Origin: a virus
Lineage: Duplodnaviria; Heunggongvirae; Uroviricota; Caudoviricetes
IMG/VR virus record: IMGVR_UViG_2531839455_000003
Length of the DNA stretch: 38,174 bases
Direction: 5' to 3' (one strand)
Both the position numbers and the translations under genes were made by a program. Below, one piece after another: positions 1 to 38,174 of this stretch. The notes beneath the pieces are model-generated. The model did not search any database. It saw only the letters and a program-made list of their open reading frames with translations, and was not told the origin of the DNA. Numbering within the stretch: position 1 is the first letter of the stretch; the number at the start of each line of letters is the position of its first letter.

Positions 1-1293
<1,293 letters not shown>

Positions 1294-1314
1294 TACCCAA
1301 TTTTTCTGAATCTA

Positions 1315-1336
1315 AAAAGCGCCTGCGGGCGCTTTA
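1315..1336 (+). terminator. hairpin immediately 3' of serS (AAAGCGCC-TGCG-GGCGCTTT), probable serS terminator
   Basis: Perfect 8-bp GC-rich stem with 4-nt loop, 22 nt after the serS stop; only a short T tract follows. Confidence 0.4.
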
Positions 1337-1411
1337 AGAAGAAGTTTAACTATTTGAAAATAAATGGATTTTATTTTTAAGTGTCCATATAACGTCCATC
1401 TTTGAATGCAA

Positions 1412-1448
1412 AAAGCCCACAAATTCTATGCTGTGGGCTTTGTTTTTG
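1412..1448. terminator. intrinsic terminator-like hairpin (AAAGCCCACA / TGTGGGCTTT) with flanking A and T tracts
   Basis: 10-bp perfect stem, 10-nt loop, followed by GTTTTTGG and preceded by an A tract, so it could act in either direction. Confidence 0.5.
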
Positions 1449-1479
1449 GTGTCCTCATGAGTGAGGGAACCAAAAAGAA

Positions 1480-1512
1480 AACCCGCAGTTTTTACGCTGC
1501 GGGTTTGTTGTT
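1480..1512. terminator. second terminator-like hairpin (AACCCGCAG / CTGCGGGTT)
   Basis: 9-bp perfect stem, A-rich upstream, T-rich downstream (TGTTGTT). Confidence 0.45.
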
Positions 1513-1924
1513 CATGTCTGTGAGATAGGGTGCCTTATCGACCTTACCCTGGCAACCGATTGACGGGGGATTGCTCCCCCGTCGCGGTTTCCTTACTGCT
1601 TACACTGTAAGAACGCCGCAAACTCCGCTCCCCAGAAGCTCATCCGTATTTCACACAGCGAACCGTGCAGCATCCAGATTATGAGGATTACCGTCACGCA
1701 GAACGTGATGGCCGTAAGCGATTTTTGCGACATAGCGCTTGCTCCTTTGTTGGAGAGGCGCTAACCTATCACTTGCTTAAGGTAGATATGTTAGGGCCTC
1801 GGTTAAACAGAGATGTTTTCCGGGGCCTTTCCACATCCGGCCTTCGGGTATTCCCTCCGACCATCAGCCGAAAGGCACCCGCGCGTAATCTATCGCTTTT
1901 TTGTTACTCCGGCAATTCTGCCTG

Positions 1925-2185
1925 TTAATTCTGAGATAAAGGCAAACTCATCTGATTGTTTCCCCTGTGTGAAGCTGGCAACTCATGCCACGGGATACCT
2001 TCTGAAGAGTGAACGCCGGGGGCGTGTTTCGATGTGAATTTATGGAAAGCTTCCAGTGTTGAGAAACTTATGCCGCATTCCAGGTTGTTACACTGGTAAT
2101 ATTTTTTCCGTACGGTGTTTGAATCATTTTCCGAACGACTGGTGCGGATACGGGCAGATGCGCCACAAAGCGGACAACGGAACAT
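1925..2185 (-). CDS. ogr: Ogr/Delta-family zinc-finger late-gene transcriptional activator
   Basis: 86-aa ORF MFRCPLCGAS...YYQCNNLECG with CxxC-X22-CxxxxC cysteine spacing; SD AGGGAGG 5 nt upstream; sits next to D as in P2. Confidence 0.88.
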   Translation of the reverse strand: MFRCPLCGASARIRTSRSENDSNTVRKKYYQCNNLECGISFSTLEAFHKFTSKHAPGVHSSEGIPWHELPASHRGNNQMSLPLSQN

Positions 2186-2227
2186 AGCGACCTCCCTTAA
2201 CGTGGTGCTGCCGCTATTCTAAGTTGC

Positions 2228-3337
2228 TCACTCTGTTTCTGCTATCCATTCCGGGATTTTTGCTTCAAGCTCAAGCTGCGTGGTAAAGCCGCTGTTATCA
2301 ATGGTGTGCTCGGCTTTTACAATGATCCAGTCCTGATTATCAATCTCGCTTTTAAATCCTGTTACCGTACCATGCATTTCGGGGTAGAGTTCTGCACGTC
2401 CACGCGCCAGCGTGATGGAGAATGATGCGGCTCCGCGTTGTAGTTGCTGCCACTTTGCCGCCGCTGCGCGTCTTGCTGCCTGTTCGTTCTGATAGGTCTT
2501 GCGTAACACAAACACATTGCCTTCCGCGCCTTCCATATAATCTCCTTCACGGCTGCTGCTTTTCTCCTTTTGGGGTTTTGGTGGTTTGCGGCGTTTCACG
2601 CTGACTTTTTTCTTTTTCCCGTAATTAAGATCAAGCCAGTAGGCGCGTACCCCCGTATACGCCTCGCGGTCAGCAATACGGAACTGATGGCGATCGCCGC
2701 TGCTGCGTGTAATGGCGAACGAGGGCAACGGCTGGCCCTGTGCGTTCACGCCACCACCTGGCATGATGAATAACAGATTACCGCTTTTTACCGTGGTGAT
2801 TGCGCCCAGCATTTCCGCCATGCGCGTAAGGAAGGACATGTCGCTTTCTTCGGTCTGGTCGGCGTGGTCGATTTCGATATCCATCAGCATTTCGCTGATT
2901 TGCGGTTTCAGACCATACCGATGAGCGATGGCGGATACCACACGCTCAACGGTCACATCATGCCAGGACACCTCACGTTTAACGTTAAATTCATCCCGAA
3001 AATCTGCGCTTCTGGCTGAAACAGTCAGCCTGTCCGGCGGTCCTTCGTGAGCGATTTCATCAACAATGTAAGTGCCTTTTTCTGTCAGCGGTTCTCCCTT
3101 CCAGCCAATGAGAACCGTCAGGCGCGCGCCCCGTGGCGGTAGCTGCAACTGACCATCCGCATCATCCAGCGTGATGGTGAGCTGGTCCGCCTCAAATCCC
3201 CGGTTGTCGGTCAGTGACAGGCTCATCAGGCGCTCTGCCACGCCTGACAGCGTTTTACCCTCCGCGAGAATATCAAAATCCGGCATTTTCACGGGGTCTG
3301 TGCTCTGACTGAGCAATTGCATGGTGGTGTCGGTCAT
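2228..3337 (-). CDS. D: tail protein gpD (late control gene D family)
   Basis: Start trimmed to ATG at 3337 (MTDTTMQLLSQ..., SD GGGAGGGAA); the longer ORF to 3469 has no SD. Matches the P2 D protein family by memory. Confidence 0.88.
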   Translation of the reverse strand: MTDTTMQLLSQSTDPVKMPDFDILAEGKTLSGVAERLMSLSLTDNRGFEADQLTITLDDADGQLQLPPRGARLTVLIGWKGEPLTEKGTYIVDEIAHEGPPDRLTVSARSADFRDEFNVKREVSWHDVTVERVVSAIAHRYGLKPQISEMLMDIEIDHADQTEESDMSFLTRMAEMLGAITTVKSGNLLFIMPGGGVNAQGQPLPSFAITRSSGDRHQFRIADREAYTGVRAYWLDLNYGKKKKVSVKRRKPPKPQKEKSSSREGDYMEGAEGNVFVLRKTYQNEQAARRAAAAKWQQLQRGAASFSITLARGRAELYPEMHGTVTGFKSEIDNQDWIIVKAEHTIDNSGFTTQLELEAKIPEWIAETE

Positions 3338-3494
3338 CTGTTCCCTCCCTGTGCGGCATGGTCGCATGTGCGTGCGGAGGGGGTTACTGCTTTTTGTTGT
3401 CGCTGGGTCGGGAGAACGGCGCAGGGGTGAGATTACGCGCGTGGTGGGTGATGATTGTTGCCGAATCATTTAACGGATACAAGGGGCTGAAGCT

Positions 3495-4679
3495 ATGAGT
3501 GAAACTCGTTTTCATGGTGCCCGTGTTACGGAAAATACCGACCTGGTAACAGCGATTAACGATGTTGATTCCAGCGTTATCGGTATCGTGGCAACGGCGG
3601 ATGATGCGGACGCGAAGCTGTTCCCGCTGAATAAGCCCACACTGCTGACCCGCGTCAATGACGTGCTGGGAAAATGCGGGACAACGGGGACGCTTTATCG
3701 TGCGCTTAAGGCCATCGCAGACCAGGTGAGCACAAAGGTGATCGTCGTTCGCGTGGCTGAACACAAAGAAGAAGACGGAAAGACGCAGGATCAACTGGTT
3801 ATCGGTGGTTCTGAGGATGACGGCAGCTATACGGGGATGTATGCGCTGCTTGTTGCAGAGCAGGATGAAAGCATCGGATACCGTCCGCGTATTCTGGCCG
3901 CGCCGGAGCTGGACACGGAGGCTGCAACAAAATCCCTGTGCGTGATTGCAGGTAAACTGCGCGCGTTTGTGTATGCCTCATGTCACGGCTGTAACACGAT
4001 GGCTGAGGCGATTACCTACCGCCAGAAATTCAACGAACGTGAGGTGATGCTCTTATGGCCGGACTTCATCGCCTACAACCCGAAAAGTGGCAAAAACGAA
4101 ACGTTCCCCGCGCCTGCCTATGCGTGCGGCCTTCGTGCGTACATTGACCATGAGCAGGGCTGGCACAAATCGCTGTCCAACGTTCCGGTTAAAAATGTGC
4201 TGGGAATGTCCAGGCATGTGTTCTGGTCGTTGCAGGCCGAAGACAGCGATGCCAACAGCCTCAACAACAAAGAAATCACGACCATTATTCGTCGCAACGG
4301 GTTCCGCTTCTGGGGCAACCGCACACCGGAAACGAACGCCTACATCTTTGAGGTGTATACCCGAACCGCACAGGTGCTGGCTGATTCAATTGCGGAAGCG
4401 CAGTTTGAAACCATCGACAGTCCACTGACACCTGCGAACGTGAAGGATGTTATCAGCGCCATCAGGGCAAAACTGGATTCGCTGGTTACTGCCGGGAAAC
4501 TGATTGGTGCGGAGTGCTGGTATGACGTGGTGGATAACGGCACCACGAATTTACGTCAGGGACGTGTGCGTATTCGCTACAAATATACGCCTGTTCCCCC
4601 GCTGGAAGACATGGAGCTTTACCAGACGTTTACTGATGAATTCTTTGGTCCCGCATTTGCGGTGCTGGGAGGTGCCTGA
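3495..4679 (+). CDS. FI: contractile tail sheath protein gpFI
   Basis: 394 aa, the size of P2 FI; directly followed by the tube gene with overlapping stop/start (TGATG). Confidence 0.92.
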   Translation: MSETRFHGARVTENTDLVTAINDVDSSVIGIVATADDADAKLFPLNKPTLLTRVNDVLGKCGTTGTLYRALKAIADQVSTKVIVVRVAEHKEEDGKTQDQLVIGGSEDDGSYTGMYALLVAEQDESIGYRPRILAAPELDTEAATKSLCVIAGKLRAFVYASCHGCNTMAEAITYRQKFNEREVMLLWPDFIAYNPKSGKNETFPAPAYACGLRAYIDHEQGWHKSLSNVPVKNVLGMSRHVFWSLQAEDSDANSLNNKEITTIIRRNGFRFWGNRTPETNAYIFEVYTRTAQVLADSIAEAQFETIDSPLTPANVKDVISAIRAKLDSLVTAGKLIGAECWYDVVDNGTTNLRQGRVRIRYKYTPVPPLEDMELYQTFTDEFFGPAFAVLGGA

Positions 4680-5191
4680 TGGCTGTACCAAAACATCTTC
4701 GCTTTTTTACGTTGTTTGTGGATGGTGAAAACGAAGTGGGTAAAGTGACATCCGTCACGCCGCCCAAACTGACGCGCAAAACCGACAGCTATCGTGGTGG
4801 TGGCATGATGGGGGCGGTAAGTATTGATCTCGGTCTGGACGACTCCGCGCTTGATGCGAGTTTTGTCATGGGGGGAGCTGTTCGTGCGCTGTTCCTTAAA
4901 TATGGCGGCACGATTGACGGCACGCTGCTGCGTTTTGCGGGTGAATACTACACCGATGCAGAAAGCGATCTGTATGAAATCGAGATGCGCGGGCGTGTGA
5001 CGGAAATTGATATGGGGGAAGCCAAACAGGGTGAAGCCACATCACACACTTACGCTGTCAAAAACACCTACTACAAGCTGAGCGTTAACGATCGCCCGCT
5101 GTGGGAAATCGACCTGTTGAACCACATCTACCGGAAGGACGGCAAGGACATTGTGCCTGACCGTATCCGTTCCGCGCTTGGGCTTGGCTGA
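4679..5191 (+). CDS. FII: tail tube protein gpFII
   Basis: 170 aa; position and size match P2 FII. Confidence 0.92.
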   Translation: MAVPKHLRFFTLFVDGENEVGKVTSVTPPKLTRKTDSYRGGGMMGAVSIDLGLDDSALDASFVMGGAVRALFLKYGGTIDGTLLRFAGEYYTDAESDLYEIEMRGRVTEIDMGEAKQGEATSHTYAVKNTYYKLSVNDRPLWEIDLLNHIYRKDGKDIVPDRIRSALGLG

Positions 5192-5246
5192 TAAGTAATA
5201 TGCAGGCGGCGCAGTGCGTCGCCTCTGACTGAAAAGGAGACAACTG

Positions 5247-5621
5247 ATGAAAGACATCGATACTGAAACCCGGAATAACACCGTGGCGGATGATGTGACG
5301 GCAGGTGAGGATATGGCTGTCGAACGTGGCGTAAAACTGACCCGACCAATTGAGCGTGGTGGCGAAAAAATCACGTATGTGGAGATCACCGGGGCTATTG
5401 AGCAGGCTGGATCCCTGCGTGGTCTGTCGCTGTCTGATGTGCTGAATCTGAAAGCGGATACCATGTTTACGCTGTTGCCTCGCGTGACCTCGCCACGACT
5501 GGATGAAGTGATGATTAAAAAAATGTCGTCACGCGATTTTATTCAGTTGTGCGCTGTGGCTGTAAATTTTATGAGCGAGCCAGACTCTGGCGCGAAGAGC
5601 GTGCAGGAGACGGCAGCGTAA
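5247..5621 (+). CDS. E: tail assembly chaperone gpE (zero-frame product)
   Basis: 124-aa ORF with strong SD AAGGAGA 6 nt upstream; lies between the tube and tape-measure genes. Confidence 0.85.
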   Translation: MKDIDTETRNNTVADDVTAGEDMAVERGVKLTRPIERGGEKITYVEITGAIEQAGSLRGLSLSDVLNLKADTMFTLLPRVTSPRLDEVMIKKMSSRDFIQLCAVAVNFMSEPDSGAKSVQETAA

Positions 5622-5785
5622 TCACCCTGGTGTGCTTTGAGCACATCGAAGATCTGGTGGCGGATATTGCCGCCATTTTTAACTGGTCGCCCGCCGAAAT
5701 CTTCATGATGACGCCCGGCGAAGTGGTTAGCTGGCGCGAGCGGGCGGCACTTCGCAGCGGGAATGCAGATAATGAAGACTCTTGA
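5247..5785 (+). CDS. E': gpE+E' fusion made by a programmed -1 ribosomal frameshift (shift at about 5517-5523)
   Basis: The -1 frame opens right after a TAA at 5516-5518 and runs to 5785, overlapping the T start. A7 run at 5517-5523 is the candidate slippery site. Same arrangement as P2 E/E' and lambda G/GT. Confidence 0.6.
5517..5523 (+). other. candidate slippery heptamer AAAAAAA for the E/E' -1 frameshift
   Basis: Zero-frame codons AAA AAA (Lys-Lys) at 5517-5522; re-pairing of tRNA-Lys one base back gives the E' frame. Confidence 0.5.
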
Positions 5786-8579
5786 TATCCGGGTCGCTTT
5801 CAGCGCCGTTGACAGGCTGACCCGGCCTGCCGAAAACGCCCGCCGCCTGATGGGGCAGTTTGGTGACTCCATCCAGCGAACGCAGGGGGCGATCAAAAAT
5901 CTCGAGCGTCAGGCGCGTTCATTTGAGCGCGCCCGTGACGCTGTCAGTAAAGCGGATGCTGGCATCGTGAAAGCACGACGCCAGCTTAACGCCCTTAATC
6001 AGTTACAACGCACGGGTACAGTGCTCAGCGAAAAACAACAAAAGCTGATGCAGCAGTTAAGCACCCGGCTTGAACGCCTGAATGAATCGCGCACACGGGA
6101 AATTCAGAAAATGCGGGAGCTTGGCGGAGAGCTGAAACGCCACGGCATTTCCCTGACAGGCAGCGATAACACCATCCAGCAGGCCATCAGACGCACCGAA
6201 CAGTACAACAACCAGCTTGAACGCGAACGGCAGGCGCTTGCGCGTGTAACGCGGGCGCGTGAGCGGTATTCGCGCGCGCAGGAAACAGCGGGAAAACTGA
6301 AAACAGGTGGTGCGCTGGCAATTGGTGCGGCAGCGGCGGGCGGCTATGCTGCCGGGCGTTTTTTGCAGCCTGCGATCGGGTTCGGCAAAGAGATGTCCCG
6401 CGTTCAGGCACTGACGCGAATCGACCAGAACAGCCCGCAGTTTAAGGCGCTGCGTGAGCAGGCGTTAAAACTTGGCTCTGAAACGCAGTTCACCGCAGGC
6501 GATGCCGCCAGTGGACAGGCATTTCTTGCAATGGCTGGCTTCACTCCGCAGGCCATTCAGGCTGCGCTTCCCGGCGTGCTGAGCATGGCAACGGCTGGCG
6601 GTATGGATCTCGGCGAGACGGCAGATATTGGCTCAAATATCCTGACGCAGTTCGGCCTTTCTGCTGACCAGATGGACCGGGTCGGTGACACACTCACCGC
6701 AGCGTTTACCCGTACCAACACTGACCTTCGCGCACTGGGCGAAACCATGAAATATGCAGGTCCGGTGGCGGGTAAGCTGGGAATATCGCTGGAGCAGGCC
6801 GCAGCGATGGCTGGCGTGCTGGCGAATATGGGCATCAGAGGGAGTGATGCCGGGACGGCAATGCGTGCCAGCCTGGCTCGTCTGGCATCACCGCCAAAGG
6901 CGGCGGCAGAAGCTCTGAAAGAGCTGGGCGTGTCCGTCTCGGATGCCGGGGGCAAAATGCGCCCGATGGAGGATGTGCTGGCCGACCTTTATAAAGCCAC
7001 CCGCAAATACGGGGAAGTTGACCGGGTATCGTTCTTTAAGGACATTGCCGGAGAAGAGGCTTTCACATCGTTTATGGCGCTCGTTGATGCAGCGGGTGAC
7101 GGTTCCTTACCCAAACTGAGAAAAGAACTTGAAGGCGCGCGCGGTGAGGCTGAACGCACAGCAAAGGTTATGGCCAACAACCTTGACGGCGATCTGAAAT
7201 CACTCGGCAGTGCATGGGAAGGGGTGCGCATCCGCATTGCAGATCTGATTGACGGTCCGCTGCGTTCTGTCACGCAGTGGCTCACGCGGGTGGTCTCAAA
7301 AGTGACGGCACTGGCGCAGGCCCATCCGGCACTGACGCGCCAGTTACTGATAGCGGGAGGTGCACTGCTGGCGACAACAGCAACGGTTGGTTCGTTGTCT
7401 CTGGTTATTGGGGTGCTTCACGGGAAGCTGGCTACGTTACGTCTCGGTTTTTCTCTCCTGACCGGATCAATGAATGCTGTCAGGATCCTGCCAGCACTAT
7501 GGGGAATGGTGACGGGTTCCGTTTCTTTACTGGGAGGCGCTATCGGGGCGCTGATCAGTCCGGTTGGTCTTATCGTGGCTGCGCTTGCCGGAGCTGCCGT
7601 TCTTATCTGGAAATACTGGGATCCCATCAGGGCATTTTTTGCCGGGGTGTTCAGCGGGATTATGGAAAGGCTGACCCCGTTGCGCGAAACCTTTGAACGG
7701 TTTGGTCCTGTTTTTGACGCAATCGGAAGCGGGATCAGCCAGGTGTTTAACTGGTTTAAATCGCTGCTGTCACCGATGGAGTCCAGCAAGGAAACGCTGG
7801 ATAAATGTACCAGTGCTGGCGAGATATTCGGTAACGTTCTTGGCGGTGCGTTACAGCTTGTTCTGACACCTGCAAAAATGCTACTGGATACGCTGGCGTG
7901 GATACTTGAAAAACTTGGCGTCCTTCCGGATGAAGCGGAAAAGGCGCGCAAGAAAATCGAAGACGCACAGCGTGCGGCCATTCTTCAGGACAAGGTTGCC
8001 TTGCTTCAGGGGGACCTTGCGAAAATCAATCCGCCGAAGCCTGTGGAAAATGGCAATGGCACCGGAGGTGATAAACCCAAAGACAACAAACCGCTCACAG
8101 ACAGCAATACCGGGACGCTACGCAGACTCAGCAAAATTGCTGATAACACAGGTAAGCTGGTTGATGAGACGAAAAAACGCATTGGCCCTGGCGATATTGT
8201 CTTTAAGAACCTGCCCCGCGCACTTGCTGTTCGTGGGGAGTGGCAGGAGCGGAAGATTGCGCAGGTCAGTAAGCCTGCCCCCGCAATTAATATCACACCC
8301 GTAGTCCCGGCTCCGCTGCCTCCGGCGCTGGTCCCTGTTGTTGCGGCCAGCTCCCGCCCGGTGGCGGAGGCCATACGATCGCCAGTGGCATCAGTTCCTG
8401 CAGCTTCCCGTAATCGGGAGCCTGCTGTCTCCAGATTTGGCGGTGAAATTCATGTTCATCTGCATAACGTTGTTACGCAGAATCCCCGCGAACTGGCGAA
8501 ACTGGTCGGTGAAATGGTCAGGGCAGAGATGGAACGGCGCGCCCGTGCCGGACGTGGCAGTTTTTACGATAAAGATTGA
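5763..8579 (+). CDS. T: tail tape-measure protein gpT
   Basis: 938 aa, coiled-coil-rich N-terminus, hydrophobic Gly/Ala-rich middle; follows E/E'. Confidence 0.92.
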   Translation: MQIMKTLDIRVAFSAVDRLTRPAENARRLMGQFGDSIQRTQGAIKNLERQARSFERARDAVSKADAGIVKARRQLNALNQLQRTGTVLSEKQQKLMQQLSTRLERLNESRTREIQKMRELGGELKRHGISLTGSDNTIQQAIRRTEQYNNQLERERQALARVTRARERYSRAQETAGKLKTGGALAIGAAAAGGYAAGRFLQPAIGFGKEMSRVQALTRIDQNSPQFKALREQALKLGSETQFTAGDAASGQAFLAMAGFTPQAIQAALPGVLSMATAGGMDLGETADIGSNILTQFGLSADQMDRVGDTLTAAFTRTNTDLRALGETMKYAGPVAGKLGISLEQAAAMAGVLANMGIRGSDAGTAMRASLARLASPPKAAAEALKELGVSVSDAGGKMRPMEDVLADLYKATRKYGEVDRVSFFKDIAGEEAFTSFMALVDAAGDGSLPKLRKELEGARGEAERTAKVMANNLDGDLKSLGSAWEGVRIRIADLIDGPLRSVTQWLTRVVSKVTALAQAHPALTRQLLIAGGALLATTATVGSLSLVIGVLHGKLATLRLGFSLLTGSMNAVRILPALWGMVTGSVSLLGGAIGALISPVGLIVAALAGAAVLIWKYWDPIRAFFAGVFSGIMERLTPLRETFERFGPVFDAIGSGISQVFNWFKSLLSPMESSKETLDKCTSAGEIFGNVLGGALQLVLTPAKMLLDTLAWILEKLGVLPDEAEKARKKIEDAQRAAILQDKVALLQGDLAKINPPKPVENGNGTGGDKPKDNKPLTDSNTGTLRRLSKIADNTGKLVDETKKRIGPGDIVFKNLPRALAVRGEWQERKIAQVSKPAPAINITPVVPAPLPPALVPVVAASSRPVAEAIRSPVASVPAASRNREPAVSRFGGEIHVHLHNVVTQNPRELAKLVGEMVRAEMERRARAGRGSFYDKD

Positions 8580-8591
8580 GGAGTCATGGTC

Positions 8592-9080
8592 ATGATGATG
8601 ATCTACGGCATGTTTGTTTTTGAGCTGCGCACACTGCCGCATCAGCAGTTACAGCAAAACAAAAGCTGGCGGCATGTGAAAAATGAACGCGTTAACCGTT
8701 CAGCAAGCTGGCAGTATATAGGTGCAGGTGATGATCGCATTGTGCTTTCCGGCATGCTTTATCCTGAAATTACAGGTGGTGAAGTGTCGCTTTCGTTGCT
8801 GACCACGCAGGCATATACAGGACGCCCCTGGCCTCTGATTGATGGTGTCGGGCAGATTTACGGCATGTATGTGCTGACTGAAACGAATACGACCCGTTCC
8901 GAGTTTGATCGCTACGGTAAGGCGAAAAAGATAGAATTTTCACTGACCCTTGAACGCTGTGATGAGGATTTGCGGGAGCGCCTGCAATCCTCATCATTCA
9001 GCGATATGCTGTCCGGCTTCAAAGATAAGGTGACATCATCTCTTAACAGCGCGGCCAGTTCAGTTAAAGGGCTGTTCTGA
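8592..9080 (+). CDS. U: tail protein gpU
   Basis: MMMIYGMFVFELRTLP... resembles the P2 U N-terminus (MMVLGLFVF); SD GAGGAG 8 nt upstream of ATG 8592; the ORF could also start at 8586. Confidence 0.86.
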   Translation: MMMIYGMFVFELRTLPHQQLQQNKSWRHVKNERVNRSASWQYIGAGDDRIVLSGMLYPEITGGEVSLSLLTTQAYTGRPWPLIDGVGQIYGMYVLTETNTTRSEFDRYGKAKKIEFSLTLERCDEDLRERLQSSSFSDMLSGFKDKVTSSLNSAASSVKGLF

Positions 9081-9091
9081 TTTAACACAAA

Positions 9092-9117
9092 AACCGCTAA
9101 TGGCCAGATTAGCGGTT
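9092..9117. terminator. bidirectional terminator hairpin between convergent U and invertase genes
   Basis: AACCGCTAAT-GGCCAG-ATTAGCGGTT, perfect 10-bp stem, T-rich downstream (ATTTTGTTTTCTG), A-rich upstream; overlaps the invertase stop codon. Confidence 0.6.
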
Positions 9118-9702
9118 ATTTTGTTTTCTGACTCTTCTCTATTGTTCCACTTGATTCTCCTGCGGGGTGGTAACGATAAATCGTCGATGTACCAATGCCG
9201 TAAATTATTGCCAGTTGTTTTCTGTCGTGACCGTTTTTAATCAGCCTTGCTATTTGCTCATGCTGTTCTTTTGTCAGCTTCGGTCGACGTCCGCCTGTGC
9301 GCCCCCGTGCGCGCGCTGCCGCCAGTCCGGCCAGTGTACGTTCAACAATTAATTCACGTTCCATTTCAGCCAGGGCACCCATCACGTGGAAGAAAAAACG
9401 CCCCATTGGAGAAGATGTATCTATGCTGTCGGTCAGACTGCGAAAATTAATCCCTCGCTCCCGTAGTTCCCCGACGAGAGAAATCAGATGTTTCATGCTT
9501 CGCCCGAGGCGATCCAGTTTCCAGACAACCAGCGTGTCACCTTTTGAAGACGCTTTAAAGCGCGTTTTAATCCCGGTCGGTCTGTCTTTGTCCCGCTTAA
9601 TTTATCTTCAAATATTTGTTCACATCCTGCACAAACAAGAGCGTTTCGTTGCAGGTCTGTATTCTGGTCATTTGTTGATACCCTGACATAGCCAATCAGC
9701 AT
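9116..9702 (-). pseudogene. pin: Pin/Gin/Hin-family serine DNA invertase, disrupted by a 1-nt frameshift
   Basis: N-terminal ORF MLIGYVRVSTNDQNTDLQRNALVCAGCEQIFEDKLSGT...LKRLQK (catalytic Ser motif) and C-terminal ORF MKHLISLVGELRERGINFRSLTDSIDTSSPMGRFFFHVMGALAEMEREL are in different frames. Reading AAG-GTG-ACA-CGC as AAG-G-GT-GAC-ACG restores ...KGDTLVVWKLDRLGRSMKHL, so one G is missing from a G run at about plus 9540. Confidence 0.85.
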
Positions 9703-9756
9703 TCTGAATCTCCCGTCCAAAAGCGCAAATCATGCCATGCAGGCCGGAAACGGCCA

Positions 9757-9782
9757 TTATCTAAAACCTCGGTTTACAGGAA
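9757..9782. other. gix/pix-like 26-bp inversion crossover site (right)
   Basis: TTATCTAAAACCTCGGTTTACAGGAA; one mismatch from the Mu gixL sequence as I recall it; lies beside the invertase 5' end. Confidence 0.8.
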
Positions 9783-10727
9783 ACGGTAAATCAGGCTTCT
9801 GGCGCATTACAGAAAAACCAGAACGGCGCAGATATTCCGGGAAAAGATACCTTCACCAAAAATATTGGGGCCTGCCGCGCATATAGCGCATGGCTGGATA
9901 TTGGTGGCGATAGTCAGGTCTGGACAACCGCGCAATTTATTTCGTGGCTGGAGAGTCAGGGAGCATTTAACCATCCTTACTGGATGTGCAAAGGCTCATG
10001 GGCTTATGCAAATAATAAGGTCATTACAGATACAGGTTGCGGAAATATTTGTCTTGCAGGTGCTGTGGTGGAAGTTATTGGCACTCGCGGCGCAATGACC
10101 ATACGCGTTACTACGCCGAGCACGTCCAGCGGTGGCGGAATTACTAACGCTCAATTCACTTATATTAATCATGGTGATGCTTATGCTCCTGGCTGGCGAC
10201 GAGACTACAACACGAAAAACCAGCAGCCTGCATTTGCTTTAGGGCAAACAGGAAGCAGGGTTGCAAATGATAAAGCTGTTGGCTGGAACTGGAATAGCGG
10301 TGTTTATGATGCAGATATCAGCGGTGCATCGACATTAATCCTCCACTTCAATATGAATGCGGGGAGTTGCCCTGCCGTACAGTTCCGTGTGAATTATAAG
10401 AACGGCGGTATTTTTTATCGTTCAGCACGTGATGGTTATGGATTTGAGGCTAACTGGTCAGAGTTTTACACCACAACCCGCAAACCCTCTGCGGGAGATG
10501 TTGGTGCATATACGCAGGCAGAATGTAACTCAAGGTTTATTACAGGTATTCGCCTTGGCGGTCTGTCATCTGTTCAGACATGGAATGGCCCCGGCTGGTC
10601 TGACAGGTCAGGTTATGTCGTTACGGGTTCAGTTAACGGAAACCGTGATGAATTAATTGATACAACTCAGGCAAGGCCAATTCAGTATTGCATTAATGGG
10701 ACGTGGTATAACGCGGGGAGTATTTAA
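9765..10727 (+). CDS. alternative tail-fibre C-terminal variable segment, promoterless and start-less; fused to the constant H N-terminus only after inversion
   Basis: Frame is open from inside the gix site ([15 protein letters not shown]...) to stop at 10725-10727. Shares the site-encoded LGLQETVN and the C-terminal INGTWYN motif with H. Confidence 0.75.
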   Translation, partial: NLGLQETVNQASGALQKNQNGADIPGKDTFTKNIGACRAYSAWLDIGGDSQVWTTAQFISWLESQGAFNHPYWMCKGSWAYANNKVITDTGCGNICLAGAVVEVIGTRGAMTIRVTTPSTSSGGGITNAQFTYINHGDAYAPGWRRDYNTKNQQPAFALGQTGSRVANDKAVGWNWNSGVYDADISGASTLILHFNMNAGSCPAVQFRVNYKNGGIFYRSARDGYGFEANWSEFYTTTRKPSAGDVGAYTQAECNSRFITGIRLGGLSSVQTWNGPGWSDRSGYVVTGSVNGNRDELIDTTQARPIQYCINGTWYNAGSI

Positions 10728-10729
10728 CG

Positions 10730-11263
10730 ATGATGCACTTAAAAAACATTACTGCTGGCAACCCTAAAACAAAAGAGCAATACCAGCTAACAAAGCAATT
10801 TAACATCAAATGGCTTTATTCAGATGATGGAAAAAACTGGTATGAGGAACAAAAGAATTTCCAGCCAGACACTTTGAAAATGGTCTATGGCCATAACGGC
10901 GTTATTATTTGTATTGAAAAGGATGTTTCAGCAATTAATCCGGAAGGCGCAAGCGTCGTTGAATTACCTGATATTACAGCAAATCGCCGTGCTGACATTT
11001 CGGGTAAATGGATGTTCAAAGATGGCGTAGTGGTAAAGCGAACTTATACCGAGGAAGAGCAGAGGCAGCAGGCGGAAAATGAAAAGCAAAGCCTGCTACA
11101 GCTCGTCAGGGATAAAACCCAGCTATGGGACTCACAGCTACGGCTGGGCATCATTTCCGACGAGAATAAACAAAAATTAACAGAGTGGATGTTCTTTGCG
11201 CAGAAAGTCGAATCTACAGACACTTCCAGCCTGCCAGTAACGTTTCCCGAACAACCTGAATGA
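10730..11263 (+). CDS. tail-fibre assembly protein (alternative copy, Tfa/gpG-like)
   Basis: 177 aa; N-terminus MMHLKNITAGNPKTKEQYQLTK... parallels the other tfa copy; follows the alternative fibre segment. Confidence 0.85.
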   Translation: MMHLKNITAGNPKTKEQYQLTKQFNIKWLYSDDGKNWYEEQKNFQPDTLKMVYGHNGVIICIEKDVSAINPEGASVVELPDITANRRADISGKWMFKDGVVVKRTYTEEEQRQQAENEKQSLLQLVRDKTQLWDSQLRLGIISDENKQKLTEWMFFAQKVESTDTSSLPVTFPEQPE

Positions 11264-11266
11264 GAC

Positions 11267-11290
11267 AAGGCCCGATAGCGGGCCTTAATT
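11267..11290. terminator. bidirectional hairpin between the convergent tfa genes
   Basis: AAGGCCCG-ATAG-CGGGCCTT followed by AATTTTTATT. Confidence 0.5.
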
Positions 11291-11291
11291 T

Positions 11292-11819
11292 TTATTCAGG
11301 CTTTTGTGGCCATTCAGGATTTGCCGTATCCACACGGTTGACCAGAACACTGTAGCGTTCCCATGACTCCAGTCGTGCGCGTTCCTCATCCGTCGCCATA
11401 TTCAGCCTGACAGCGCGTTCCAGCGGCTGGATGACTGATTCAGCTTCGGAAAGCAATGCGGCCTTTTGTGATTCGGCCTGTTGTTGCTGTTCGTCAGCCG
11501 TATAAATCCGTTTAACCACAGCTCCGTCCTTAAACATCCACTTTCCTGAATCATCAGCGCGGCGGTTGGCTGTTATATCGGGAACCTCAACGACGCTAAA
11601 ACCTTCAGGGTTAAGCGTGGAGGCATCTTTAGTGATGGCGACAATAATATTATTTGCATCGTAAACAATCTTTATTGTGTCTGGCTGAAAGTTTTTCACT
11701 TCCTCATACCAGTTTTTTCCGTCCTCAGAGTAAAGCCAGATAACTCCGTGTTTCTTTGTTAACTCATACTGTTCCAGTGTTTTAGCGTTACCCGCTTTTA
11801 TGTTCTTTAAGTGCATCAT
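11292..11819 (-). CDS. G: tail-fibre assembly protein (currently expressed copy, gpG-like)
   Basis: 175 aa, [22 protein letters not shown]...; immediately downstream of H on the same strand. Confidence 0.88.
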
Positions 11820-11820
11820 A

Positions 11821-13983
11821 TTAAACGCTCGCTACATTATACCAGGTGCCATTTATATACTTTTGAACGGGTCTGTAATAAACGCCCGCTATATTATCGG
11901 CAGAGTTGGAGCCTGTATCCTGAACATTAATACCAGACAATACATGACCTGACGGGCACTGGAAATTCCATGTTTGCCAGTTGTTCACTCCATAATATTG
12001 CTGTGAACCAAGTCGAACATCTTTCACATATCTGGAATCAAAATTGCCATAATTGCCGGGAATAACTTGCGCACCGCAAAGCCAGTTCCCGTTATTATCC
12101 ATGTACGCCTGACCATCGGTACCATTGGCTGTCCTTGAGTTATTAATCATGTAGATGCCAAATTGCTTATTTCCCAGACCGCCAATCATAAATTTTCGGT
12201 CGGCATGGTCCTGACGGAGCAAGGCCTGGGCGCTATCAGTGTTAACTATATTTTTCCCAAAGATAGCGTTGTTATCGCGCATCTGAATCCACATACCATT
12301 ACCGCTGTTAATAGCAAAACGGTCTGAAAGTGTTTCTCCTGAAACATTAAGGCCACGCCCCATCGAAACAGCGCCAGTAGCGTTATTAATCCATAATGGC
12401 CTTAATCCGTTATAAGTCCCCATGTTGTCACCGGAGTTTGTCAACATGAAGTATGTATTTGAACCATCATTACGAATAAAGAATCCGTAATTACCATAAG
12501 CAATACGTAGGCCGTTTGCTGATTTTGATATGACTTCGCCATTTACAATGGCATTGACAAGAACATACAAAGCATCCCATTTAAGATTCATCAGGTCTTT
12601 TGTTGTGGTGCTTTGTTTGCTTCTCCATTTGAAATATTCATTGCCGTTGTCGCCTGTTTCAAACCACATGTATGAATCAGTGTCACCATCGGCATCATTT
12701 TTAAATCCAATCTTTGCCCAGTCAGTATTTCGAATCCAGGCAAGGATTGAGTCATTTTCAAAAGTAAGCCCACCGGACAAGGTATCGCCATTTTTTTGCA
12801 CGGCGTTACCAGCCCTGTTTACCGTTTCCTGTAAACCGAGGTATTCGATAACAGCGGCAACGGTCGATTTCGCAAGAATATCCCGCCCGACTTCTGTCAG
12901 GGTTGCCAGACTGGCAACATCATTCCCCGTAAAATACGGAAACCTGTCTGCTGCAGTAGCAAGCCCGGCCAGCGCCGTCAGGGTGGCATCTTTCGGTTGC
13001 TTACCCGCAAGCGCGTTAGTCATGGTGGTCGCAAAATTCGGGTCGTTGCCCAGCGCCGCCGCCAGCTCGTTCAGCGTGTTCAGTGCGTCAGGTGAAGAGT
13101 CTACAAGTGCGGCAATCGCGGCCATAACGAAAGCCGTGCTTGCGATTTGGGTATTATTCGTTCCCTGTTGTGCAGTTGGTGTTGTTGGCGTTCCGGTCAG
13201 TGCCGGGCTGTTTAATGGGGCTTTCTTGTTCGTTTCATCCATTACCGCCTTAACCGCTTTTGGTGTCGCTGCCAGCGTTTCAGACGTGCTGTTGGTTGCA
13301 CTGCTGAGCTGGACTATCCCTTTTCGTGCCGTCGTGGCGTCCTGAGCGGTATATTTTCCGTTAGCCAGGTCATACGCGGCCTTAACCGCTTTCGGCGTTG
13401 CAGCCAGCGTTTCAGAATCGCTGTTAGTGGCGCTACTGAGTTGAACAAAGCCTTTTGCGGTCAGCGAGGCATCCGGGTGACGTCGTGACTGTTCATGCTC
13501 TTTCAGTTTGTCATCCACGTAATCCACTGTGGCCATCACCATGGTGTTATCCACGGTAAGCGCCACGGTGGCAGTGCTGGATACGGTCAGAATGGTGCGA
13601 AATGTTTGTGCACGTCCTGACCCTTCGGCAACGGTTGGCTTGTAACTTTCGGCAGTATTGCCTACTGCGATTAAATCGCCGTGCTCATCAAACACACCAA
13701 TTTCCCGGATCCAGAATCCGCCCGTTTCTGGAGGAATAACCAGCTCCGCAATAATGCGGTTCTGATGTGTTGCGTCCAGGATGACGCGATTAACAGTGTG
13801 TCGCCACACCTCATGCACCAGACGGGTCTGCTTACTGTCTGGTGTGGGCAACGTGCCGCCACCGTCGCCCACGGCCATATGAGTCAGGCGGACAGGCTTA
13901 CCATCTGGCGCGGCTGCCTGAGCTAATTTTTTTGCACCCGTATCGGTGATAACGGTTTTAAATTTTCGTGTTGTGGTACTCAT
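11821..13983 (-). CDS. H: tail fibre protein gpH (constant N-terminus plus current variable C-terminus)
   Basis: 720 aa; N-terminus [31 protein letters not shown] is P2 H-like; contains the left gix-like site at 12826-12851 in frame. Confidence 0.92.
12826..12851. other. gix/pix-like 26-bp inversion crossover site (left), inside H
   Basis: TTCCTGTAAACCGAGGTATTCGATAA, inverted relative to the site at 9757-9782. Confidence 0.8.
13247..13446 (-). repeat. intragenic tandem direct repeat in H (two ~68-bp copies, 132-bp period)
   Basis: Copies at 13247-13314 and 13379-13446 encode the repeated peptide [22 protein letters not shown]. Confidence 0.7.
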
Positions 13984-13985
13984 GC

Positions 13986-14516
13986 TTAATCGTCCGGATA
14001 AATGGTAATGACTTCACCGTCGTAAGTTGCTGCCGCCGCGAAAATATCTCCCGGGATCTCCTGAATGATATTCAGCCCTGTCATGTGGCGGCTGACCGGG
14101 CGGGCATCAGCAATCAACCGCTCCATTTCCAGATACATTTCCTCCGTCACGCCACTGTCCAGCGTGCCGACTTCAACGGTAAATGTTCCCGGTTCTCCGT
14201 CGAACTCCCACCACTCAGACACGCGAATGAGGTATCCCAGCGGCTCAATGGCCCGGCGCAGTGCGCTGATGGTCCCTTTGTGTCGGTGTATCAGCCATGC
14301 ATCACGAATCACCTGTCGCTTTGTCTCTTCCGGCCAGTTGCGATCCCAGCGGTCAACGGAAAATGCCCAGGCGAGATAAGGCAGCAAATGCACCGGGCAG
14401 GTGTCCGGTGACCACAGCGTGTTGAGGTCTACCGGGATGTCTGTAATGCGCGCTCCGACAGCTTCGGCGCAACGCATGAAACGGCTGGCTGATGGCGGTA
14501 ACAGTGAATTACTCAT
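13986..14516 (-). CDS. I: baseplate/tail protein gpI
   Basis: Start trimmed to ATG 14516 (MSNSLLPPSAS..., SD AAGGTGGG); small overlap with the J stop. Confidence 0.85.
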   Translation of the reverse strand: MSNSLLPPSASRFMRCAEAVGARITDIPVDLNTLWSPDTCPVHLLPYLAWAFSVDRWDRNWPEETKRQVIRDAWLIHRHKGTISALRRAIEPLGYLIRVSEWWEFDGEPGTFTVEVGTLDSGVTEEMYLEMERLIADARPVSRHMTGLNIIQEIPGDIFAAAATYDGEVITIYPDD

Positions 14517-15405
14517 TGCGCCCACCTTCGCTGATGGTGAATGACTCACAGCGCGCCGCCTGTATGTCGCTGATGGCCAGATTCTGTGTGGGTTCGATTA
14601 TCTCCACGCGTTGCACACCGTGCACATGCAGTGCGGCAGCAATGGCGGACAACGCCACGTCCTGACCGATAAGCCCCTGCTCAGCCAGCCACTTCCTGAA
14701 CGACGATTCAGCCGCCGCCAGAATAGGTTCGGATTCCGGACCGGGGTAAAAGTACAGTTTTGCATTCAGCCGCCATGTCACGATTCTGGCGCTCTGTACG
14801 GTCAGGCGGTCGGCCACCGGGCGGGTATCCTCTGCATTCAGAACGGCGCGAACGGTATTAAGCAACGCCTCCGTTGCTGTGCCGTCGCCTTCAGTGGACA
14901 GGATGGAAACCGTCACATTTGCCGGAGACGGACTGATAGCCCGCGCATCACGCACCAGACCGCTGGCGCTGCGGGCAAAATACTCGTATGCACCTGACGG
15001 GCCAGCAACACTCAGGCCGTCGTACGCCCGCTGCGCCCGCAGTCTCAGCGAGGTGTCGCTCTCCATCACCGCGTCGGTGGTATCCGTTGCCGGAGTGATA
15101 ACCAGGCGCTTTGTGTTCATATTGCCCGCGAGGTTGTCCAGGTCTGTCCCGGCGCTGTGGCTTAACATGCAGGCGCGTGCCCCCTCGTTAACCCGCTGGC
15201 GTAACAGCATTTCACGAAACGACATGGTTTGAGCGATAACGTTAAGGGGTTCCGATTCCAGCTCCAGCGCGGCGGAAACGGCTTCACGCTGTTCGGCGGG
15301 ATAAGCCGCAATCATCATGGCCTTTGTGTCAGCCAGAATTGCCTCAAAGTCAGGCTCCGCGATGATGGCGGGGTCCGGTAACTGTGAAAGGTCAACGGCG
15401 GGCAT
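14509..15405 (-). CDS. J: baseplate assembly protein gpJ
   Basis: 298 aa; position and size match P2 J. Confidence 0.9.
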   Translation of the reverse strand: MPAVDLSQLPDPAIIAEPDFEAILADTKAMMIAAYPAEQREAVSAALELESEPLNVIAQTMSFREMLLRQRVNEGARACMLSHSAGTDLDNLAGNMNTKRLVITPATDTTDAVMESDTSLRLRAQRAYDGLSVAGPSGAYEYFARSASGLVRDARAISPSPANVTVSILSTEGDGTATEALLNTVRAVLNAEDTRPVADRLTVQSARIVTWRLNAKLYFYPGPESEPILAAAESSFRKWLAEQGLIGQDVALSAIAAALHVHGVQRVEIIEPTQNLAISDIQAARCESFTISEGGRNE

Positions 15406-15408
15406 GAT

Positions 15409-15759
15409 TTACTCCCTTAGCGTGATGGTTAATTCAACATTCTGCATGGTCTGCATGACAGTGCCCGACAGCGTCACCCCGGCGCGGCCTCCCGCTTTCC
15501 AGACAACGTCGATGGCATCCAGGGCAATGCGGGGTTCCCATCGTGTCAGCGCAATCACGGCAGCACTCATGCATTGCAGACGCGTGGTGTTATTCATGGG
15601 TTCGTCAATCAAATCAGGCACAAGGCTGCCATATTCCCGTCGCATAACCCGGCTTGCCAGCGGGGTGGTCAGGATATCCCTGACTGACTGTTTCAGGTGC
15701 TCCATATCGTTCAGGTTTCCCGTTCCGTCCGGGTTCATTCCTGTGTAGCGGGTTGTCAC
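15409..15759 (-). CDS. W: baseplate protein gpW
   Basis: 116 aa; matches P2 W in size and order. Confidence 0.88.
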   Translation of the reverse strand: MTTRYTGMNPDGTGNLNDMEHLKQSVRDILTTPLASRVMRREYGSLVPDLIDEPMNNTTRLQCMSAAVIALTRWEPRIALDAIDVVWKAGGRAGVTLSGTVMQTMQNVELTITLRE

Positions 15760-16337
15760 TGCGGGCCTCCTGTCGAATCGCTGCCACCTTTAACACCACC
15801 GTGTTTATGCGTATGCACTGTGATGCCGTTTGAGGTGAAATCGCCGCCGCTGTGCGTGATATTGCCGCTCATCTTTCCTCCTTTTGTGACGTCAAGCGTC
15901 GCTGTTCTCAGAAGGTTTGTGCATTCCACGACGGGCGTGTCCAGTGTCACGCTGACGGATGCCTGTAAAGTGGCCGTTTTCATGCCGCTGGCGCTCAGTG
16001 CGCCAGCGTCCGCGTCGTAGCGGAACACCGCGCCGTCCGGCGCGCTGATCACGATTTCTTTCAGGCTTTTGCCGGGGGCCGGATTTGCATCACTCCACAG
16101 GCTGCCAATTATCATGGCGGTTTCCGGGTTGCCGCCAATGCAGGCAATTACCACCTGTTCGCCGGGTGATGGCGGCAGCCATACATTGAAGGCTCCCGCG
16201 CGCGTGGTGTTCCAGCGCAGCCAGCCTGTTTCCAGTTCGCCGCTGCGAACGCGCACGCGCCAGGACTTCTCATCAACTTCAGAGATGATCCCGGTGCGGA
16301 TGATGTTGCTCAGCAGTCGCATGAGTTCTGCGCTCAC
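15756..16337 (-). CDS. V: baseplate spike/assembly protein gpV
   Basis: 193 aa; overlapping stop/start with W. Confidence 0.85.
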   Translation of the reverse strand: MSAELMRLLSNIIRTGIISEVDEKSWRVRVRSGELETGWLRWNTTRAGAFNVWLPPSPGEQVVIACIGGNPETAMIIGSLWSDANPAPGKSLKEIVISAPDGAVFRYDADAGALSASGMKTATLQASVSVTLDTPVVECTNLLRTATLDVTKGGKMSGNITHSGGDFTSNGITVHTHKHGGVKGGSDSTGGPQ

Positions 16338-16978
16338 CGTACAGCCTCCGCAATCCGGCCCAGCACCGTGTTATAAATCAGGCGTTCATCTGCCTGACTG
16401 ATACCCAGCAGCTCACGTACCGGGTAATCGGTGAAAATGCCCGGCGCAACCTGATCGCGCTCACCGAACTGATGAACGCGTGCAATACGTGCGGCCACGC
16501 CGCTGTAACCCACCGTCACACCGGAAGCATCTGCACGGGCTTTCAGGTAGCGGGCGGTGCGCAGTTTTACGAACATGGGGACGCGCTTTGTGCTGTCCTG
16601 GTTGATGCGCCGGGTGCGTATTTCCAGAAAGCGGTCGATGTCATCCCGGTAAAACGTGCGGATGGTGTTTTTATCCTCATCCCACCCGGTGATGGTTCGC
16701 CCGTATTTCCCCGTGTCGTGATGCCAGTTTTTCAGCGTGCGTGCTTCGTTATTCCAGATAAAGCGAATGCGCTCCTGTATCCGGGTTACGCGGCGTCTGC
16801 GTGGTGTCCATGCGGTCCCGTCCGGCGCTTTCTGTGACCGGATGCGCGCCTGCTGGGCGCGGCGTAAATCCTGTGCCAGCTTTCTGGCGATGTTATTGAT
16901 GGCCTGCTGATTCAGGCTGTCGCGGATGGCCTCAAAGGTTTCATCCACGCGGGTGAATGCCTTATCCATCGCTTTCAC
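16334..16978 (-). CDS. S: tail completion / virion morphogenesis protein (gpS-like)
   Basis: Assigned by position between R and V. 214 aa is longer than P2 S, so the true start may be internal. Confidence 0.65.
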   Translation of the reverse strand: MKAMDKAFTRVDETFEAIRDSLNQQAINNIARKLAQDLRRAQQARIRSQKAPDGTAWTPRRRRVTRIQERIRFIWNNEARTLKNWHHDTGKYGRTITGWDEDKNTIRTFYRDDIDRFLEIRTRRINQDSTKRVPMFVKLRTARYLKARADASGVTVGYSGVAARIARVHQFGERDQVAPGIFTDYPVRELLGISQADERLIYNTVLGRIAEAVR

Positions 16979-17429
16979 CCCACGTCACATCCTGGAATAC
17001 ATGCGACCAGTCGCCTTCGGAAGAGGGCAGGCGGGGTTTTGGCTCCGGCAGGTGTTCTGCCTGCGGTGTACCCTGACTGCTGCGCGTGATGCGAACGCGT
17101 TCCCGCAGAGGGAGCGTAAACAGGAGATCGGCGCTGTCATCGTCATTGATAACGGCAGAAAATTTGATGTCCTGATTACGCTCCGGATTGAGCAACAACT
17201 GTGGCTGATTTTCGGATAACCACGCCAGCAGCGGCAGCGTGAGGTCGTCCAGCTCTCCGGCGTAATCCATGACAAACATCACCATCTGATAGCGGTAAAC
17301 AAACGAGGGAGTTTCTCCGGTCGTTTCAATGTTGCCGCTCTCCACGAAAATGGTGAATTTTTCCGGGTTGGCCTGACACCATCGGCATGAACGGGTCATG
17401 GCTTCACGCAGGGAATCAGTTTTCAGCAT
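16962..17429 (-). CDS. R: tail completion protein gpR
   Basis: 155 aa, the size of P2 R; sits between the lysis cassette and S. Confidence 0.8.
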   Translation of the reverse strand: MLKTDSLREAMTRSCRWCQANPEKFTIFVESGNIETTGETPSFVYRYQMVMFVMDYAGELDDLTLPLLAWLSENQPQLLLNPERNQDIKFSAVINDDDSADLLFTLPLRERVRITRSSQGTPQAEHLPEPKPRLPSSEGDWSHVFQDVTWGESDG

Positions 17430-17736
17430 GGTTGTTATCCTCGTTGTTCAGTCGTTGCAGCCTGCGCTGTTCCAGTAATTCAATGGCCCGTTTATCCGCG
17501 TTACAGGTTTCCAGTGCATCCAGAAGGCGGTCGCCCCATATACCGAGATTTCCCCATGTGGGAGTATCAGGGAAGGGGGGAGGCGTTACCGGTATGGTCA
17601 GCGTCTGCGGTATAAGCCGGACTGACGGCGCTGGCCGTGGCGCGTTCTGCGTGCCTGCGCAACCTGTCAGTAAAACGAGCGTCAGGCAAAGCGTGGGCGC
17701 ATTCATCTTTTGCAATATCGTTGCGTAGCTGTTCAC
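17416..17736 (-). CDS. lysC: o-spanin (Rz1/LysC-like outer-membrane lipoprotein)
   Basis: Signal peptide with lipobox LLTGC, proline-rich mature part; starts inside the i-spanin gene in another frame. Start is GTG 17736 or ATG 17706. Confidence 0.7.
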   Translation of the reverse strand: MNSYATILQKMNAPTLCLTLVLLTGCAGTQNAPRPAPSVRLIPQTLTIPVTPPPFPDTPTWGNLGIWGDRLLDALETCNADKRAIELLEQRRLQRLNNEDNNHAEN

Positions 17737-17974
17737 GTCTGGCCTCTCCGTCCTGATTTCGCTGTTGATTTTCCACGCGGAGTTGCGCCAGCACCTGCTG
17801 CATATCCTGTACCCCGGTGCTGATGATATTCAGGGTGTCGACGGTACTTTTCAGGGCGCTGGCCTGCGCTTCGTTTCTGGCGTTCTCCCGGCCCAGCGAC
17901 CACGACAGACGCATGGATGTTCCCCATGCGGCAATCAGAATGAAAGCGACGCCTAGCGTGGGCCAGAGCTTCAT
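17567..17974 (-). CDS. lysB: i-spanin (Rz/LysB-like)
   Basis: Start trimmed to ATG 17974 (MKLWPTLGVAFILIAAWG..., N-terminal TM helix) with SD GGAG; periplasmic part looks coiled-coil. Confidence 0.7.
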   Translation of the reverse strand: MKLWPTLGVAFILIAAWGTSMRLSWSLGRENARNEAQASALKSTVDTLNIISTGVQDMQQVLAQLRVENQQRNQDGEARREQLRNDIAKDECAHALPDARFTDRLRRHAERATASAVSPAYTADADHTGNASPLP

Positions 17975-18363
17975 GTCGGATAGGCTCCGTGTGGTAACTG
18001 AAAATGCGGTCCGTCTTTCAGGGTCTTCCAGTCGCCGCCCCATTCCACCGGAATATTCAGTTCCCGGCTGGCCTGTCTGAATGCTGCTGCGATTTTTTCG
18101 TACAGCGGCCATTCCCATGACACCTGGCTGCCGATATAAGCCACAACATCCACGGCATGCCCCGTAAGGTGGCGGCTGTTCATGGTCTGGCTCTTACCCG
18201 TGGCCACCAGTTGCTTCTGGCGGTAACGGCTGCGCACCCCTTCGGTGATACCAAAATCCACTTCCGAGATTTCCAGTGCCCGTCGGGTCACTTTCACCAG
18301 ATCAGGATTTACGCCCTGCAAATTCTTTTCGCTCCGGCTGCTGAATTTAAATGTGTTGCTCAT
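17971..18363 (-). CDS. endolysin, peptidase M15 (L-Ala-D-Glu / VanY-like) family
   Basis: 130 aa with HLTGHAVDV and WGGDW...DGPHFQL motifs typical of zinc peptidase M15 endolysins; ATGA overlap with the holin stop. Confidence 0.82.
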   Translation of the reverse strand: MSNTFKFSSRSEKNLQGVNPDLVKVTRRALEISEVDFGITEGVRSRYRQKQLVATGKSQTMNSRHLTGHAVDVVAYIGSQVSWEWPLYEKIAAAFRQASRELNIPVEWGGDWKTLKDGPHFQLPHGAYPT

Positions 18364-18683
18364 TCGTCCTTCTCCTTCACCCTGCGATTAAAGGCCGCAA
18401 TAACCTTGTCGCGTGCTTTCTCTGCCCCCATAAAACCGATTGATGCGCCGATAAACGTCACGGCATCTTCAGGAAAACCGAAGAAGCGCAACGACCCGGC
18501 CACGGCCATGGCGAGAACGCCGCACGCCAGCGATCCCGTTACGGTCTGAACCAGTGTTCGTCCGTCATAAAGACTCATCAGCGCGGAAATGCTGACCGCC
18601 GCGCCTACTGCATACACCGTTGGCAGGTGGTCAAAGAGCCATGCAATAACCTGCTCTGTGATCCCTGTTTGAATGGTGTTCAC
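18360..18683 (-). CDS. putative holin
   Basis: GTG start at 18683 preceded by GGGGGGAG (5-nt spacer); about 107 aa with 2-3 hydrophobic helices and a charged C-terminus (RRVKEKDE); sits in the P2 Y position. Confidence 0.6.
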   Translation of the reverse strand: MNTIQTGITEQVIAWLFDHLPTVYAVGAAVSISALMSLYDGRTLVQTVTGSLACGVLAMAVAGSLRFFGFPEDAVTFIGASIGFMGAEKARDKVIAAFNRRVKEKDE

Positions 18684-18685
18684 TG

Positions 18686-18886
18686 CTACTCCCCCCACAA
18701 CTGAATCATTTCTCGTTTCTTCTTCTCCGGCTCCGGCATCTCCACTTCCTGCCCGGCGTCCAGAAATACCTGCTGACAGAGTCCGGGGTTGGCATCCAGC
18801 ACCTTTTCGGTGACGCCCTGCGTCGTGCCGTAGTACCGGAAACAGAGCGAATCCACGGTGTTGCCTTCCAGTGCCTTCACTTTCAT
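18686..18886 (-). CDS. X: tail protein gpX
   Basis: MKVKALEGNTVDSLCFRYYGTTQGVTEKVLDANPGL resembles P2 X; start trimmed to ATG 18886. Confidence 0.8.
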   Translation of the reverse strand: MKVKALEGNTVDSLCFRYYGTTQGVTEKVLDANPGLCQQVFLDAGQEVEMPEPEKKKREMIQLWGE

Positions 18887-19389
18887 CAGCACAACTCCGC
18901 AAAGATTCGCGGGCGGCACAGAATGTCAGAGATGGCCCAGCTCACATCGCGCCACAAATCTGATGTCTGTATATCCAGTGCGTCCGCCCGGCGGTCGCCC
19001 TTGTCCGTTGTGTCCGCATCGCGGTAACGCTCCAGAATCAGGGCGCGTGTGGCGGTATAAACAGCATTGCGCCAGTGCCAGAGATTGACGCTTTCTCCGT
19101 TAATTACGGGTGCCGGAACATCGGCCAGCGTCTGATGGCCAGCCGCCTGCTGTTCCTGCTGCCATGCTTCCAGCTCGCGGGTAACGTGAGCCACCGCCCC
19201 GGTGGCGGTATGCAGCAGGCGGGAGGTGGTCACACGGCCCGGTAGTCGTATCGCCAGACGCAGCTCACGCAGCACAATATCCGGCCAGAATGCGCCCGCT
19301 GAAATACGGGTATCACCATCATCGGTATCGGTGATGTCGTCCTCTGCGGGTCCGGGGTTGGTTCTGGCAACCATACTCATGGGGTTCAC
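18886..19389 (-). CDS. L: head completion/stabilisation protein gpL
   Basis: 167 aa; position and size match P2 L. Confidence 0.85.
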   Translation of the reverse strand: MNPMSMVARTNPGPAEDDITDTDDGDTRISAGAFWPDIVLRELRLAIRLPGRVTTSRLLHTATGAVAHVTRELEAWQQEQQAAGHQTLADVPAPVINGESVNLWHWRNAVYTATRALILERYRDADTTDKGDRRADALDIQTSDLWRDVSWAISDILCRPRIFAELC

Positions 19390-19482
19390 TCCTGAAAAAA
19401 ATCGGGCGGTGGGTGCGCGGTGTAAACGGTCACGGAGTCAAACCGGAACACCGCGTACGCCGCCCGCTGACGGGGTCAGTCG

Positions 19483-20283
19483 TTAACCGCGCTTCGCCTT
19501 CTGCGTCGCGGTGGTTTTTCGTGTTGCAGGCTTCCGCGTTGTCTTTTTACTTTTGCTGCTTTCGTCCTGCGCCTGCGGTGTGCTGGCATCTTCTGGTGCG
19601 GCTGCGGAATCGGCTTTTTTCAGGGCGCGGGAAAGGGTTGCAATCTCGCGTTTCACACCTGCGTTCGGGTTCAGGTGCATTGCTTCGCGCAGCAGCTTCA
19701 GTGACAGGGCCATGCTGTCCGCATCGCTCAGGCCACGGCGGGCAAAGGCGCACGCCTTGCATAATTTGGCGCGCACTTCGTCCGGCATGTCCTGGTCGGT
19801 GACAATCTCCCGGAGGGTATCCAGTGGTTCGATAAAGGCGGACAAATCCGCGTCGGCATCCGTCCCGGCCTGCGTCAGTACCGGGTTGCAGATTTCTTCG
19901 GTCAGCACTGTGGCAGCAGTACGGCCAAAGTTATCCGGCATGATGAGGTTGTGACGGACCACATACGCGCCAATACGCAGCGCAAGCGGAAGATCGCCGC
20001 AGTCAATCGCCCACACCATCAGCGTGGCAATCACTTCGTCCTGCTGCCCGCCGTCAGCCTCCAGCGTTCCCTCAATCCAGCCGGAAAAGTCCGGCAACAA
20101 CTCTTTTTTGATGGCGGCTTTTGCGCTTCTGGCCTGTACGCCCTTAAGCCGGGCCTGTGCCAGACGCAGACGATACAGCACCTCTTCATGCGCGGTACGC
20201 GCGGCGTGGTCCACGCCTTCATTCGCCCGGCCTGCGCGCTGTGCCATCACGTTCTGCCAGTGTTGCTGTGCAGGAGTAATCAT
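19483..20283 (-). CDS. M: terminase endonuclease (small) subunit gpM
   Basis: 266 aa with basic Lys/Thr/Arg-rich C-terminal tail; sits between capsid gene N and L. Confidence 0.86.
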   Translation of the reverse strand: MITPAQQHWQNVMAQRAGRANEGVDHAARTAHEEVLYRLRLAQARLKGVQARSAKAAIKKELLPDFSGWIEGTLEADGGQQDEVIATLMVWAIDCGDLPLALRIGAYVVRHNLIMPDNFGRTAATVLTEEICNPVLTQAGTDADADLSAFIEPLDTLREIVTDQDMPDEVRAKLCKACAFARRGLSDADSMALSLKLLREAMHLNPNAGVKREIATLSRALKKADSAAAPEDASTPQAQDESSKSKKTTRKPATRKTTATQKAKRG

Positions 20284-20328
20284 TTTTTCTCTCCGTTACA
20301 GGCGGGCATGATGCCCGCCGTGAGTTGA

Positions 20329-21381
20329 TTAGCTGTCGGCGAACTTCAGGCCAGTGACCATCGCGCACTTGCCATAGTCTTCAACGACATAAGCGTCATT
20401 GATGGACTGGTAGGTGGCGATACGGTTGTATTCCGGTTCGTCTTTCATCAGACGACGCATTGAACCTTTCTGCCAGTAAATCGACAGGTTGTTGAACGAG
20501 GTGATCAGCATCGTTGCATCCGGGAAGAACGGCGCAAGGAACACGCCCAGCCCGCCAATGGTGCGCGATGACAGGATGAGCTGCCCGGCAAGTAATTCCG
20601 CATTGGGATTCTGGCCGCTGATGCTGTTCAGCACGGGCAGACGCAGCGAGTTAAACAGGTTGCGCCCCATAATCACCACGAGGTCGTCAGCTTCCTTGTG
20701 CCATTCATCCAGCAGGGATGAACGCGCGTCCTGTACCAGTGCATCAGCGTTCGCATACTTACCCACGTGCGCCACGGTGTTGTCCATGTTGCGGGAGGTC
20801 AGCGTCACGTCATTCATAACGCGTTCGCTGGCGTCGGTTCTGATGTGCTCCAGCCAGCCCACGTTAACGTCCTGAAGCAGCTTGTTGGTGCTGAAGTTGG
20901 ACTCATCCGCGTGAGACGTGCCGTTGAAACCGATCATGATGCGGTCAAGCGCCACCTGTCGGGCAATCTGTGCGCTGATGCGGGACTGAAAATCAGGGTG
21001 TGCCGACCAGGCATCAAGCTGCGGATACGAAATAAACGTGTCGTAGTTCACCTGTTCGCACTGGTATTTGCGGTTTTTCAGATCAACCACGTTATTCGGG
21101 TTACGGCGTTTTGTGCCGTCATAACTGGTATTCGTGCGCGCAATCGGTCCTGTGGTGTCCAGGAGGATTTTTTCGCCTTTCTGGTCGGTCACGCCGATCA
21201 CGTTAATTCTTTTCGTTAATTCTGTGCTGTCCTTTGAGGCGTTTTCAAAACGCTGCTGCACCGCGGGTTCCACGGTAAATCGCGATACCAGCGCAGAAAC
21301 CGGGATATTATTAAGCGACGCCTGCTGCGCCATATAGCAACCCAGCTTGTTGCGGGTAATATCTGACATCACCAGATTCAT
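20329..21381 (-). CDS. N: major capsid protein gpN
   Basis: 350 aa; FTVEPAVQQ...TKRINVIGV resembles the P2 N N-terminal region. Confidence 0.92.
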   Translation of the reverse strand: MNLVMSDITRNKLGCYMAQQASLNNIPVSALVSRFTVEPAVQQRFENASKDSTELTKRINVIGVTDQKGEKILLDTTGPIARTNTSYDGTKRRNPNNVVDLKNRKYQCEQVNYDTFISYPQLDAWSAHPDFQSRISAQIARQVALDRIMIGFNGTSHADESNFSTNKLLQDVNVGWLEHIRTDASERVMNDVTLTSRNMDNTVAHVGKYANADALVQDARSSLLDEWHKEADDLVVIMGRNLFNSLRLPVLNSISGQNPNAELLAGQLILSSRTIGGLGVFLAPFFPDATMLITSFNNLSIYWQKGSMRRLMKDEPEYNRIATYQSINDAYVVEDYGKCAMVTGLKFADS

Positions 21382-21404
21382 AAAAAATTTGCTCCTTTGT
21401 CTTA

Positions 21405-22241
21405 TCAGAAGTCAGCCAGCTGGTCGGAGGCTGCGCCCGTTGCGGTGAACCGGTTCTGCGGATCGCCGTCCTGCGTGCGCAGTTTTTCCTTCAGTGCTGC
21501 CAGCTCTGTGGTCAGTGACGTAATTTTCTGGCGGTCCTGCTGATGGCGGGTTTCCAGCGCATTAAAACGGTCGATAATGTCGGCCTGTGACGTTGCGACA
21601 CCCTCCACCGCTTCCTGAATACGGGAGAAACTGGCGTCATCCGCTTTACGGCCACGGCCAATAATCCCCATAACGCGGTTAAACCACTGGGTGCCTTCTT
21701 CCTGGCGTTGTTCTGCCATTTCGATGATTTCAGACTCGATGGCTCCGGAGATAAGCGGTGCTTCACCCTGGATACTGTTGAACGTCATCACCGCCTGACG
21801 TTGCTGTGCCGTGAATTTCAGGCGCTCAGTGCCCAGGCTTGCCGGGGTGTCGGTCATCGCCAGCCCGACCAGATAGGCGCGCCCGTTAACGGAGAACTGC
21901 GGGTGCAGTTCGATACTGGAATAGATTTTCTTGCCGTCAGCGACAAGCTGCTTCATGCGCTCGGTCGGTTCGATTTCTGCATACAGCGCAGTACGTCCGG
22001 CCAGCGGACCTTCCGTAATGTCTTCCGTACTCAGTGCGGTGACATCGCCCATTGCGGAAAATTCGCTTGACGGGCATGGCGAAAGATAGTGCTCAACGTT
22101 CACGCGGGCAGCGTAAACATCCGGGTTGAAGTTCTCGGCGGCTTCACGCAGATGCACCGGACTGATTTCACGGCCATCAACAGTTGATCCGGAGACAGCC
22201 ACGCGAAACTTTTTGCGGGATGTCTTTTTTTCATTAGCCAT
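21405..22241 (-). CDS. O: capsid scaffolding protein gpO
   Basis: Start trimmed to ATG 22241 (MANEKKTSRKKFRVAVSG, SD GAGGGG); transcribed divergently from P. Confidence 0.9.
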   Translation of the reverse strand: MANEKKTSRKKFRVAVSGSTVDGREISPVHLREAAENFNPDVYAARVNVEHYLSPCPSSEFSAMGDVTALSTEDITEGPLAGRTALYAEIEPTERMKQLVADGKKIYSSIELHPQFSVNGRAYLVGLAMTDTPASLGTERLKFTAQQRQAVMTFNSIQGEAPLISGAIESEIIEMAEQRQEEGTQWFNRVMGIIGRGRKADDASFSRIQEAVEGVATSQADIIDRFNALETRHQQDRQKITSLTTELAALKEKLRTQDGDPQNRFTATGAASDQLADF

Positions 22242-22395
22242 AGTTTTTGCCCCTCTGACTGGTTCTTCAGTCATGATGGCAAAGCGTAACAGGCTGATAC
22301 AAAGGGCTTTTGTTGTAAGAAAACGGCCAGAACAGGGGGTTAAGGAGAACAGTTTCGCGCGCGGGTAATCTTCCTGTAATTACTCAGGGGGAGCA

Positions 22396-24147
22396 ATGAT
22401 TCAGGACGCTTTTGTGCGCCAGCGTGCGCGGCAACTTTACTGGCAGGGTTATCCGCCCGCAGAAATATCACGTCTGATGGGAATAAACCCGAACACGATT
22501 TATGCGTGGAAAAAACGCGACCAGTGGGATGAAACGCCACCCGTGCAGCGTGTCACGCAGTCCATCGATGCGCGCCTCATCCAGCTCACTGAAAAACAGA
22601 ATAAAACAGGTGGTGACTTCAAGGAAATAGACCTGCTGACCCGGCAGCTTAAAAAACTGCATGATGGCCAGCCGGATGCGACGGCCACAGGAAAGAAAGG
22701 CCGGGCGAAAAAACTCAAAAATCATTTCACGCCGGAACAGATTGCCGCACTGCGGGAAAAAATCATCAGCAGGCTGGAGTGGCATCAGCGGGGCTGGTTT
22801 GACTCCCTGACCCTTTGCAGGGAAGCCGGGATACGTAACAGGATGATCCTGAAATCCCGACAGATTGGGGCGACCTGGTATTTTGCACAGGAAGCTCTGC
22901 TGATGGCGCTGCGTGACGATGTGGCGCAACCTTACCAGCGTAACCAGATTTTTTTGTCTGCGTCGCGTCGTCAGGCGTTCCAGTTTAAAAGCATTATTCA
23001 GAAGGCCGCGGCTGAAGTTGATGTGGAGCTGAAAGGGGGCGATAAAATCATCCTCTCCAACGGCGCAGAGCTGCATTTTCTCGGCACTTCTGCTGCGTCG
23101 GCACAGTCCTATACGGGCAATTTTTATTTTGATGAATTTTTCTGGGTCAGTCGCTTTGCTGAACTGCGCAAGGTGGCTGGCGCTATGGCAACCCTCAGCG
23201 GACTGCGGCGCACATACTTCTCCACGCCATCCACCGAAACGCACGAGGCATACGCCTACTGGAACGGCGACCGCTGGAACGAGAAAAAGGCCTCGCATAA
23301 ACGCCAGCGTTTTTCTGTGGACTGGAAAACGCTGCATAACGGGCTTATCTGCCCTGACCGGACGTGGCGGCAAATTGTCACGCTGGAAGATGTGGTTAAT
23401 CACGGCTGGAAACACACCGATATTGATGAAATTCGTGATGAAAACACCGAAGACGAGTTCCTCAATCTCTATATGTGTGAGTTTGTTCGCGAAGGGGAAT
23501 CGGCATTTAACCTGAATATCCTGATTGGCTGCGGTGTTGACGGATACGACGACTGGAAAGACTGGAAACCTTTTGCTCCCCGCCCGATGGGGAATCGTCC
23601 GGTATGGATTGGGTATGACGCAAACGGCAGCAGTGGCAACGGCGACAGCGGCGCGGTGTCCGTGGTGGTTCCTCCGGCTGTTCCTGGTGGCCGTTTTCGA
23701 ACGGTGGAGACGCGACGCGTTCAGGGGCTGGAGTTTGAAGAACAGGCCAGAGTCATTGAAGAGTTCACGTGTCGCTACAACGTGGAACACATCGGCATTG
23801 ATGTGACGGGCGGAAACGGGGAGGCTGTTTATCAGATAGTGAAGCGGTTTTTCCCTGCTGCTATTCCGTACACCTTCACGCTGTCATCCAAACGGTCGCT
23901 GGTACTGAAAATGCTGCAAATAATGCGTGCCGGACGGTGGGAATACGATCGCGCCGAACGCGAGCTGGTCGCGGCCTTTAACGCCGTGCGTAAGGTGAAA
24001 ACACCGGGCGGCTTTATCACTTACGAAACGGACCGCGCGAGGGGGATCAGCCACGGCGACCTTGCGTGGGCAACCATGCTTGCTGTCATTAACGAACCAA
24101 TTGGCGGCGAAGGAGAAAACGAGCGTTTCACGGTTATGGAGTTCTGA
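22396..24147 (+). CDS. P: terminase large (ATPase) subunit gpP
   Basis: 583 aa; N-terminal HTH-like region followed by the ATPase/nuclease body. Confidence 0.93.
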   Translation: MIQDAFVRQRARQLYWQGYPPAEISRLMGINPNTIYAWKKRDQWDETPPVQRVTQSIDARLIQLTEKQNKTGGDFKEIDLLTRQLKKLHDGQPDATATGKKGRAKKLKNHFTPEQIAALREKIISRLEWHQRGWFDSLTLCREAGIRNRMILKSRQIGATWYFAQEALLMALRDDVAQPYQRNQIFLSASRRQAFQFKSIIQKAAAEVDVELKGGDKIILSNGAELHFLGTSAASAQSYTGNFYFDEFFWVSRFAELRKVAGAMATLSGLRRTYFSTPSTETHEAYAYWNGDRWNEKKASHKRQRFSVDWKTLHNGLICPDRTWRQIVTLEDVVNHGWKHTDIDEIRDENTEDEFLNLYMCEFVREGESAFNLNILIGCGVDGYDDWKDWKPFAPRPMGNRPVWIGYDANGSSGNGDSGAVSVVVPPAVPGGRFRTVETRRVQGLEFEEQARVIEEFTCRYNVEHIGIDVTGGNGEAVYQIVKRFFPAAIPYTFTLSSKRSLVLKMLQIMRAGRWEYDRAERELVAAFNAVRKVKTPGGFITYETDRARGISHGDLAWATMLAVINEPIGGEGENERFTVMEF

Positions 24148-25193
24148 TGAGCAGAAAAAATAAAAAAGTGCGCATGAGTTCACGCATTGATCTCGCTGAT
24201 GCGCTCAGGAAAGAATCATCGCTCAGTGCATTCACATTTGATGGTCCTTATCGCCTGACCGGGCATGACCTGCTGGACAATATGTACTGTGCTGATAACG
24301 GGCGGTGGTATGAAACCCCGGTGGACTGGTACGGTCTGGCAAGAGCAGCCCGGCAAACGTCCTGGCATCAGTCTGCGCTTTACTTTAAGCGCAATGTATT
24401 ACTCGGTTGCTACATCCCGCACCCGCTGCTTTCCCGGCAGGATTTCTCGGCGCTGGCGCTGGACTGGTTTGTGTTCGGTAACGCATTCCTTGAGCTTCGA
24501 AGCAATATGCTCGGCGAACCGCTTAAATTACGGCACGCACTGGCGAAATACATGCGACGCGGAAGCGATCTTGAATCATGGTGGTATGTGCAGGATGGCA
24601 AGGACGCGTTCCAGTTTCGCCCTGGCAAAGTGTGCCACCTGATGAATCCGGACATTAACCAGGAAATTTACGGCATGCCGGAATATCTTGGCGCATTACT
24701 CTCGGCCAGCCTGTCTCATTCGGCGGACATGTTCAGAAAACTGTATTACGACAATGGATCCCACGCCGGGTGCATCATCTACATCGGTGCAGCGCAGGTG
24801 AACCGCGAAAGCATGGACTCCCTGAAAGAAACGTTACAGGGTGCGCGTGGTGGTGGTGCGTTTAAAAACGTGCTCATCCATGCGCCCAACGGGGGCAAAG
24901 AGGGGGTGCAAATTTTGCCGTTCCAGCAGATCACAGCAAAAGATGAGTTCATGAATGTTAAGGCGGCATCCCGTGATGATGTGCTGGCTGCGCACCGCGT
25001 TCCGCCGCAACTGATGGGGGCGATGCCGGGCGAAAAAAGTGCGTTTGGTGATGTGGAGAAGGCCGCGCGGGTTTACGCAATTAACGAGCTGATGCCCGTC
25101 ATGGAGGCCATGAAGCACATCAATGACTGGCTTGGCGAAGAGGTGATCCGCTTTAACCCTTACGCACTGTTAGACACCCAGCCCACATCCTGA
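24147..25193 (+). CDS. Q: portal (capsid portal vertex) protein gpQ
   Basis: 348 aa; overlapping stop/start with P (ATGA). Confidence 0.93.
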   Translation: MSRKNKKVRMSSRIDLADALRKESSLSAFTFDGPYRLTGHDLLDNMYCADNGRWYETPVDWYGLARAARQTSWHQSALYFKRNVLLGCYIPHPLLSRQDFSALALDWFVFGNAFLELRSNMLGEPLKLRHALAKYMRRGSDLESWWYVQDGKDAFQFRPGKVCHLMNPDINQEIYGMPEYLGALLSASLSHSADMFRKLYYDNGSHAGCIIYIGAAQVNRESMDSLKETLQGARGGGAFKNVLIHAPNGGKEGVQILPFQQITAKDEFMNVKAASRDDVLAAHRVPPQLMGAMPGEKSAFGDVEKAARVYAINELMPVMEAMKHINDWLGEEVIRFNPYALLDTQPTS

Positions 25194-25220
25194 CGCGCTT
25201 CGCTTGTCTGCTGCTTCGCC

Positions 25221-25243
25221 GGGGCATAAAAAATTTATGCCCC
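25221..25243. other. perfect inverted repeat GGGGCATAAA-AAA-TTTATGCCCC just after Q
   Basis: 10-bp arms; no T tract follows, so it is more likely a protein-binding or packaging-region element than an intrinsic terminator. Confidence 0.4.
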
Positions 25244-25617
25244 GACTCTCCAGCTCCTGTATCAGTCAGATAATTTCACGACGCTTTCCTGCTGATTGCC
25301 ATCATCGACAGTCAGACTCTTACGCAATCCCACCGCGTTGACTGCATGTTCTCGCCGTCTCAGTGCGATTTTGACGGCCTTACCTTTCACCCCATCAAAT
25401 CAAAAGCCCTCACGTCTTTTTCACGCTCAGCGTGAGAAATACAGCCATTCTGTTGTGTCGCTGCGACATCGTTCAGGGGATGCTATTTACCCCCTGAAAC
25501 GCGGGCTGTTCCCCCGTCACCTGCGCGCAGAAAAAATGCGTTTTTTTGTGCACGCACGGATCCTTGACGGATCCAGCCACCATGCGGGCCGGAAGGGCAA
25601 AAAGTCGTTCAAAAAAA

Positions 25618-25654
25618 TTGTGCAAATTTGTGCACTATTGTGCATTTGTATAGT
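25618..25654 (+). promoter_or_regulatory. three helically phased TTGTGCA direct repeats with a candidate -10 (TATAGT) upstream of the cargo operon
   Basis: TTGTGCA at 25618, 25628 and 25638 (exact 10-bp spacing); TATAGT at 25649-25654; about 70 nt upstream of ATG 25724. Confidence 0.4.
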
Positions 25655-25723
25655 GAAAAAAATATAGCAGAAAGTATACTTAGCGCCTTGTGGGCTACGT
25701 TAACTTTGCAGGAACATTTGGAA

Positions 25724-27103
25724 ATGAAAAAAATCAATAAAGAAGATTCTAAAAGAACCTTTTTACGTGGATGGTTGCGATTTCTTCGTAGCGTTGAGAG
25801 AGCTAAGAAAAAAAAGCCTGCGCAAGAGAAAAATGGTAGTCTTCGTTTTTCCGATGAAACAACTCCTGTCCAAAACCAAGTCGCTACGTTCATTGAAAAT
25901 ATATCGATTATAAAAGAGTATGACTCATCAATTCTTCGTCGTGACGCAGAGAAGATATTAATACCTAAATATTTTGACTTATATGACAATCCAGAGAAAT
26001 CTCTGCTATTTATTAGTGCAGCCACAAAATTAATTGCAAGAGGTAAATGGAAATCATATATTTTTGATTACAAGAAAAACAAAAAACACTGTCTTGGTCT
26101 TGAGTGTCTATTAGGTGTTGCTCTTACAGCAGCAAGGCAAAGTAATATAAATTTCAAAGATACGATGATTCAGATTAATGGTATCTACCCTAAAGATGAA
26201 CAGTATCTTGAAATTATCAGGGATGTCGGGCTTGTAAAAGAGATTAGTAATGCTGCACCAGGTAAAGTTCTGGACTCTACTGAAGCATCGAAAAAAGCGA
26301 ATCCGAAGAAACGAATCTTCTCTGCTGATAGTATCGGAAAGGAGAATGCTTCTGCCTTTGCCCATGACAGAAAAAATGTCACTGCTGAAAAATTTACCGC
26401 ATACATAAACGAATGCTTAAATGATCATAATTTAAAACTTGTACATGAGGCAGAAAAGCATTTAACTTCCTGCATGGGGGAACTCCTTGATAATGCGGAG
26501 CGGCATTGTGGGTTAGAGCAACGCCCACGCTGGTATTTGAGAGGTTTTGTTAATAATAACGTACGAAACCCCATATGTGAGTTGGCTGTTTTCAATTTTG
26601 GGAAAACTATCAGCGAAACTTTTGATAATTTACCTGAGGATCATTTTTCATTAAGTCAACAAGTTAATCCATACATAAATAAGCATATTAAGAAAAAGGG
26701 TATGTTTAAGGAAGGATTAACAACAGTAGCGGCCTTGCAAGGGCGGGTGAGTTGTAAAAACGAGAAAGAAACTGACAGTTCTGGCACCGGAACAATTGAA
26801 TTATTGAAGTTATTTCAAGATATGCATGATAATCTTAAAAAAATGGGAAGAGATATTAAAGGTGGGATAAAAATGACTTTAATATCTGGTAGTACTCATA
26901 TTAACTTTGATGGATCATATAAATTAAAGCAAAGGTTGGTTAATGACGAGGAAAGTGACATTTTTACTTACCCTTTTAATGATGTAGGGCTTGAATCTGA
27001 ACCGGATCGCAACTATCTTAAGCGTATGAAGGATGCTCGATTTCCTGGAGTTATGATCAATATTCGTTTTCCTCTACCAGAAAACGCCACCCAGCGAACT
27101 TGA
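25724..27103 (+). CDS. cargo gene 1: predicted GHKL/Bergerat-fold ATPase-like protein (possible Ser/His-kinase-type), function unknown
   Basis: 459 aa from the first ATG; AT-rich. N-box-like motif GELLDNAERH (E-x3-N-A-x2-H), then a degenerate G1-like FNFGKT and a G2-like SSGTGTIELL glycine loop in the C-terminal half. Confidence 0.7.
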   Translation: MKKINKEDSKRTFLRGWLRFLRSVERAKKKKPAQEKNGSLRFSDETTPVQNQVATFIENISIIKEYDSSILRRDAEKILIPKYFDLYDNPEKSLLFISAATKLIARGKWKSYIFDYKKNKKHCLGLECLLGVALTAARQSNINFKDTMIQINGIYPKDEQYLEIIRDVGLVKEISNAAPGKVLDSTEASKKANPKKRIFSADSIGKENASAFAHDRKNVTAEKFTAYINECLNDHNLKLVHEAEKHLTSCMGELLDNAERHCGLEQRPRWYLRGFVNNNVRNPICELAVFNFGKTISETFDNLPEDHFSLSQQVNPYINKHIKKKGMFKEGLTTVAALQGRVSCKNEKETDSSGTGTIELLKLFQDMHDNLKKMGRDIKGGIKMTLISGSTHINFDGSYKLKQRLVNDEESDIFTYPFNDVGLESEPDRNYLKRMKDARFPGVMINIRFPLPENATQRT

Positions 27104-27113
27104 GGACAGGTAC

Positions 27114-27458
27114 ATGAAAATGGCTGACATCACCATAGATTTCAATAAGTTAGTAAAAGATAGTAACAAGAAACTTTTTGCTGGACGTTCTAATGGGCGC
27201 CAGGCCTATGATTACTTTAATATAGGGAAATTTTGCACAACCAGTAATGATAGATTATATCTATTGATCCCCAAGGGAATTGTTGTATCAAGCTCATACT
27301 TTCTAGGTATGCTTGAAACGGTTTTGCCGAAATTTTCTTCGCCTAGCGAATTTTATAGTCGCACTGTACTTGATGGTCGTGAATATAAAGAAGGTATGCT
27401 TTCTGAATTAGATAGAGCTGTAAGGAGAGGCTTACATAAAAATGTTCCCTTCTTTTAA
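27114..27458 (+). CDS. cargo gene 2: small cytoplasmic protein, possible STAS-like (anti-sigma-antagonist fold) partner
   Basis: 114 aa, 10 nt after the gene 1 stop (SD GGACAGG). Motif LYLLIPKGIVVSSSYFLGMLETV resembles the beta-strand plus DSSG serine loop of SpoIIAA/RsbV-type STAS domains; assigned by motif only. Confidence 0.6.
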   Translation: MKMADITIDFNKLVKDSNKKLFAGRSNGRQAYDYFNIGKFCTTSNDRLYLLIPKGIVVSSSYFLGMLETVLPKFSSPSEFYSRTVLDGREYKEGMLSELDRAVRRGLHKNVPFF

Positions 27459-28251
27459 AAATATTTTTCAAATCAAAATGACAGCGCTGTCTGTCATTTT
27501 TTTTATATTCCCCGCAGCTTGCTCTGTGACAGATTTTTCCAATAAAGAAAACATTGAATGTAATGAGTCACTTTATCCAAACACGCCTTTTTATATTTCC
27601 GATTCAGGACTTAGTGGTATATCATCACCGTTTTTGTTATCCGGAAACCCGAATGATGGCTTGATGTTTTGTGAAAAGGCAAACGACACCTTTCATAAGT
27701 TATCTCTGGCAAGGGATAACAAAAAAGATTTATTTGCTAATTATTTCAAAGATGTTCCAAATTCCTATGATATATATAATATTGTAAAGGTTCCGGAAAA
27801 TGGTCCAGAGTGGATTTCTATTGGCATCTCTTTATTTGCTTTAGTTTCATCCTTTGTTATTCCTTGTGTTCAACATAGAAAAGAACGTAAAGAAGCTATT
27901 AATGAAGGGTATTGGGTAAGAGAAGTAATTATGCCTAAAATTAATGGGTTGGCATTCGATGTTGTGCAAAGTTTTAAAAACTCCATGGCATTATCAGAAG
28001 AGGAGTTTCTTAGTGTATTCAGTAATACTCTTTTACCAAAACTAGGAGAGTTACGGGATTCATTATATTTGTTTAATAGTTTTCCAGAATTAAATGCAGA
28101 TATTGAAAATCTAGAAAGTATTTGTGACTCCTTGGAGGAAGAAGTTTCCAATCATATAGACTCGCCTAATGAAATAAGAATTTCTGATATATCAATGTTT
28201 CATTCCAAATTAATACAGAAATTAATTTTACTTCATAAGAAGATAGGTTGA
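27442..28251 (+). CDS. cargo gene 3: membrane protein (N-terminal signal/anchor plus internal TM helix), candidate effector
   Basis: 269 aa. Start overlaps the gene 2 end by 17 nt; SD AAGGAGAGG upstream. N-terminal hydrophobic segment MTALSVIFFIFPAAC, internal TM EWISIGISLFALVSSFVIPCV, acidic C-terminal domain. Confidence 0.65.
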   Translation: MFPSFKNIFQIKMTALSVIFFIFPAACSVTDFSNKENIECNESLYPNTPFYISDSGLSGISSPFLLSGNPNDGLMFCEKANDTFHKLSLARDNKKDLFANYFKDVPNSYDIYNIVKVPENGPEWISIGISLFALVSSFVIPCVQHRKERKEAINEGYWVREVIMPKINGLAFDVVQSFKNSMALSEEEFLSVFSNTLLPKLGELRDSLYLFNSFPELNADIENLESICDSLEEEVSNHIDSPNEIRISDISMFHSKLIQKLILLHKKIG

Positions 28252-28296
28252 TTTTCAAGGCCTCCTTATTCCTAGGGCGGCCTTAGCTCTATATTT

Positions 28297-31044
28297 CTAT
28301 CGTGTTCGATGCAATAAACTGATTTTTTTGCGAGCATGTTTAGTGGTTTCACTGATTCTCTGTGCGTGCTCTGCGTCGCGGATGGCGCGCAGCATGTCAG
28401 AAAGTACGGTAACGGGTGTTTTCATGGTGTTCTGGTCTTGCTGAAGTGTGGATGCCAGGCGTGCGGCGGCTTCAGGGTCTGATGCCTCTAGTTGTTCCAG
28501 ATAGCTGGCGACCGGGTTATGGCGGATCTCCGTGCTGCTTACGCCGTGATTACGACTCAGGCGTTGCCAGAGCTGCGTGATTCGGCTGTCCGGGCGGGTA
28601 TCCTGTTTGCGTACAATTTCAAATCCCTGCGGTGCAATGATGCTGCCGCCAACGTACAGACTGCCGCCCCGTAACAGGTGCTGCATCTGCTGTTCACCGA
28701 TATGCAGGCCGAGAGATTCAGCAGACTCCCGCCATTCTTTAGCGAGTAACTCGTGGTTATCAGGCAAAGGCTGTGGCTGTTTGCGGCTCTGTGTCCAGTT
28801 CTGCATTTCATCACTGCTGTTTTTTGCCTGTTTGTCACGCAGCGAACGCATCAGTGCCCGGCGTTCGTGCCGTTTCAGTGAGCGCATCCATTCATTCACG
28901 TCAACGCCTTCAGGAAGCCGCGGCCACGGTGCTGGCCGTTCTTCCGGCTGTTCTGTCCCGTTGTTGTCCGTTTCCTGTACACGGGGACAGTTATTGCCAC
29001 GAGTCCAAGGGGCGGCAGGGCCGCCCTGAAGGTCAAAACCATTTTCGCGGGCGCTGTCTTCCGTTTCCGGTTTACGTCTTACCAGTTTCCAGTTATCCGG
29101 ATGCGTGCACACACGGGAGGATTCCCCGATGAGTGGTGACCAGATCCCGTAAATCTGTACGCTCTGTTCGCCGTAATCATTCAGCTCATCTGCGAGGTCG
29201 TAGGCGGTGCGAATCAGGTAGTCTTTGCGTGGAACAAGTACGCCGCCCTGTTTTTCAATGTAGGTGGCAAAACACCCGGCATCGGCGGCAGCGAGTACCG
29301 CATCCATTGCGTCATCTTTCAGTCGTTGCGGGCCTTCCGGGTTGCGTGCCATCTGGCTGGCAAGGCGGCGCAGTTCACGCCACACCTGACGGGAGGGGAT
29401 GCCAAAGAACTGGAACTGGCGGACCCGATGAAGGCGCGCCCAGCCGATGGCGCGCTCCACACTCTCGGCCATTGATTTTCCGGTTTCGTGGTCAACGCGT
29501 GGCTTGCCCGTTTTCGGGTCGATGCCATCCACGGCGCGGCTGTCCAGGTTCTTTCCGATGTAGGTCGCGATATAGCTGGTTGGTGTGCCTTTTGAGCCGT
29601 CGACATACTCCGCCTTAAAGCGCGGAGTAATATCATTGCCCAGCTCGTGGCGGTCTTCCTGAATGGCAATATCGCGGGTGATGGCCACGATGCTGTCGAT
29701 TTCTTCCGGATGAGCAAAGACCATCATATGCCAGTGCACGGTGCCGTCATGGTGAGGCTCCACCGTGCGGATGCCATACCAGCGAAGACCGTCGCGGTTC
29801 AGTTTTTTGCGGACCGCCGCAAAAAACGTGTTAACCAGGTAATCGCTGGAGTCGCGCATGGTGGCCCCGTTCCATTTGGGATTCGGATGACCGTTCTCTG
29901 TTGTGGCGTGGTATTTTGACGGGCAGGTGACAGTCAGAAACACCGCTTTGTCGCCACGGGCTTCGGCCAGAAGTTCCAGCCCCTTCATGGTGGCCATCAT
30001 TTCTGCCTTACGGTGAACCGGGTTACTTACTCCCGCGTAATACACCGTCTCGAGATCAATCGTGAACCCGTCTTCGTTTTCCAGCATGAAACTTTTCAGG
30101 AAATCGCGTGTTTTCTCGCGCTGTGCGCGAAACTCGCTTAACGCGTCCTGGCTCAAATAGGGCGATGTTTTTCTGGAAACCAGACAGGCGGCGCGGAGTT
30201 GTTCTTCTCTCCACTCGCAACGTAACAGCCACAGTTTGCGTTTCCACCATTCCGCACAGGTCAGGCGAAGGATTGCGCCCGGCAGCAGCTCCGTGTCCGG
30301 TTCGTTCCTCCGGTCTTTATCTGTTGTCAGTGCGTCATAATGTGGAGGCATGATGTGCAGGTGTAACGCCATGCGGGCCAGCATCTGATACGCCTTCAGC
30401 GTTACATCCATGGTCAGTTCGCCATCGGTCGCGCCAAAGCCATCGCAGAGTTTTTCGAAGGTGCTGCTGAACATCGCCGCCGTCATGGTGGCCAGCGTCT
30501 GTATCTGGTGTTTGTTGAGCTGCGGCAGGTAAAGCAAATCGTCCAGGCGTTCGCGTCCGGCAAGGGAGCGATAACCCGGTGTCAGCCAGTGTCCGTCAGT
30601 GCGATCCAGACGTTCGAATATTTTGCGCAGGGTTCCGCGTGCATAGCGTTCCGCCTGCCAGCTCTTTTTGCCTTTCCGGCGATCGGCTTCCTGTTTTTTG
30701 CGCAGGAAGGAGAGGTGGCGAATAAGCGGATCGCGCAGATAGGACGGCAGCAGGCGCAGCGAGGCCATGGCTTCATCCACCGCGCCGCGTGCCTGTTTTC
30801 TGGCGTCTCCTGCCAGTGCGATGGTTTTGTCCTGTTTTTCCTGTGCGTCCAGGCTTTTATTAATCAGGTTGCCCAGCGGCGTGGCGGAGAACGCCGCATC
30901 AGCCATTTTCTGGCGGCGCTCGTTCTCTGCCCGGTAGGCATCCAGCCAGGAGGAAAGCACGGATTCAGGAGCGGGGATCCCCGTTCCTTCACGCCCTACT
31001 GCGTGGCGCGGTTGTTGCCAGTCCCTGATGTACTCTGTCGTCAT
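28297..31044 (-). CDS. A: replication initiation endonuclease gpA (rolling-circle, HUH-type)
   Basis: 915 aa with HHDGTVHWHMMVF (HUH-like) and a downstream Tyr-containing region; longer than P2 A, so an extension or different start is possible. Confidence 0.88.
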   Translation of the reverse strand: MTTEYIRDWQQPRHAVGREGTGIPAPESVLSSWLDAYRAENERRQKMADAAFSATPLGNLINKSLDAQEKQDKTIALAGDARKQARGAVDEAMASLRLLPSYLRDPLIRHLSFLRKKQEADRRKGKKSWQAERYARGTLRKIFERLDRTDGHWLTPGYRSLAGRERLDDLLYLPQLNKHQIQTLATMTAAMFSSTFEKLCDGFGATDGELTMDVTLKAYQMLARMALHLHIMPPHYDALTTDKDRRNEPDTELLPGAILRLTCAEWWKRKLWLLRCEWREEQLRAACLVSRKTSPYLSQDALSEFRAQREKTRDFLKSFMLENEDGFTIDLETVYYAGVSNPVHRKAEMMATMKGLELLAEARGDKAVFLTVTCPSKYHATTENGHPNPKWNGATMRDSSDYLVNTFFAAVRKKLNRDGLRWYGIRTVEPHHDGTVHWHMMVFAHPEEIDSIVAITRDIAIQEDRHELGNDITPRFKAEYVDGSKGTPTSYIATYIGKNLDSRAVDGIDPKTGKPRVDHETGKSMAESVERAIGWARLHRVRQFQFFGIPSRQVWRELRRLASQMARNPEGPQRLKDDAMDAVLAAADAGCFATYIEKQGGVLVPRKDYLIRTAYDLADELNDYGEQSVQIYGIWSPLIGESSRVCTHPDNWKLVRRKPETEDSARENGFDLQGGPAAPWTRGNNCPRVQETDNNGTEQPEERPAPWPRLPEGVDVNEWMRSLKRHERRALMRSLRDKQAKNSSDEMQNWTQSRKQPQPLPDNHELLAKEWRESAESLGLHIGEQQMQHLLRGGSLYVGGSIIAPQGFEIVRKQDTRPDSRITQLWQRLSRNHGVSSTEIRHNPVASYLEQLEASDPEAAARLASTLQQDQNTMKTPVTVLSDMLRAIRDAEHAQRISETTKHARKKISLLHRTR

Positions 31045-31050
31045 ACTGAT

Positions 31051-31416
31051 TTACTTCGTCATACCGTTGAGGGTGTCACGGCAAACGGCAGCCAGCCGCT
31101 GAATTTCCAGCACGGTGTCTTCTGTGTCGGCATGGCGATGTGTGATGCGGATGCTGTCGGCAATCACATCGACGATTGCAGAGGATGGGCGCTGGTAAAT
31201 GCCAATAACGGACGGGGTGCCACCTTCAATGCGGTAAAGCCTGTAATTTCCCTCGTGGCTGTCAATCATGTAGCGACCATCAATAACAATCTTTCCGTCA
31301 GCGAGCTGCGGTACAGGCAGGGATTTCAGGTACATGTCATAACGATCACGCACGCGAGCGGCAAGATCACGTTCTGTGTTGAGCAGATATTCAAGAAAGT
31401 CGTTGGCGAGAATCAT
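31051..31416 (-). CDS. hypothetical early protein
   Basis: 121-aa ORF immediately upstream of A on the same strand. Confidence 0.6.
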   Translation of the reverse strand: MILANDFLEYLLNTERDLAARVRDRYDMYLKSLPVPQLADGKIVIDGRYMIDSHEGNYRLYRIEGGTPSVIGIYQRPSSAIVDVIADSIRITHRHADTEDTVLEIQRLAAVCRDTLNGMTK

Positions 31417-31488
31417 TGCGGCAATCCTCTTGTTACAGATGTGCGAAGGCCTCCCGCCGCAAGGTGCAGGAAAGGCCCGGAACAGGAA

Positions 31489-31719
31489 TTAATGGAGTTT
31501 GTTTTGCTGCTGGATGAGCTTTTGAAGCTCGCGCAGATCATCTGCCAGATAGCTGAAAACAGAGGCGGAATAGCTGTTCGATAGTGCGTGACTGCGTTCA
31601 TGCAGCATATTGATGTGCATGATATGCGCGACGCGGAATGCGCGGAAAAGTCTGCGGTTGATTTCAGTCTGGATGTGACGACGCTCCGCGATAGTGCGGT
31701 GCTGTTTGCGGTTTGCCAT
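31489..31719 (-). CDS. hypothetical small basic protein
   Basis: 76 aa; competing overlapping ORFs look spurious. Confidence 0.45.
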   Translation of the reverse strand: MANRKQHRTIAERRHIQTEINRRLFRAFRVAHIMHINMLHERSHALSNSYSASVFSYLADDLRELQKLIQQQNKLH

Positions 31720-32059
31720 GGTGTGGCCTCTTTGTTGGTAAGTTTTGAATACTCACCATCCAGAGCTGCGAAACTGTGGGTGGCGAGACGTACGAGGTTC
31801 GCAGTACCGGTCAACAAAGAAAACCCGGCCCGACCGAAGTCGGCCCCGTACGCCCCACCATAATTCTGATGCGAAAAAATGTGCGGCAATGCGGTACGCA
31901 CAAAAAAACCGCTGGCGCGGTTGTGCGCTTTGTTGATCAGCAGGCTGCGAAACCCGGCACCCGTTTTATGAGATGCAACGGAAATGTAACCTGACTGATT
32001 GCGGCATGGCAAGCGGTTTTTTTGTGAGAACGGCATACTAAAAAAATCCTGATACTGCT

Positions 32060-32084
32060 CCGGCCAGCGATTTTCACTGGCCGG
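32060..32084. terminator. hairpin CCGGCCAG-(9 nt)-CTGGCCGG downstream of the SPFH gene
   Basis: Perfect 8-bp GC stem 7 nt past the SPFH stop; T-rich sequence on both sides at some distance. Confidence 0.4.
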
Positions 32085-32090
32085 GTTTAA

Positions 32091-32921
32091 TTACTTCACC
32101 GGAACAAACGGAACAGCGGTGTTGCTGGTCATGTATTGCGGCAGCGTGCCGTTCCATTTGTTGATTGCTTCCAGCTCCATAACGCCGGGATTCTGGCGCA
32201 GAGCTTCACCGCGTAAACGAATGGCGTCGGCTTCAGCCTGGGCTTTTGTGCGAATGGCATCAGCCTGTCCGGCAGCTTCTGCGCGCAACATGTTGGCTTC
32301 TGCTTCGCGTTGCTTGACTTCCTGTTCGCGTTGCAGGGTTTTCTGGTTTGCCGTGACTTTGGCATTAATGCTGTCGATAACGGTTGACGGGTACTCCGGC
32401 TTACCCACATATGAGAGGCTCATTACCTGAATACCGATAGGTGTCATTTCCTCCTGAATGTCTTTAAGAGCTGCATCCAGTAGTTCAGATTTCCCGCCGT
32501 CGATAAATTTGTCGGTGGTCATTTTGCTGGCCAGTCGGTTGAGTGCATCGGCGATCTTCTGGCGCAGGTCAGTGTCGGTAATGTCATCCACGCCTTTGCG
32601 GTAGGTCTGAAACACTGTAGTAACTTTGGATGGATCAACCTTGTAGGCCACACCGATGTGATAGCCGATGGTTGTGCCGTCACTCATCTGGAAGCTGAAC
32701 GGCTCATCGTAGGTCTTCATTTGTTTGAAGGTCGGGAAGATGTAAACCTCGGTATTCCAGCCAGTCCAGTAGCGGCCAACGCCAACCACTTCGCCGACGC
32801 CTTTGTCGTCGCCCAGTTTGTTGACTTTGATGCCCACATTACCTGGCTCAACGCGATCGCAACCAACCAGCAGGATGGCGGCAAAAAGCGGGATAATCTG
32901 AAAGAGTTTGAATTTCTTCAT
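32091..32921 (-). CDS. SPFH/band-7 (stomatin/prohibitin-like) lipoprotein
   Basis: 276 aa; lipoprotein signal MKKFKLFQIIPLFAAILLVGC; band-7-like core; C-terminal Ala/Glu/Gln-rich coiled-coil (REAEANMLRAEAAGQADAIRTKAQAEADAIRLRGEA). Confidence 0.82.
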   Translation of the reverse strand: MKKFKLFQIIPLFAAILLVGCDRVEPGNVGIKVNKLGDDKGVGEVVGVGRYWTGWNTEVYIFPTFKQMKTYDEPFSFQMSDGTTIGYHIGVAYKVDPSKVTTVFQTYRKGVDDITDTDLRQKIADALNRLASKMTTDKFIDGGKSELLDAALKDIQEEMTPIGIQVMSLSYVGKPEYPSTVIDSINAKVTANQKTLQREQEVKQREAEANMLRAEAAGQADAIRTKAQAEADAIRLRGEALRQNPGVMELEAINKWNGTLPQYMTSNTAVPFVPVK

Positions 32922-33121
32922 TGTTTGATTTCCTTGATGTACTTACTGAAAAGGCGAACAACGCCTGCCGGGTACAGCATGGCAATGAAAATGCCCAGCA
33001 ATACCAGGAAGGAGCTGTCTGATGAAATCATTCGGGGGAGTAGTCCTGCATACAGAATGAGAGAAACGAGGACGCATACCAGCGCCCACATGTATGCGCG
33101 AAACCAGGTCTTTTTGTTCAT
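32918..33121 (-). CDS. small two-TM membrane protein translationally coupled to the SPFH gene (NfeD/YqiJ-like partner?)
   Basis: 67 aa with two hydrophobic helices; 4-nt overlap with the SPFH start. Confidence 0.65.
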   Translation of the reverse strand: MNKKTWFRAYMWALVCVLVSLILYAGLLPRMISSDSSFLVLLGIFIAMLYPAGVVRLFSKYIKEIKQ

Positions 33122-33132
33122 ATCACGGTCCT

Positions 33133-33432
33133 TTACTGGTTAAGGAAGAAATCAAAAACCTTGTCGATGCGTTGCAGTAGCTCTCGTTGCATTGCTTCCG
33201 GTGTTTCCGGTTCGCCAGGTGAACCCAGCGTTGCGCAGAAATCAGCGATTTCATGATGGAGCGTCAGGCGAATGGCTGGAGCCATGGTTCTGGCGTGCTC
33301 CAGCTCATCCAGCAGTGCCAGCACAGCAGACGGCGAGAGCATTGCGCGAAACGCCAGTAATTTTTGATGCGTTGCCATTCGTTGCAGGTCAGTCGCCAGT
33401 TCGCGTAGCTTCTGGTGGTTGATGGTGCTCAT
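33133..33432 (-). CDS. hypothetical early protein
   Basis: 99 aa; overlaps the stop of the upstream gene. Confidence 0.55.
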   Translation of the reverse strand: MSTINHQKLRELATDLQRMATHQKLLAFRAMLSPSAVLALLDELEHARTMAPAIRLTLHHEIADFCATLGSPGEPETPEAMQRELLQRIDKVFDFFLNQ

Positions 33433-33674
33433 GCTCTGGCTTCCTTCAGTAGCTGGTTAAACATGCGGGTGAGTGGGTTGCTGCACCCGAACGGCATCGG
33501 GTTTACCTGGTAAGAGAACCGACCGCCTGTTTTGCGTTCTTCTCTGATGACTAAGCCGTCGCGCCAGAGTCGGCGTAACTCCGCATTAATGGTTGTGGTT
33601 GGGGTATTCAGTGCTGCGGCGATTTCTCCACCGCTACAACCCGGATTGGCGGCGATGTAGTCCAGAATGGTCAT
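33429..33674 (-). CDS. small winged-helix DNA-binding protein
   Basis: 81 aa; MTILDYIAANPGCSGGEIAAALNTPTTTINAELRRLWRDGLVIRE looks like a wHTH (MarR/ArsR-like) fold. Confidence 0.6.
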   Translation of the reverse strand: MTILDYIAANPGCSGGEIAAALNTPTTTINAELRRLWRDGLVIREERKTGGRFSYQVNPMPFGCSNPLTRMFNQLLKEARA

Positions 33675-33892
33675 CTGCGTGACTCCTGTACCTGTCGGAT
33701 AAGGTTCACCCGCGCCACATTCGTGGCGCAGAAGTAAGTGCCGTCAGTGAGATAGATGTGATGTGCATCTTTTTCTGAACGGTGTTTGTCGATAGTGGTA
33801 ATCAGGCGTTCGTCGACCTCGTATTCGCGCCCTCTGGAGGTAAAGCGAACGACGGGAAAATGCTTAATTGCCATTACGCTCTCTTTGTCCAA
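33671..33892 (-). CDS. hypothetical early protein
   Basis: 73 aa; in the operon, 4-nt overlap with the next gene. Confidence 0.55.
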   Translation of the reverse strand: MDKESVMAIKHFPVVRFTSRGREYEVDERLITTIDKHRSEKDAHHIYLTDGTYFCATNVARVNLIRQVQESRR

Positions 33893-33897
33893 TAGCC

Positions 33898-34308
33898 CTA
33901 TGCGTTAAATACGGCACGTTGCGTGCCATCAATGAATGCGGCCTGAGTGCGTTCTATCAGGCGGAGATTTGTCAGAACTTCTGACTCTCTTACGGGGTAA
34001 GGGGTAATCAGGTATTTGTCCTGCAATTCGGCGATAATGATGTATTGCTGTAGCTCCGAGCCAATAATATGAATAAGGTGTCCAATGTCAGATAAATTCA
34101 GTCTGGTGGTTGGTTGTGTTTTGAGAACCGTTAGTTCAGCATCCTGTTTTTCGATGATTTCGGCTGCTTCGGCGGTTACTCTTGTTATCATCATGGCCGT
34201 GGTGGCAGGCCCAATCATTCCTGCATTTGTTGCATCCTGAATGGCTCTGTTTGCGGTCTCCGATATATTTTTTAGCGCAGTTACAATGCCTTTTTCTTTT
34301 GCGTTCAT
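33898..34308 (-). CDS. hypothetical early protein
   Basis: 136-aa ORF in the co-directional early gene string. Confidence 0.55.
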   Translation of the reverse strand: MNAKEKGIVTALKNISETANRAIQDATNAGMIGPATTAMMITRVTAEAAEIIEKQDAELTVLKTQPTTRLNLSDIGHLIHIIGSELQQYIIIAELQDKYLITPYPVRESEVLTNLRLIERTQAAFIDGTQRAVFNA

Positions 34309-34401
34309 TTTTGTATCTCCATTATTTACGTGTGTGAATGCCTCCGTTAATTCGGATGGTTTTCACGTTTTCTTATTTAATCTGGTGTTTTATTTGTGCT
34401 G

Positions 34402-34515
34402 TTATTCGTCAGAGAAAAAACGCTCAATCTTTTTCACTGAATGAATAATTCGCATAATGCCAATAGCGCAGATCACCGAAATAATCAGAACAAGCCACGA
34501 GATAAATATACTCAT
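34402..34515 (-). CDS. small hydrophobic peptide (37 aa, single TM), not in the ORF track
   Basis: ATG overlaps the stop of the upstream gene (ATGA); translates to MSIFISWLVLIISVICAIGIMRIIHSVKKIERFFSDE. Confidence 0.4.
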   Translation of the reverse strand: MSIFISWLVLIISVICAIGIMRIIHSVKKIERFFSDE

Positions 34516-34754
34516 GCGATATTCCCCAGCTTATACGGTTCAATATGTTCCCCGCATTCTGCGGCACAGATCAGCTCGGAAAGTTCGTTAAGTGCATCCA
34601 GATCATCAGCGTAAAAAGCCACGTCATACAGACTCCGGATTGCCCTGGTCAATGAGTCACGGGCTGCACGTTCAGCATGAGCGCCTGATGCACTTAAGCG
34701 AAAATAAAAACGCTCAAGTGCTTTGTTAATGAGAGTTTTATATTCTTTGCCCAT
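34512..34754 (-). CDS. hypothetical early protein
   Basis: 80-aa ORF. Confidence 0.55.
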   Translation of the reverse strand: MGKEYKTLINKALERFYFRLSASGAHAERAARDSLTRAIRSLYDVAFYADDLDALNELSELICAAECGEHIEPYKLGNIA

Positions 34755-34774
34755 TGTATTTTCCCGGAAAACAA

Positions 34775-35029
34775 TTAAACAAAATCTCTTAATGGTTTAC
34801 CTGATTCAATGCGCTCAATTGCATCGTTAATGGCCATGTATGCGGCGTGATCACCTGCATAGCGTGCGCATTCCTGTAGTGACTTTAATCCGCTGATAGT
34901 ATCGCTTTTTGCTTCCGATAAAGGTTTCACCGTATTTAATGCATCACGGGCATTATTATCTATGAGTCGGTGTATGATAAGAGTGTAGGCCGAGGCTATC
35001 TCTACCATGTTTTTTGTCGTTGTTGCCAT
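34775..35029 (-). CDS. hypothetical early protein
   Basis: 84-aa ORF. Confidence 0.55.
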   Translation of the reverse strand: MATTTKNMVEIASAYTLIIHRLIDNNARDALNTVKPLSEAKSDTISGLKSLQECARYAGDHAAYMAINDAIERIESGKPLRDFV

Positions 35030-35032
35030 TGG

Positions 35033-35383
35033 TTAATTCCCCCGTGGATGCTGAAAACTACGTCCTGCAATTAAGCGGTCAACCGTGCGTAGCGCTTCGT
35101 ACAATGTAAAATCCTGTCCGAACTGATTGTCGCCGCAGCTCAATGCAAAAATGCGGTTTCCGGTAAACGGATTGCGTGGGCATTTGTGGACCACAATTCC
35201 AGCTTTCTCAATCAGCCAGGTATGCTCGCCGATTTGTTTTACTGGGTAGCCATCCGGCGTTGCGTGTGTTTCGCTCAGGCTGTAGCGAGAGTTGCTACGT
35301 GATGCACTGGTAGCGAAACGGTTAGCATGGCGTTCCGCACCGTTGCGGAAGCGCTGCTGTGAATAATTGCGCTGTAGTTTCAT
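35033..35383 (-). CDS. hypothetical early protein
   Basis: 116-aa ORF; first gene of the co-directional string running down to A. Confidence 0.55.
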   Translation of the reverse strand: MKLQRNYSQQRFRNGAERHANRFATSASRSNSRYSLSETHATPDGYPVKQIGEHTWLIEKAGIVVHKCPRNPFTGNRIFALSCGDNQFGQDFTLYEALRTVDRLIAGRSFQHPRGN

Positions 35384-35519
35384 ATTAAAACTCTGTACCT
35401 TCGGTAAGGTGTACTCGTGTCACCTTGTATTGATTTGTGGTATTTTTTTGTGTGTCTAGGACTTGGACTGGCCGGTTCAGGTCCTGGCTTATGTTTAATT
35501 AAATTGTTAAGGGGTTTTC

Positions 35520-35711
35520 ATGTCAGAAGATAAAAAAGTTGTTAATTTGTTGAGTGAACTTAGTGCTGCTCTGGATAACATTAACCCTCCCAGGGTAAAA
35601 ACGACGGGTGATAAAGACGCATTAAACGCAGAGATTCATATATTACTGGCGTTAGTAACTGACAAAATTCAGCGTAAATACCCACCTGTCACACAACTGG
35701 TTGATTTTTAA
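35520..35711 (+). CDS. small AT-rich ORF (63 aa), unknown function
   Basis: Strong SD AAGGGG 5 nt upstream of the ATG; convergent with the 140-aa gene. Confidence 0.5.
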   Translation: MSEDKKVVNLLSELSAALDNINPPRVKTTGDKDALNAEIHILLALVTDKIQRKYPPVTQLVDF

Positions 35712-35717
35712 TTTGAT

Positions 35718-36140
35718 TTATGCCGGGCTGCTCCCGGCATCTTCTAGCTGCCATAATGTCTCGTCACCTGATAGAGCAAAACGAAATGAGTGAAGTATAT
35801 CCTCCCGAGAGAAGCTCACGGCTACAGCTGCGGGAAAGTCAAATATAATCCCACCTTCATTTTTAAAACGATTACGCAATTGATAGGCTATCGGTTTGAT
35901 TTGTGCAGGAAGAGTATCTATATCTCTTCCATTGACAACAGAATCTTTGTTTTCAAGTACTGATTTAGCGATTAGATATAGATGCCAGTAACTGGTTACA
36001 ATTGTTACTCCTGTGATGTGTCGTAAATTAATTGCAATTCGTCCGTTATTATGTTTTTCCGCAAGGTATTTCAGGTTATCAATTAATGGTTGGTCATTTT
36101 TTGAAATAGTTATTGTGAAATCTGGCGTGTTTGTTTTCAT
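35718..36140 (-). CDS. AT-rich hypothetical protein (140 aa from ATG 36140)
   Basis: Start trimmed from the long track ORF (35718..36383) to ATG 36140 to remove the overlap with the upstream gene; AT-rich composition differs from the neighbours. Confidence 0.5.
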   Translation of the reverse strand: MKTNTPDFTITISKNDQPLIDNLKYLAEKHNNGRIAINLRHITGVTIVTSYWHLYLIAKSVLENKDSVVNGRDIDTLPAQIKPIAYQLRNRFKNEGGIIFDFPAAVAVSFSREDILHSFRFALSGDETLWQLEDAGSSPA

Positions 36141-36144
36141 ACGA

Positions 36145-36666
36145 TTAGTTGCCTCTGTTGTTTCTGAGTTGGTCCAGTTTTGAGCTTCTGCCTGTATAAA
36201 CTCGCTTACCGTTAATGGTCTGGCAGTCTTCTTTATTAGCTGGAGAGAACTTCCTTTTCTGGCGGTCATACGTCCAGTAACTTTTCCAGTTGTGCCATTC
36301 TGGGGGCTCGTGCTCTGGTAGCTCATCAGCCAACTTGTCCCACTCTTTGGCGTTAAACCACCATACTCCGTCTGAGTTTTCATCTTCCGGGTTTGTGCGC
36401 GTCTTGTGTCCCGGCATTTGACCGCGATGAATGGCTACGCGCAGTGCAGATTTTGTTAGCCCAATATATGCCGCGCCTTTTTCCAGAGAGCAAAGCCCGG
36501 CGATCGGACCATCCAGCCGTAAAGTCGCTCCTTTTTTGTAGGAACGCTTTTTCTTGTTTTCTTCGTGTTCGTCGTCGTTGGCGGCATCAATGGATCCGCT
36601 GAGTGCGTCACTTTCCTGAAGTGGTTGGTGGTCAGATAACTCTTTATCGGCAATGAAGTCCCGCAT
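36145..36666 (-). CDS. first early-operon protein, possible HTH DNA-binding (Cox/excisionase-like role unproven)
   Basis: 173 aa; ATG 36666 with SD AGAGGA; divergent from the repressor gene; contains LTKSALRVAIHRGQMPGHK. Confidence 0.55.
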   Translation of the reverse strand: MRDFIADKELSDHQPLQESDALSGSIDAANDDEHEENKKKRSYKKGATLRLDGPIAGLCSLEKGAAYIGLTKSALRVAIHRGQMPGHKTRTNPEDENSDGVWWFNAKEWDKLADELPEHEPPEWHNWKSYWTYDRQKRKFSPANKEDCQTINGKRVYTGRSSKLDQLRNNRGN

Positions 36667-36725
36667 TTGTTATCCTCTTGCGTTGGTGCGCTTGTCGCGC
36701 CTTGTGATGGTTTGTTTTGGCTTGT

Positions 36726-36781
36726 AAAGATAACCAAAAGGTTATCTTTGTGCGAGAGGTTAATACTCAAATGGTTATCTT
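36726..36781. promoter_or_regulatory. operator region of the lysogeny switch: palindrome AAAGATAACC-AAAA-GGTTATCTTT plus a third GGTTATCTT half-site over the repressor start codon
   Basis: Perfect 10-bp arms at 36726-36735 and 36740-36749; extra half-site at 36773-36781; lies between divergent starts at 36666 and 36771. Confidence 0.5.
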
Positions 36782-37112
36782 GTCAATAGACTATGCAAAA
36801 AAGTTACGTCAGATACGTAAGGCGGAAGGGTTAACACAAAAGCAGTTTGCGGATATTACTGGGTTGTCTTTGGCAACCATAAGGAATTACGAATCGGGGC
36901 AAAAGAACGCTAGAGCAAAAATCGTTGAGGCGGTTCTGCAAGTCGATCGCTTTGAAAAATACATGCTGTGGCTAATAAAAGATAAGACGCTACCTGTCGC
37001 CGGGCAGATTGCTCCGGCTCTCTCTCTTGATGGATCTATTCAGTCGGAGGGCGATCAGGTTTCAATCGGTATTACCCAAAAATCACCCCGATCAGGCCGC
37101 AATGTTGGCTGA
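36771..37112 (+). CDS. immunity repressor (HTH XRE/Cro-C1 type), P2 C-like in position
   Basis: HTH LRQIRKAEGLTQKQFADITGLSLATIRNYESGQ; upstream of int on the same strand; SD GAGAGG; ATG 36771 preferred over the longer track ORF. Confidence 0.78.
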   Translation: MVILSIDYAKKLRQIRKAEGLTQKQFADITGLSLATIRNYESGQKNARAKIVEAVLQVDRFEKYMLWLIKDKTLPVAGQIAPALSLDGSIQSEGDQVSIGITQKSPRSGRNVG

Positions 37113-37181
37113 CTCTACACATTGAGCGAATTACATATCGCAAGGAGTGTTTAGTTAATTTATCCGTTGGAGGGGCTAATC

Positions 37182-38174
37182 ATGTCGATTAAGCAACTCA
37201 AAGACGGACGTTATCAGGTCGATGTCAGACCGCAGGGGGCGGAAGGAAAGCGGATTCGAAAAATCTTTGCCCTGAAATCAAAGGCTCAGGAGTTTGAGAA
37301 GTATGTGTTACAGAACTTTCATGACAAGCCATGGCAGGCTAAGCCAGCTGATCAGCGGCGATTATCAGAGCTGCTTGATGCGTGGTGGATGCTTGATGGG
37401 CGTAATCAGGCTTACGGGGATAGCTACAGGGTTAGGCTAGGGAAGGTTGTTCGTGAAATGGGAGATCCTCGCGCCAGTCAGATGACGCGAAAATTTATGC
37501 TTGAATATCGGTCAGAGAAATTACAGGCCGGATTAATGCCGTCCAGTATTAATCGTGACTTATGCGTACTGTCTACCATGTTCACGGTGCTGATTGAAGC
37601 TGAGGTCTTTCACAACGCGAACCCTGTACGCGGTATACGAAAACTGAAAGTTCAGAACACAGAGATGGCCTTTCTTTCTGATGATGAGATTGAACGGCTT
37701 CTTGAACGACTGGAGGGTGATGCGCGTCGTGTTGCCATTCTGTGTCTTTCTACTGGTGCCCGATGGAGTGAAGCATCGGAACTACGTGGAGAGCATATCG
37801 TTGGCAACCGGGTGACGTTCTTTAACACCAAAAACGGAAAATCCCGTTCGGTTCCTGTGGCGGATTCGGTCGTGCCTCTGATTAAAACCCGTCGAACGGG
37901 GTTATTGTATCAGGTTGATTATCTGAAGTTCCGGGAGATTCTTCAGGAGGTGAAACCGGATTTGCCGAAGGGGCAGGCTACGCATGTCATGCGTCATACA
38001 TTTGCCACACACTTTATGATGAATGGCGGAAATATTGTTACGTTGCAACGAATCCTGGGGCACGCAACGATTCAGCAAACAATGACGTACGCTCATTTTT
38101 CGCCGGACTTTTTACAGGACGCGATCAACTTTAATCCGCTGGCTGAAAGTGTCCATAAACTGTCCATCGATTAG
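37182..38174 (+). CDS. int: tyrosine recombinase / phage integrase
   Basis: C-terminal catalytic region HVMRHTFATHFMMNGGNIVTLQRILGHATIQQTMTYAHF; ATG 37182 with SD GGAGGGG (6-nt spacer); stop TAG at the last three bases of the window. Confidence 0.93.
   Translation: MSIKQLKDGRYQVDVRPQGAEGKRIRKIFALKSKAQEFEKYVLQNFHDKPWQAKPADQRRLSELLDAWWMLDGRNQAYGDSYRVRLGKVVREMGDPRASQMTRKFMLEYRSEKLQAGLMPSSINRDLCVLSTMFTVLIEAEVFHNANPVRGIRKLKVQNTEMAFLSDDEIERLLERLEGDARRVAILCLSTGARWSEASELRGEHIVGNRVTFFNTKNGKSRSVPVADSVVPLIKTRRTGLLYQVDYLKFREILQEVKPDLPKGQATHVMRHTFATHFMMNGGNIVTLQRILGHATIQQTMTYAHFSPDFLQDAINFNPLAESVHKLSID

Follow-up and report, generated by a model that had tools for sequence, protein, structure and literature searches.

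In phage P2, the tail genes FI-FII-E/E'-T-U-D form the F operon, which is followed by ogr. In the P2-like prophage analyzed here (record IMGVR_UViG_2531839455_000003; the whole stretch of 38,174 nucleotides is called the window), the block from FI to U is read in the opposite direction to D and ogr, which raises the question of whether the block was truly inverted, whether the lineage is arranged in this way or whether the assembly is wrong, and from where D would then be transcribed. The flipped tail block is real, yet it is the normal and fixed layout of a large P2-related group that includes plaque-forming phages. Very probably, V to H and G on the minus strand, FI, FII, E, T and U on the plus strand, and D and ogr on the minus strand constitute the standard order of a large Enterobacterales Peduoviridae clade, derived from a single ancient inversion, with D predicted to be read from a mirrored late promoter.

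All homologues of the P2 F operon (FI, FII, E, T, U, and D) were found in the window by Pfam and by tblastn against P2, with amino acid identities of 33-49%. The strands given in the original prediction were confirmed by open reading frames and Pfam matches, with G, H, I, J, W, V, S, R, the lysis genes, L, M, N, and O lying on the minus strand in addition to D and ogr (Table 1). A co-directional passage from U into D was not found, as D is encoded on the other strand, divergently from FI, with 157 bp between the two starts, and ogr lies 42 bp 3' of D on the same strand as D. Both predicted gap lengths hold as well, namely these 157 bp between D and FI and 35 bp between U and the invertase gene (9081-9115). 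The latter gap is covered by a hairpin with a folding energy of -16.1 kcal/mol (z -3.7), which reaches 10 nt into the 3' end of the invertase gene. Flipping the block on paper restores the P2 order, and the canonical relative 500465-1 indeed reads invertase-FI-FII-E-T-U-D-ogr. The start of D was set to the ATG at 3337, which is preceded by the Shine-Dalgarno sequence GGGAGGG at a distance of 6 nt. A longer D of 413 aa with a start at 3469, as called mechanically from the open reading frame, was discarded because its additional part is interrupted in P88 and would reach into the conserved control region; the length of the D-FI gap differs among relatives by non-multiples of 3, which speaks against the longer reading, too.

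Table 1. Position and strand of the features discussed; promoter elements are predictions.
Feature	Position	Strand	Remarks
ogr, late activator gene	1925-2185	-	Pfam Ogr_Delta PF04606, 1e-15; 39% aa identity to P2 Ogr
D, baseplate hub, 369 aa	2228-3337	-	Pfam Phage_GPD; 49% identity to P2 D
D-FI divergent control region	3338-3494		157 bp with the D start at ATG 3337
Predicted D promoter -10, TG-C-GACCAT (extended -10)	3358-3367	-	Hexamer from 3363 to 3358, 43.5 nt from dyad centre
Single Ogr-type dyad, TTGTTGT-N12-AGAAC	3394-3417		Core TGT-N12-AGA 3398-3415, centre 3406.5
Predicted FI promoter (pF) -10 hexamer, GATGAT	3450-3455	+	43.5 nt from dyad centre
FI, tail sheath	3495-4679	+	Pfam sheath domains; 45% identity to P2 FI
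FII, tail tube	4679-5191	+	Pfam Phage_tube, 2e-45
E, tail assembly chaperone	5247-5621	+	Weak Pfam Phage_TAC_7 match; 35% identity to P2 E
T, tape measure protein	5763-8579	+	Pfam PhageMin_Tail, 4e-58
U, tail protein	8586-9080	+	Pfam Phage_P2_GpU, 9e-39
Bidirectional terminator hairpin, convergent U/invertase	9084-9125		Inverted repeat I22; terminator scan, both strands
Gin/Cin-type DNA invertase	9116-9702	-	Pfam Resolvase match split over two ORFs
gix site beside invertase	9757-9782	+	Partner at 12826-12851 inside H

The window is a P88-like prophage of the P2 family (genus Xuanwuvirus) that adjoins serS. Its positions 1800-11900 are collinear with P88 in a single piece (100% coverage, 95.4% nucleotide identity) and likewise, in one piece each, with phiSM and P884B11, the P88-type relatives being 95-96% identical at the nucleotide level. 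P88 (Xuanwuvirus P88), Citrobacter phage phiSM and Xuanwuvirus P884B11 all show ogr-D, FI-U, the invertase and the G segment in the order and on the strands seen in the window. Over positions 12000-36900, P88 covers 79% at an identity of 96.3%; compared to P88, the window has a frameshifted invertase gene and a different cargo between Q and A, and contains a low-GC cassette that P88 does not cover. The ICTV guideline for a genus is a nucleotide similarity of approximately 70%, and both the genome-wide similarity to P88 and the identical gene order at the two block junctions place the window in Xuanwuvirus. P88 forms plaques with a burst size of around 65 and has a contractile tail in electron micrographs (PMC5285337), and phiSM is plaque-forming, too (PMC6456863). 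The synteny comparison suggested along with the original prediction thus shows an orientation common to P88, phiSM, and P884B11, and at least P88 and phiSM are close relatives with functional tails, which was the very observation named beforehand as speaking against an anomaly. Of the three options offered at that time, the lineage-specific arrangement stands, reached by way of one ancient and now fixed inversion, while an assembly error and an inversion of recent or private origin do not.

With regards to E. coli, the D-FI junction was crossed at a query coverage of at least 80% in at least 1108 of 5426 complete genomes, and it was still crossed in a sample of the weaker matches. A P2-type junction from U to D, built synthetically from the alleles of the window, was found in none of the 1414 E. 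coli genomes carrying these alleles.

For the distribution beyond close relatives, phage records and GTDB loci were surveyed, with the best 80 of 433 genome loci retained, so the canonical sample is small (n=14). Among these best 80 loci and the phage records, D was at least 61% identical to the window D in all 67 inverted cases and at most 54% identical in all 14 canonical ones, and the inverted cases span four named genera and approximately 25 enterobacterial genera. In neighbor-joining trees of D, FI, FII, and U, inverted and canonical sequences were separated with a bootstrap support of 100/100 in each tree, which fits one old inversion, and the outgroups P2 and Burkholderia phage Mana have the canonical order. 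Such an inversion would have carried the FI promoter, the Ogr-binding dyad and the genes FI to U as one unit and would have detached D from the tail operon. Our literature search returned no paper on this gene order; a paper on Xenorhabdus tailocins describes inversions of tail fibres, the xenorhabdicin locus itself being canonical in gene order.

Of 62 inverted loci measured, 57 have a D-FI gap of 140-165 bp, and every inverted locus has one dyad of the form TGT-N12-A(C/G)A per gap, with ACA in many members. The consensus of Ogr-type sites is TGT-N12-ACA (PMC3931495). No exact copy of this consensus is present in the D-FI gap of the window, where the site was recognised after aligning relatives as TGT-N12-AGA, its right half-site having one mismatch. 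The extended form TTGTTGT-N12-AGAAC occurs in two exact copies in the window, compared to 0.01 expected by chance. The second copy is located in the P-O gap (154 bp) and is the only recurrence of these half-sites in the window.

The candidate -10 hexamers lie at -43.5 and +43.5 nt from the dyad centre, ungapped across the inverted clade. On the D side, TG, A2 and T6 are conserved in an ungapped, dyad-anchored alignment of 60 sequences and are the best-conserved bases there, while the -35 region is poor. On the FI side, a gAnnAT consensus is conserved in the inverted clade; canonical relatives show nAnnAT at the same offset, and the FI hexamer of P2 is found at +44.5. Since the aligned sequences are phylogenetically related, this conservation is partly inherited. 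Transcription would start near 3351 on the minus strand and 3462 on the plus strand, each approximately 55.5 nt from the dyad centre. With an activator gene in the window, a single dyad between divergent late genes and -10 elements spaced for predicted starts at around 55 nt, the region has the features of an Ogr/Delta promoter pair. The expectation that D would need its own promoter was sound, and a specific candidate is predicted in the D-FI gap. Judged from the sequence, a promoter of its own is probable for D: a late promoter arranged as the mirror image of the FI promoter around one shared dyad would drive D and, probably, the ogr gene that follows. The D promoter, its dependence on Ogr and the co-transcription of D and ogr are predictions. 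The most far-reaching interpretation, held with moderate confidence, is that one ancestral inversion put the FI promoter and its dyad-symmetric Ogr site beside D and so created a second two-way late promoter like pP/pO, that D and perhaps ogr were thereby uncoupled from sheath and tube expression, and that the layout marks a multi-genus clade of Enterobacterales Peduoviridae.

It is also conceivable, though rather unlikely, that the ancestral, fixed layout holds as described while D is driven by a separate promoter, either constitutive or differently regulated, or by an activator site of its own that escaped detection. The predicted D hexamer, GACCAT, shares only 3 of its 6 positions with TATAAT, and a simple sigma-70 scan gave no match in the gap. 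However, a generic scan is expected to miss activator-dependent promoters, and the result is hence uninformative. Furthermore, TG, A2 and T6 hold their ungapped 43.5-nt offset even where D proteins are only 61% identical, and the geometry equals that of the mapped pP/pO pair of P2.

Regarding the origin of the arrangement, the block from FI to U could have been replaced by a module of another phage lineage, inserted in the opposite direction, instead of having been inverted in place. P2-like phages are mosaic, and within the window itself H and G are 85-90% identical to P2, compared to 26-54% for the backbone, which lends this scenario some plausibility. Nevertheless, FI, FII, E, T, and U are 33-46% identical to P2; this is a divergence no greater than in the rest of the backbone and like that of D, V, W, J, N, P, and Q (41-54%). 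The D tree agrees with the FI, FII, and U trees on the fully supported split, and the promoter geometry on the FI side is that of canonical relatives. Replacement by a foreign module is therefore improbable, while an in-place inversion is not strictly separable from a re-insertion of the same module, as the breakpoints are no longer readable.

The proximity of a Gin-type invertase, whose gene ends 35 bp from U and which a flip of the block would bring to the position of the invertase in the canonical phage 500465-1, might suggest a recent or reversible switch of the FI-U block by this enzyme, a link that was implied in the original prediction but remains unsupported. Within the window, a search allowing up to 3 mismatches gave just two gix matches; these flank the tail-fibre G segment alone, and no third gix-like site was found within this threshold at the ends of the FI-U block. 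Likewise, no inverted repeats link 3338-3494 with 9081-9115, the pairs obtained being short chance matches. An invertase gene is present near U in only 9 of 64 loci of the inverted clade; phiT5282H, ST16-OXA48phi5.4, and SEN5 lack one. Moreover, alignment with the invertases of P88 and phiSM shows a deletion of 1 nt in an A5 run near 9545, by which the invertase gene of the window appears frameshifted. Without end sites and with the alternative junction absent from all 1414 genomes, the block does not have the features of a serine-invertase segment, and such a switch is highly improbable. Instead, the invertase and the Mu-like G segment beside U would represent a later, optional insertion unrelated to the orientation of the block.

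Finally, a misassembly or scaffolding error that flipped a 5.8-kb piece in this genome, as the departure from the P2 order and the position of both junctions in intergenic DNA could suggest, is practically negligible, since both junctions recur in independently sequenced phage genomes, the D-FI junction is common in complete E. coli genomes that lack the alternative one, and neither junction contains repeats able to mislead an assembler.

These results caution against using P2 as the synteny reference for every P2-like prophage. Roughly one in five to one in four complete E. coli genomes has this layout; its presence in a prophage is therefore no reason to report a rearrangement or a misassembly. 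Rather, the orientation of FI-U versus D can serve as a marker, as it cleanly distinguishes a large clade with Xuanwuvirus, Novemvirus, Reipivirus, Senquatrovirus, and their relatives from phages of the P2, 186, and Wadgaonvirus type. In addition, the D-FI gap offers a simple, testable case in which an activator site is predicted to be reused in both directions after an inversion.

Compared to known invertible segments such as the G segment of Mu and the C segment of P1/P7, which are handled by Gin, Cin, or Hin, positions 9757-12851 of the window are a member of this type with two gix sites and 92-95% identity to Mu, D108, and P7, whereas the FI-U block has neither gix sites nor an orientation polymorphism. 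As in P2, ogr follows D. Unlike in the P2 F operon, FI-U runs against D, ogr, and the V-G operon, so that the FI transcript does not end with D. The late promoters of P2 provide the closest parallels for the control region. At P2 pF and in the window alike, an Ogr-type dyad lies approximately 73 nt before FI, with the -10 hexamer 43.5-44.5 nt from its centre. The right half-sites differ, being AGA in the D-FI gap of the window versus ACA in the consensus, and CCA at P2 pF and pP/pO; the P-O gap of the window has the same half-sites as its D-FI dyad. According to the P2 RefSeq annotation, on which the sharing of the site rests, one activator site serves both pO and pP, whose starts have been mapped to 3016 and 3127, at an equal distance of 55.5 nt from the dyad centre, and the hexamers of pO, pP, and pF are located at 43.5, 43.5, and 44.5 nt, respectively. 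P2 pP/pO thus combines one dyad in a gap of approximately 155 bp with a -10 hexamer on either side, the two being mirror images at 43.5 nt, and the same arrangement is predicted for the D-FI gap of the window.

An ORF map and Pfam scans confirmed the genes and strands of the original prediction, and its gap sizes (157 bp between D and FI, 3338-3494; 35 bp between U and the invertase, 9081-9115) were borne out as well. The tail block FI-FII-E-T-U lies on the plus strand, opposite to D and ogr, and all of G, H, I, J, W, V, S, R, the lysis genes, L, M, N and O are on the minus strand. D starts at ATG 3337, preceded by the Shine-Dalgarno sequence GGGAGGG. A longer open frame from 3469 was rejected, as the extension is broken in P88 and overlaps a region with non-multiple-of-three length variation among relatives. 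A small hypothetical ORF in the same gap (3338-3469; gp50 in P88, and a 'hypothetical protein' called by PGAP in E. coli records) is probably a spurious call: the conserved dyad and -10 elements described below fall within it, and the gap lengths vary out of frame. At the other end of the block, a bidirectional terminator hairpin (9084-9125) covers the 35-bp gap and extends 10 nt into the 3' end of the invertase.

Genes of the tail region and predicted promoter elements between D and FI
Feature	Position	Strand	Detail	Basis
ogr	1925-2185	-		ORF map, Pfam
D	2228-3337	-		ORF map, Pfam
FI	3495-4679	+		ORF map, Pfam
FII	4679-5191	+		ORF map, Pfam
E	5247-5621	+		ORF map, Pfam
T	5763-8579	+		ORF map, Pfam
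U	8586-9080	+		ORF map, Pfam
Resolvase-type (Gin-type) invertase	9116-9702	-	ends at 9116	
Dyad, predicted Ogr-type site	3398-3415		centre 3406.5; TGTCGCTGGGTCGGGAGA	alignment of relatives
Predicted FI-side -10, gAnnAT	3450-3455	+	GATGAT; starts 43.5 nt from dyad centre	
Predicted D-side -10, TG-n-nAnnAT	3367->3358	-	TG-C-GACCAT; starts 43.5 nt from dyad centre	

A misassembly, one of the options in the original prediction, or an inversion private to this prophage is contradicted by functional phages with the same orientation, the very finding that the prediction had named as its refutation. Positions 1800-11900 align with Escherichia phage P88 in a single collinear block (100% coverage, 95.4%), and also with Citrobacter phage phiSM and Xuanwuvirus P884B11, with identical annotated strands. 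P88 can be induced and forms plaques; its burst size is about 65, and EM revealed a contractile tail (PMC5285337). phiSM is likewise a plaque former (PMC6456863). P88 covers 79% of the remaining prophage at 96.3%, so that by sequence the window is a P88-like prophage and belongs to that genus; serS lies to the left of the prophage and an integrase to its right. A 1.2-kb probe across the D-FI junction was matched at ≥80% coverage in 1108 of 5426 complete E. coli genomes, and weaker matches, where sampled, also cross the junction. A synthetic P2-type U-to-D junction, made from the window's own alleles, was found in none of the 1414 E. coli genomes containing both probe halves; the block orientation is thus fixed rather than polymorphic, and the layout is neither an artefact nor a private event.

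The block shows neither of the two defining marks of an invertible segment, sites at its ends and occurrence in both orientations. The only gix sites in the window at up to 3 mismatches (9757-9782 and 12826-12851) bound a Mu-like tail-fibre segment, and no inverted repeats link the two block ends. An invertase lies near U in just 9 of 64 inverted-clade loci, and in most loci of the clade G is directly convergent on U. The invertase link implied earlier hence falls away: the enzyme has no role in block orientation. Compared with those of P88 and phiSM, the window's copy is divided between two ORFs (9493-9720 and 9116-9496) by a 1-nt deletion within an A5 run near 9545. This is either a real pseudogene, in which case the tail-fibre segment would be locked, or a homopolymer sequencing error.

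Members of the inverted clade differ in the cargo that they carry directly downstream of U (9081-9115 and equivalents): the invertase occupies this position in 619 E. coli genomes, many others diverge immediately past the U stop, and in ST16-OXA48phi5.4 a DUF262 gene is found at this point. Its similarities mark the tail-fibre module as a mosaic of recent origin. At 11292-13983 (-), G (90%) and the first ~420 residues of H (85%) stand against 26-54% for the backbone in comparison with P2, and distal H with the invertible segment is 92-95% identical in nucleotides to Mu, D108, P1 and P7. A low-GC cassette at 25296-28251 (~36% versus ~55%) with three or four plus-strand ORFs (491, 114, 269 aa) sits between the portal gene Q and the replication gene A, the old/tin cargo position of P2. 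Its ORFs had no match in Pfam, NCBIfam or PADLOC and only a weak PHROG of unknown function; we regard the cassette as a candidate for a defence or moron cassette not characterised so far.

The inverted layout recurs in phages whose D is 63-79% identical (Novemvirus phiT5282H, Reipivirus ST16-OXA48phi5.4, Senquatrovirus SEN5 and Serratia phage KSP20), while FI-U-D lies on one strand in Wadgaonvirus 500465-1 (D 54%), P2 (48-49%) and Burkholderia phage Mana (47%). For GTDB species genomes, FI, FII, E, T, U, D and ogr were mapped by tblastn in the best 80 of 433 loci. All 67 inverted loci or records have a D at least 61% identical to that of the window, and all 14 canonical ones a D at most 54% identical. 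Inverted hosts include Salmonella, Edwardsiella, Serratia, Erwinia, Pantoea, Klebsiella, Xenorhabdus, Photorhabdus, Providencia, Morganella, Yersinia and Hafnia, among others. A 226-kb contig labelled Vagococcus sp. WN89Y (NZ_JBQPOM010000071.1) also holds a P88-like prophage (D 98% identical), which suggests enterobacterial contamination or mislabelling of this Firmicute assembly. Inverted and canonical sequences separate in 100 of 100 bootstraps of the neighbour-joining tree built for each of D, FI, FII and U, and divergence from P2 is alike for the block (33-46%) and the rest of the backbone (26-54%). As the outgroups are canonical, the P2 order is ancestral. The data are most simply explained by a single old inversion that a multi-genus clade has inherited, and block orientation is a useful marker of this clade. 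The layout is already known as data, being present in public, characterised phage genomes since 2009 (KSP20); our literature search found no published comment on this gene order. The modest new point is the putative two-way reuse of a single Ogr site, along with the use of block orientation as a clade marker.

Aligned across 57 distinct relatives, the D-FI gap is poorly conserved outside a few elements, with one TGT-N12-A(C/G)A dyad in each gap. An ungapped, dyad-anchored alignment of 60 sequences yielded the two predicted -10 elements. Canonical relatives also have nAnnAT upstream of FI at +43.5 (GAAAAT at +44.5 in P2), and the dyad-to-ATG distance at FI is 70-76 nt in all, canonical relatives included; this shared geometry suggests that the FI promoter and its site moved with the block. 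TTGTTGT-N12-AGAAC occurs exactly twice in the window (0.01 expected by chance); as the motif was derived from the D-FI site, the informative part is the second exact match (22310-22333), which falls in the divergent P-O gap, the sole other expected Ogr site. A near copy, TCGTGGTCGCTGGGCCGGGAGAAC, lies at 17882-17905 (-) within a lysB-like spanin ORF (17567-18118), with two mismatches to the motif and a spacer different at one base. Since V directly follows S, with no room for a pV promoter, this site is a possible internal late promoter of R-S-V...G; no convincing -10 stands at the expected offset.

O starts at ATG 22241 (Shine-Dalgarno GAGGGG), which gives the N-terminus MANEKK... of P2 O and a 154-bp P-O gap; the hexamers of this gap lie +43.5 and -44.5 from its dyad centre. 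The longest ORF runs from ATG 22274; with 22241, the predicted pO -10 falls outside coding sequence. In the P2 RefSeq record, pO and pP share one annotated activator site, and their mapped starts (3016 and 3127) both lie 55.5 nt from the dyad centre (3071.5), with hexamers at +/-43.5. The D-FI gap has the geometry of this known two-way Ogr-dependent promoter pair, from which we infer a promoter for D. Transcription would start at about 3351 (-) for D and 3462 (+) for FI, and ogr, 42 bp past D, may be co-transcribed with D; according to its terminator annotation, the F-operon transcript of P2 likewise reads through ogr. The window has the genes of the P2 tail module, but D is not the last gene on the FI transcript, as the definition of the P2 F operon requires, and the D-FI gap repeats the geometry of pP/pO, with starts predicted at the distance from the dyad centre that is mapped in P2.

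Follow-up and report, generated by a model that had tools for sequence, protein, structure and literature searches.

In the G-segment switch of phage Mu, the Gin invertase acts at 26-bp gix-type sites bounding a segment of about 3 kb, in which two cassettes, each consisting of a fibre end and its chaperone, face one another, and the N-terminal part of the fibre is constant. The same switch, with the gene order seen here, is found at gp43 of Escherichia phage P88 (Xuanwuvirus). Gin, Pin, Cin and Hin are interchangeable; PMC12529663, with its references 63-65, reports that PinE of e14 complements Mu gin and acts on the Mu G segment, that PinQ and PinR (of Qin and Rac) invert the e14 P segment, and that Fels-2 Fin inverts the Hin H segment. 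These trans-acting members of the Pin family provide a precedent for inversion by the invertase of another prophage, and also for segments that remain invertible after their own invertase has been lost (PMC12529663). In the Hin system the enhancer, 65 bp in size, is separated from hix by about 100 bp (PMC3798978). With regard to translation, A_AAG is the classic minimal site for -1 slippage by E. coli ribosomes, which has been seen to compensate a nearby -1 frameshift mutation, a case described as a "savior indel" (PMC5009743). In E. coli, single-base deletions are also suppressed without any programming, at a measured level of about 1-10% (PMC10861913).

A Mu G-type fibre switch in a P2-type prophage

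The DNA analysed here (the window, 38,174 nucleotides in full) spans from the start codon of serS to the stop codon of a phage integrase gene, and consists of serS and a complete P88-like E. coli prophage (Xuanwuvirus, Peduoviridae, P2-type). The prophage adjoins serS, the same insertion place as in UTI89 and NU14, and presents the P2-type structural gene set in P88 gene order, as established by synteny with P88 and with E. coli prophages. The 49 CDSs tested besides the invertase match those of relatives at 72.6-100% amino-acid identity, 48 of the 49 at 89.6% or more. The sheath, tube, tape-measure and gpU genes form a plus-strand block that converges on a minus-strand baseplate and fibre block, with the invertase gene and the invertible segment in between. 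A large inversion is ruled out as the origin of these converging blocks, which represent the usual P88/Xuanwuvirus layout. A terminator-like hairpin separates gpU from the invertase gene, and a search upstream of the latter for a consensus sigma-70 promoter found none.

Matches to the gix-type site were observed twice in the window, against zero expected by chance. The two sites lie in inverted orientation, share the same 2-bp core, and one of them is next to the invertase gene (Table 1); they coincide with the segment limits (9757..12851) given in an earlier note on this DNA. As in Mu, the fibre has a constant N-terminus encoded beyond the segment boundary, and the segment itself carries two alternative C-terminal cassettes on opposite strands, each accompanied by a Caudo_TAP chaperone gene. 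The first 389 residues of the fibre are common to both orientations, the gix site falling at about codons 378-386, and inverting 9771..12837 in silico generates an intact 700-aa fibre, both orientations thus encoding complete fibres. The position of the Fis-dependent recombinational enhancer is predicted, by analogy with Hin and from the near-identity to the 5' region of Mu gin, to be about 100-175 bp from the gix core. The 5' 200 nt of the invertase gene are nearly identical to those of Mu gin, including the A5 run of gin, and a scan with the degenerate Fis motif returned a pair of Fis-like sites 48 bp apart, at 119.5 and 167.5 bp from the core. An annotation for sis is absent from the Mu GenBank record. 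Apart from an uninterrupted invertase ORF, and from the enhancer, whose presence is predicted, every tested feature of a Mu G-type switch is present.

The locus differs from Mu in residing in a P2-type (Peduoviridae) prophage, in the diverged C-terminal DNA-binding domain of its invertase and in the frameshift in the invertase gene. Its invertase region is 98.2% identical to that of P88 at the DNA level; however, in P88 the gene is unbroken, with a length of 588 bp and a GTG start, whereas the window has an A4 run and an ATG start. This ATG (9700-9702) also contrasts with the GTG found in other E. coli relatives and in Mu gin, and would, if anything, increase translation initiation of the broken gene.

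Table 1. Features of the invertase and fibre-switch region, and invertase loci in related assemblies. Positions refer to the window unless a contig is named.
Feature	Location	Strand	Remarks
Bidirectional terminator-like hairpin	9092..9117	both	between gpU and invertase gene
Gin-type serine DNA invertase gene	9116..9702	-	587 bp; pseudogene by standard decoding
C-terminal fragment ORF	9116..9496	-	126 codons from Met70, MKHLISLVG; end of catalytic domain and HTH_7
N-terminal fragment ORF	9493..9702	-	69 codons; 54 native and 15 out-of-frame codons (VTRWLSGNWIASGEA), then stop
A4 run	9542..9545	-	T4 on plus strand; remnant of ancestral A5; coding nt 158-161, codons 53-54
Fis-dependent recombinational enhancer (expected position)	9595..9670	-	
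Left gix-type crossover site	9757..9782	+	26 bp; TTATCTAAAACCTCGGTTTACAGGAA; core TC at 9769-9770
Invertible segment	9771..12837	.	3,067 bp between cores
Alternative fibre C-terminal cassette	9783..10727	+	currently silent; fused in frame by inversion (700-aa fibre)
Alternative tail-fibre assembly chaperone	10730..11263	+	
Tail-fibre assembly chaperone	11292..11819	-	belongs to currently expressed fibre end
Tail-fibre gene, present orientation	11821..13983	-	720 aa; variable part inside segment
Right gix-type crossover site	12826..12851	-	26 bp; TTATCGAATACCTCGGTTTACAGGAA; core TC at 12838-12839
Second-allele invertase, identical deletion	L003 5874-6472		
Second-allele invertase, identical deletion	L007 94-692		
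Second-allele invertase, identical deletion	L008 76-674		
Same lineage, A4	L023 (GCA_012216805.1)		100% identical to window over 12,808 bp
Same lineage, A4	L013/L026 (GCA_000713505.1)		L013 100% over 6,781 bp; L026 1 mismatch in 9,125 bp
Same lineage, A4	L009/L019 (GCA_049980045.1)		1 mismatch in 16,163 bp
Same lineage, A4	L025 (GCA_000713105.1)		same allele
Same lineage, A4	L024 (GCA_000713575.1)		same allele
Same lineage, A4	L018 (GCA_022871305.1)		same allele; segment flipped

An inherited one-base deletion in the invertase gene

Invertases of the Gin, Pin, Cin and Hin type are encoded by a single uninterrupted ORF of about 190 aa, whereas in the window the gene is divided into ORFs of 69 and 126 codons. 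The open frame of the N-terminal fragment covers 9493..9720 (minus strand), the ATG at 9702 being the likely start; its native part runs MLIGYVRVSTNDQ...RLQK and includes YVRVSTNDQ with the catalytic Ser. Insertion of one base at the AAAAGG stretch restores a continuous 195-aa ORF, the length observed in intact relatives (588 bp/195 aa). The repaired protein matches the Pfam families Resolvase (E=1.3e-50) and HTH_7 (E=9e-14), and presents both the S9 motif (the serine nucleophile of YVRVST) of a resolvase catalytic domain and an HTH DNA-binding domain that also matches the DNA-binding domain of Hin (1hcr). Its best PDB matches are to Mu Gin (4m6f and 3uj3). Identity to Mu Gin is 86% overall, and within residues 1-119 the two proteins differ by K39R only.

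To locate the lost base, the window was compared with its relatives. At the site of the lesion, CTTCAAAAAGGTGAC (A5 G2) is found in P88, in Mu gin and in three E. coli prophages, O111 8E and ARS-C101 among them, and the window reads CTTCAAAAGGTGAC (A4 G2). Since every comparator has A5 G2, the lost base was an A of the A5 run (T5 to T4 on the plus strand), and a G3 to G2 change is ruled out as the lesion. The repaired protein is identical for either missing base, because AAA and AAG both encode Lys. The ancestral reading, CAAAAAGG, is found in Mu gin, in P88, in 47 of 47 viral contigs and in 453 of the 454 complete E. coli genomes containing this stretch of the invertase, where 453 denotes those of intact length. 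Among IMG/VR contigs, the 42-mer with A5 occurs in 47 and the 41-mer with A4 in none; the exact search with the A4 41-mer was likewise without a match in GTDB representative genomes. The invertase allele of the window was not found in the RefSeq complete E. coli genomes, in which the best match reached 98.9%. The earlier note had proposed that a one-base deletion in a homopolymer splits the invertase, with the C-terminal 126 codons in another frame and the two fragments overlapping as ATGA. The split, the frame of the C-terminal part (9116..9496) and the overlap (9496..9493, minus strand) are all borne out, as is the homopolymer; the run, however, is not a GGG near 9540, as had been thought, and the native N-terminal codons number 54 instead of 60. 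Looking for three G in the reads, as the earlier note advised, would accordingly have addressed the wrong run, the lesion being in the A run.

A clearly different allele (of the 199-aa type, with a GTG start and a different 3' end) has undergone the same A5 to A4 deletion; it was found in the complete genome WP4-S17-ESBL-03 and, with L007 and L008 as representatives, in about 36 independent Logan assemblies. This second frameshifted lineage is uninformative as to the orientation of the segment, since L003 and L007 present one and the same arm and L008 breaks off within the site. Together with the different lesions of L010 and L014 described below, this makes loss of the invertase recurrent in the P88-like prophage family.

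A full-length invertase cannot arise from the window by standard decoding. Residues 55-69 (GDTLVVWKLDRLGRS) are encoded in neither fragment and, by homology with resolvases, would contain the conserved Asp/Arg active-site residues, which makes complementation between the fragments unlikely. The designation of the gene as probably inactive in the earlier note therefore stands as far as the absence of a full-length product by standard decoding is concerned; given that both fragments lack residues 55-69, standard translation would be expected to yield no active invertase, and it is at this level that we infer the loss of activity.

A deletion within a homopolymer invites the explanation that the true sequence is A5, that the invertase is intact and that the shorter run reflects a sequencing or assembly error, an alternative also raised in the earlier note. 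Several lines of evidence contradict it. A tblastn search with 50 annotated proteins from close relatives found all genes except the invertase intact in the window, with no other frame-breaking indel among the 49 CDSs; the remaining single-base indels with respect to relatives are intergenic or locally compensated, which rules out a generally noisy assembly. The A4 run is shared by six independent assemblies of the prophage lineage, read directly at the DNA level and deposited in unrelated accession series, five of which are 99.99-100% identical to the window over the compared stretch (Table 1). An intact (A5) invertase was found in none of the 23 contigs read that carry the exact tape-measure protein of the lineage. 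The identical deletion in the roughly 36 Logan assemblies of the second allele also argues against an artefact, as does the split tape-measure gene of WP4-S17-ESBL-03, which recurs in the independent Logan assembly L008, so that the frameshifts of that genome look real as well. Because the same A4 occurs in six assemblies and no intact invertase in the 23 tape-measure contigs, the deletion is inherited and goes back to the ancestor of the sampled lineage, and sequencing error can effectively be dismissed. As the frameshift is genuine, the gene is rightly annotated as a pseudogene, and silent "repair" of it should be avoided. In both L018 and L023 the invertase slot has no product on record, as expected were the gene annotated as a pseudogene. 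The exact 69-aa product with its frameshift tail is encoded in 35 contigs of public assemblies, mostly of the second-allele lineage. Counts of contigs with the 126-aa product were not used as evidence for the deletion, since they are inflated by a GTG-start mis-call (L011) and by other lesions (L010, L014).

Orientation of the segment and the source of inversion

Searches of public assemblies for the exact fibre proteins returned the present form in 40 contigs and the flipped form in 2, with one flipped assembly (L018) directly verified to carry the frameshift. L018 equals the in-silico flipped window at 16,102 of 16,103 bases, without gaps and with the same A4; the single difference is a SNP private to L018. 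The exchange maps within a 25-nt block of identity that holds the gix core and is bordered by polymorphic half-sites on the outer side and by diverged arms on the inner side. The segment hence exists in both orientations, joined at the core, within the frameshifted lineage. In complete genomes, where the invertase is almost always intact, the two junction types are found in 125 genomes each; the 40:2 skew therefore suggests that inversions have become rare in the frameshifted lineage, an argument weakened by the clonal sampling of the contigs. The switch is probably slowed rather than dead. The earlier note had considered it locked unless an invertase acts in trans; strict locking does not agree with the joint presence of A4 and the opposite orientation in L018, and the proviso of action in trans fits the data. 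Both gix sites and the two fibre/chaperone cassettes are intact, as the enhancer probably is too, and the segment can therefore still serve as a competent substrate. With 226 bp between it and the gix core, the deletion falls beyond the 100-175 bp expected for the enhancer, and the enhancer is thus probably untouched by it; disruption of this element by the deletion is unlikely on the basis of these distances, the Fis motif scan being too degenerate to prove the point.

We propose that inherited loss of one A from the conserved A5 run (codons 53-54) breaks the Gin-type invertase, and that standard translation would stop after a 69-aa N-terminal fragment; reinitiation at the ATGA overlap could then add the 126-aa C-terminal fragment, which could still bind DNA. 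The cis-acting elements are kept (the enhancer probably), leaving the segment invertible, and inversion has probably taken place in the lineage after the deletion, rarely, through a putative invertase of the Gin/Pin/Cin/Hin family that another part of the host genome would supply in trans. Supply in trans by a member of this family is the most likely origin of the residual activity, and we favor it with somewhat better than even confidence. Related invertase genes are common in E. coli, with matches at the DNA level in 1,097 of 5,426 genomes and up to four places per genome. Unlike in the Pin-family cases, the helper of the window lineage is putative, by analogy with those systems, and the sole partner prophage identified (lambdoid, Lom-Stf; L012/L024) speaks against the proposal, as its invertase is reduced to a remnant of 64 aa in the complete genome taken as its proxy.

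The order of events matters to this reading. With no A5 member of the lineage found, deletion first and inversion later is the parsimonious order, and inversion would on these grounds have followed the deletion. The switch would instead be truly locked if A5 to A4 had arisen independently in two sublineages that were already oppositely oriented, with no inversion after the deletion. The presence of the same deletion in a clearly different allele (L003, L007, L008) indicates that the run is mutable and can change recurrently, which makes an independent second origin in a flipped background conceivable, and other lesions strike the invertase in relatives L010 and L014. Nonetheless, a single base in 16 kb separates L018 from the window, the two have all allele-specific SNPs in common, the 23 tape-measure contigs include no A5 member, and two identical rare events in such a shallow clade would be unparsimonious; we regard this scenario as improbable. 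An even smaller likelihood, close to negligible, attaches to a flip of L018 by RecA-dependent homologous recombination between the inverted repeats, without a site-specific invertase. The arms do share a perfect 25-nt block, and 25 nt is approximately the minimal length for RecA-dependent recombination in E. coli. This places the block at the lower limit, however, with arms just 79% complementary overall, and the gix core lies within the junction, precisely where a Gin-type exchange would place it.

The residual activity could alternatively originate in the broken gene itself, if slippage on A_AAG remade the exact wild-type 195-aa invertase at a few percent or less and this sufficed for rare inversion. 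The deletion changed CAA_AAA_GGT to CAA_AAG_G, and the zero frame now carries A_AAG, a shift-prone site, at the deletion site. Frame arithmetic predicts that a tRNA-Lys slipping by -1 from AAG to AAA would next meet GGT and thus restore the exact wild-type sequence. Around the site both frames stay open for about 35 codons, the second allele has undergone the same deletion, and inversion that still occurs, if rarely, is in keeping with a small amount of invertase. Both the tetranucleotide and its frame relation match exactly what is described for the "savior indel" (PMC5009743); yet, in contrast to those cases, the window has no stimulator, its split arrangement is unconserved and its full-length product is hypothetical. 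The downstream RNA fold (z = 0.36) provides no stimulatory element, and no SD-like motif was found upstream of the slip site. Furthermore, the invertase is a tetramer and gin-type genes are weakly expressed, so that a 1% dose may give far less than 1% of the activity. The combination of a stimulator and a conserved two-frame arrangement that characterizes programmed -1 frameshifting is absent, relatives having a single ORF in 453 of 454 genomes and 47 of 47 contigs; any leaky decoding would therefore be adventitious and not programmed. Taken together, these data make slippage an unlikely source of the flip, albeit the least unlikely of the alternatives to a helper in trans. A more speculative extension, to which we assign a distinctly lower likelihood, is that A5 to A4 constitutes a recurrent, self-suppressing "dimmer" that operates via A_AAG, cuts switching by orders of magnitude and has arisen at least twice. 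Were this so, fibre switching would be lowered, not abolished, in two alleles that are each present in dozens of assemblies, and the possible self-suppressing A_AAG slip is the only element that would be new.

The locus is a case of ordinary prophage gene decay and variation in a textbook system, in which invertase pseudogenes and their rescue in trans have both been described. Its additions are modest: a corrected lesion, the proof that it is real and comparative evidence of switch turnover. A tail-fibre switch can outlive its own invertase, and the host range of phage induced from this lineage would therefore be largely, though not permanently, set by one fibre type. Comparison of near-identical public assemblies also provides a cheap test of switch locking.

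Related prophages and further observations

Additional lesions were noted in the related assemblies. In L003 the fibre and tape-measure genes are frameshifted too, and in L008 the tape-measure gene is split, which suggests decaying prophages. L010 presents a separate 1-nt deletion near codon 13 of the invertase (at about 5800-6000), and in L014 (1-290) the start codon and 5' flank of the invertase gene are replaced by unrelated sequence.

Within the window, a plus-strand block of three ORFs (491, 114 and 269 aa; 25628-28251) lies between the portal and replication endonuclease genes and has no match in Pfam or PADLOC; in the relative JNE082640 this place is occupied by ParM/partition genes and others. 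The block looks like a P2-type variable cargo hotspot and possibly encodes a defence system. The gpD-like ORF (2228-3469, minus strand) is open for 413 codons from its first ATG, with a Phage_GPD domain at residues 135-393. Start-site calls for this gene differ between records, its length being given as 369 aa in public records of the same lineage versus 266 aa plus a fragment in RefSeq relatives. Three intergenic homopolymers differ in length from those of relatives, with no coding effect: A7 at about 19395, against A6 in every relative covering the position; A6 at about 21382, against A5 in P88; and T7 at about 35443, against T6 in JNE082640.

The serS prophage lineage, with its A4 invertase, was also encountered in L012 (1-6000) and L024 (8986-12808; GCA_000713575.1), where a different invertible segment, joined to a lambdoid Lom-Stf (1057 aa), follows beyond the invertase-side gix site. 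This junction implies an exchange between two prophages, probably through a large chromosomal inversion. Site-specific and RecA-dependent routes are indistinguishable here, because the crossover interval comprises at least 108 nt of identity; with this interval and the 64-aa remnant in the proxy genome, the junction is ambiguous as evidence for a helper invertase. In E. coli 504239 (NZ_CP025859.1; L027, 9795-9989), where the lambdoid prophage is seen at its native place near ompW/yciE/trpA, what is left of its invertase beside that Stf segment is a 64-aa remnant, and this prophage is thus another instance of an invertible fibre segment without a working cognate invertase.

Follow-up and report, generated by a model that had tools for sequence, protein, structure and literature searches.

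Fibre switches of the Gin/Cin/Pin type are textbook knowledge. In phages Mu and P1 inversion is known to change the host range (PMC12529663), and a cis-located enhancer some 100 bp away from one recombination site is a trait of the family (PMC3798978). Systems of this type further depend on Fis and negative supercoiling and cut with a 2-bp stagger through a phosphoserine link. Prophage e14 of E. coli carries an invertible fibre cassette, the P segment with the invertase PinE, which is also inverted by PinQ of prophage Qin, so that the action of an invertase in trans is established; the classic gin-complementing function of e14 is cited in the same work (PMC12529663). In P2-like prophages of E. 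coli inversion has been shown by sequencing and PCR, and in EPEC E2348/69 both orientations coexist in the population at the fibre loci of such prophages, one of these loci being a three-site shufflon (Goldberg et al. 2014; PMC4272514). The GenBank record of phage P88 annotates an invertase together with doubled fibre and assembly genes; in the P88 host-range paper and in a paper on a C. rodentium prophage inversion is undescribed and only an ORF is named 'DNA invertase'. In P2 itself the H-G pair is fixed, as the earlier reading of the present DNA from its sequence only (hereafter the sequence-only reading) had correctly stated; fun(Z) comes directly after G, and a second site, Sv'-U' and an invertase are all lacking.

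The window (i.e. the whole stretch of 38,174 nt of viral DNA analysed here, IMG/VR record IMGVR_UViG_2531839455_000003) contains a P88-like prophage (Xuanwuvirus, Peduoviridae; P2 family) that adjoins serS of an E. coli-type chromosome. Positions 1472-25646 and 28338-35390 exhibit 94-97% nucleotide identity to the type phage P88 over nearly the whole phage, while the integrase and immunity end is different and an extra 2.7-kb cargo is present at 25.6-28.3 kb; the cargo genes without a P88 counterpart gave zero matches in Pfam and PADLOC scans. The late gene set is of the P2 type (L, X, R, S, V, W, J, I, H, G, FI, FII, E, T, U, D and ogr), as assigned by Pfam searches with the called genes of a locus 99.99% identical to the window (L006) and by the annotation of P88. 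These genes follow the usual P88-type order, in which FI-FII-E-T-U (3495-9080) is convergent with V-W-J-I-H-G and D is encoded on the other strand (2228-3469); the strict order of P2, with V-G and the FI-D operon co-directional and fun(Z) between them, is absent. Because the FI-FII-E-T-U block is inverted relative to P2, the invertase gene abuts the 3' end of the tail gene U (8586-9080, plus strand), with a bidirectional, terminator-like hairpin (9092-9117, from a repeat and consensus scan) separating U from the minus-strand invertase gene. The placement of the switch at the P2 Z/fun position by the sequence-only reading thus holds in that the cassette comes directly after G, but not beyond it, since the next block is inverted with respect to P2 and D lies on the far side.

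The inverted repeats on which any such switch depends were recognized correctly at the outset as two gix-like sites of 26 bp. The invertase-proximal one (9757-9782, minus strand, central dinucleotide at 9769-9770) agrees with Mu gix in 25/26 positions, and the one within the coding sequence of H (12826-12851, plus strand, central dinucleotide at 12838-12839) in 24/26, both with the central GA of Mu. The proposed alignment also extended to P1, whose cix sites differ by a central AA/TT and by matching gix in only 19-21 of 26 positions. The reverse complement of the proximal site reads TTCCTGTAAACC GA GGTTTTAGATAA, and the distal site in the same sense reads TTCCTGTAAACC GA GGTATTCGATAA, so that the inner half-sites are identical, the mismatches are confined to the outer halves, and the mutual identity is 24/26 rather than the 23/26 given previously. 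Both sites are identical to the two sites of P88. A pattern scan of the 38 kb allowing up to three mismatches returned exactly these two sites, and none in 100 shuffles. The inverted repeat continues inwards, extending over 61 nt with 79% identity (9757-9817 and 12791-12851). The junction peptide LGLQETVN, deduced earlier, is indeed encoded in frame across both sites, and H of P2 retains a single gix-like copy (25/26) in the codons that correspond to the distal site of the window.

Translation and domain assignment bear out that the sites bracket two convergent assembly genes and two alternative fibre C-termini. H in the window comprises 720 aa, i.e. 381 constant and 339 variable residues. The constant N-terminal part (12841-13983, minus strand), located outside the invertible segment, is 83% identical to residues 4-378 of P2 gpH and contains the Pfam domains Phage_tail_fib and Phage_fiber_2; in Mu, by contrast, the constant part is Sc, of just 169 aa, and in P88 H is longer (764 aa, 78% identical). 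The variable C-terminus in the expressed position (11821-12840, minus strand, ending in [11 protein letters not shown]) is Sv-like, being 87% identical to Mu Sv, with a Gp34_trimer domain and a match to the structure of the Mu tail fibre S (PDB 5yvq_A, E 9e-201). It is followed by a chaperone (11292-11819, minus strand) that is 92% identical to Mu U and 90% to P2 G and matches PDB 5yvq_B (E 8e-104), the other chain of that Mu S-U complex. The silent alternative (9768-10727, plus strand, 319 aa, ending in INGTWYNAGSI) corresponds to Sv', with 96.6% amino acid identity to that of Mu and a gp37_C domain; it lacks an independent start codon and is preceded, immediately beyond the site, by a TAA. 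Its chaperone (10730-11263, plus strand), likewise silent in the window orientation, is 95.5% identical to Mu U'. Each variable part is thus followed by its own chaperone and the two pairs converge, the chaperones being 57% identical to each other and both members of PF02413 (Caudo_TAP). Between them a G+C-rich hairpin (11267-11286), found by a consensus scan only, was called terminator-like on the plus strand, with the T-run on its 3' side; it would presumably also stop the minus-strand transcript.

Since one gix site lies inside H, inversion fuses the 381 constant residues to either Sv or Sv'. The crossover point is within the fibre ORF and the reading frame is kept in both fusions, yielding the H of 720 aa or an H' of 700 aa, which agrees with the predicted swap of about 330 for about 320 residues (339 and 319 in fact), each with its own chaperone; the 700-aa H' is actually called as a gene in three loci (L016, L020 and L021). 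The window is in the equivalent of the Mu G(+) state, H-Sv-U. By analogy with Mu, a Gin-family serine invertase would exchange strands at the central GA of the two inverted sites, with the assistance of the enhancer in the 5' part of its gene and of host Fis, so that H-Sv followed by U would alternate with H-Sv' followed by U' and the receptor-binding tip of the fibre would be changed. The dependence on Fis and the enhancer is expected from the same analogy, as is an effect of inversion on the host range of P88-like phages.

A direct homologue with the same architecture is the Mu G segment with gin: nucleotide identity is ~93% across the segment and the first two-thirds of the invertase gene (to window position 9324), the Sv, Sv', U and U' proteins are 87-97% identical to their counterparts, the enhancer stretch is identical, and in both systems transcription of the invertase gene leads away from the segment. 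On the other hand, the C-terminal DNA-binding domain of the window invertase diverges from Gin, its gene is frameshifted, and the com/mom module is absent beyond it. The C segment of P1 follows the same logic, with U, U' and parts of Sv and Sv' ~91% identical at the nucleotide level and an enhancer within the 5' part of cin, but the segment measures 4.2 kb and cin points towards it, overlapping cixL. The e14 and Qin elements differ in being lambdoid defective prophages with other sites, a 1.8-kb segment and fibre genes that serve defence and not the virion. The sequence-only reading was right in recognizing a true Mu G/P1 C-type cassette in a P2-family prophage, although it took the switch to be a working one and missed the frameshift in the cis invertase, and wrong in regarding the switch as an installation peculiar to one prophage. 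It is the normal organization of P88-like phages, already annotated in GenBank: P88 and other Xuanwuvirus have the same gene order around the cassette, the region is 94% identical to P88 at the nucleotide level, and the P88 annotation together with the demonstrated inversion (PMC4272514) makes the fibre switch of P2-family prophages already known. As a discovery the finding therefore matters little, and its value lies in two modest points, annotation and the cross-talk of invertases. As regards the former, a fibre ORF in such prophages represents one of two states, and studies of the host range of P88 have ignored the second fibre.

The invertase gene of the window (9116-9702, minus strand, ATG at 9702) is a pseudogene. 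Alignment to the P88 invertase and Mu gin reveals a deletion of 1 nt in a run of A residues, reduced from five (A5) to four (A4), at 9542-9545 (nt 158-161 of the gene), which shifts the frame after K54 and leads to a 69-aa product with a stop at 9493-9495. The repaired translation of 195 aa is identical to the intact (A5) P88 invertase except for the start codon and shares 156 of 195 residues with Mu Gin, most differences occurring after residue 130; it contains the Resolvase and HTH_7 domains and the Ser9 motif YVRVSTNDQ, and matches the crystal structures of Gin (4m6f and 3uj3, E ~1e-100). The window gene lacks the intact frame of Gin/Hin/Cin/Pin systems, and we classify the element as a member of this type by descent, with an inactivated cis enzyme. 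Nucleotides 19-110 of the gene are identical to Mu gin, and the stretch corresponding to nt 19-90 (9613-9684, minus strand) is homologous to the recombinational (Fis) enhancer, which the P1 record annotates at nt 19-90 of cin; it may therefore retain enhancer function. A promoter scan of the cassette found three sigma-70-like sites, i.e. fewer than in shuffles (7.5), and is uninformative on the expression of the invertase.

The enzyme could still be supplied in cis if ribosomes slipped by -1 on CAA-AAG-G (tRNA-Lys moving from AAG to AAA). A_AAG is a shift-prone motif in E. coli, and slippage here would restore the wild-type ...LQK-GDT... and produce some full-length protein equal to the P88 invertase, the remaining 126 codons, readable from an internal ATG at 9496, being free of further defects. 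However, the site falls short of a full X_XXY_YYZ heptamer, no stimulatory structure is found, and the intact downstream ORF is uninformative on selection because all A4 copies are nearly clonal. The next 77 nt fold more weakly than shuffles (z = +1.04), for which reason programmed frameshifting, considered as a rescue of the invertase, was demoted to an explanation of low probability; we regard such leaky expression as improbable.

The possibility, raised at the outset, that only one orientation is ever found was looked at in complete E. coli genomes, and both occur: 93 genomes have the window orientation and 105 the inverted one, counted as a match at ≥80% coverage in one place and with the inverted query made in silico. 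At least one match to the region is present in 3,179 of 5,426 complete genomes, the median number of places per genome being 2. The sibling isolates 2020N21-110 and 2020N21-110-15 (L004 and L005) are related by a clean inversion that switches within the common CTCGGTTTACAGGAAACGGTAAA core. The breakpoints, inside the gix core, can be placed only within the 23 identical nucleotides, so that by sequence alone an invertase and RecA are not separated, and invertase-independent homologous recombination between the two imperfect 61-nt arms of the inverted repeat is compatible with them. Yet the stretch of unbroken identity is only ~23-30 bp long, which does not exceed the length normally needed for efficient RecA recombination, and the ~1:1 ratio of orientations in ~200 genomes, together with the difference between siblings, fits a fast site-specific switch, which makes a RecA-driven inversion very improbable.

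The A4 allele, linked to a C-to-T substitution 4 nt upstream of the A-run, recurs in at least seven other assemblies (L006/L017, L009, L010, L018, L019, L020 and L024) with different accession prefixes. It was found in no complete E. coli genome of the collection (best match 99.1%) and is known from draft assemblies only, and a deletion in a homopolymer that is missing from complete RefSeq genomes could in principle be an error of sequencing or assembly, the invertase being in fact intact. The recurrence of A4 with the linked substitution across differently prefixed assemblies argues against an artefact, as do two close relatives (L016 and L021) in which the substitution is combined with A5, apparently the ancestral state; we consider such an error hardly credible.

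The A4 carriers can be compared with one another. L019 (1 mismatch to the window in 9,534 bp) and L020, located in contigs of 145,962 bp each, are both A4 and 100% identical over 8,919 bp, the one difference being that the 3,027-bp interior is exactly reverse-complemented, and L024 adds another A4 carrier with the segment inverted. Since near-identical A4 copies exist in both orientations, the segment most likely still flips by means of an invertase acting in trans. With the cis enzyme dead, a related invertase from another locus in the cell, most likely that of a co-resident element, would carry out the inversion. Fin of Fels-2, a P2-like prophage, is reported to be an active Hin-complementing invertase (work attributed to Kutsukake and colleagues, 2006, and cited in PMC4272514 and PMC12529663). 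Alternatively, the frameshift may have locked the prophage as H-Sv-U, the opposite A4 orientation either predating the deletion or reflecting independent deletions within that A-run, which in principle could give both orientations. This is consistent with the clearly broken ORF, with the window orientation of the majority of the A4 carriers retrieved, and with independent knock-outs of the invertase in related prophages (the frameshift delC36 in L007 and the nonsense mutation Q17* in L008), which suggest that its loss is common. However, the opposite-orientation carriers have the linked substitution in common and are otherwise identical, and a single deletion with a later inversion is more parsimonious than identical deletions arising in parallel on the same background, so that we regard a frozen relic as unlikely.

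We therefore favour, as the probable explanation, a site-specific inversion switch of the Mu G-segment type, carried by a P88-like prophage, whose copy with the frameshifted invertase is still flipped in trans. The more far-reaching statement, that a prophage which lost its own invertase has passed the control of its host range to the invertase of another resident element, is put forward tentatively, as a serious possibility that falls a little short of probable. The A4 lineage is a natural test case for the cross-talk of prophage invertases, as both orientations occur although its own enzyme is dead; the A4, delC36 and Q17* knock-outs, taken together, hint that outsourcing or deliberate locking of the switch is recurrent in the P88 family.

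Both 26-bp sites proposed in the sequence-only reading are present, at 9757-9782 (as the reverse complement, TTCCTGTAAACC-GA-GGTTTTAGATAA) and, within the coding sequence of the tail fibre gene H, at 12826-12851 (TTCCTGTAAACC-GA-GGTATTCGATAA). They were found to be identical at 24/26 positions rather than the 23/26 claimed; the outer half-sites account for both mismatches, and the two sites share their central dinucleotide. Exactly two such sites (with up to three mismatches) occur in the 38-kb window and none in 100 shuffles, and a repeat finder extended the inverted repeat inward from the sites to 61 nt at 79%. The resemblance to Mu gix, put to alignment, held at 25/26 and 24/26 identities, and both sites are identical to those of P88; P1 cix is further from them and has a different central dinucleotide. 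Phage P2, without an invertase or a second site, carries a solo gix-like site in H (TTCCTGTAAACCGAGATATTCGATAA, 4858-4883), in codons homologous to those of the window and with 25/26 identity to the H-side site.

That the site lies inside coding sequence was borne out, as translation continues in frame across both copies. H (11821-13983, - strand, 720 aa) reads across 12826-12851, and the silent alternative C-terminus (9768-10727, + strand) is open in frame throughout, with a TAA immediately beyond the site. The expressed variable part comprises 339 aa and the silent one, which ends in INGTWYNAGSI, 319 aa, close to the exchange of about 330 for 320 residues that had been proposed. The two convergent assembly genes expected between the sites are there as well, at 10730-11263 (+ strand) and 11292-11819 (- strand), both encoding Caudo_TAP chaperones and separated by a terminator-like hairpin (11267-11286). 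The constant part of H contains a 96-nt direct repeat (75%; 13247-13342 and 13379-13474), encoding a duplicated fibre repeat (Pfam Phage_fiber_2), and H ranges from 661 to 764 aa among relatives.

The description of the cassette as "G-segment-like" turned out to be an understatement: window 9324-12858, which covers the segment together with two-thirds of the invertase gene from its 5' end, is a close homologue of G plus gin of Mu and D108 (~93% nucleotide identity), while the C segment of P1 is ~91% identical to that of the window and P88 (Peduoviridae, Xuanwuvirus) shows 94% identity over 93% of window 9000-14000. At the protein level, Sv, Sv', U and U' are 87%, 96.6%, 92% and 95.5% identical to their Mu counterparts, whereas the constant part of H (381 aa) and U exhibit 83% and 90% identity to gpH and gpG of P2, respectively. 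Matches in the PDB agree with these protein identities: 5yvq, the complex of Mu S and U (E 9e-201 and 8e-104), and, for the invertase, Gin (4m6f/3uj3, E about 1e-100).

Both the original 8600-14500 and a version inverted in silico (crossover placed at 9769/9770 and 12838/12839) were used as queries in a search of 5,426 complete E. coli genomes. At a coverage of at least 80% in one place, the window arrangement was found in 93 genomes and the inverted one in 105, and these counts are separate because a genome of the opposite orientation reaches at most ~52% in one place. Related isolates occur in both lists; in the junction alignment of isolate 2020N21-110 with its derivative 2020N21-110-15, flanks and interiors are exchanged, with the switch point within the shared CTCGGTTTACAGGAAACGGTAAA, which includes the central dinucleotide. 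Several short-read contigs (L010, L012-L014, L023 and L025) terminate at or just inside a gix site or in the conserved portion at the 5' end of the invertase gene, a pattern expected of a genome in which both orientations coexist or in which the invertase and fibre loci have paralogues.

The cassette is a known system that was correctly recognised, since the P88 GenBank record already has the invertase annotated, as well as the fibre and assembly genes in doubled form, coexisting orientations of fibre loci have been documented by sequencing and PCR in P2-like prophages of EPEC (PMC4272514), and, in a domain-wide survey, the gene families with enrichment at programmed inversions include those for tail fibre, fibre assembly and "phage tail protein I" (PMC9881135). 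The fibre switch goes unmentioned in the P88 host-range paper, which is an omission of that paper; the mechanism itself is known. The earlier interpretation was largely right; it was also over-rated, and incomplete in missing that the invertase gene is broken. The sole unusual twist is the combination of a dead invertase in cis with evidence of continued flipping.

The invertase gene (- strand, ATG at 9702) carries a 1-nt deletion relative to both the P88 and Mu genes, which shortens a run of five A residues to four (A5 to A4) at 9542-9545. Its product would comprise 54 native and 15 out-of-frame residues before a stop, while restoration of one A yields a protein of 195 aa that is the same as the P88 invertase except for the start codon (ATG in the window, GTG in both P88 and Mu). 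A sequencing artefact was considered, and a one-off error was rejected as the source of A4, because the same allele is found, together with a C-to-T substitution linked to it 4 nt upstream of the run, in comparison loci L006/L017, L009, L010, L018, L019, L020 and L024; between L006 and the window there is a single mismatch over 19,496 bp. Assemblies with A4 include GCA_049980045.1 and GCA_014427545.1. In the relatives L016 and L021, the C-to-T substitution is accompanied by A5; A4 was found in no complete E. coli genome of the collection searched. Two other P88-like prophages have independent knock-outs of the gene (at about 9790-10381 of their loci), L007 by loss of one nucleotide at gene position 36 (delC36) and L008 by C49T, resulting in Q17stop, and loss of the cis invertase seems to be recurrent in such prophages.

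The stretch of the gene homologous to the enhancer, which in P1 cin is annotated at nt 19-90, has the same sequence as Mu gin across nt 19-110; directly adjoining this stretch, nt 18 of the gene in the window bears a silent A to C change. Judged by sequence, this putative enhancer fits the layout of the family, in which a 65-bp Fis enhancer lies ~100 bp from one site (PMC3798978).

Two A4 carriers, L019 (GCA_048120845.1) and L020 (GCA_022871305.1), both on contigs of 145,962 bp, show 100% identity over 8,919 bp apart from an interior of 3,027 bp that is exactly reverse-complemented; over 9,534 bp, a single base separates L019 from the window. L024 likewise combines A4 with the inverted orientation. 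Most simply read, these loci indicate that inversion continued after the frameshift arose; a frozen relic, with parallel deletions, was considered as the alternative. As to the enzyme, leaky -1 slippage on CAA-AAG-G would regenerate the wild-type invertase protein, but no stimulatory structure is present downstream, and RecA recombination across the inverted repeat would have only ~23 bp of identity to act on. Members of this invertase family are active in trans, as PinQ of Qin is in inverting the P segment of e14 (PMC12529663, which also cites a gin-complementing function of e14), and according to our search of complete genomes most E. coli genomes contain more than one such locus; for these reasons the favoured enzyme source is a co-resident invertase, which would act on the A4 segment in trans.

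The window starts with serS (1-1293) and is collinear with P88 at 94-97% over 1472-35390, except for a 2.7-kb insert (25.6-28.3 kb); it also differs from P88 at the integrase end. The late genes belong to the P2 set but follow the order of P88 and not that of P2: FI-FII-E-T-U (3495-9080, + strand) are convergent with V-W-J-I-H-G (- strand), the invertase gene lies between the 3' end of late gene U and the invertible segment, and D is on the other strand (2228-3469), whereas in P2 V-G and FI-D run in the same direction with fun(Z) in between. The proposed Z/fun position thus stands insofar as the cassette follows G, the place of fun(Z) in P2; the surrounding genes, however, are rearranged. Between the portal and replication genes, three ORFs (491, 114 and 269 aa; 25628-28251, + strand) constitute an uncharacterised cargo cassette, without Pfam or PADLOC matches, in a region (25646-28338) without a match in P88; in phages of the P2 type, accessory or defence genes are frequent at this site.

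Among related copies, L009 (GCA_000713575.1, JOSF01000114.1) contains at 1-7700 a lambdoid J-lom-stf block (1057-aa fibre) fused to a different Sv allele, beyond which the U/U'/Sv'/A4-invertase/T...serS sequence is as in the window; it represents either recombination between fibre loci of two prophages or a chimeric assembly. In L018 (GCA_040813265.1), an otherwise identical prophage with A4, H is interrupted by an IS21-family element (rve transposase and IstB, 5958-7759). The same U' and a 98.8%-identical segment were found in L022 (GCA_048985525.1, 1748-6587), adjoining genes for a 184-aa invertase and IncFII_repA on a contig of plasmid type; chromosomal prophages and plasmid elements thus have the cassette in common.

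Follow-up and report, generated by a model that had tools for sequence, protein, structure and literature searches.

A 38,174-nt stretch of tailed-phage DNA (IMG/VR record IMGVR_UViG_2531839455_000003, hereafter the window) carries three co-directional open reading frames on its + strand, encoding proteins of 459, 114 and 269 aa. Gene 1 (25724-27103) and gene 2 (27114-27458) are separated by a 10-nt gap; gene 3 (27442-28251) overlaps gene 2 by 17 nt. The trio is flanked on the left by the terminase gene (22396-24147) and portal gene Q (24147-25193, + strand), and on the right by replication gene A (28297-31044, − strand), which encodes a gpA-type endonuclease of 915 aa. The three reading frames, with their sizes and spacing, are exactly as given in the original prediction, which had been made from the letters of the DNA. 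The phage is a P2-like prophage of E. coli; the window matches strain WS1933D, and coordinates from strain EC21Z-147 do not fit its left part. Apart from the candidate terminator, the features given below with coordinates lie on the + strand.

An AT-rich cargo in the P2 Q-A hotspot

Similarity to a P88-type (Xuanwuvirus) backbone ends around position 25645. From there to the stop codon of gene A stretches a cargo block (25646-28296, + strand) of 35.0% GC, that is 0.350 against 0.536 in the left flank and 0.570 in the right one. The difference that had been predicted, from a backbone of some 50-55%, is thus real, the prophage backbone around the cassette having 54–57% GC. GC3 across the three cargo genes is 0.26-0.30. 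At the same site phage P88 holds a different cargo, a ParM-type module, which shows that the site is a variable hotspot. As predicted, the data support a horizontally acquired cargo in the Q-A (tin/old) hotspot of P2. Among 5,426 complete genomes of E. coli, 23 contain the identical block. None of the three proteins is similar to Old or Tin, as had been noted for Old.

A promoter-like site, GTGAAA-16 nt-TATACT (25653-25680), lies some 45 nt ahead of gene 1 and is a candidate operon promoter by consensus match alone; promoter-like sites are not enriched over shuffled sequences (8 found, 9.7 expected). At the other end, a short GC-containing hairpin (28272-28291) in the 45-nt spacer between the convergent genes 3 and A is a candidate terminator. 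The P2 cos 19-mer was sought in the phage sequence and is absent, so that the cos site of this phage was not located.

Gene 1 combines STAS and GHKL domains

The product of gene 1 is built of a basic N-terminal helix, a STAS-like domain and a kinase-like domain of the SpoIIAB/RsbW-type GHKL (Bergerat-fold) class. Residues 1-45 (25724-25858) are rich in lysine and arginine (15 K/R in 45 residues), with a helix predicted at 6-29; this single basic helix stands in place of a helix-turn-helix, none of which was found at the N-terminus. The internal domain, at residues ~70-205 (25931-26338, limits estimated from the secondary structure of the model and the length of the STAS alignment), is predicted to have the β-α fold of STAS proteins in a β-α-β-α arrangement: 88-100 of its modelled residues align to RsbV, TM1442 and SpoIIAA. 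The original prediction had overlooked this domain, while its description of the protein as a GHKL-like ATPase is borne out by the predicted fold.

The GHKL domain occupies residues ~215-455 (26366-27088), as supported by invariant columns and motif alignment, and the model gives this C-terminal region a Bergerat α/β fold. Its N-box reads E253-x3-N257-x3-H261 (26480-26506) and its G2 box G354-T-G356-T (26783-26794). All 45 sequences compared share E253, N257, H261, G354 and G356, which alphaproteobacterial and Bacteroidetes relatives also keep. The G1 box is atypical: N291-F-G293-K-T (26594-26608), with Asn replacing the canonical Asp. The canonical DxGxG with its adenine-binding aspartate is absent from the whole family, Asn or Ser taking its place in every member: N291-F-G-K-T occurs in gamma members and mostly S-x-G-x-S in distant relatives. 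Gene 1 of the window has no match to Pfam HATPase_c or HATPase_c_2; among the 45 relatives, three match HATPase_c_2 (best E = 0.007) and two match HATPase_c (best E = 0.041).

Gene 2 is a small protein with an invariant serine loop

Gene 2 encodes a small α/β protein, a DUF4325-like (STAS-like) candidate switch or antitoxin. RefSeq sometimes places its start at 27120, which gives 112 aa. The loop S59-S60-S61-Y62 (27288-27299), at the start of helix α2, is invariant: the three serines are identical in 37 sequences, and S61 remains so in the extended family, along with G24, G28 and G65. In the AF2 model (pLDDT 89.8) helix α2 begins at residue 60, which places a conserved serine at its N-terminus as a candidate phospho-acceptor. 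The C-terminal tail, GLHKN-x-PFF, is conserved as well. No winged-helix DNA-binding domain or other extra domain appears in the model.

The original prediction of a STAS-like protein finds weak support here. On the one hand, two distant orthologues give DUF4325 signals with Pfam PF14213, locus L025 at 20.3 bits (E = 4.4e-4) and L017 at 16.8 bits (E = 5.6e-3), and DUF4325 is the HHpred label given to gene 2 by Rousset et al. (2022). On the other hand, these scores are below the curated cutoff of 23 bits, neither gene 2 nor any of 38 close relatives matches this profile, and the predicted structure fits STAS folds poorly.

Gene 3 is a membrane protein preceded by a hairpin

The candidate effector, gene 3, is a membrane protein, as predicted and as its topology signals bear out; Rousset et al. 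(2022) likewise remark on ‘1 TM in protein 3’ in their Table S5B. It begins with a signal- or lipobox-like segment (aa 1-27), whose C27 is nearly invariant. A fast-evolving, probably periplasmic segment (aa 28-110) follows, then the motif VPESGPEW and a transmembrane helix (aa 125-143; 27814-27870), and finally a conserved, probably cytoplasmic C-terminal domain (aa 144-269; 27871-28248) that starts with the motif S/A-I-N-E-G-Y-W-x-R-E-V-I-M-P. Mean identity reaches 65% in the C-terminal part and 24% in the periplasmic one. The latter is missing from short members of the family, which retain the transmembrane helix with the C-terminal core. Homologues are rare, only 34 representative clusters among 1.84 billion proteins. 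Pfam gives gene 3 neither a PIN domain nor any other. Third genes of the gamma type and of the alpha type could not be shown to be homologous (hhalign E = 0.08), and short homologues from a deep search form no bridge between them.

In the opening 60 nt of gene 3, 17 nt past the stop codon of gene 2, lies a perfect 10-bp hairpin, AAAATGACAG-N6-CTGTCATTTT, followed by a T-run (27475-27508). It is a candidate attenuator that would leave the effector less strongly expressed than genes 1 and 2. The hairpin is kept at the same place in three other loci (L009, L010 and L004), in L009 with one compensatory and one G·T change, and is absent from more distant loci.

Conservation, mobility and genomic context

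Conserved families were recovered across genera for all three genes, comprising 59, 41 and 21 clusters for genes 1, 2 and 3, respectively, and the three-gene order is retained at identities as low as 34%. Since both the families and their order are conserved, these are real genes and not chance open reading frames. The triad is conserved across Proteobacteria and Bacteroidetes. It is carried by P2-like and other prophages, and by elements that encode a T4SS coupling protein, an integrase or a primase; among 50,697 phage records, tblastn found nothing that matches gene 1. In other genera, relatives of the cassette adjoin restriction and other defence genes, in defence islands and mobile elements. 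Gene 2 is classed by DefensePredictor as a novel defence gene, its log-odds of 7.46 exceeding the strict cutoff of 4. These contexts and this score lend independent support to a role in defence, and the gene content, a GHKL protein, a small serine-loop protein and a membrane protein, plausibly fits an anti-phage system.

No named defence system emerged from the profile searches that had been suggested, in line with what the original prediction could recognise: Pfam, NCBIfam and PADLOC 2.0 gave no significant match for any of the three proteins. In PADLOC 2.0, genes 1 and 2 have no match at E ≤ 1 and gene 3 only PDC-S02 (E = 0.031, 12 bits), with no real match for the distant relatives either. 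Once PHROGs is included, the sole signal is that of gene 1 to phrog_3364, of unknown function (E = 2e-7). Family profiles of genes 1 and 2, run against PDB sequences, returned no matches or only TM1081 at E = 0.93.

The operon is nevertheless not undescribed, contrary to the original prediction. Table S5B of Rousset et al. (2022) has it as system #19 of the P2 hotspot, ‘HATPase_c | DUF4325’, with 155 occurrences (155 of 18,150 loci in their survey), and its accessions recur in their Table S5A. Proteins 1 and 2 match those of the window over the stretches printed, which for protein 1 are a part of its length, and protein 3 differs at two residues. System #19 is a catalogue entry, with neither name nor mechanism, and does not figure in their tables of tested systems. 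The same survey describes Rst_3HP (‘hp + hp + hp’, anti-P1), likewise three genes for hypothetical proteins at this P2 hotspot, whose products differ in length (333, 359 and 227 aa). We considered and rejected the identity of the cassette with this validated system: Hp1, Hp2 and Hp3 of pFR109 are unrelated to its proteins (best blastp E = 2.6), and searches with the HMMs of our families were negative.

A proposed partner-switching mechanism

Our search of the literature for anti-phage roles of DUF4325, STAS and HATPase proteins gave a single relevant paper, on CapK and VapKSC (Chambers et al., EMBO J 2026, PMC13373217). VapKSC, the characterised system closest to the cassette, consists of VapK, a STAS+GHKL kinase of 302 aa, VapS, a DUF4325 antitoxin of 116 aa, and the PIN toxin VapC; it protects against phage by toxin release. 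CapK and VapK both act as kinases, and VapS has a conserved serine at the start of helix α2 and a C-terminal tail that is required for function (PMC13373217).

We propose, tentatively and with a little less than even confidence, that the cassette is a three-component partner-switching module, acting most likely in abortive infection or phage exclusion. Its binding partners, phosphorylation, trigger, effector toxicity and anti-phage phenotype are inferred from VapKSC and SpoIIAB-SpoIIAA. Gene 2 would bind gene 3 at its C-terminal domain, which is probably cytoplasmic, and hold it inactive, translation of the two being coupled through their overlap. Gene 1, in which a STAS domain is fused to a SpoIIAB/RsbW-type GHKL kinase behind the basic helix, would be both sensor and switch: activated by an infection cue, it would phosphorylate gene 2 on the S59-S61 loop. 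The freed gene 3 might then damage or depolarise the membrane, or block incoming phage DNA. As the operon encodes no phosphatase, the switch would be one-way.

How gene 1 acts on its partner is one point where another reading may be considered. It could be a non-catalytic, or non-ATP, ‘pseudo-kinase’ akin to an anti-sigma factor, binding or releasing gene 2 depending on the nucleotide or ligand it carries (in response, for instance, to a falling ATP/ADP ratio, to GTP or to a nucleotide made by the phage) without phosphotransfer. The family-wide change of the G1-box Asp to Asn or Ser next to an invariant N-box and G2 box suggests ligand binding that is altered but retained. SpoIIAB/RsbW-type proteins switch partners by ADP/ATP state, which also speaks for this option, as does an operon that leaves out the phosphatase. 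We still judge it unlikely: the invariant E253 (general base), N257 (Mg2+ ligand) and the serine loop of gene 2 are most simply explained by phosphotransfer, and the characterised relatives are working kinases (PMC13373217). The output admits a similarly improbable alternative, in which gene 3 is a superinfection-exclusion lipoprotein or membrane protein of the envelope that blocks DNA injection, genes 1 and 2 tune its activity and the host survives. The lipobox-like signal with its C27, the prophage location and the fast evolution of the probably periplasmic segment, as expected of a phage-contacting surface, agree with it. However, the short members that do without this segment keep the transmembrane helix and the C-terminal core, which places the conserved function on the inside of the cell; a kinase and a switch protein would be odd baggage for a passive blocker, and the VapKSC precedent is one of toxin release (PMC13373217).

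Nor need the cassette be directed against phages: it might be an addiction (toxin-antitoxin-like) module stabilising a mobile element, or a module for stress signalling or lysogenic conversion. It is carried by many kinds of mobile element, its order of antitoxin then toxin with an overlap suits such a module, and P2 hotspots also hold toxins and partition systems that have nothing to do with defence (Rousset et al. 2022). The adjoining restriction and other defence genes outside phages, the high DefensePredictor score and the anti-phage protection by VapKSC (PMC13373217) argue against it, and we give it a low probability; as many toxin-antitoxin-like modules are abortive-infection systems, the two readings overlap in any case. 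Far less probable still is that genes 1 and 2 form a transcriptional pair of the CapK/CapS type, turning on gene 3 after DNA damage. Gene 1 does have the STAS and GHKL architecture of CapK, but it lacks an N-terminal HTH, gene 2 has 114 aa and no winged helix, and gene 3 overlaps gene 2, with no promoter or operator region between them; CapK and CapS, moreover, precede multi-gene immune operons (PMC13373217). Finally, the cassette may be more than VapKSC with another toxin and represent a separate and ancient lineage of partner-switch immunity borne by mobile elements, an idea we regard as rather unlikely. There, the family-wide loss of the G1 Asp would mean that the GHKL domain, devoid of its adenine-binding residue, reads a different nucleotide or is a ligand-gated pseudo-kinase. 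Gene 3, a very rare single-pass envelope protein with a rapidly diversifying periplasmic domain, would be the output or the input of the system, which would couple an envelope event, adsorption or DNA injection, to the cytoplasmic switch, in contrast to the cytoplasmic ssDNA sensing proposed for VapKSC.

Should the cassette prove to protect against phage, the kinase-plus-STAS switch would gain a third output, a membrane effector, beside the transcriptional control of CapK/CapS and the nuclease toxin of VapKSC. The view that bacterial immunity uses this sensor pair as a module again and again would be strengthened, and one of the commoner P2-hotspot cargoes of E. coli that still lack an explanation would acquire a function. 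The lost G1-box aspartate raises the question of which nucleotide, if any, the GHKL domain uses. Being small (2.6 kb) and having its own candidate promoter, the cassette is experimentally tractable.

Comparison with known systems

In architecture, the cassette and VapKSC share the operon order of a STAS+GHKL kinase, a small protein of ~115 aa and an effector; neither encodes a phosphatase, and both have other defence genes nearby. The N-box pattern E-x3-N-x3-H is common to gene 1 and VapK. Alignment by hhalign sets N-box on N-box, G1 on G1 (N291 opposite VapK D190) and S60 of gene 2 on VapS S48, a correct motif register whose E-values (0.15 for VapK; 0.14, then 0.043, for VapS) do not reach significance. 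Local HMMs of the cassette families found neither VapK nor VapS, and VapS also stayed out of range of a broadened profile of gene 2. As relatives from which VapK and VapS profiles might be built, only one metagenome locus and two weak plasmid matches were recovered.

The two systems also differ. The effector is a single-pass membrane protein here and the PIN nuclease VapC there; gene 1 is 157 residues longer than VapK, with its basic N-terminal extension, and has NxGxT for DxGxG in the G1 box; the predicted fold of gene 2 matches STAS structures weakly. Where VapK has the ssDNA-contacting aromatic F54 (W68 in CapK), gene 1 has the stretch H-C-L-G-x-E127-C-L-L-G, with no conserved aromatic in gamma members; the E127 column holds Tyr in most distant relatives and Phe in two, the alignment with VapK being unreliable there.

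Sigma factors are what the SpoIIAB-SpoIIAA and RsbW-RsbV modules control, with a PP2C phosphatase among their components. The cassette has neither a sigma factor nor a phosphatase, its kinase and STAS domains are fused, and its output is a membrane protein. With CapK-CapS it shares a STAS + GHKL kinase, which there acts through a conserved serine of its STAS-type partner, near immune loci and restriction-modification genes (PMC13373217). CapK, however, has an N-terminal HTH and CapS is a winged-helix repressor, features that the cassette lacks, and the pair precedes systems of several genes (CBASS, Bub, Thoeris), whereas a single gene follows here and overlaps gene 2 (PMC13373217). Because Rousset et al. 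(2022) list the operon and VapKSC shares its logic, the cassette is better seen as a candidate variant, with a membrane effector, of a kind already known than as a system without precedent.

A cargo cassette between the portal and replication genes

The cassette consists of three co-directional genes on the plus strand: gene 1 (25724-27103, 459 aa), gene 2 (27114-27458, 114 aa, started by RefSeq at 27114 or two codons further on) and gene 3 (27442-28251, 269 aa). A 10-nt gap separates the first two, and genes 2 and 3 overlap by 17 nt. To the left lie the genes of the large terminase (22396-24147) and of the portal (24147-25193); to the right and convergent is a gpA-type replication endonuclease of 915 aa (28297-31044, minus strand). 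The tight packing between Q and A thus reproduces the original prediction, and so does the AT-richness claimed against the backbone: block 25646-28296 has 35.0% GC, against 53.6% and 57.0% in its flanks, with GC3 of 26-30% across the three genes. In E. coli WS1933D and EC21Z-147, RefSeq labels each of them "hypothetical protein".

Resemblance to the DNA of P88-type (Xuanwuvirus, Peduoviridae) phages stops at ~25645, and P88 carries a ParM-type module at the cassette's position instead. The position thus takes variable cargo; it is the Q-A hotspot known from P2-like phages (PMC9122126). The block is identical in 23 of 5,426 complete E. coli genomes.

Just inside the cargo, a promoter-like site (25653-25680) is recognised by consensus match only. 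A 10-bp perfect hairpin trailed by a T-run (27475-27508) lies 17 nt past the stop codon of gene 2, inside the opening 60 nt of gene 3. Both elements recur in Proteus, in Yersinia and at one more enterobacterial locus although the encoded amino acids differ; the Proteus copy has G-C in place of one A-T pair and G·T in place of another pair. The hairpin and the overlap would fit an output of gene 3 that is tightly limited in relation to gene 2, the pattern expected of an antitoxin-toxin pair.

The adjacent DNA has features of its own. TTGTGCA is repeated three times with an exact 10-nt period (25618, 25628 and 25638; 25618-25644) in the last bases of the conserved P88-type backbone, just upstream of the promoter-like site; it could be a protein-binding array, either packaging/cos-related or an operator. 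In relation to 25200-25645, a search of the whole window for the canonical P2/P4 cos 19-mer (GGCGAGGCGGGGAAAGCAC) finds no copy when up to 3 mismatches are allowed; the cos sequence of this P88-type phage must therefore be a different one.

Elsewhere in the prophage, the gpA-type endonuclease is longer than in the P2-type loci L004/L005 (735-754 aa) and in the Klebsiella loci L033-L035 (867 aa), the replication protein of the window's lineage having an extension of ~160-180 aa. The early-gene region (32091-32921, minus strand, and neighbours to ~33900) encodes an SPFH (band-7) domain protein, an Ea22-like protein and a small MarR-family regulator, which are further accessory cargo. At ~9116-13982, a DNA invertase gene adjoins oppositely oriented tail-fibre and tail-fibre-assembly genes, in a region that is AT-rich (41-46% GC at 10.5-13 kb). 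This is a host-range switching cassette, which may be inactive; the invertase gene is frameshifted according to the RefSeq annotation of strain WS1933D. A second AT-rich stretch (34000-36500, 39-45% GC) holds cox/repressor-side genes and several small hypothetical genes, just before the integrase (37182-38174).

Conservation and spread of the three genes

Sequence comparison indicates that all three are genuine genes. Relatives of gene 1 form 59 clusters with identities from 92% down to 33% (Enterobacterales, Aeromonas, Vibrio), those of gene 2 form 41 and those of gene 3 form 21. The three-gene order is retained at 56% identity in bona fide P2-like prophages of other Enterobacteriaceae and at 34% in Vibrio parahaemolyticus. 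Scanning a genome collection with the alignment of the gene 1 family recovered 24 loci, extending to Alphaproteobacteria, one betaproteobacterium and one Bacteroidetes MAG, most of them with a kinase-like gene (~430-530 aa) followed by genes of ~103-129 aa and ~167-270 aa. In local HMM searches, the large proteins of the distant loci match gene 1 at E < 1e-17. Their small proteins match gene 2 at E values from 1e-11 to ~3e-2 in the first pass, with the sole exception of locus L022 (E = 1.2), and after one iteration all distant loci fall below 1e-9. In the alphaproteobacterial loci the third gene is of about the size of gene 3 and sometimes encodes an N-terminal hydrophobic segment; no homology with gene 3 could be demonstrated (hhalign E = 0.08). 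Among 50,697 records of sequenced phage isolates, no relative of gene 1 was found.

One contig assigned to a Firmicutes MAG, 'Planococcaceae bacterium' (DEQA01000158.1, 3,147 bp), encodes a gene 1 product 100% identical to that of the window, followed by the same genes 2 and 3. Most likely this is enterobacterial sequence that was binned wrongly, and no real Gram-positive occurrence.

The triad occupies the Q-A hotspot in P2-like prophages of other Enterobacteriaceae and Klebsiella. In Vibrio it adjoins genes for a type I restriction subunit and AAA_15/21 ATPases, and in an Aeromonas prophage it lies beside a methyltransferase, an SRA-HNH protein, NERD and HipA. Distant loci adjoin variously a DUF927/Toprim primase, a T4SS coupling protein or an integrase. 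A distant relative in a Sphingomonas MAG (L027, an alphaproteobacterium) neighbours a P2-type (gpP-like) terminase, and a close one in Proteus faecis (L009) neighbours tail genes with Phage_Tail_Tip and Phage-tail_3 domains; the cassette thus moves between unrelated prophage types. It is a real, conserved three-gene system carried on mobile elements.

Gene 1, a STAS-GHKL fusion

Gene 1 fuses a STAS-like domain (residues ~70-205) to a SpoIIAB/RsbW-type GHKL domain (~215-455); its fold matches include the STAS antagonists of such kinases, RsbV (8.8), TM1442 (8.3) and SpoIIAA (6.9), and the GHKL-like ATPase of the original prediction is borne out by the fold. A highly basic helix precedes both domains; residues 1-45 include 15 K/R. 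Neither the N-box (E253-L-L-D-N257-A-E-R-H261) nor the G2 box (G354-T-G356-T) varies, and alphaproteobacterial relatives keep the N-box nearly letter for letter. The G1 box is clearly anomalous: it reads N291-F-G-K-T instead of the canonical DxGxG, and mostly S-x-G-x-S in distant relatives, so that the adenine-contacting Asp (D190 in VapK, in the hhalign register) is absent throughout the family. In Hsp90 and GyrB, which are other GHKL proteins, mutants with Asn in place of this Asp lose ATP binding, so that gene 1 is not to be presumed an active kinase.

Gene 2, a small serine-loop protein

Two motifs, L-F-A-G-R-x-N-G and S59-S60-S61-Y62, are invariant in the gene 2 family, whose C-terminal tail is conserved as well; once the family is extended, the invariant positions shrink to G24, G28, S61 and G65. 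The confident AF2 model (pLDDT 89.8) is a small β-α-β-α domain with a helix starting exactly at the serine triplet, where the phospho-serine of STAS proteins sits according to the CapS/SpoIIAA comparison (PMC13373217). Neither the window's gene 2 nor 38 close relatives match Pfam, and the top PDB sequence match, the STAS protein TM1081, has E = 0.93. Two distant orthologues score 20.3 and 16.8 bits with DUF4325, just under the Pfam cutoff of 23. The antitoxin VapS is a strong member of DUF4325 (E = 2.7e-17), and hhalign places the gene 2 serine loop opposite its phospho-site S48 (E = 0.14 and 0.043). Rousset et al. gave the same operon the HHpred label "HATPase_c | DUF4325" (PMC9122126). Gene 2 is probably DUF4325-like; the STAS-like character first proposed for it is weakly supported.

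Gene 3, a membrane protein

Hydropathy agrees with the expected membrane protein: one hydrophobic segment spans residues 11-29 and closes with a lipobox-like A-A-C27-S, the other (TM) spans 125-143. As QHRKERKE directly follows the second, the positive-inside rule would place the C-terminal 126 residues in the cytoplasm. Mean identity across the family is 24% in the stretch that separates the two segments, 63% in the "VPESGPEW"-TM region and 65% in the C-terminal domain. HMMER, run exhaustively over 1.84 billion representative proteins, yielded only 34 clusters; among them are short forms (166-192 aa) that lack the N-terminal part and retain the TM helix, the C-terminal domain and the juxtamembrane motif S-I-x-D-x-[FY]-W-x-R-E-V-I-x-P. 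Gene 3 contains no Pfam or PADLOC domain.

Earlier records of the operon

Among 18,150 P2 Q-A loci surveyed by Rousset et al. in 2022, the cassette is system #19 of Table S5B ("HATPase_c | DUF4325", 155 occurrences, "1 TM in protein 3"; PMC9122126). Protein 3 differs from ours at 2 residues, protein 1 having been compared over its printed part, and the cassette's RefSeq accessions recur in Table S5A. It is absent from Table S2 of tested systems. The validated "hp + hp + hp" system of the same study is unrelated (best blastp E = 2.6; HMMs find nothing). DefensePredictor (Science 2026) lists gene 2 (WP_000763711.1) as a "predicted novel defense gene", with a mean log-odds of 7.46 for a strict cutoff of 4; there is no sign of it among the cloned units. 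The literature searched holds no test, name or explanation of the cassette. What was put forward as a candidate undescribed anti-phage system is conserved mobile cargo and plausibly anti-phage, already flagged in two published catalogues.

A possible partner switch and its relation to known systems

The cassette probably serves an anti-phage role of some kind. The best-supported reading of how it acts, which we hold tentatively, is a partner-switch abortive-infection module. Gene 2 would keep the C-terminal domain of gene 3 inactive; gene 1 would sense infection and phosphorylate, or sequester, gene 2 via its serine loop; and the released gene 3 would damage the membrane or block phage entry. 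The analysis shows how gene 1 folds and that catalytic and serine motifs are conserved, and it documents topology signals, synteny and genomic contexts. The model's interactions, phosphotransfer, trigger, toxicity and protection are drawn by analogy from VapKSC and SpoIIAB-SpoIIAA.

Four main rivals compete with it. Gene 1 may be a non-catalytic, ligand-gated switch, as the missing G1 Asp would suggest; gene 3, given its fast-evolving outer segment, may be a non-lethal blocker of injection; and the cassette as a whole may be an addiction or stress module, not a defence. The fourth, a transcriptional role like that of CapK-CapS, in which ssDNA activates CapK (HTH-STAS-GHKL) to phosphorylate CapS (STAS-wHTH), a repressor (Chambers et al., EMBO J 2026, PMC13373217), is unlikely, since DNA-binding domains are absent from the cassette.

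The closest characterised systems to the cassette are those of Chambers et al., CapK-CapS and VapKSC. The three-gene VapKSC operon encodes VapK (STAS-GHKL), the 116-aa STAS antitoxin VapS, which has phospho-site S48 and requires its C-terminal tail, and the PIN toxin VapC; it protects against phage Bas42 by about 2 logs (PMC13373217). Membrane-protein partners are not mentioned in that study. Lacking a PIN toxin and resembling neither VapK nor VapS significantly in sequence, the cassette falls outside strict VapKSC membership; it nevertheless has the architecture of VapKSC and plausibly shares its logic.

Follow-up and report, generated by a model that had tools for sequence, protein, structure and literature searches.

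A viral gene for a GHKL-type ATPase that lies directly upstream of a gene for a small STAS-sized protein raises the question of what such a pair would control. The two genes occupy positions 25,724 to 27,458 of a 38,174-nucleotide stretch of viral DNA (IMG/VR record IMGVR_UViG_2531839455_000003), which we refer to as the window. In the initial annotation they were read as a GHKL kinase and its STAS-type substrate, forming a partner-switching-like pair. Reasoning by analogy with characterized systems, we consider it somewhat more probable than not that the locus is a self-contained, horizontally moving module of three genes, with a kinase-STAS switch of the kind proposed acting together with a membrane effector.

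Organization of the cassette

Both of the original open reading frames lie on the plus strand, and both genes are present in RefSeq, where gene 2 starts at 27120 (112 aa) rather than at 27114 as in the list of open reading frames (114 aa). The first 17 nt of gene 3 are shared with the end of gene 2. The genes and the possible signals at the two ends of the cassette are as follows.

25653..25680, plus strand: weak sigma-70-like promoter match (9/12), 5' of gene 1, on the left boundary of the low-GC insert
25724..27103, plus strand: gene 1 (WP_000723541), 459 aa, with a basic N-terminal helix, a STAS-like domain and a SpoIIAB/RsbW-like GHKL domain; the putative K component
27114..27458, plus strand: gene 2 (WP_000763711), 114 aa, a DUF4325-type STAS-like protein by homology; the putative S component
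27442..28251, plus strand: gene 3 (WP_001548207), 269 aa, with a signal or lipoprotein peptide, a variable periplasmic segment, a transmembrane (TM) helix and a helical cytoplasmic domain
28272..28291, plus strand: terminator-like hairpin between gene 3 and the convergent gpA, from a consensus scan only

The cassette is in the cos-proximal defence hotspot of a P2-like prophage, with the portal gene on one side and gpA on the other, and beyond gene 2 there is only gene 3 before the convergent gpA. DNA common to other P2-like phages stops near 25645. The GC content of the cassette is 35%, compared with 54-57% in the flanks. Sigma-70-like matches in the region, including the one listed, are no more numerous than in shuffled sequence. 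The low GC content, the place of gene 3 in the unit, and the STAS-like domain inside gene 1 had been missed in the initial annotation.

The GHKL domain of gene 1

The C-terminal domain of gene 1 was modeled as an alpha/beta sandwich with an ATP lid. The best fold matches of the model were SpoIIAB, RsbW, and UsfX, and STAS proteins were matched as well. With SpoIIAB and RsbW as its nearest folds and a STAS-like partner encoded next door, gene 1 resembles an anti-sigma Ser kinase. The features identified along the protein are listed here.

25724..25858, plus strand: basic helix, residues 1-45, MKKINKEDSKRTFLRGWLRFLRSVERAKKKK...; helix 6-29 in the structure model
25901..26338, plus strand: STAS-like domain, residues about 60-205, from a fold match of the model
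26366..27088, plus strand: Bergerat-fold (GHKL) domain, residues about 215-455, from the structure model
26477..26506, plus strand: N-box GELLDNAERH (E253, N257, H261), invariant in 45/45 homologues
26591..26608, plus strand: G1-like FNFGKT, with N291 where GHKL proteins have the adenine-binding Asp
26729..26758, plus strand: family-specific lid motif AALQGRVSCK, with Q339 and S343 invariant and K345 in 41/45 homologues
26777..26794, plus strand: G2 loop SSGTGT (G354, G356), invariant; compare SGMGF of SpoIIAB and RGLGL of VapK

The motifs GELLDNAERH, FNFGKT, and SSGTGT, as well as the SSS loop of gene 2, translate exactly as first reported. In the model the N-box lies on helix 241-262, G1 ends strand 284-292, and G2 directly precedes helix 356-373. 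These are the places where a Bergerat fold needs its N-box, G1, and G2. Together with the conservation described below, the agreement is more than would be expected by chance. Structure prediction bears out the original assignment of gene 1 to the GHKL type, as do the invariant N-box and G2 loop.

Among 45 gene 1 homologues, reaching down to 28% identity, E253, N257, H261, N291, G293, G354, and G356 are all invariant. The N-box is kept as E(L/I)LDNAERH in remote relatives from Alphaproteobacteria and Bacteroidetes, and it aligns with E46/N50/H54 of SpoIIAB and E156/N160/H164 of VapK. The lid is longer than that of SpoIIAB in sequence, with 63 residues from N291 to G354 compared with 26 from D81 to G107, and ALQ(G/D)xV(S/T) is present within it in every distant relative. 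No Pfam or NCBIfam model, the Pfam HATPase and STAS models included, matched gene 1 at E values up to 1, and the family profile found nothing among PDB sequences at E values up to 10. When the GHKL part was aligned with SpoIIAB by hhalign, the N-box alone was in register and the remainder was misaligned.

The G1 motif had been described as degenerate, and the substitution turned out to be a trait of the whole family. N291 aligns with D190 in the DFGVG of VapK and with the Asp in the YDLGVG of a P4-type protein. The position is Asn or Ser, and never Asp, in 25 of the 25 relatives compared, which therefore lack a canonical DxGxG, and the second glycine is replaced by Thr or Ser. An Asp-to-Asn change at the adenine-contact position abolishes ATP binding in the GHKL proteins Hsp90 and GyrB. 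Since the G1 Asp is Asn or Ser in every member of the family, kinase activity of gene 1 is not assured.

The N-terminus and STAS-like domain of gene 1

The first 45 residues of gene 1 have a median of 14 Lys or Arg and 3 Asp or Glu among the 45 homologues, and this basic segment may bind nucleic acid or the membrane. It is followed by the STAS-like domain, and the presence of STAS and GHKL folds in a single model corresponds to the K architecture of CapK and VapK. Position 122, in a loop of the STAS-like domain, is Tyr, His, Phe, or Trp in 35 of the 45 homologues and His in the protein from the window. This position is near the ssDNA-stacking residues F54 of VapK and W68 of CapK, with the register to F54 taken from a hand alignment. 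The STAS-like domain of gene 1 is probably not itself a phospho-acceptor; its canonical site has no conserved Ser. A comparison of gene 2 with this domain by hhalign found no relationship.

Gene 2 and its candidate acceptor serine

A chain of homology supports the assignment of gene 2 to the DUF4325-type STAS-like proteins. Of about 122 remote relatives found by profile, 13 match Pfam DUF4325 (best E value 3.7e-8); none of the ten strongest relatives is among them, and gene 2 itself has no match to Pfam STAS, STAS_2, or DUF4325 at E values up to 1. The wide family profile matched VapS with an E value of 2.6e-4 in one comparison, collinearly and over nearly the full length, and VapS matches DUF4325 with an E value of 2.7e-17. 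The protein was also labeled DUF4325, from HHpred, by Rousset et al. 2022 (Cell Host Microbe, PMC9122126). Gene 2 has 41 clusters of homologues. Its structure model, with a pLDDT of 89.8, gave no significant fold match in a Foldseek search of the PDB, STAS folds included. The top match of the gene 2 profile among PDB sequences was the STAS protein TM1081, which was not significant. The STAS-type reading of gene 2 thus stands on homology through DUF4325 and VapS, but has no significant structural match behind it.

One candidate site of phosphorylation is present.

27288..27296, plus strand: S59-S60-S61, candidate phospho-acceptor, the SSS of IVVSSSYFLGML, at the N-terminus of helix 60-67

Like the STAS-like S proteins, gene 2 therefore has a conserved Ser/Thr where helix 2 begins. 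S59, S60, S61, Y62, and G65 are invariant in 37 of 37 homologues, and S61 is conserved in at least 90% across the 122 remote relatives. S60 aligns with S48 of VapS, the mapped acceptor. S61 aligns with the serine of the DS in TM1081, in an alignment that is not significant.

The membrane protein encoded by gene 3

Rousset et al. recorded a signal peptide and one TM helix in gene 3, using Phobius (PMC9122126). We placed the TM helix at residues 124-143, with the conserved helical part in the cytoplasm. C27 is nearly invariant, almost all members of the enterobacterial set have a signal peptide or a lipobox Cys, and W124, W158, V162, and P165 are invariant. Ten enterobacterial homologues have 20-45% identity in the periplasmic part, compared with 56-70% in the TM and cytoplasmic part. 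The versions from Alphaproteobacteria and Bacteroidetes, and several others, have no periplasmic segment and consist of a short N-terminus, the TM helix, and the helical domain. It is because of these versions that we place the conserved core of the protein in the cytoplasm. Gene 3 matched no family and no PDB sequence; there is no recognizable toxin domain, and a PIN domain is absent. We presume that gene 3 is the effector.

Distribution and genomic context

The order gene 1, gene 2, TM-plus-helical protein was observed in all 55 loci that reach past gene 1 (29 in genomes and 26 on viral contigs, with some identical copies counted). The trio ranges from E. coli to Alphaproteobacteria and Bacteroidetes, mostly in P2-like prophage hotspots, prophages, or defence islands. 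Relatives of gene 1 occur on 27 viral contigs in IMG/VR, 26 of which have a full-length relative as part of the trio, and 23 of 5,426 complete E. coli genomes carry the cassette. Seven remote relatives are on plasmids. A tblastn search of deposited phage genomes with gene 1 was empty, and only the conserved cos-side flank is present there. Outside the P2 phages, the neighbors of the trio include genes for type I restriction-modification (R-M), AbiE, Old/Gabija-like, PifA, and KAP NTPase proteins, and integrases.

The 25 most frequent families among the 129 neighboring ORFs, a listing that would not show single occurrences, include no phosphatase or sigma family, and none is present in the annotated neighborhoods. 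The cassette is also largely invisible to family collections: no Pfam or NCBIfam model matches gene 1, gene 2, or gene 3, and the only PHROGs matches are to families with no assigned function. In PADLOC-DB 2.0, genes 1 and 2 had no match and gene 3 had one at chance level only (E 0.031).

The idea of a partner-switching-like pair needs to be modified in light of this context. Kinase-like and STAS-like genes are indeed neighbors, but they are part of a trio, and neither a phosphatase nor a sigma factor accompanies them; classical partner switching is therefore not what the anatomy of the cassette shows.

Relationship to known kinase-STAS systems

Chambers et al. 2026 (EMBO J, PMC13373217) described CapK and VapK as kinases with STAS and GHKL domains whose genes always have that of a STAS protein directly after them. 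The kinases phosphorylate a conserved Ser on CapS or VapS, by which the repressor CapS is released or the VapC toxin is freed. VapKSC protects against phage Bas42, and the same authors emphasize that DNA damage, as a general stress, elicits a response from K-S modules (PMC13373217). The phage-sensing role proposed for gene 1 and gene 2 fits these findings on CapKS and VapKSC.

VapKSC and the cassette have the same gene order of kinase, small STAS protein, and effector, with these roles putative in the cassette. In both, K consists of a STAS domain and a GHKL domain resembling the anti-sigma kinases. S is about 115 aa long in both and belongs with DUF4325, in the cassette by homology, and a Ser/Thr is conserved where its helix 2 starts. 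Both are situated in defence islands, with no dedicated phosphatase reported. VapK and gene 1 have in common the N-box E-x3-N-x3-H and a C-terminal F-x-G-x-x-x-N-I. They differ in length, with 157 aa more in gene 1, which has a basic extension at its N-terminus, about 63 residues in its lid, and NFGKT at G1 instead of DFGVG. The third gene also differs, encoding a signal-peptide/TM/helical protein and not the PIN nuclease VapC. Direct comparison of the gene 1 profile with VapK was not significant (E 0.05-0.2). A transitive chain is weak but collinear, with gene 1 matching a P4-type protein at an E value of 6e-6 and the P4-type protein matching VapK by BLASTP at 3.4e-5. A metagenome scan for relatives of VapK returned one close copy.

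CapK-CapS is likewise a STAS-GHKL kinase with a STAS protein encoded directly 3'. CapK is an HTH-STAS-GHKL kinase activated by ssDNA, and phosphorylation of a Ser in helix 2 of its partner alters the partner's interactions (PMC13373217). The N-terminus of CapK is an HTH, whereas that of gene 1 is a basic helix. CapS has a wHTH and acts as the repressor of a downstream operon, whereas a DNA-binding domain is absent from gene 2 and the cassette has no such operon. Compared with SpoIIAB-SpoIIAA and RsbW-RsbV, the cassette has neither a sigma factor nor a recurrent PP2C phosphatase, its kinase is fused to a STAS domain and has lost the G1 Asp, and it is found in a mobile-element context.

The domain labels of the first two proteins are not new, having already appeared in a supplementary table in 2022. 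System 19 of the P2 hotspot catalogue of Rousset et al. is given as 'HATPase_c | DUF4325' (Table S5B, PMC9122126), with 155 occurrences in their E. coli survey. Its row contains all four of the strings that we searched for, two from gene 1 and two from gene 2, and the sequence it gives for the gene 3 protein is that of the window except for two residues. The entry gives HHpred labels only, with no mechanism, no STAS domain in protein 1, and no link to K-S systems. The sequences of the cassette do not appear in the tables of systems tested in that study. Rousset and coworkers validated a system of "three genes without domains" that protects against P1. This is not the cassette, which has no PADLOC match and whose sequences do not occur in Tables S2A and S2B. 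System 69 of the P4 satellites (Table S1B, PMC9122126) is also labeled 'HATPase_c | DUF4325', and its protein 1, which aligns collinearly with gene 1, combines a basic N-terminus with STAS (Pfam STAS E 0.003) and GHKL domains. This protein differs from gene 1 in keeping a canonical G1, YDLGVG; the relation is remote and the hotspot is another one.

Proposed mechanism and alternatives

The trio is probably a membrane-effector variant of the CapK/CapS and VapKSC anti-phage switches. Three points set it apart: a membrane protein in place of VapC, the absence of a recurrent phosphatase, and Asn or Ser in place of the G1 Asp. In the mechanism that we propose, K would be the protein encoded by gene 1, which like CapK and VapK has STAS and GHKL domains fused, S the small DUF4325 STAS-like protein encoded by gene 2, and gene 3 a membrane-anchored protein with its conserved part in the cytoplasm. 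In an uninfected cell, S would keep the cytoplasmic domain of gene 3 inactive. A cue from infection would then activate K; this cue may be ssDNA, with a binding site in between the STAS and GHKL domains or else in the basic N-terminus. Active K would phosphorylate S at S60 or S61, where helix 2 begins, and phosphorylated S would release gene 3, with the result that the membrane would be damaged or depolarized and the infection aborted. What we observed are the folds of the gene 1 model, the conserved motifs, the strict order of the genes, and their phage or defence-island surroundings; we infer ATP use, phosphotransfer, the interaction of S with gene 3, the trigger, toxicity, and the anti-phage effect from the analogy with these systems.

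Gene 1 could instead be a pseudokinase, or bind a ligand other than ATP, and sequester gene 2 or gene 3 until a phage cue frees them. Such a switch would work by binding only, with no phosphorylation, much as an anti-sigma factor sequesters sigma. The family-wide Asn or Ser at G1, the Thr or Ser at its second glycine, and the long lid with its own invariant motif, ALQGxVSxK, would all agree with this, and the STAS domain of gene 1 could fill the partner site in cis. A phospho-switch would also have no recurrent phosphatase nearby to reset it, but VapKSC too works without a dedicated one. Without nucleotide chemistry, it would be hard to account for the invariance of the G2 glycines and of the N-box Glu and Asn, which in SpoIIAB-type kinases serve as catalytic base and Mg ligand. 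The near-invariant Ser/Thr of gene 2 also corresponds to the acceptor that was mapped in CapS and VapS. We consider switching by binding only to be unlikely. A different arrangement, to which we assign a rather low probability, would make gene 3 the input and not the output. Its periplasmic segment, often lipid-anchored, would detect adsorption, injection, or envelope damage and signal through the cytoplasmic domain to K-S, or the protein could be a superinfection-exclusion lipoprotein tuned by K-S. The greater divergence of the periplasmic segment, the near-invariant lipobox Cys of the enterobacterial set, and a topology like that of single-pass sensors are what would be expected of such a protein. 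Against it stand the versions without a periplasmic segment, with only the cytoplasmic core conserved, and the characterized relatives, in which it is the kinase that is the sensor. The Asn or Ser at G1 and the long lid with its invariant motif also suggest a combined form, in which gene 1 is not an ATP-dependent kinase (using another nucleotide or ligand, or binding only) and the periplasmic segment is a phage-facing sensor. The cassette would then be an envelope-to-cytoplasm phage detector on a STAS/GHKL chassis, unlike the ssDNA-triggered VapKSC, which we regard as doubtful.

The cassette may also have no direct anti-phage role, and serve as an addiction or stress module that stabilizes the prophage or answers DNA damage or induction. 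It has no PADLOC match and no phenotype on record so far, some cargo of the P2 hotspot is not defensive (partition systems and a toxin; PMC9122126), and the response of K-S modules to DNA damage as a general stress (PMC13373217) would be in keeping with such a role. This reading is made improbable by the recurrence of the trio next to R-M, AbiE, Old/Gabija-like, and PifA genes outside the P2 phages, and by the protection against phage that its sister system VapKSC provides. Least probable by far is a transcriptional regulator of a neighboring operon of the CapK/CapS type, despite the same K architecture and an S gene directly 3'. Gene 2, at 114 aa, has no wHTH domain, nothing but gene 3 and the convergent gpA lies beyond it, and the third gene co-varies with the pair and is not a swappable immune operon. 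Without a wHTH or a downstream operon, the cassette is very unlikely to be a regulator of this kind. A kinase-STAS switch with a membrane effector is thus the reading that we prefer.

Significance

PADLOC, Pfam, and NCBIfam still miss the cassette. Its invariant Asn or Ser at G1 offers a natural experiment on the requirements of a Bergerat fold for nucleotide binding. If the cassette is active, an abundant system of the P2 hotspot would be added to the validated defence repertoire, and the kinase-STAS switch, established only recently for CapKS and VapKSC, would be a general plug-in controller that is able to drive a membrane effector as well.

Position of the cassette in the prophage

The window opens with the whole of serS (1-1293), the gene for seryl-tRNA synthetase, so the E. 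coli P2-like prophage adjoins serS. An insert of three closely packed plus-strand genes, here called the cassette, separates the portal and gpA genes; its GC content is 35%, with 54-57% in the flanks.

Main features of the prophage
22396-24147, large terminase
24147-25193, portal
25724-27103, plus strand, gene 1, 459 aa
27114-27458, plus strand, gene 2, 114 aa (RefSeq start 27120)
27442-28251, plus strand, gene 3, 269 aa (17-nt overlap with gene 2)
28297-31044, minus strand, replication endonuclease gpA
37167-38174, integrase

RefSeq labels genes 1, 2 and 3 hypothetical. The entire cassette occurs in 23 of 5,426 complete E. coli genomes; the cassette was not found in deposited phage genomes, where the conserved DNA on its left side is all that is present.

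The portal-gpA interval is a defence hotspot as defined by Rousset et al. 2022 (PMC9122126), and system 19 of their Table S5B, "HATPase_c | DUF4325", is the window's very cassette. Two strings from gene 1 and two from gene 2 were searched for, and the row has all four; its gene 3 protein differs from that of the window at two residues. The entry gives 155 occurrences and a protein 3 with a signal peptide and one transmembrane (TM) helix; a related entry lies in the P4 hotspot (PMC9122126). The cassette sequences were not found in the same paper's tables of tested systems, so the cassette has apparently never been assayed. It is not the validated three-gene system of Rousset et al., an identity that we considered and rejected.

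Elsewhere in the window, an SPFH/Band 7 protein (32091-32921, minus strand; Pfam E 1.8e-30) is unusual cargo for a P2-like early region, and two minus-strand ORFs with no Pfam match (33898-34308 and 35718-36383), lying near cox and int where GC is 42-45%, may form a second accessory locus. Opposite the main fibre and assembly genes (11292-13983, minus strand), and pointing towards them, lie a tail-fibre assembly gene (10730-11263) and another fibre-tip ORF (9984-10727, gp37_C-like). Inverted repeats occur at 9757-9817/12791-12851 and 10730-10887/11662-11819, and the region 9757-13983 may be a host-range cassette of an alternative or invertible kind.

Gene 1

The initial annotation proposed that gene 1 encodes a GHKL kinase and gene 2 its STAS substrate. 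Every motif it quoted is at its quoted position in the translation of the window. E253, N257, H261, N291, G293, G354 and G356 of gene 1 are invariant across 45 aligned homologues, the most distant at 28% identity, as are the three serines, Y62 and G65 of gene 2 among 37 homologues. The motifs are not chance strings.

Gene 1 had no match in any sequence library searched. Its alignment-based AlphaFold model, graded good (pLDDT 81.8, pTM 0.81), gives a predicted architecture of basic N-terminal helix, STAS-like domain and GHKL domain; across homologues the first 45 residues are strongly basic, with a median of 14 Lys/Arg versus 3 Asp/Glu. The N-box pattern E-x3-N-A-x2-H is common to gene 1 and SpoIIAB (SEAVTNAIIHG in the PDB sequence), and the gene 1 G2 motif SGTGT parallels SpoIIAB SGMGF, whereas the lid from G1 to G2 is 63 residues in gene 1 and 26 in SpoIIAB. 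Within the gene 1 lid, the motif AALQGRVSxK is invariant and specific to the family.

The G1 Asp of GHKL proteins binds the adenine amino group, and its replacement by Asn abolishes ATP binding in Hsp90 and GyrB. Gene 1 has Asn at this position, and all alignable relatives, including those from Alphaproteobacteria and Bacteroidetes, have either Asn or Ser there and none has Asp. The GHKL fold is confirmed by the model and the invariant N-box and G2, but a canonical G1 pocket is missing family-wide and kinase chemistry is not confirmed. The STAS domain that gene 1 carries itself had not been part of the initial annotation.

The 3.1-kb contig DEQA01000158.1, assigned to a "Planococcaceae bacterium" MAG, encodes a protein with 100% identity to the gene 1 protein of the window; the contig is probably a piece of an E. 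coli prophage that was mis-binned.

Gene 2

The gene 2 model is confident (pLDDT 89.8), with its elements in STAS order and the serines at the N-terminus of helix 60-67, but the sequence route tells more. Searched with a profile, 1.8 billion representatives yielded 121 relatives, mostly of about 110 residues, with the common motifs F-x-G-R-x-N-G and (I/V)(S/T/N)-S-S-F-F-L-G and with S61 conserved in at least 90%. Pfam DUF4325 ("STAS-like domain") was matched by 13 of the 122 sequences in the gene 2 set, and no other family recurs. By sequence comparison the bridge to DUF4325 is real but remote, since the closest relatives lack a Pfam DUF4325 match and in one long protein the match falls in a second repeat. 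The proposed folds, the DUF4325 guess included, were good ones; for gene 2 the STAS assignment stands on a chain of remote homology, not on structure.

One remote relative (P0195, 362 aa) has two DUF4325-like repeats (Pfam 88-156, gene 2 profile 258-331), so the domain occurs also in tandem, and a weak ADD-type zinc-finger match. Gene 2 has in-frame ATGs at 27114 and 27120, the latter taken by RefSeq; M3 is invariant and many homologues start at its equivalent. The real product may be the shorter 112-aa form.

A conserved trio

The proposed pair is present but is not the complete unit. Wherever DNA continues downstream of a gene 1 homologue, a gene 2 homologue comes next and after it a protein with a TM helix and a helical domain some 150 residues long; this was seen at 29 genome loci and on 26 viral contigs, some identical copies counted. 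The loci range from Enterobacteriaceae, Vibrio and Aeromonas to Roseateles, Pseudoalteromonas, Alphaproteobacteria and one Bacteroidetes MAG. Enterobacterial gene 3 proteins are extended by a periplasmic segment and by a peptide of the signal or lipoprotein type, whose C27 is nearly invariant. Among ten of them the periplasmic segment is 20-45% identical and the TM plus cytoplasmic part 56-70%, and remote versions lack the periplasmic part entirely, so the conserved core lies on the cytoplasmic side.

The trio is found in P2 hotspots, in other prophages, and in islands that also carry type I R-M, AbiE, Old/Gabija-like, PifA and KAP genes. Among the top 25 families listed for 129 neighbour ORFs, neither a phosphatase nor a sigma factor is recurrent. 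Beside the trio of the Vibrio parahaemolyticus locus L002, an AAA_15 / Old-Gabija-like gene at 4065-7019 is apparently split by a DDE transposase, with a type I R-M system just upstream. Francisella prophage KIRK has the same architecture in adjacent 293-aa hypothetical, 112-aa DUF4325 and 125-aa TM proteins, beside cI and int (PMC7924643).

Comparison with CapKS and VapKSC

The domain labels of the cassette were thus already published in 2022, and a mechanism for its sister systems followed in 2026 (Chambers et al., PMC13373217). CapK is an HTH-STAS-GHKL kinase, with CapS (STAS-wHTH) always encoded after it; activated by ssDNA, CapK phosphorylates a conserved Ser in helix 2 of CapS. The VapKSC operon encodes VapK (STAS-GHKL), the 116-aa STAS antitoxin VapS with S48 as acceptor, and VapC, a PIN toxin; it protects against phage Bas42 (PMC13373217). 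Coupling of VapC genes (PIN.4 group) to DUF4325 genes had been noted in a 2017 PIN survey (PMC5499597).

Using sequences from the PMC13373217 supplement, we found that VapS matches DUF4325 (2.7e-17) and VapK HATPase_c (8.5e-5). In one single comparison, VapS aligned over nearly its full length with the wide gene 2 profile (E 2.6e-4), placing S60 of gene 2 on S48 and matching a downstream KFS motif. VapK and gene 1 have no significant similarity and are collinear at the N-box, G1 and C-terminal F-x-G-x-x-x-N-I; in this non-significant alignment VapK D190 falls on N291 of G1. A transitive link runs from gene 1 through protein 1 of the P4-satellite entry (6e-6) to VapK (3.4e-5). Position 122 in the gene 1 STAS loop, aromatic in 35 of 45 homologues and His in the window protein, lies, in a hand-aligned register, close to the ssDNA-stacking residues VapK F54 and CapK W68.

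Proposed mechanism

The G1 substitution in gene 1 leads us to weigh, as the main rival to a kinase, a switch that works by binding only or without ATP; we consider this a distinctly minor possibility. That gene 3 is an envelope sensor is doubtful, and that the trio serves as a non-defence stress or addiction module slightly more so. A regulator of the CapKS style is disfavoured by the anatomy of the cassette and is very improbable.

On gene anatomy and analogy, we somewhat favour a kinase-STAS switch with a membrane output that aborts infection. What the analysis shows directly is the folds, motifs, synteny and context of the cassette; each of the functional steps is inferred. The gene 2 protein would block the activity of the gene 3 cytoplasmic domain until a phage-linked cue, possibly ssDNA, switched on gene 1, which would then phosphorylate S60 or S61 of gene 2. 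Gene 3, set free, would compromise the membrane and the infection would be aborted. The cassette is readily testable.

Follow-up and report, generated by a model that had tools for sequence, protein, structure and literature searches.

A VapKSC-like kinase-STAS cassette of P2-like prophages with a membrane protein as its probable output

The 38,174-nucleotide viral sequence analysed here (Caudoviricetes; IMG/VR record IMGVR_UViG_2531839455_000003), referred to below as the window, carries a cassette of three genes between gpQ (portal) and gpA of an E. coli P2-like prophage. By analogy with the anti-phage system VapKSC, the third of them (gene 3) is probably the membrane-acting output of a VapKSC variant. 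The wider proposal, that the three genes form an operon-like cargo module in which a kinase-STAS switch governs gene 3 through the steps set out below, also draws on this analogy and seems to us about evenly poised between right and wrong. The features on which these readings draw are as follows.

25724..27103, + strand: gene 1, 459 aa, with an N-terminal basic helix, a STAS-like domain (residues about 70-205) and a SpoIIAB/RsbW-like GHKL kinase domain (residues about 216-450)
27114..27458, + strand: gene 2, 114 aa, small STAS-like protein (DUF4325-type) from alignment and the HHpred label of Rousset et al. 2022; proposed kinase substrate and gene 3 inhibitor
27422..27430, + strand: Shine-Dalgarno-like AAGGAGAGG, read from the sequence within the end of gene 2, 11-20 nt upstream of the ATG at 27442
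27442..28251, + strand: gene 3, 269 aa plus stop, bitopic inner-membrane protein
27442..27458, + strand: 17-nt overlap between the gene 3 start (ATG at 27442) and the gene 2 stop (27456-27458)
27442..27522, + strand: signal or lipoprotein-type peptide of gene 3 (residues 1-27), with n-region K6 and K12, core TALSVIFFIF and a PAAC ending in Cys27; from sequence, alignment and Phobius in Rousset Table S5B
27475..27508, + strand: terminator-like hairpin AAAATGACAG-CGCTGT-CTGTCATTTT followed by a T-run, in gene 3 codons 12-22
27523..27810, + strand: periplasmic segment (residues 28-123), ending in the juxtamembrane N-x-V-K-V-P-E-S-G-P-E-W; from alignment and the AlphaFold model
27811..27873, + strand: transmembrane (TM) helix (residues about 124-144), from the Kyte-Doolittle maximum of 2.26 and the AlphaFold helix 124-150
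27874..28248, + strand: cytoplasmic domain (residues 145-269), with the stop-transfer HRKERK, the motif I-N-E-G-Y-W-x-R-E-V-x-x-P and an acidic four-helix bundle

Genomic context and distribution of the cassette

The cassette differs from its flanks in base composition (33-39% versus 53-60% GC) and occupies the gpQ-gpA hotspot of P2-like prophages, which also holds old/tin and many defence systems. It corresponds to system #19 in Table S5B of Rousset et al. 2022, where all three proteins are listed with 155 occurrences, and ranks 19th by abundance among the 169 catalogued E. coli P2 hotspot cargo systems; it was catalogued only, lying outside the set cloned and assayed in that work (Table S2). 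Protein 3 of system #19 departs from the window's copy at two residues (Y109H, C142Y). Among 5426 complete E. coli genomes, 32 carry the module, as do 2 of 185,579 species representatives, and one of the latter two loci lies on a contig that resembles E. coli within a Planococcaceae MAG; INPHARED phage genomes and PLSDB plasmids yielded no copy. It also occurs outside prophages, in chromosomal islands beside restriction systems, and relatives in Vibrio, Aeromonas and metagenomic contigs adjoin type I, II and III restriction genes, toxin-antitoxin genes and integrases.

A member of the gene 3 family, in one case an ectodomain-less 181-aa form, was the third gene in all 15 distinct loci compared. 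Across these loci we saw no swapping of the third gene for another effector type within the gene 1 family, so that the usual effector-slot signature is missing inside this kinase family.

Searches of the Pfam, NCBIfam, PADLOC and PHROGs families returned nothing meaningful for gene 3, and family and fold comparison disclosed neither an enzymatic domain nor a recognisable relative of known function. PADLOC-DB v2 gave no match for genes 1 and 2 and, for gene 3, only a chance-level match to PDC-S02 (E 0.031). The literature searched on DUF4325, partner-switching and STAS in connection with anti-phage activity held no study of the cassette and no defence phenotype or toxicity; Brenes & Laub 2025, an E. 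coli prophage defence screen, may cover it. We rejected identity with the validated 'hp + hp + hp' (3HP) system, represented by the three proteins of E. coli E1114 cloned in pFR109 (Rst_3HP; Rousset 2022), whose proteins differ from those of the cassette in length and sequence (BLASTP E 0.69 between the third proteins).

Topology and conservation of gene 3

Gene 3 consists of four parts, namely a signal or lipoprotein-type peptide, a periplasmic segment, one TM helix and an acidic cytoplasmic four-helix bundle. A preliminary description had proposed a membrane protein with two anchors. Its membrane character holds, with a single spanning helix preceded by a signal or lipoprotein-type peptide, and the protein is better described as having a cleavable peptide of this type, a periplasmic N-terminal segment, one TM helix and a cytoplasmic C-terminal bundle. 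The hydrophobic N-terminal segment that it had recognised is borne out by hydropathy (19-residue Kyte-Doolittle mean of at least 1.6 across residues 8-33) and by published Phobius output. Indeed, topology prediction, suggested there as a check, is already available for system 19 in Table S5B of Rousset et al. 2022, in which Phobius assigns protein 3 a signal peptide and one TM segment.

The same description had read a Cys in the N-terminal peptide as a possible non-canonical lipobox, and the evidence here is divided. Cys27 is nearly invariant within the close clade, and about 12 of 43 relatives have a canonical lipobox (LTAC, ITAC, ISAC, LTGC, LIGC or the like), whereas the window's F-P-A-A-C, with Pro at -3, fails both the strict pattern [LVI][ASTVI][GAS]C and a PROSITE-like rule. 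Some members of the 43-member alignment have no such Cys, and the lipobox is not universal in the family. Judged from its sequence, lipidation of the window's copy is possible.

Conservation within the family, aligned over 43 members, is concentrated in the TM helix (48% identity) and the cytoplasmic part (42%), as opposed to the periplasmic segment, with a mean pairwise identity of 18%. The AlphaFold model has low confidence in the latter, which is wholly missing from relatives of 166-192 aa that still belong to the three-gene module; its juxtamembrane motif PESGPEW is strongly conserved. The second hydrophobic segment, EWISIGISLFALVSSFVIPCV, peaks at a Kyte-Doolittle value of 2.26 over residues 123-143 and forms the beginning of an AlphaFold helix spanning residues 124-150. 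The second TM helix previously placed near residues 140-160 is thus real, but lies at about 124-144. A stripe of small residues (S126, S130, A133, S137 and P141) is conserved on one face of this helix: position 130 is Ser or Ala in 43/43 sequences, position 133 is Ala in 42/43, and position 137 is Ser or Thr in 43/43. On its cytoplasmic side follows the basic stretch HRKERK and then the invariant I-N-E-G-Y-W-x-R-E-V-x-x-P motif, of which W158 and P165 are conserved in every member. The bundle helices span residues 153-181, 186-213, 215-237 and 243-268, and the AlphaFold model is confident in this region (pLDDT ~90). With a net charge of -9 and a pI of 4.6, the last 100 residues agree with the acidic, soluble C-terminus described earlier. 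Recurrence in 43/43 aligned family members indicates that these features of gene 3 are not due to chance.

Translation start and expression signals of gene 3

The RefSeq annotation gives the open reading frame identical coordinates (27442-28251) and the label hypothetical protein, and the limits first assigned to gene 3 are exact. The string quoted in the preliminary description, MTALSVIFFIFPAAC, begins at Met13, downstream of the start of this frame. Sequence inspection revealed no Shine-Dalgarno motif ahead of Met13. Since such a motif precedes only the ATG at 27442, and Met1 is invariant in 17 close homologues, we take MFPSFKNIFQIK-MTALSV... as the true N-terminus, in which two Lys residues precede the hydrophobic core.

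The start of gene 3 overlaps the stop of gene 2, as reported earlier; the overlap measures 17 nt in the window and is conserved across loci. Loci of E. coli, Rahnella, Aeromonas and other Enterobacteriaceae share exactly this length, and more distant ones have overlaps of 14, 4 and 1 nt. Translational coupling of genes 2 and 3 is a reasonable reading.

The hairpin within the first codons of gene 3 has a folding energy of -9.9 kcal/mol (z -3.7) and is kept in five distinct variants, with two compensatory pairs and a freely varying loop sequence; distant family members do not have it. It is possibly an attenuator that limits gene 3 expression.

Relationship to kinase-STAS systems

Gene 1 combines a STAS domain with a SpoIIAB-like kinase. 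The N-box (E-x3-N-x3-H; E253, N257 and H261) and the G2 box (G354-x-G356) are invariant, and the G1 box reads FNFG (F-N291-F-G293), Asn standing in 30/30 sequences where D-x-G-x-G has its adenine-contacting Asp. Because of this invariant replacement, kinase activity is not assured; on its predicted fold, we infer that gene 1 is a SpoIIAB-type GHKL serine kinase.

The HHpred label given to the cassette by Rousset et al. 2022 couples 'HATPase_c' with 'DUF4325'. Alignment of 26 gene 2 sequences revealed invariant Ser60 and Ser61 and a nearly invariant Ser59 within VVSSSYFLGML, as well as a conserved C-terminal segment (E98..R101-A102..R105). In hmmscan searches against Pfam, gene 2 and its homologues matched nothing, and sequence-profile searches of the PDB gave no real matches for genes 1 and 2. 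Ser60 or Ser61 would be the substrate of the gene 1 kinase.

This arrangement recalls VapKSC, composed of the kinase VapK, the STAS antitoxin VapS and the PIN toxin VapC, in which phosphorylation of VapS by VapK frees the toxin encoded by the third gene and confers ~2 log protection against phage (Chambers et al., EMBO J 2026, PMC13373217). Both are three-gene operons with the same gene order, and both occur in mobile elements and in the vicinity of other defence genes. VapK and gene 1 each join a STAS domain to a GHKL kinase, and both match phrog_3364 over their full length (3.6e-38 and 2.9e-7, respectively). VapS (116 aa; DUF4325, Pfam E 2.7e-17) is close to gene 2 (114 aa) in size, in having a conserved Ser and a conserved C-terminal tail and, going by the HHpred label of Rousset et al. 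2022, in its DUF4325/STAS character. When profiles of the cassette families were compared by hhalign with the single VapKSC sequences, the gene 1-VapK alignment was colinear over 183 columns at a non-significant E of 0.086, and the gene 2-VapS alignment, likewise not significant (E 0.18), paired phospho-Ser48 of VapS with Ser60. The link between the cassette and VapKSC rests on fold, the shared PHROG profile and architecture, the sole significant sequence connection being transitive, via phrog_3364.

The two systems part at the third gene, which encodes a single-pass membrane protein here and a cytoplasmic PIN nuclease in VapKSC. Gene 3 contains neither a PIN nor any other Pfam domain, and as a membrane protein of this kind it makes the cassette a variant, not a member, of VapKSC. 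In addition, gene 1 is 150 aa longer than VapK, with its N-terminal basic helix and insertions, and differs from it by the Asn at the G1-box Asp. The ssDNA-binding aromatic of CapK and VapK is not evident in gene 1, in a weak alignment, so its trigger may differ from theirs.

CapK-CapS, a DNA-damage-activated kinase and a STAS-wHTH repressor found upstream of CBASS, Bub and Thoeris operons (PMC13373217), likewise involves a STAS + GHKL kinase that phosphorylates a conserved Ser of its STAS partner, the pair resembling SpoIIAB-SpoIIAA. However, CapK carries an N-terminal HTH and CapS is a DNA-binding wHTH repressor of variable downstream operons, whereas gene 2 has no DNA-binding domain and the gene downstream of it always encodes the same membrane protein. 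Compared with SpoIIAB/SpoIIAA and RsbW/RsbV, gene 1 fuses STAS and kinase in one chain, the cassette has no sigma factor or PP2C phosphatase gene, and it is prophage cargo rather than part of a developmental or stress regulon.

Proposed mechanism and alternatives

The membrane protein holds the position of the VapKSC toxin in every relative examined, and gene 3 is for this reason most likely the regulated output. The preliminary view of gene 3 as the likely effector of the cargo module is upheld by analogy, through VapK/VapS-like genes 1 and 2, its third position in every relative and the missing enzymatic domain. Gene 1 would be the sensor kinase of the module. In the resting lysogen, the gene 2 protein would bind the cytoplasmic bundle of gene 3 and hold it inactive; upon infection, the kinase would phosphorylate gene 2, which would then release gene 3. 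Freed molecules might join via the small-residue face of their TM helices, and this assembly would disturb the inner membrane by ion leak or depolarisation and bring either the infected cell or the phage entering it to a halt. The overlap of genes 2 and 3, together with the hairpin, may ensure that the inhibitor outnumbers a dose-sensitive product, and the functional core of gene 3 would consist of its conserved TM helix and cytoplasmic four-helix bundle. In its most specific form, a SpoIIAB-type kinase/STAS phospho-switch would directly gate a single-helix viroporin-like channel, with gene 2 as the clamp, oligomerisation along the Ser/Ala stripe and depolarisation as the outcome; this we put forward tentatively, as something that we would sooner doubt than accept.

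Gene 3 might instead serve as a membrane anchor, scaffold or sensor for the kinase-STAS pair, for instance by reporting envelope events at phage DNA entry, with genes 1 and 2 exerting the effect by phosphorylating or sequestering some protein of the host or the phage. The membrane sensors of Kiwa and Zorya offer parallels, as do single-pass anti-sigma factors (RseA, for example), and sequestration of a partner protein is the classic mode of action of SpoIIAB-type kinases. Such a role would suit the receptor-like topology, with a fast-evolving periplasmic segment over a conserved cytoplasmic helical bundle, and the lack of a catalytic domain; the conserved PESGPEW and the helix-destabilising Ser and Pro residues in the TM segment could also suit regulated proteolysis. 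We nevertheless consider it unlikely, if worth keeping in view. Relatives devoid of signal peptide and periplasmic segment remain in the three-gene module, which means that the ectodomain cannot be an essential sensor and led us to down-weight it as an essential phage sensor; not every relative has the lipobox or its Cys; and the module encodes no other candidate output. Furthermore, sensing of the signal falls to the kinase itself in those relatives that have been characterised, and their third gene encodes the toxin (PMC13373217).

Partner switches built from STAS and GHKL proteins are classic regulators, and the module could be one with a membrane partner that serves the physiology of prophage or host, in stress signalling, lysogenic conversion or an addiction function stabilising the element, rather than acting against phage. 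Non-defence genes make up about a quarter of the cargo in the P2 hotspot (partitioning genes and toxins, for example), none of the three proteins matches a PADLOC model, and the literature searched reports no defence phenotype. The repeated association with restriction, toxin-antitoxin and integrase genes in unrelated genomes, the patchy strain-level distribution and the low GC of the cassette argue against this reading, and the closest characterised architecture, VapKSC, is anti-phage (PMC13373217), which makes it improbable.

That gene 3 is a superinfection-exclusion protein blocking DNA injection or receptor use without killing, with genes 1 and 2 as mere regulators, strikes us as very improbable: it is a prophage-encoded envelope protein in a moron hotspot, with a signal peptide/lipobox and a rapidly diverging periplasmic segment, and small lipoproteins or inner-membrane proteins are common among the known exclusion proteins (Llp, Cor, Ltp, SieA, HK97 gp15), but conservation falls on its TM helix and cytoplasmic domain rather than on its periplasmic part, ectodomain-less variants exist, the module also resides in chromosomal islands outside prophages, and gene 3 is strictly linked to a kinase-STAS pair, to our knowledge a feature of no known exclusion protein.

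The reading of gene 3 as a channel gated by the phospho-switch, if true, would make the cassette the first known example of partner switching that governs a membrane effector, and the CapK/VapK sensor kinase a portable front end for nuclease, transcriptional or membrane outputs. The label 'hypothetical' has stayed with the cassette in every genome annotation as well as in defence-finder libraries. The link to the CapK/VapK kinase-STAS pairs provides it with a concrete, testable mechanism and suggests that the sensor module is modular in its output, which is a repressor, a PIN nuclease or, here, a membrane protein. Confirmation would add a phosphorylation-gated membrane effector to the bacterial immunity repertoire, and would provide a single-pass membrane protein that is minimal, amenable to genetics and under the control of a soluble STAS partner.

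Comparison with membrane effectors and channel formers

No sequence or fold relationship emerged between gene 3 and known membrane effectors, holins or viroporins. Like abortive-infection membrane effectors and single-TM channel formers (holins, viroporins), gene 3 is small, crosses the membrane once by a helix with a polar/small stripe, has a charged tail in the cytoplasm and comes last in a defence-type operon. A single TM helix represents a minimal effector, and a pore or channel built from it would need oligomerisation.

Location of the cassette

The window is an E. coli P2-like prophage, and the region is 100% identical to NZ_CP101210.1. Genes 1-3 differ from their flanks in G+C content (33-39% versus 53-60%) and lie in the portal-gpA interval, which in P2-like phages is a hotspot for anti-phage systems, old/tin and many more (Rousset et al. 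2022). The arrangement is as follows:

Upstream of the cassette, (-) strand: capsid scaffold
Between capsid scaffold and portal, (+) strand: large terminase
Ending at 25193, (+) strand: portal
Between portal and genes 1-3, ~530 bp: conserved prophage sequence
After this ~530-bp stretch, (+) strand: genes 1-3, each annotated 'hypothetical'
Past genes 1-3, (-) strand: gpA replication endonuclease

The ~400 bp past the portal (25200-25600) have a prophage-like GC and are kept at 90-99% in ~1100 E. coli genomes, the cassette itself being present in only 22; this stretch is a conserved hotspot flank, and presumably corresponds to the known cos-proximal region of P2.

In the P2-hotspot catalogue of Rousset et al. 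(2022), exactly these three proteins form system #19, 'HATPase_c | DUF4325', which occurs 155 times and is absent from the cloned and tested set. Identity of the cassette with the validated 'hp + hp + hp' system of the same study was rejected on sequence comparison.

Gene 3 encodes a membrane protein

The gene 3 ORF (27442-28251) encodes 269 aa, with two hydrophobic peaks in the hydropathy profile, at residues 8-33 and 122-145. The preliminary description had placed a second TM helix, EWISIGISLFALVSSFVIPCV, at residues 140-160; the peak is real, but this segment spans residues 123-143. Likewise, the N-terminus then quoted (MTALSV...) is hydrophobic but begins at Met13, whereas the ORF starts at Met1. 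A Shine-Dalgarno-like AAGGAGAGG precedes the ATG at 27442, with nothing comparable 5' of Met13, and Met1 is invariant among close homologues; the protein therefore starts MFPSFKNIFQIK, which provides a proper positively charged n-region. As to the suggested non-canonical lipobox, the P-A-A-Cys27 that ends the N-terminal segment departs from the strict lipobox, but Cys27 is almost invariant within the close clade. Canonical lipoboxes (LTAC, ITAC, ISAC, LTGC, LIGC) occur in ~12 of 43 relatives; other relatives have either a Cys-less signal or none. A basic run, HRKERK, follows the second hydrophobic segment. As had been noted, the C-terminus is acidic (last 100 residues, net charge -9, pI 4.6) and gene 3 starts before the stop of gene 2, with a conserved overlap of 17 nt. 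Both a signal peptide and a TM segment were called independently by Phobius ('signal peptide: protein 3', '1 TM in protein 3'; Rousset et al. 2022, Table S5B). Given the peaks, charge, overlap and these calls, the original observation is real, and correct save for residue numbering; the topology is best read as a signal peptide, a periplasmic segment, one TM helix and a cytoplasmic domain. At 27766-27768 and 27865-27867 the window encodes Tyr109 and Cys142, versus His109 and Tyr142 in the representative of Rousset et al.; the family consensus at position 142 is Tyr (I-P-Y-x-Q-H).

An AlphaFold model computed from a 43-sequence alignment resolves the protein as follows:

Residues 1-120: low confidence, a small beta-hairpin only
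Residues 124-150: one unbroken helix
Residues 153-181, 186-213, 215-237 and 243-268: up-down four-helix bundle, confident (pLDDT ~90)

Conservation runs opposite to that of a typical receptor, with a mean pairwise identity of only 18% for the periplasmic segment against 48% for the juxtamembrane/TM residues and 42% for the cytoplasmic domain. Small residues form a stripe on one helical face (at 100 degrees per residue), with S/A/T at position 126 (39/43 sequences), S/A at 130 (43/43), A at 133 (42/43), S/T at 137 (43/43) and P at 141 (35/43). Within the motif I-N-E-G-Y-W-x-R-E-V-x-x-P, all 43 sequences share W158 and P165. Distant relatives of 166-192 aa lack both the signal peptide and any periplasmic segment, yet one of them, P0109, is preceded by homologues of gene 1 (hhalign E 7e-51) and gene 2 (E 2e-22), so that gene 3 has its functional core in the TM helix and the cytoplasmic bundle. 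A Foldseek match of the model to BFVD P51700, a 205-aa ORF of the int-cI region of Haemophilus phage HP1, is below significance (E 0.13, probability 0.72) and comes from the accessory region of another P2-like phage.

Genes 1 and 2 resemble a kinase-STAS pair

CapK, an HTH-STAS-GHKL kinase, is paired with the STAS-wHTH repressor CapS, and the related three-gene operon VapKSC encodes a STAS + GHKL kinase (VapK) that phosphorylates Ser48 of VapS, a STAS antitoxin of 116 aa whose C-terminal helix is inhibitory, thereby freeing the PIN toxin VapC and protecting against phage Bas42 by ~2 log (Chambers et al., EMBO J 2026). Using VapK and VapS sequences from the supplementary model file of that study, we found that VapK matches phrog_3364 over its full length (3.6e-38), as does gene 1 across its full STAS+GHKL length (2.9e-7). 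VapS belongs to DUF4325 by Pfam (2.7e-17), and HHpred assigned this family to the second protein of the cassette (Rousset et al. 2022). Direct hhalign of the gene 1 and gene 2 families with VapK and VapS gave colinear alignments short of significance (E 0.086 and 0.18); in the latter phospho-Ser48 falls on gene 2 Ser60. In gene 2 (114 aa), Ser60 and Ser61 are invariant and Ser59 almost so, within VVSSSYFLGML, and the C-terminal segment is conserved. Genes 1-2 are like VapK/VapS in fold, family links and sizes, and gene 3 is always third in the module.

By analogy with VapKSC, gene 1 would phosphorylate a gene 2 serine; unphosphorylated gene 2 would keep the gene 3 cytoplasmic bundle inactive, and freed gene 3 would act on the inner membrane, plausibly by oligomerisation via the small-residue stripe. 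The earlier reading of gene 3 as effector is the best available, with the analogy as its basis, and we give a regulated membrane output about an even chance. Among the rival readings, an anchor or sensor role is unlikely, and an exclusion protein, or a non-defence regulator or addiction module, is less likely still. The cassette itself, already catalogued, is best classed as a putative membrane-output version of the CapK/VapK kinase-STAS kind.

Two features of gene 1 stand apart. Its GHKL G1 box (26594-26602, residues 291-293) reads F-N-F-G, with N291 invariant in 30/30 homologues in place of the expected adenine-contacting Asp (the aligned VapK residues are V-D-F-G-V-G), and nucleotide binding or specificity may differ. 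Invariant Glu127 (26102-26104), in its own STAS-like domain, aligns with gene 2 Ser61 (27294-27296) in a weak, statistically unsupported profile-profile match (E 0.13), which hints that the in-cis STAS domain has an acidic residue fixed where the phospho-acceptor would be.

Distribution of the module

The gene 3 family is small: a set of 5.8 billion proteins holds 21 clusters at 90% identity, and one of 1.84 billion yields 35 representatives at E <= 0.001. These come from Enterobacterales, Aeromonas, Vibrio and metagenomes. Of 5426 complete E. coli genomes, 32 carry a relative, as do 2 of 185,579 species representatives. In all loci examined, a ~450-aa protein is followed by one of ~105-115 aa and then by the membrane protein, in these contexts:

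E. coli, Enterobacteriaceae, Klebsiella, Rahnella: P2 hotspot
Aeromonas: chromosomal site
Aeromonas: prophage
Vibrio: island adjoining type I restriction and AAA_15 genes
Metagenomic: islands adjoining type II/III restriction, TA genes and integrases

Found repeatedly among defence genes, the module is a mobile cargo of low GC content.

In a Rahnella P2-like prophage (L005:512-3784), a 1090-aa KAP-family NTPase gene lies between portal and cassette, this hotspot holding two cargo units. A 3.1-kb contig (L017, DEQA01000158.1) of the Firmicutes MAG 'Planococcaceae bacterium UBA3378' carries a gene 3 99% identical to the E. coli copy and is most likely mis-binned or contaminating enterobacterial sequence. 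At another locus (L015:5700-6340), automatic calling gave only a 93-aa product 3' of the gene 2 homologue; the frame is open from a Met further upstream (MAVRILLVIFSLSCAATV...) and would give a full-length protein of the signal peptide-TM-FWxR type, so this locus does have the third gene, in under-called form.

A conserved hairpin within gene 3

The 5' part of gene 3 contains one further feature:

27475-27508, (+) strand: terminator-like hairpin AAAATGACAG-CGCTGT-CTGTCATTTT plus T-run, 10-bp stem, gene 3 codons 12-22, spanning the Met13 ATG

This hairpin (dG -9.9 kcal/mol, z -3.7) was found in none of the distant family members. Five different variants, from E. coli, other Enterobacteriaceae, Rahnella and Proteus, retain it; two of the base-pair changes among them are compensatory, and the loop sequence varies freely. 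Its overlap with the signal-peptide residues KMTALSVIFF may explain their unusual conservation. Hypothetically, it could be an attenuator that keeps gene 3 expression lower than that of gene 2, as would suit a dose-sensitive gene 3 product.

Follow-up and report, generated by a model that had tools for sequence, protein, structure and literature searches.

What a phage gains from an SPFH protein is the question raised by this locus. SPFH proteins are universal membrane organisers whose functions in bacteria are mostly unclear, and phage-encoded copies are common; the role of a phage SPFH protein has likewise been described as unclear (PMC13239085). The window (the whole stretch of DNA analysed, 38,174 nt of viral record IMGVR_UViG_2531839455_000003) is a P88-like prophage (Xuanwuvirus, P2-like). 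Two minus-strand open reading frames were found, one of 67 aa (32918..33121) and one of 276 aa (32091..32921), located between Cox/C (36145-37112) and replication gene A (28297-31044), which agrees with the assignment of the pair to the early region in an initial annotation made from the sequence. The larger frame encodes an SPFH/Band-7 lipoprotein and the smaller a protein with two predicted transmembrane helices.

The pair is optional cargo of this prophage. Alignment with the empty sites of otherwise syntenic ST131 and EDL933 prophages, together with presence and absence across E. coli prophages, delimited an accessory cassette of about 1.1 kb on the minus strand (32027..33132), with junctions at ~32026|32027 and ~33128-33132. 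The cassette comprises a ribosome-binding site, the genes for the two-transmembrane protein and the SPFH lipoprotein, and a hairpin at the 3' end. It is flanked by the stop codon (33133-33135) of an Ead/Ea22-like gene on one side and by the isrK promoter region on the other, and each of its two start codons has an AGGA-type Shine-Dalgarno sequence in front of it. The stop codon of the first gene and the start codon of the second share the sequence ATGA (32918..32921, minus strand), which implies translational coupling. The pair is absent from P2 and 186, and a different gene occupies the same slot in the Xuanwuvirus relative Shae_phiSM. Thus, both the 4-nt overlap and the accessory, non-core status proposed by the initial annotation were confirmed, the latter by a comparison of P2-like prophages in which the pair is not conserved in all. 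A foreign base composition was sought and not found (GC 0.510 in the cassette vs 0.515 in the window). Most related prophages either carry the cassette in this slot or leave it empty, and a single alternative cargo was seen; this speaks against reading the slot as a hypervariable defence hotspot.

Outside this lineage the SPFH gene is widespread. It was found in 715 of 5426 E. coli genomes (13% of complete genomes), on chromosomes and on phage-plasmids including P1-like and SSU5-like elements, and 144 E. coli genomes carry this partner allele; both 715 and 144 come from gene-only queries, made without the flanking isrK and Ead sequence. An SPFH homologue was also identified in 384 of 50,697 phage records, temperate as well as virulent, the virulent carriers including Bruynoghevirus, Seunavirus, Kolesnikvirus, phiCbK and crAss-like phages. 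In Dyella, Leptospira and Saprospirales the homologues lie among housekeeping genes, and a conserved third gene was sought around the distant cellular homologues and not seen. This distribution indicates that the module is cellular in origin and has been captured repeatedly from bacteria by temperate and virulent phages.

The 276-aa protein matched the Pfam family Band_7 (PF01145) with E=1.8e-30 and 106.7 bits against a cutoff of 23.6. The match covers residues 23-209 (32295..32855, minus strand) and spans positions 2-176 of the 176 in the profile. The protein also matched phrog_200, "lipoprotein" (E=8.5e-112). Its signal peptide, MKKFKLFQIIPLFAAILLVGC, ends in the lipobox L-V-G-C (32859..32921, minus strand), in which Cys21 fits the pattern [LVI][ASTVI][GAS]C and is followed by Asp22. 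Asp at the +2 position matches the Lol-avoidance signal of Enterobacterales and was present in 103 of 120 close relatives, as C-D-R in 100 and as C-D-N in three. The Asp+2 rule is modulated by the residue at +3, and Arg at this position is not the strongest retention context. Not all family members carry a lipobox: in some an uncleaved signal anchor replaces it and others are fused behind two transmembrane helices, and either arrangement is predicted to tether the SPFH domain to the inner membrane in an outward orientation.

In an AF2 model of the monomer (mean pLDDT 75) the N-terminal half is beta-rich and leads into an alpha/beta SPFH fold. According to DSSP, residues 179-243 (32193..32387, minus strand) form one long 65-residue helix rich in Ala, Glu and Gln (60% A/E/Q/R/K), and a short helix follows at 247-254. 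The long helix corresponds to CC1, the wall-forming coiled coil of SPFH cages. Behind the short helix lies a conserved K-W-N-G-x-L-P tail, in which W256, G258 and P261 are invariant or near-invariant among 140 family representatives. Foldseek returned a probability of 1.0 over 250-300 columns for PHB1/2, erlin1/2 and HflK/C, which were the top matches, and for stomatin and flotillin; chains of QmcA-YbbJ also reached a probability of 1.0. The family profile matched prohibitin-1 (4.7e-10), HflK (1.7e-7), QmcA (6.7e-6) and HflC (1.7e-5) in the PDB. As modelled, the protein has every element of the cage-forming architecture, with an SPFH core, a long wall helix, a short cap helix and a conserved tail. 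The lipoprotein signal ending in LLVGC, the band-7/SPFH-like core and the Ala/Glu-rich coiled-coil tail had all been noted in the initial annotation, and each was recovered here by the lipobox pattern, the Pfam search and the model, respectively. Records of phiP27, Stx2 and Erwinia phages label the protein "serine protease". No protease domain was detected in the 276-aa protein, and phrog_11227, "protease", matched its coiled-coil region only (E=4.8e-4); this legacy annotation is corrected here.

The 67-aa protein has hydrophobic segments at about residues 6-30 and 36-58, in line with the two transmembrane helices first annotated, and Lys/Arg clusters at both ends. It matched phrog_1130, "membrane protein" (E=1.3e-22). 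Hydropathy and charge predict a two-helix hairpin with N-in/C-in topology. The predicted periplasmic turn, LLPRMISSDSS, holds Pro29 and Ser33, and in the family alignment these are the only near-invariant residues of the partner. The pair had been likened to the SPFH plus NfeD-type arrangement. The operon logic of that comparison stands, with a small membrane partner upstream of an SPFH gene; membership in the NfeD/YqiJ family does not. In Pfam searches neither the 67-aa protein (E<=0.1) nor any protein in the wider set of 30 family members, made up of this protein and 29 relatives (E<=0.01), matched NfeD, and the 67-aa protein was assigned to no other Pfam family. Because only nine residues follow the second helix, an NfeD OB-fold cannot be present. 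The partner-family profile had no match among the solved structures of the PDB, which include the QmcA-YbbJ complex (8z5g).

The two genes are closely linked far beyond this prophage. In 81 of 83 viral loci the partner lies upstream of the SPFH gene and overlaps its start by 4 or 20 nt, in keeping with the coupling originally proposed. Among 80 genome loci, which cover several phyla (Enterobacterales, Xenorhabdus, Dyella, Leptospira, Saprospirales, Bacteroidales, Dependentiae and others), the partner was separate and upstream in 55 and fused in frame in ten, i.e., present in 65. An N-terminal two-transmembrane extension with the same loop motif was found in ~19 of 140 SPFH family representatives. 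In-frame fusions that keep an internal lipobox could yield a single precursor that is split by signal peptidase II. The partner keeps its position, size, topology and P-x-L-I-S turn as far from Enterobacterales as Leptospira, Bacteroidota and Dependentiae. Since this conservation extends across bacterial phyla, and since the dN/dS of the SPFH gene against phage homologues is 0.04-0.12, both open reading frames are real genes. The 67-aa protein is, on these comparisons of loci, a conserved genetic partner of the SPFH protein: immediately upstream, coupled and sometimes fused. The SPFH protein can persist alone, because the phage copies in Ab22 and phiEa104 lack the partner, and in one E. coli/Shigella lineage (two loci with close SPFH copies, L088 and L089) it was lost when an IS1 inserted directly upstream.

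The first start codon of the cassette follows the stop codon of the preceding early gene after only 11 nt. A crude, consensus-only scan detected no sigma-70-like promoter upstream of the cassette in the window or in the phiP27 and P1-like contexts. Because of this spacing and the lack of a detectable promoter, the cassette is probably made with the early lytic transcript and not in the lysogen, which we infer more weakly; expression in the lysogen would be possible if a promoter lay within the Ead/Ea22 gene or did not depend on sigma-70. An 11-bp GC-rich hairpin, 6 nt past the SPFH stop codon and within the insert (32060..32084, minus strand), folds with -23.4 kcal/mol (z=-3.9), and none of 200 shuffled sequences was as stable. 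Its U-run lies 12 nt downstream, so that it is not a textbook intrinsic terminator; the hairpin may be a terminator or an mRNA-stabilising element.

We lean towards the view that the optional cassette is a two-component membrane-scaffold module, which would form an SPFH cage at the inner membrane, on its periplasmic side, and act in lytic growth. The lipoprotein would be exported by Sec and lipidated, and Asp at +2 would keep it on the periplasmic face of the inner membrane, the same sidedness as that of HflK/C. The reported occurrence of a Pasteurella prophage HflK/C-like protein in outer-membrane vesicles counts against such retention (PMC9872710). The SPFH lipoprotein may then oligomerise, and its ring or dome would fence off part of the membrane; assembly into a cage is suggested by the architecture that it has in common with solved SPFH cages. 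The N-in/C-in hairpin of the partner would be located in this fenced-off part and would touch the SPFH ring or the lipid anchors via its P-x-L-I-S-S turn, its only exposed and only conserved element. The predictions of oligomerisation, localisation and expression draw on the sequence and on homologues. Made early in the lytic cycle, the module would probably organise or stabilise the inner membrane, or sequester an inner-membrane host factor. A classical lysogenic-conversion gene is less likely than a role in phage development.

A different reading is superinfection exclusion or anti-phage defence, in which a periplasm-facing inner-membrane complex would block the entry of incoming phage DNA or abort the infection. 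The initial annotation had named superinfection exclusion, its leading idea, and membrane stress handling as possible functions. We regard exclusion or defence as doubtful, though it accounts for several observations. The cassette is accessory and its distribution is patchy. Exclusion proteins such as T4 Imm and Sp, P22 SieA and HK97 gp15 belong to the inner-membrane/periplasm compartment, the same as that predicted for this pair. PHROGs places the partner in the category "moron, auxiliary metabolic gene and host takeover", and in the Vi01-like phage PhiSH19 the SPFH gene adjoins a gene annotated as a superinfection exclusion protein. Early exclusion genes are also found in virulent phages, so that an early lytic position is compatible with this role; for an exclusion factor expressed in the lysogen, homologues in virulent phages weigh somewhat against it. 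However, PADLOC-DB v2 gave no match for the SPFH protein and only a chance-level match of 21 residues to PDC-M18B for the partner (E=0.0078), and neither protein could be assigned to a known defence system. The literature searched gave no paper tying SPFH to anti-phage activity and no functional study of a phage SPFH protein, including roles in exclusion, the prophage state or lysis. Further points against this reading are the lack of an own promoter in a cassette that sits inside a repressor-controlled early operon, the mostly binary state of the slot, which is unlike a hypervariable defence hotspot, and the occurrence of the module in ordinary chromosomal neighbourhoods of several phyla.

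It has also been considered that the SPFH ring mimics HflK/C, engaging the periplasmic domain of FtsH or another membrane protease and altering the turnover of phage or host proteins (lysis-lysogeny regulators, membrane proteins, LpxC). The same idea was raised for Bruynoghevirus by authors who themselves call the role "still not clear" (PMC8540360). Among bacterial homologues of known structure HflK/C is the closest, its sidedness is the same, weak similarity to the NCBIfam HflC and HflK models was detected (E ~1e-5), and in lambdoid Stx phages the SPFH gene is located in the early-left region near int-xis. We nevertheless consider this explanation unlikely: the scores of about 24 bits lie far from the equivalog cutoffs of 134 and 159, the prohibitin and erlin matches are as good or better, there is one SPFH gene and no K/C pair, and the gene is common in strictly virulent phages, which face no lysogeny decision.

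An effect on the animal host is much harder to support. Compared by description, the protein would resemble the Pasteurella multocida protein PM0222, a prophage-encoded, HflK/C-like protein of 25-35 kDa that occurs in outer-membrane vesicles and induces TNF-alpha and IL-1beta, and whose deletion attenuates virulence (PMC9872710); by analogy, the phage lipoprotein could be a lysogenic-conversion or virulence factor, released in vesicles as a TLR1/2 agonist. The phage lipoprotein is of similar size, and the bacterium that carries its prophage is animal-associated. Yet Asp at +2 predicts retention at the inner membrane, stimulation of TLR1/2 is possible for any triacylated lipoprotein, and the family abounds both in free-living bacteria and in phages that infect soil, plant and aquatic bacteria, which points to a cell-autonomous role; these points make the reading very improbable. 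It is just as hard to believe that the 67-aa protein has no functional link to the SPFH protein and is a fortuitous hydrophobic frame or an unrelated, e.g., holin-like, small membrane gene: its very fast divergence (21-45% amino-acid identity, against 92-93% for the accompanying SPFH protein), its lack of a Pfam family, the existence of some phage SPFH genes without a small frame and the marginal Phage_holin_2 match (0.0017) of one relative out of 30 would fit, but its dN/dS stays below 0.4 even at saturation, its position, size, topology and turn motif are kept across phyla, it is fused in frame to the SPFH protein in the loci counted above, and it co-occurs with the SPFH gene in non-phage chromosomal loci, where a holin makes no sense.

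Returning to the membrane scaffold, a bolder proposal can be put forward tentatively. The module may represent a class of SPFH system not described so far, a lipid-anchored cage that faces the periplasm and has a dedicated two-transmembrane hairpin as its partner in place of NfeD. It would be deployed early by many phage families to cage a specific inner-membrane host machine and thereby control the outcome of infection or exclude competitors; FtsH, a DNA-entry or transport complex and the lysis machinery are candidates for this machine. Isogenic natural prophages with and without the cassette provide a tractable system for the role of a periplasmic SPFH cage in a virus, and the same system may inform the role of an un-catalogued SPFH subfamily in bacteria.

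Among bacterial systems, HflK/HflC of E. coli (7vhp, 7wi3, 9cz2) is an SPFH cage that modulates FtsH and is anchored in the inner membrane, its SPFH domains and coiled coils lying on the periplasmic side. The SPFH core, the long wall helix and the cap are shared with the phage protein (Foldseek 1.0, profile E 1.7e-7). The anchor differs, a lipid in the phage protein vs an N-terminal transmembrane helix in HflK/HflC; there is one SPFH gene in the cassette and its flanks vs the HflK/C hetero-pair, and the cassette, unlike HflK/HflC, has its own two-transmembrane partner. The NCBIfam scores lie far below the equivalog thresholds for both HflK (TIGR01933, 23.5 vs 159.4 bits) and HflC (TIGR01932, 24.3 vs 134.4 bits). 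Two-gene operon logic and the SPFH fold are shared with the SPFH-NfeD operons QmcA-YbbJ and YqiK-YqiJ (8z5g), whereas the phage partner, unlike YbbJ and YqiJ, has neither the NfeD OB-fold nor sequence similarity to NfeD. QmcA faces the cytoplasm. The phage lipoprotein must instead face the periplasm, and only the turn of the partner's hairpin can reach its SPFH domain.

The best sequence-profile and structural matches are prohibitin-1/2 and erlin-1/2 (8rrh, 9o9z, 9vvg), which assemble into a ring or dome on one membrane face, around a microdomain or a protease. These are eukaryotic organellar hetero-oligomers with transmembrane anchors, and have no lipid modification and no two-transmembrane hairpin partner. 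Closest to the present locus are the phrog_200 homologues P88 gp12, phiP27 L05, SSU5_062, GAP31_159 and phiCbK gp238, which are annotated as SPFH domain protein, lipoprotein or putative serine protease. P88 gp11-gp12 is the same cassette, with 94.9% DNA identity, and the partner is also present in phiP27 (where it is unannotated), P1-like phages, SSU5 and GAP31. The present analysis places this phage SPFH gene in a conserved module of two genes, in which the partner is not of the NfeD type.

The minus strand of the window carries two head-to-tail ORFs, encoding a 67-aa protein with two TM helices (32918..33121) and a 276-aa SPFH lipoprotein (32091..32921). An ATGA combines the stop codon of the first ORF with the start codon of the second, and AGGA-type ribosome-binding sites precede both starts. 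The initial annotation had described a coupled gene pair here, and the two ORFs with their shared ATGA bear this out: the pair is real and translationally coupled. It is preceded by an Ead/Ea22-like gene (33133..33432), the partner start being only 11 nt past the stop of that gene. A GC-rich hairpin of 11 bp (32060-32084; fold -23.4 kcal/mol, z=-3.9) is found 6 nt past the SPFH stop; it was ruled out as a textbook terminator because the U-run is 12 nt away.

The SPFH protein belongs to a known superfamily and is annotated as such. Pfam Band_7 covers residues 23-209 over the whole model (E=1.8e-30; 106.7 bits vs a cutoff of 23.6), and the protein belongs to phrog_200, "lipoprotein" (PHROGs, E=8.5e-112). 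The N-terminal MKKFKLFQIIPLFAAILLVGC forms a lipoprotein signal peptide, its lipobox being LVGC with Cys21. The band-7 core and the lipoprotein signal had both been read from the sequence beforehand, and both readings held. The residue after Cys21 is Asp, and 103 of 120 close relatives have C-D-R or C-D-N here; Asp next to the lipobox Cys is the inner-membrane retention signal of Enterobacterales. In the AlphaFold2 model (mean pLDDT 75) a beta-rich N-terminal half and the SPFH alpha/beta core are followed by an uninterrupted helix at residues 179-243 (60% A/E/Q/R/K), a short second helix at 247-254 and a disordered tail. The top Foldseek matches of this model in the PDB were SPFH cage proteins only (PHB1/2, erlin1/2, HflK/C, stomatin, flotillin and QmcA-YbbJ), each at probability 1.0 across 250-300 aligned columns. 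By sequence only, a profile built from 140 family representatives recovered prohibitin-1 (4.7e-10), HflK (1.7e-7), prohibitin-2, QmcA (6.7e-6) and HflC (1.7e-5). The lipoprotein has a cage-type architecture. It is orthologous to neither HflK nor HflC, scoring 23.5 and 24.3 bits, respectively, against NCBIfam cutoffs of 159 and 134. The label "putative serine protease", carried by the homologs in phiP27 and wrongly given to this gene in many Stx2 and Erwinia phage records, has no domain support.

The partner has hydrophobic segments at about residues 6-30 and 36-58, joined by the turn LLPRMISSDSS, with Lys/Arg clustered at both termini. By the positive-inside rule it is predicted to be an N-in/C-in hairpin with the turn towards the periplasm. 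In an alignment of 30 partners the only near-invariant residues were Pro29 and Ser33, both in the turn, which is the sole part of the hairpin able to reach a periplasmic SPFH domain. The protein matches phrog_1130, "membrane protein" (PHROGs); Pfam assigned no family, the sole match being RseC_MucC at 0.032. It had been proposed that the partner is of the NfeD type. This has to be rejected: neither the partner nor any of 30 aligned relatives matched NfeD, and the 9 residues after TM2 leave no room for the defining OB-fold. The partner family profile found no solved structure in the PDB, where the QmcA-YbbJ complex (8z5g) is present.

Among 1.84 billion cluster representatives, a cutoff of E<=1e-3 yielded 2889 relatives of the SPFH protein and one of E<=1e-30 yielded 221; the majority are lipoproteins about 280 aa long. 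Of the 140 near-full-length relatives, about 19 are longer (320-390 aa) and carry an N-terminal two-TM extension with the same turn motif; a basic linker comes next, then a third hydrophobic segment and finally the lipobox Cys. These fusions run from the hairpin through a cytoplasmic basic linker and a signal-like helix to SPFH, a topology consistent with the SPFH domain being periplasmic and located at the inner membrane. One representative (P0149, 344 aa) has the two-TM module in frame at the C-terminus of SPFH, not the N-terminus. That arrangement would invert the expected topology unless the module is translated separately, and an internal Met-Lys-Lys is present; it could have arisen by loss of a stop codon or by reversal of the gene order.

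A partner-type ORF was found at 81 of 83 phage and IMG/VR loci. In phiP27 it encodes 62 aa and overlaps the SPFH start by 4 nt (locus L002:3304-3492, minus strand), and in the P1-like phage-plasmid MH445380 it encodes 78 aa with a 20-nt overlap (locus L003:3809-4045, minus strand); both genes are unannotated in the public records. Scanning a single genome per species gave 80 loci, from Enterobacterales, Xenorhabdus, Morganella, many Dyella and Rhodanobacteraceae, Leptospira, Saprospirales, Bacteroidales, Dependentiae, cyanobacteria, deltaproteobacteria and Saccharibacteria. When the DNA was read, the partner was separate and upstream at 55 of these loci, fused in frame at 10, absent at 12 and ambiguous at 3. 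The partner is a conserved non-NfeD two-TM protein with Rosetta-stone fusions. One of the absences, in one E. coli/Shigella lineage, results from an IS1 inserted directly upstream of the SPFH gene. In this natural variant (E. coli ECMA0423 and Shigella flexneri SFBU1023; L089:4221-4918 and L088) the partner-less SPFH copy is 92% identical and the InsA/InsB ORFs occupy the usual partner position.

The cassette is accessory, with clean presence and absence. The prophage in the window is of the P2-like type, its nearest phage being P88 (Xuanwuvirus), with 94.9% identity over the region and the same gene order; integrase, C and Cox (36145-38174) are followed by DUF4761 and other early genes, and replication gene A and the portal gene lie at 28297-31044 and 24147-25193. 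Neither an SPFH nor a two-TM gene was found in the early operons of P2 and 186. In syntenic prophages of E. coli ST131 and O157:H7 EDL933 the site is empty, the isrK region starting 18 nt past the Ead/Ea22 stop, which places the insert bounds at about 32027-33132. The view that the pair lies outside the P2 core was thus upheld. In Citrobacter phage Shae_phiSM, of the same genus, the slot holds a 183-aa "DNA binding protein". Empty sites far outnumbered filled ones in an evenly spaced sample of E. coli matches. When the genes alone were searched, SPFH was present in 715 of 5426 complete E. coli genomes, at 417 places on chromosomes and 390 on plasmids; the partner allele of the window occurred in 144 E. 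coli genomes, always on the chromosome. The base composition of the cassette is not unusual.

Directly downstream of the cassette, in the minus-strand stretches 31776-31865 and 31902-31976, Rfam recognises an isrK RNA (RF01394) at 66.4 bits and a C4 antisense RNA (RF01695) at 77.8 bits, with a promoter-like TTGCCA-18-TACATT (32012..31983, minus strand), then a 76-aa ORF named "derepression protein" in RefSeq (31489-31719, minus strand). The set resembles an RNA-controlled antirepressor module of the P1/P7 immI type, placed within the P2-like early operon, and it is kept in prophages without the SPFH cassette. Three plus-strand ORFs of 491, 114 and 269 aa between the portal gene and gene A (25628-28251) sit where P2 has its old/tin accessory hotspot and where P88 has ParM-like partition genes instead. 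They had no Pfam or PADLOC match; they may represent cargo that has yet to be characterised, perhaps for defence.

No sigma-70-like site was detected upstream of the pair in the window, phiP27 or the P1-like context, counts being no better than in shuffled sequence, and there is no intergenic space before the pair in the window. The simplest reading is that the pair would be co-transcribed with the early lytic operon, which in P2-type lysogens is silenced by the C repressor, as known from P2 annotation and more generally. Relative to the phiP27, P1-like and SSU5 copies, dN/dS was 0.04-0.12 for the SPFH gene; for the partner it was at most 0.38, despite saturation. DNA homology to Stx2, phiP27 and P1-like phages is confined to about 32124-32864, the mature SPFH part, with breakpoints inside the gene; identity is 92-93% across the mature protein but 21-45% in the signal peptide and partner. 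Either fast drift of hydrophobic segments or exchange of a "partner plus signal peptide" unit could account for this mosaic.

The module is widespread among bacteria and also among phages, both temperate and virulent. Its two genes lie amid housekeeping genes (including peptidases, ribonucleotide reductase, succinate dehydrogenase and HMG-CoA reductase), with no phage genes near, in Dyella jiangningensis, Leptospira and a Saprospirales genome. SPFH homologs were detected by tblastn in 384 of 50,697 phage records, from temperate or plasmid-like carriers (P88, Stx2 phages, phiP27, P1-like and SSU5-like phages) to virulent or environmental ones (Bruynoghevirus, Seunavirus GAP31, Kolesnikvirus phiEa104, phiCbK, crAss-like phages, Lak megaphages and Myxococcus Mx1). 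The partner was found in SSU5, GAP31 (with one small ORF between) and one crAss-like phage, and was unrecognisable in Ab22 and phiEa104. SSU5-type phage-plasmids, including Salmonella phage SSU5 (L172), carry a pair of 66-aa partner and 276-aa lipoprotein at 77% identity, and the same pair is on a 108-kb contig of Yersinia pestis NCTC5923 (L091). A cellular origin followed by capture by phages is suggested.

In the literature searched, no function is given for the phage SPFH protein. Why a phage genome should contain it "remains unclear" according to a 2026 phage-genomics paper (PMC13239085), and in a Vi01-like phage proteome the lipoprotein was at trace level (PMC10892097). We consider it somewhat the most probable that the module serves lytic growth, organising the membrane in a general way or sequestering a host factor: the pair would be expressed early in lytic growth, the lipoprotein would sit on the periplasmic face of the inner membrane and assemble into a ring or cage, and the partner turn would contact it. 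Superinfection exclusion or defence, the former raised in the initial annotation, is a distinctly less probable role; a PADLOC search with the SPFH protein gave no match. Modulation of FtsH appears unlikely. An HflK/C-FtsH analogy has been raised in a Bruynoghevirus paper, which points out that the protein is encoded by obligately lytic phages and that its role is "still not clear" (PMC8540360). A host-directed virulence lipoprotein is very improbable; a Pasteurella multocida prophage protein described as HflK/C-like is reported to be an OMV-associated TLR1/2 agonist and virulence factor (PMC9872710). Just as improbable is a non-functional pairing of the conserved, sometimes fused partner with SPFH.

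Of the initial interpretation, SPFH identity, lipoprotein nature, coupling and accessory status stand, and NfeD membership falls. The result will not surprise a specialist, yet it offers a tractable entry to an unexplained and very common phage gene. No description of a periplasmic SPFH lipoprotein with a dedicated two-TM hairpin partner was found in the literature searched. Compared with SPFH-NfeD systems, the module is a variant of the SPFH-partner theme in which the dedicated partner is a two-TM hairpin and not NfeD.
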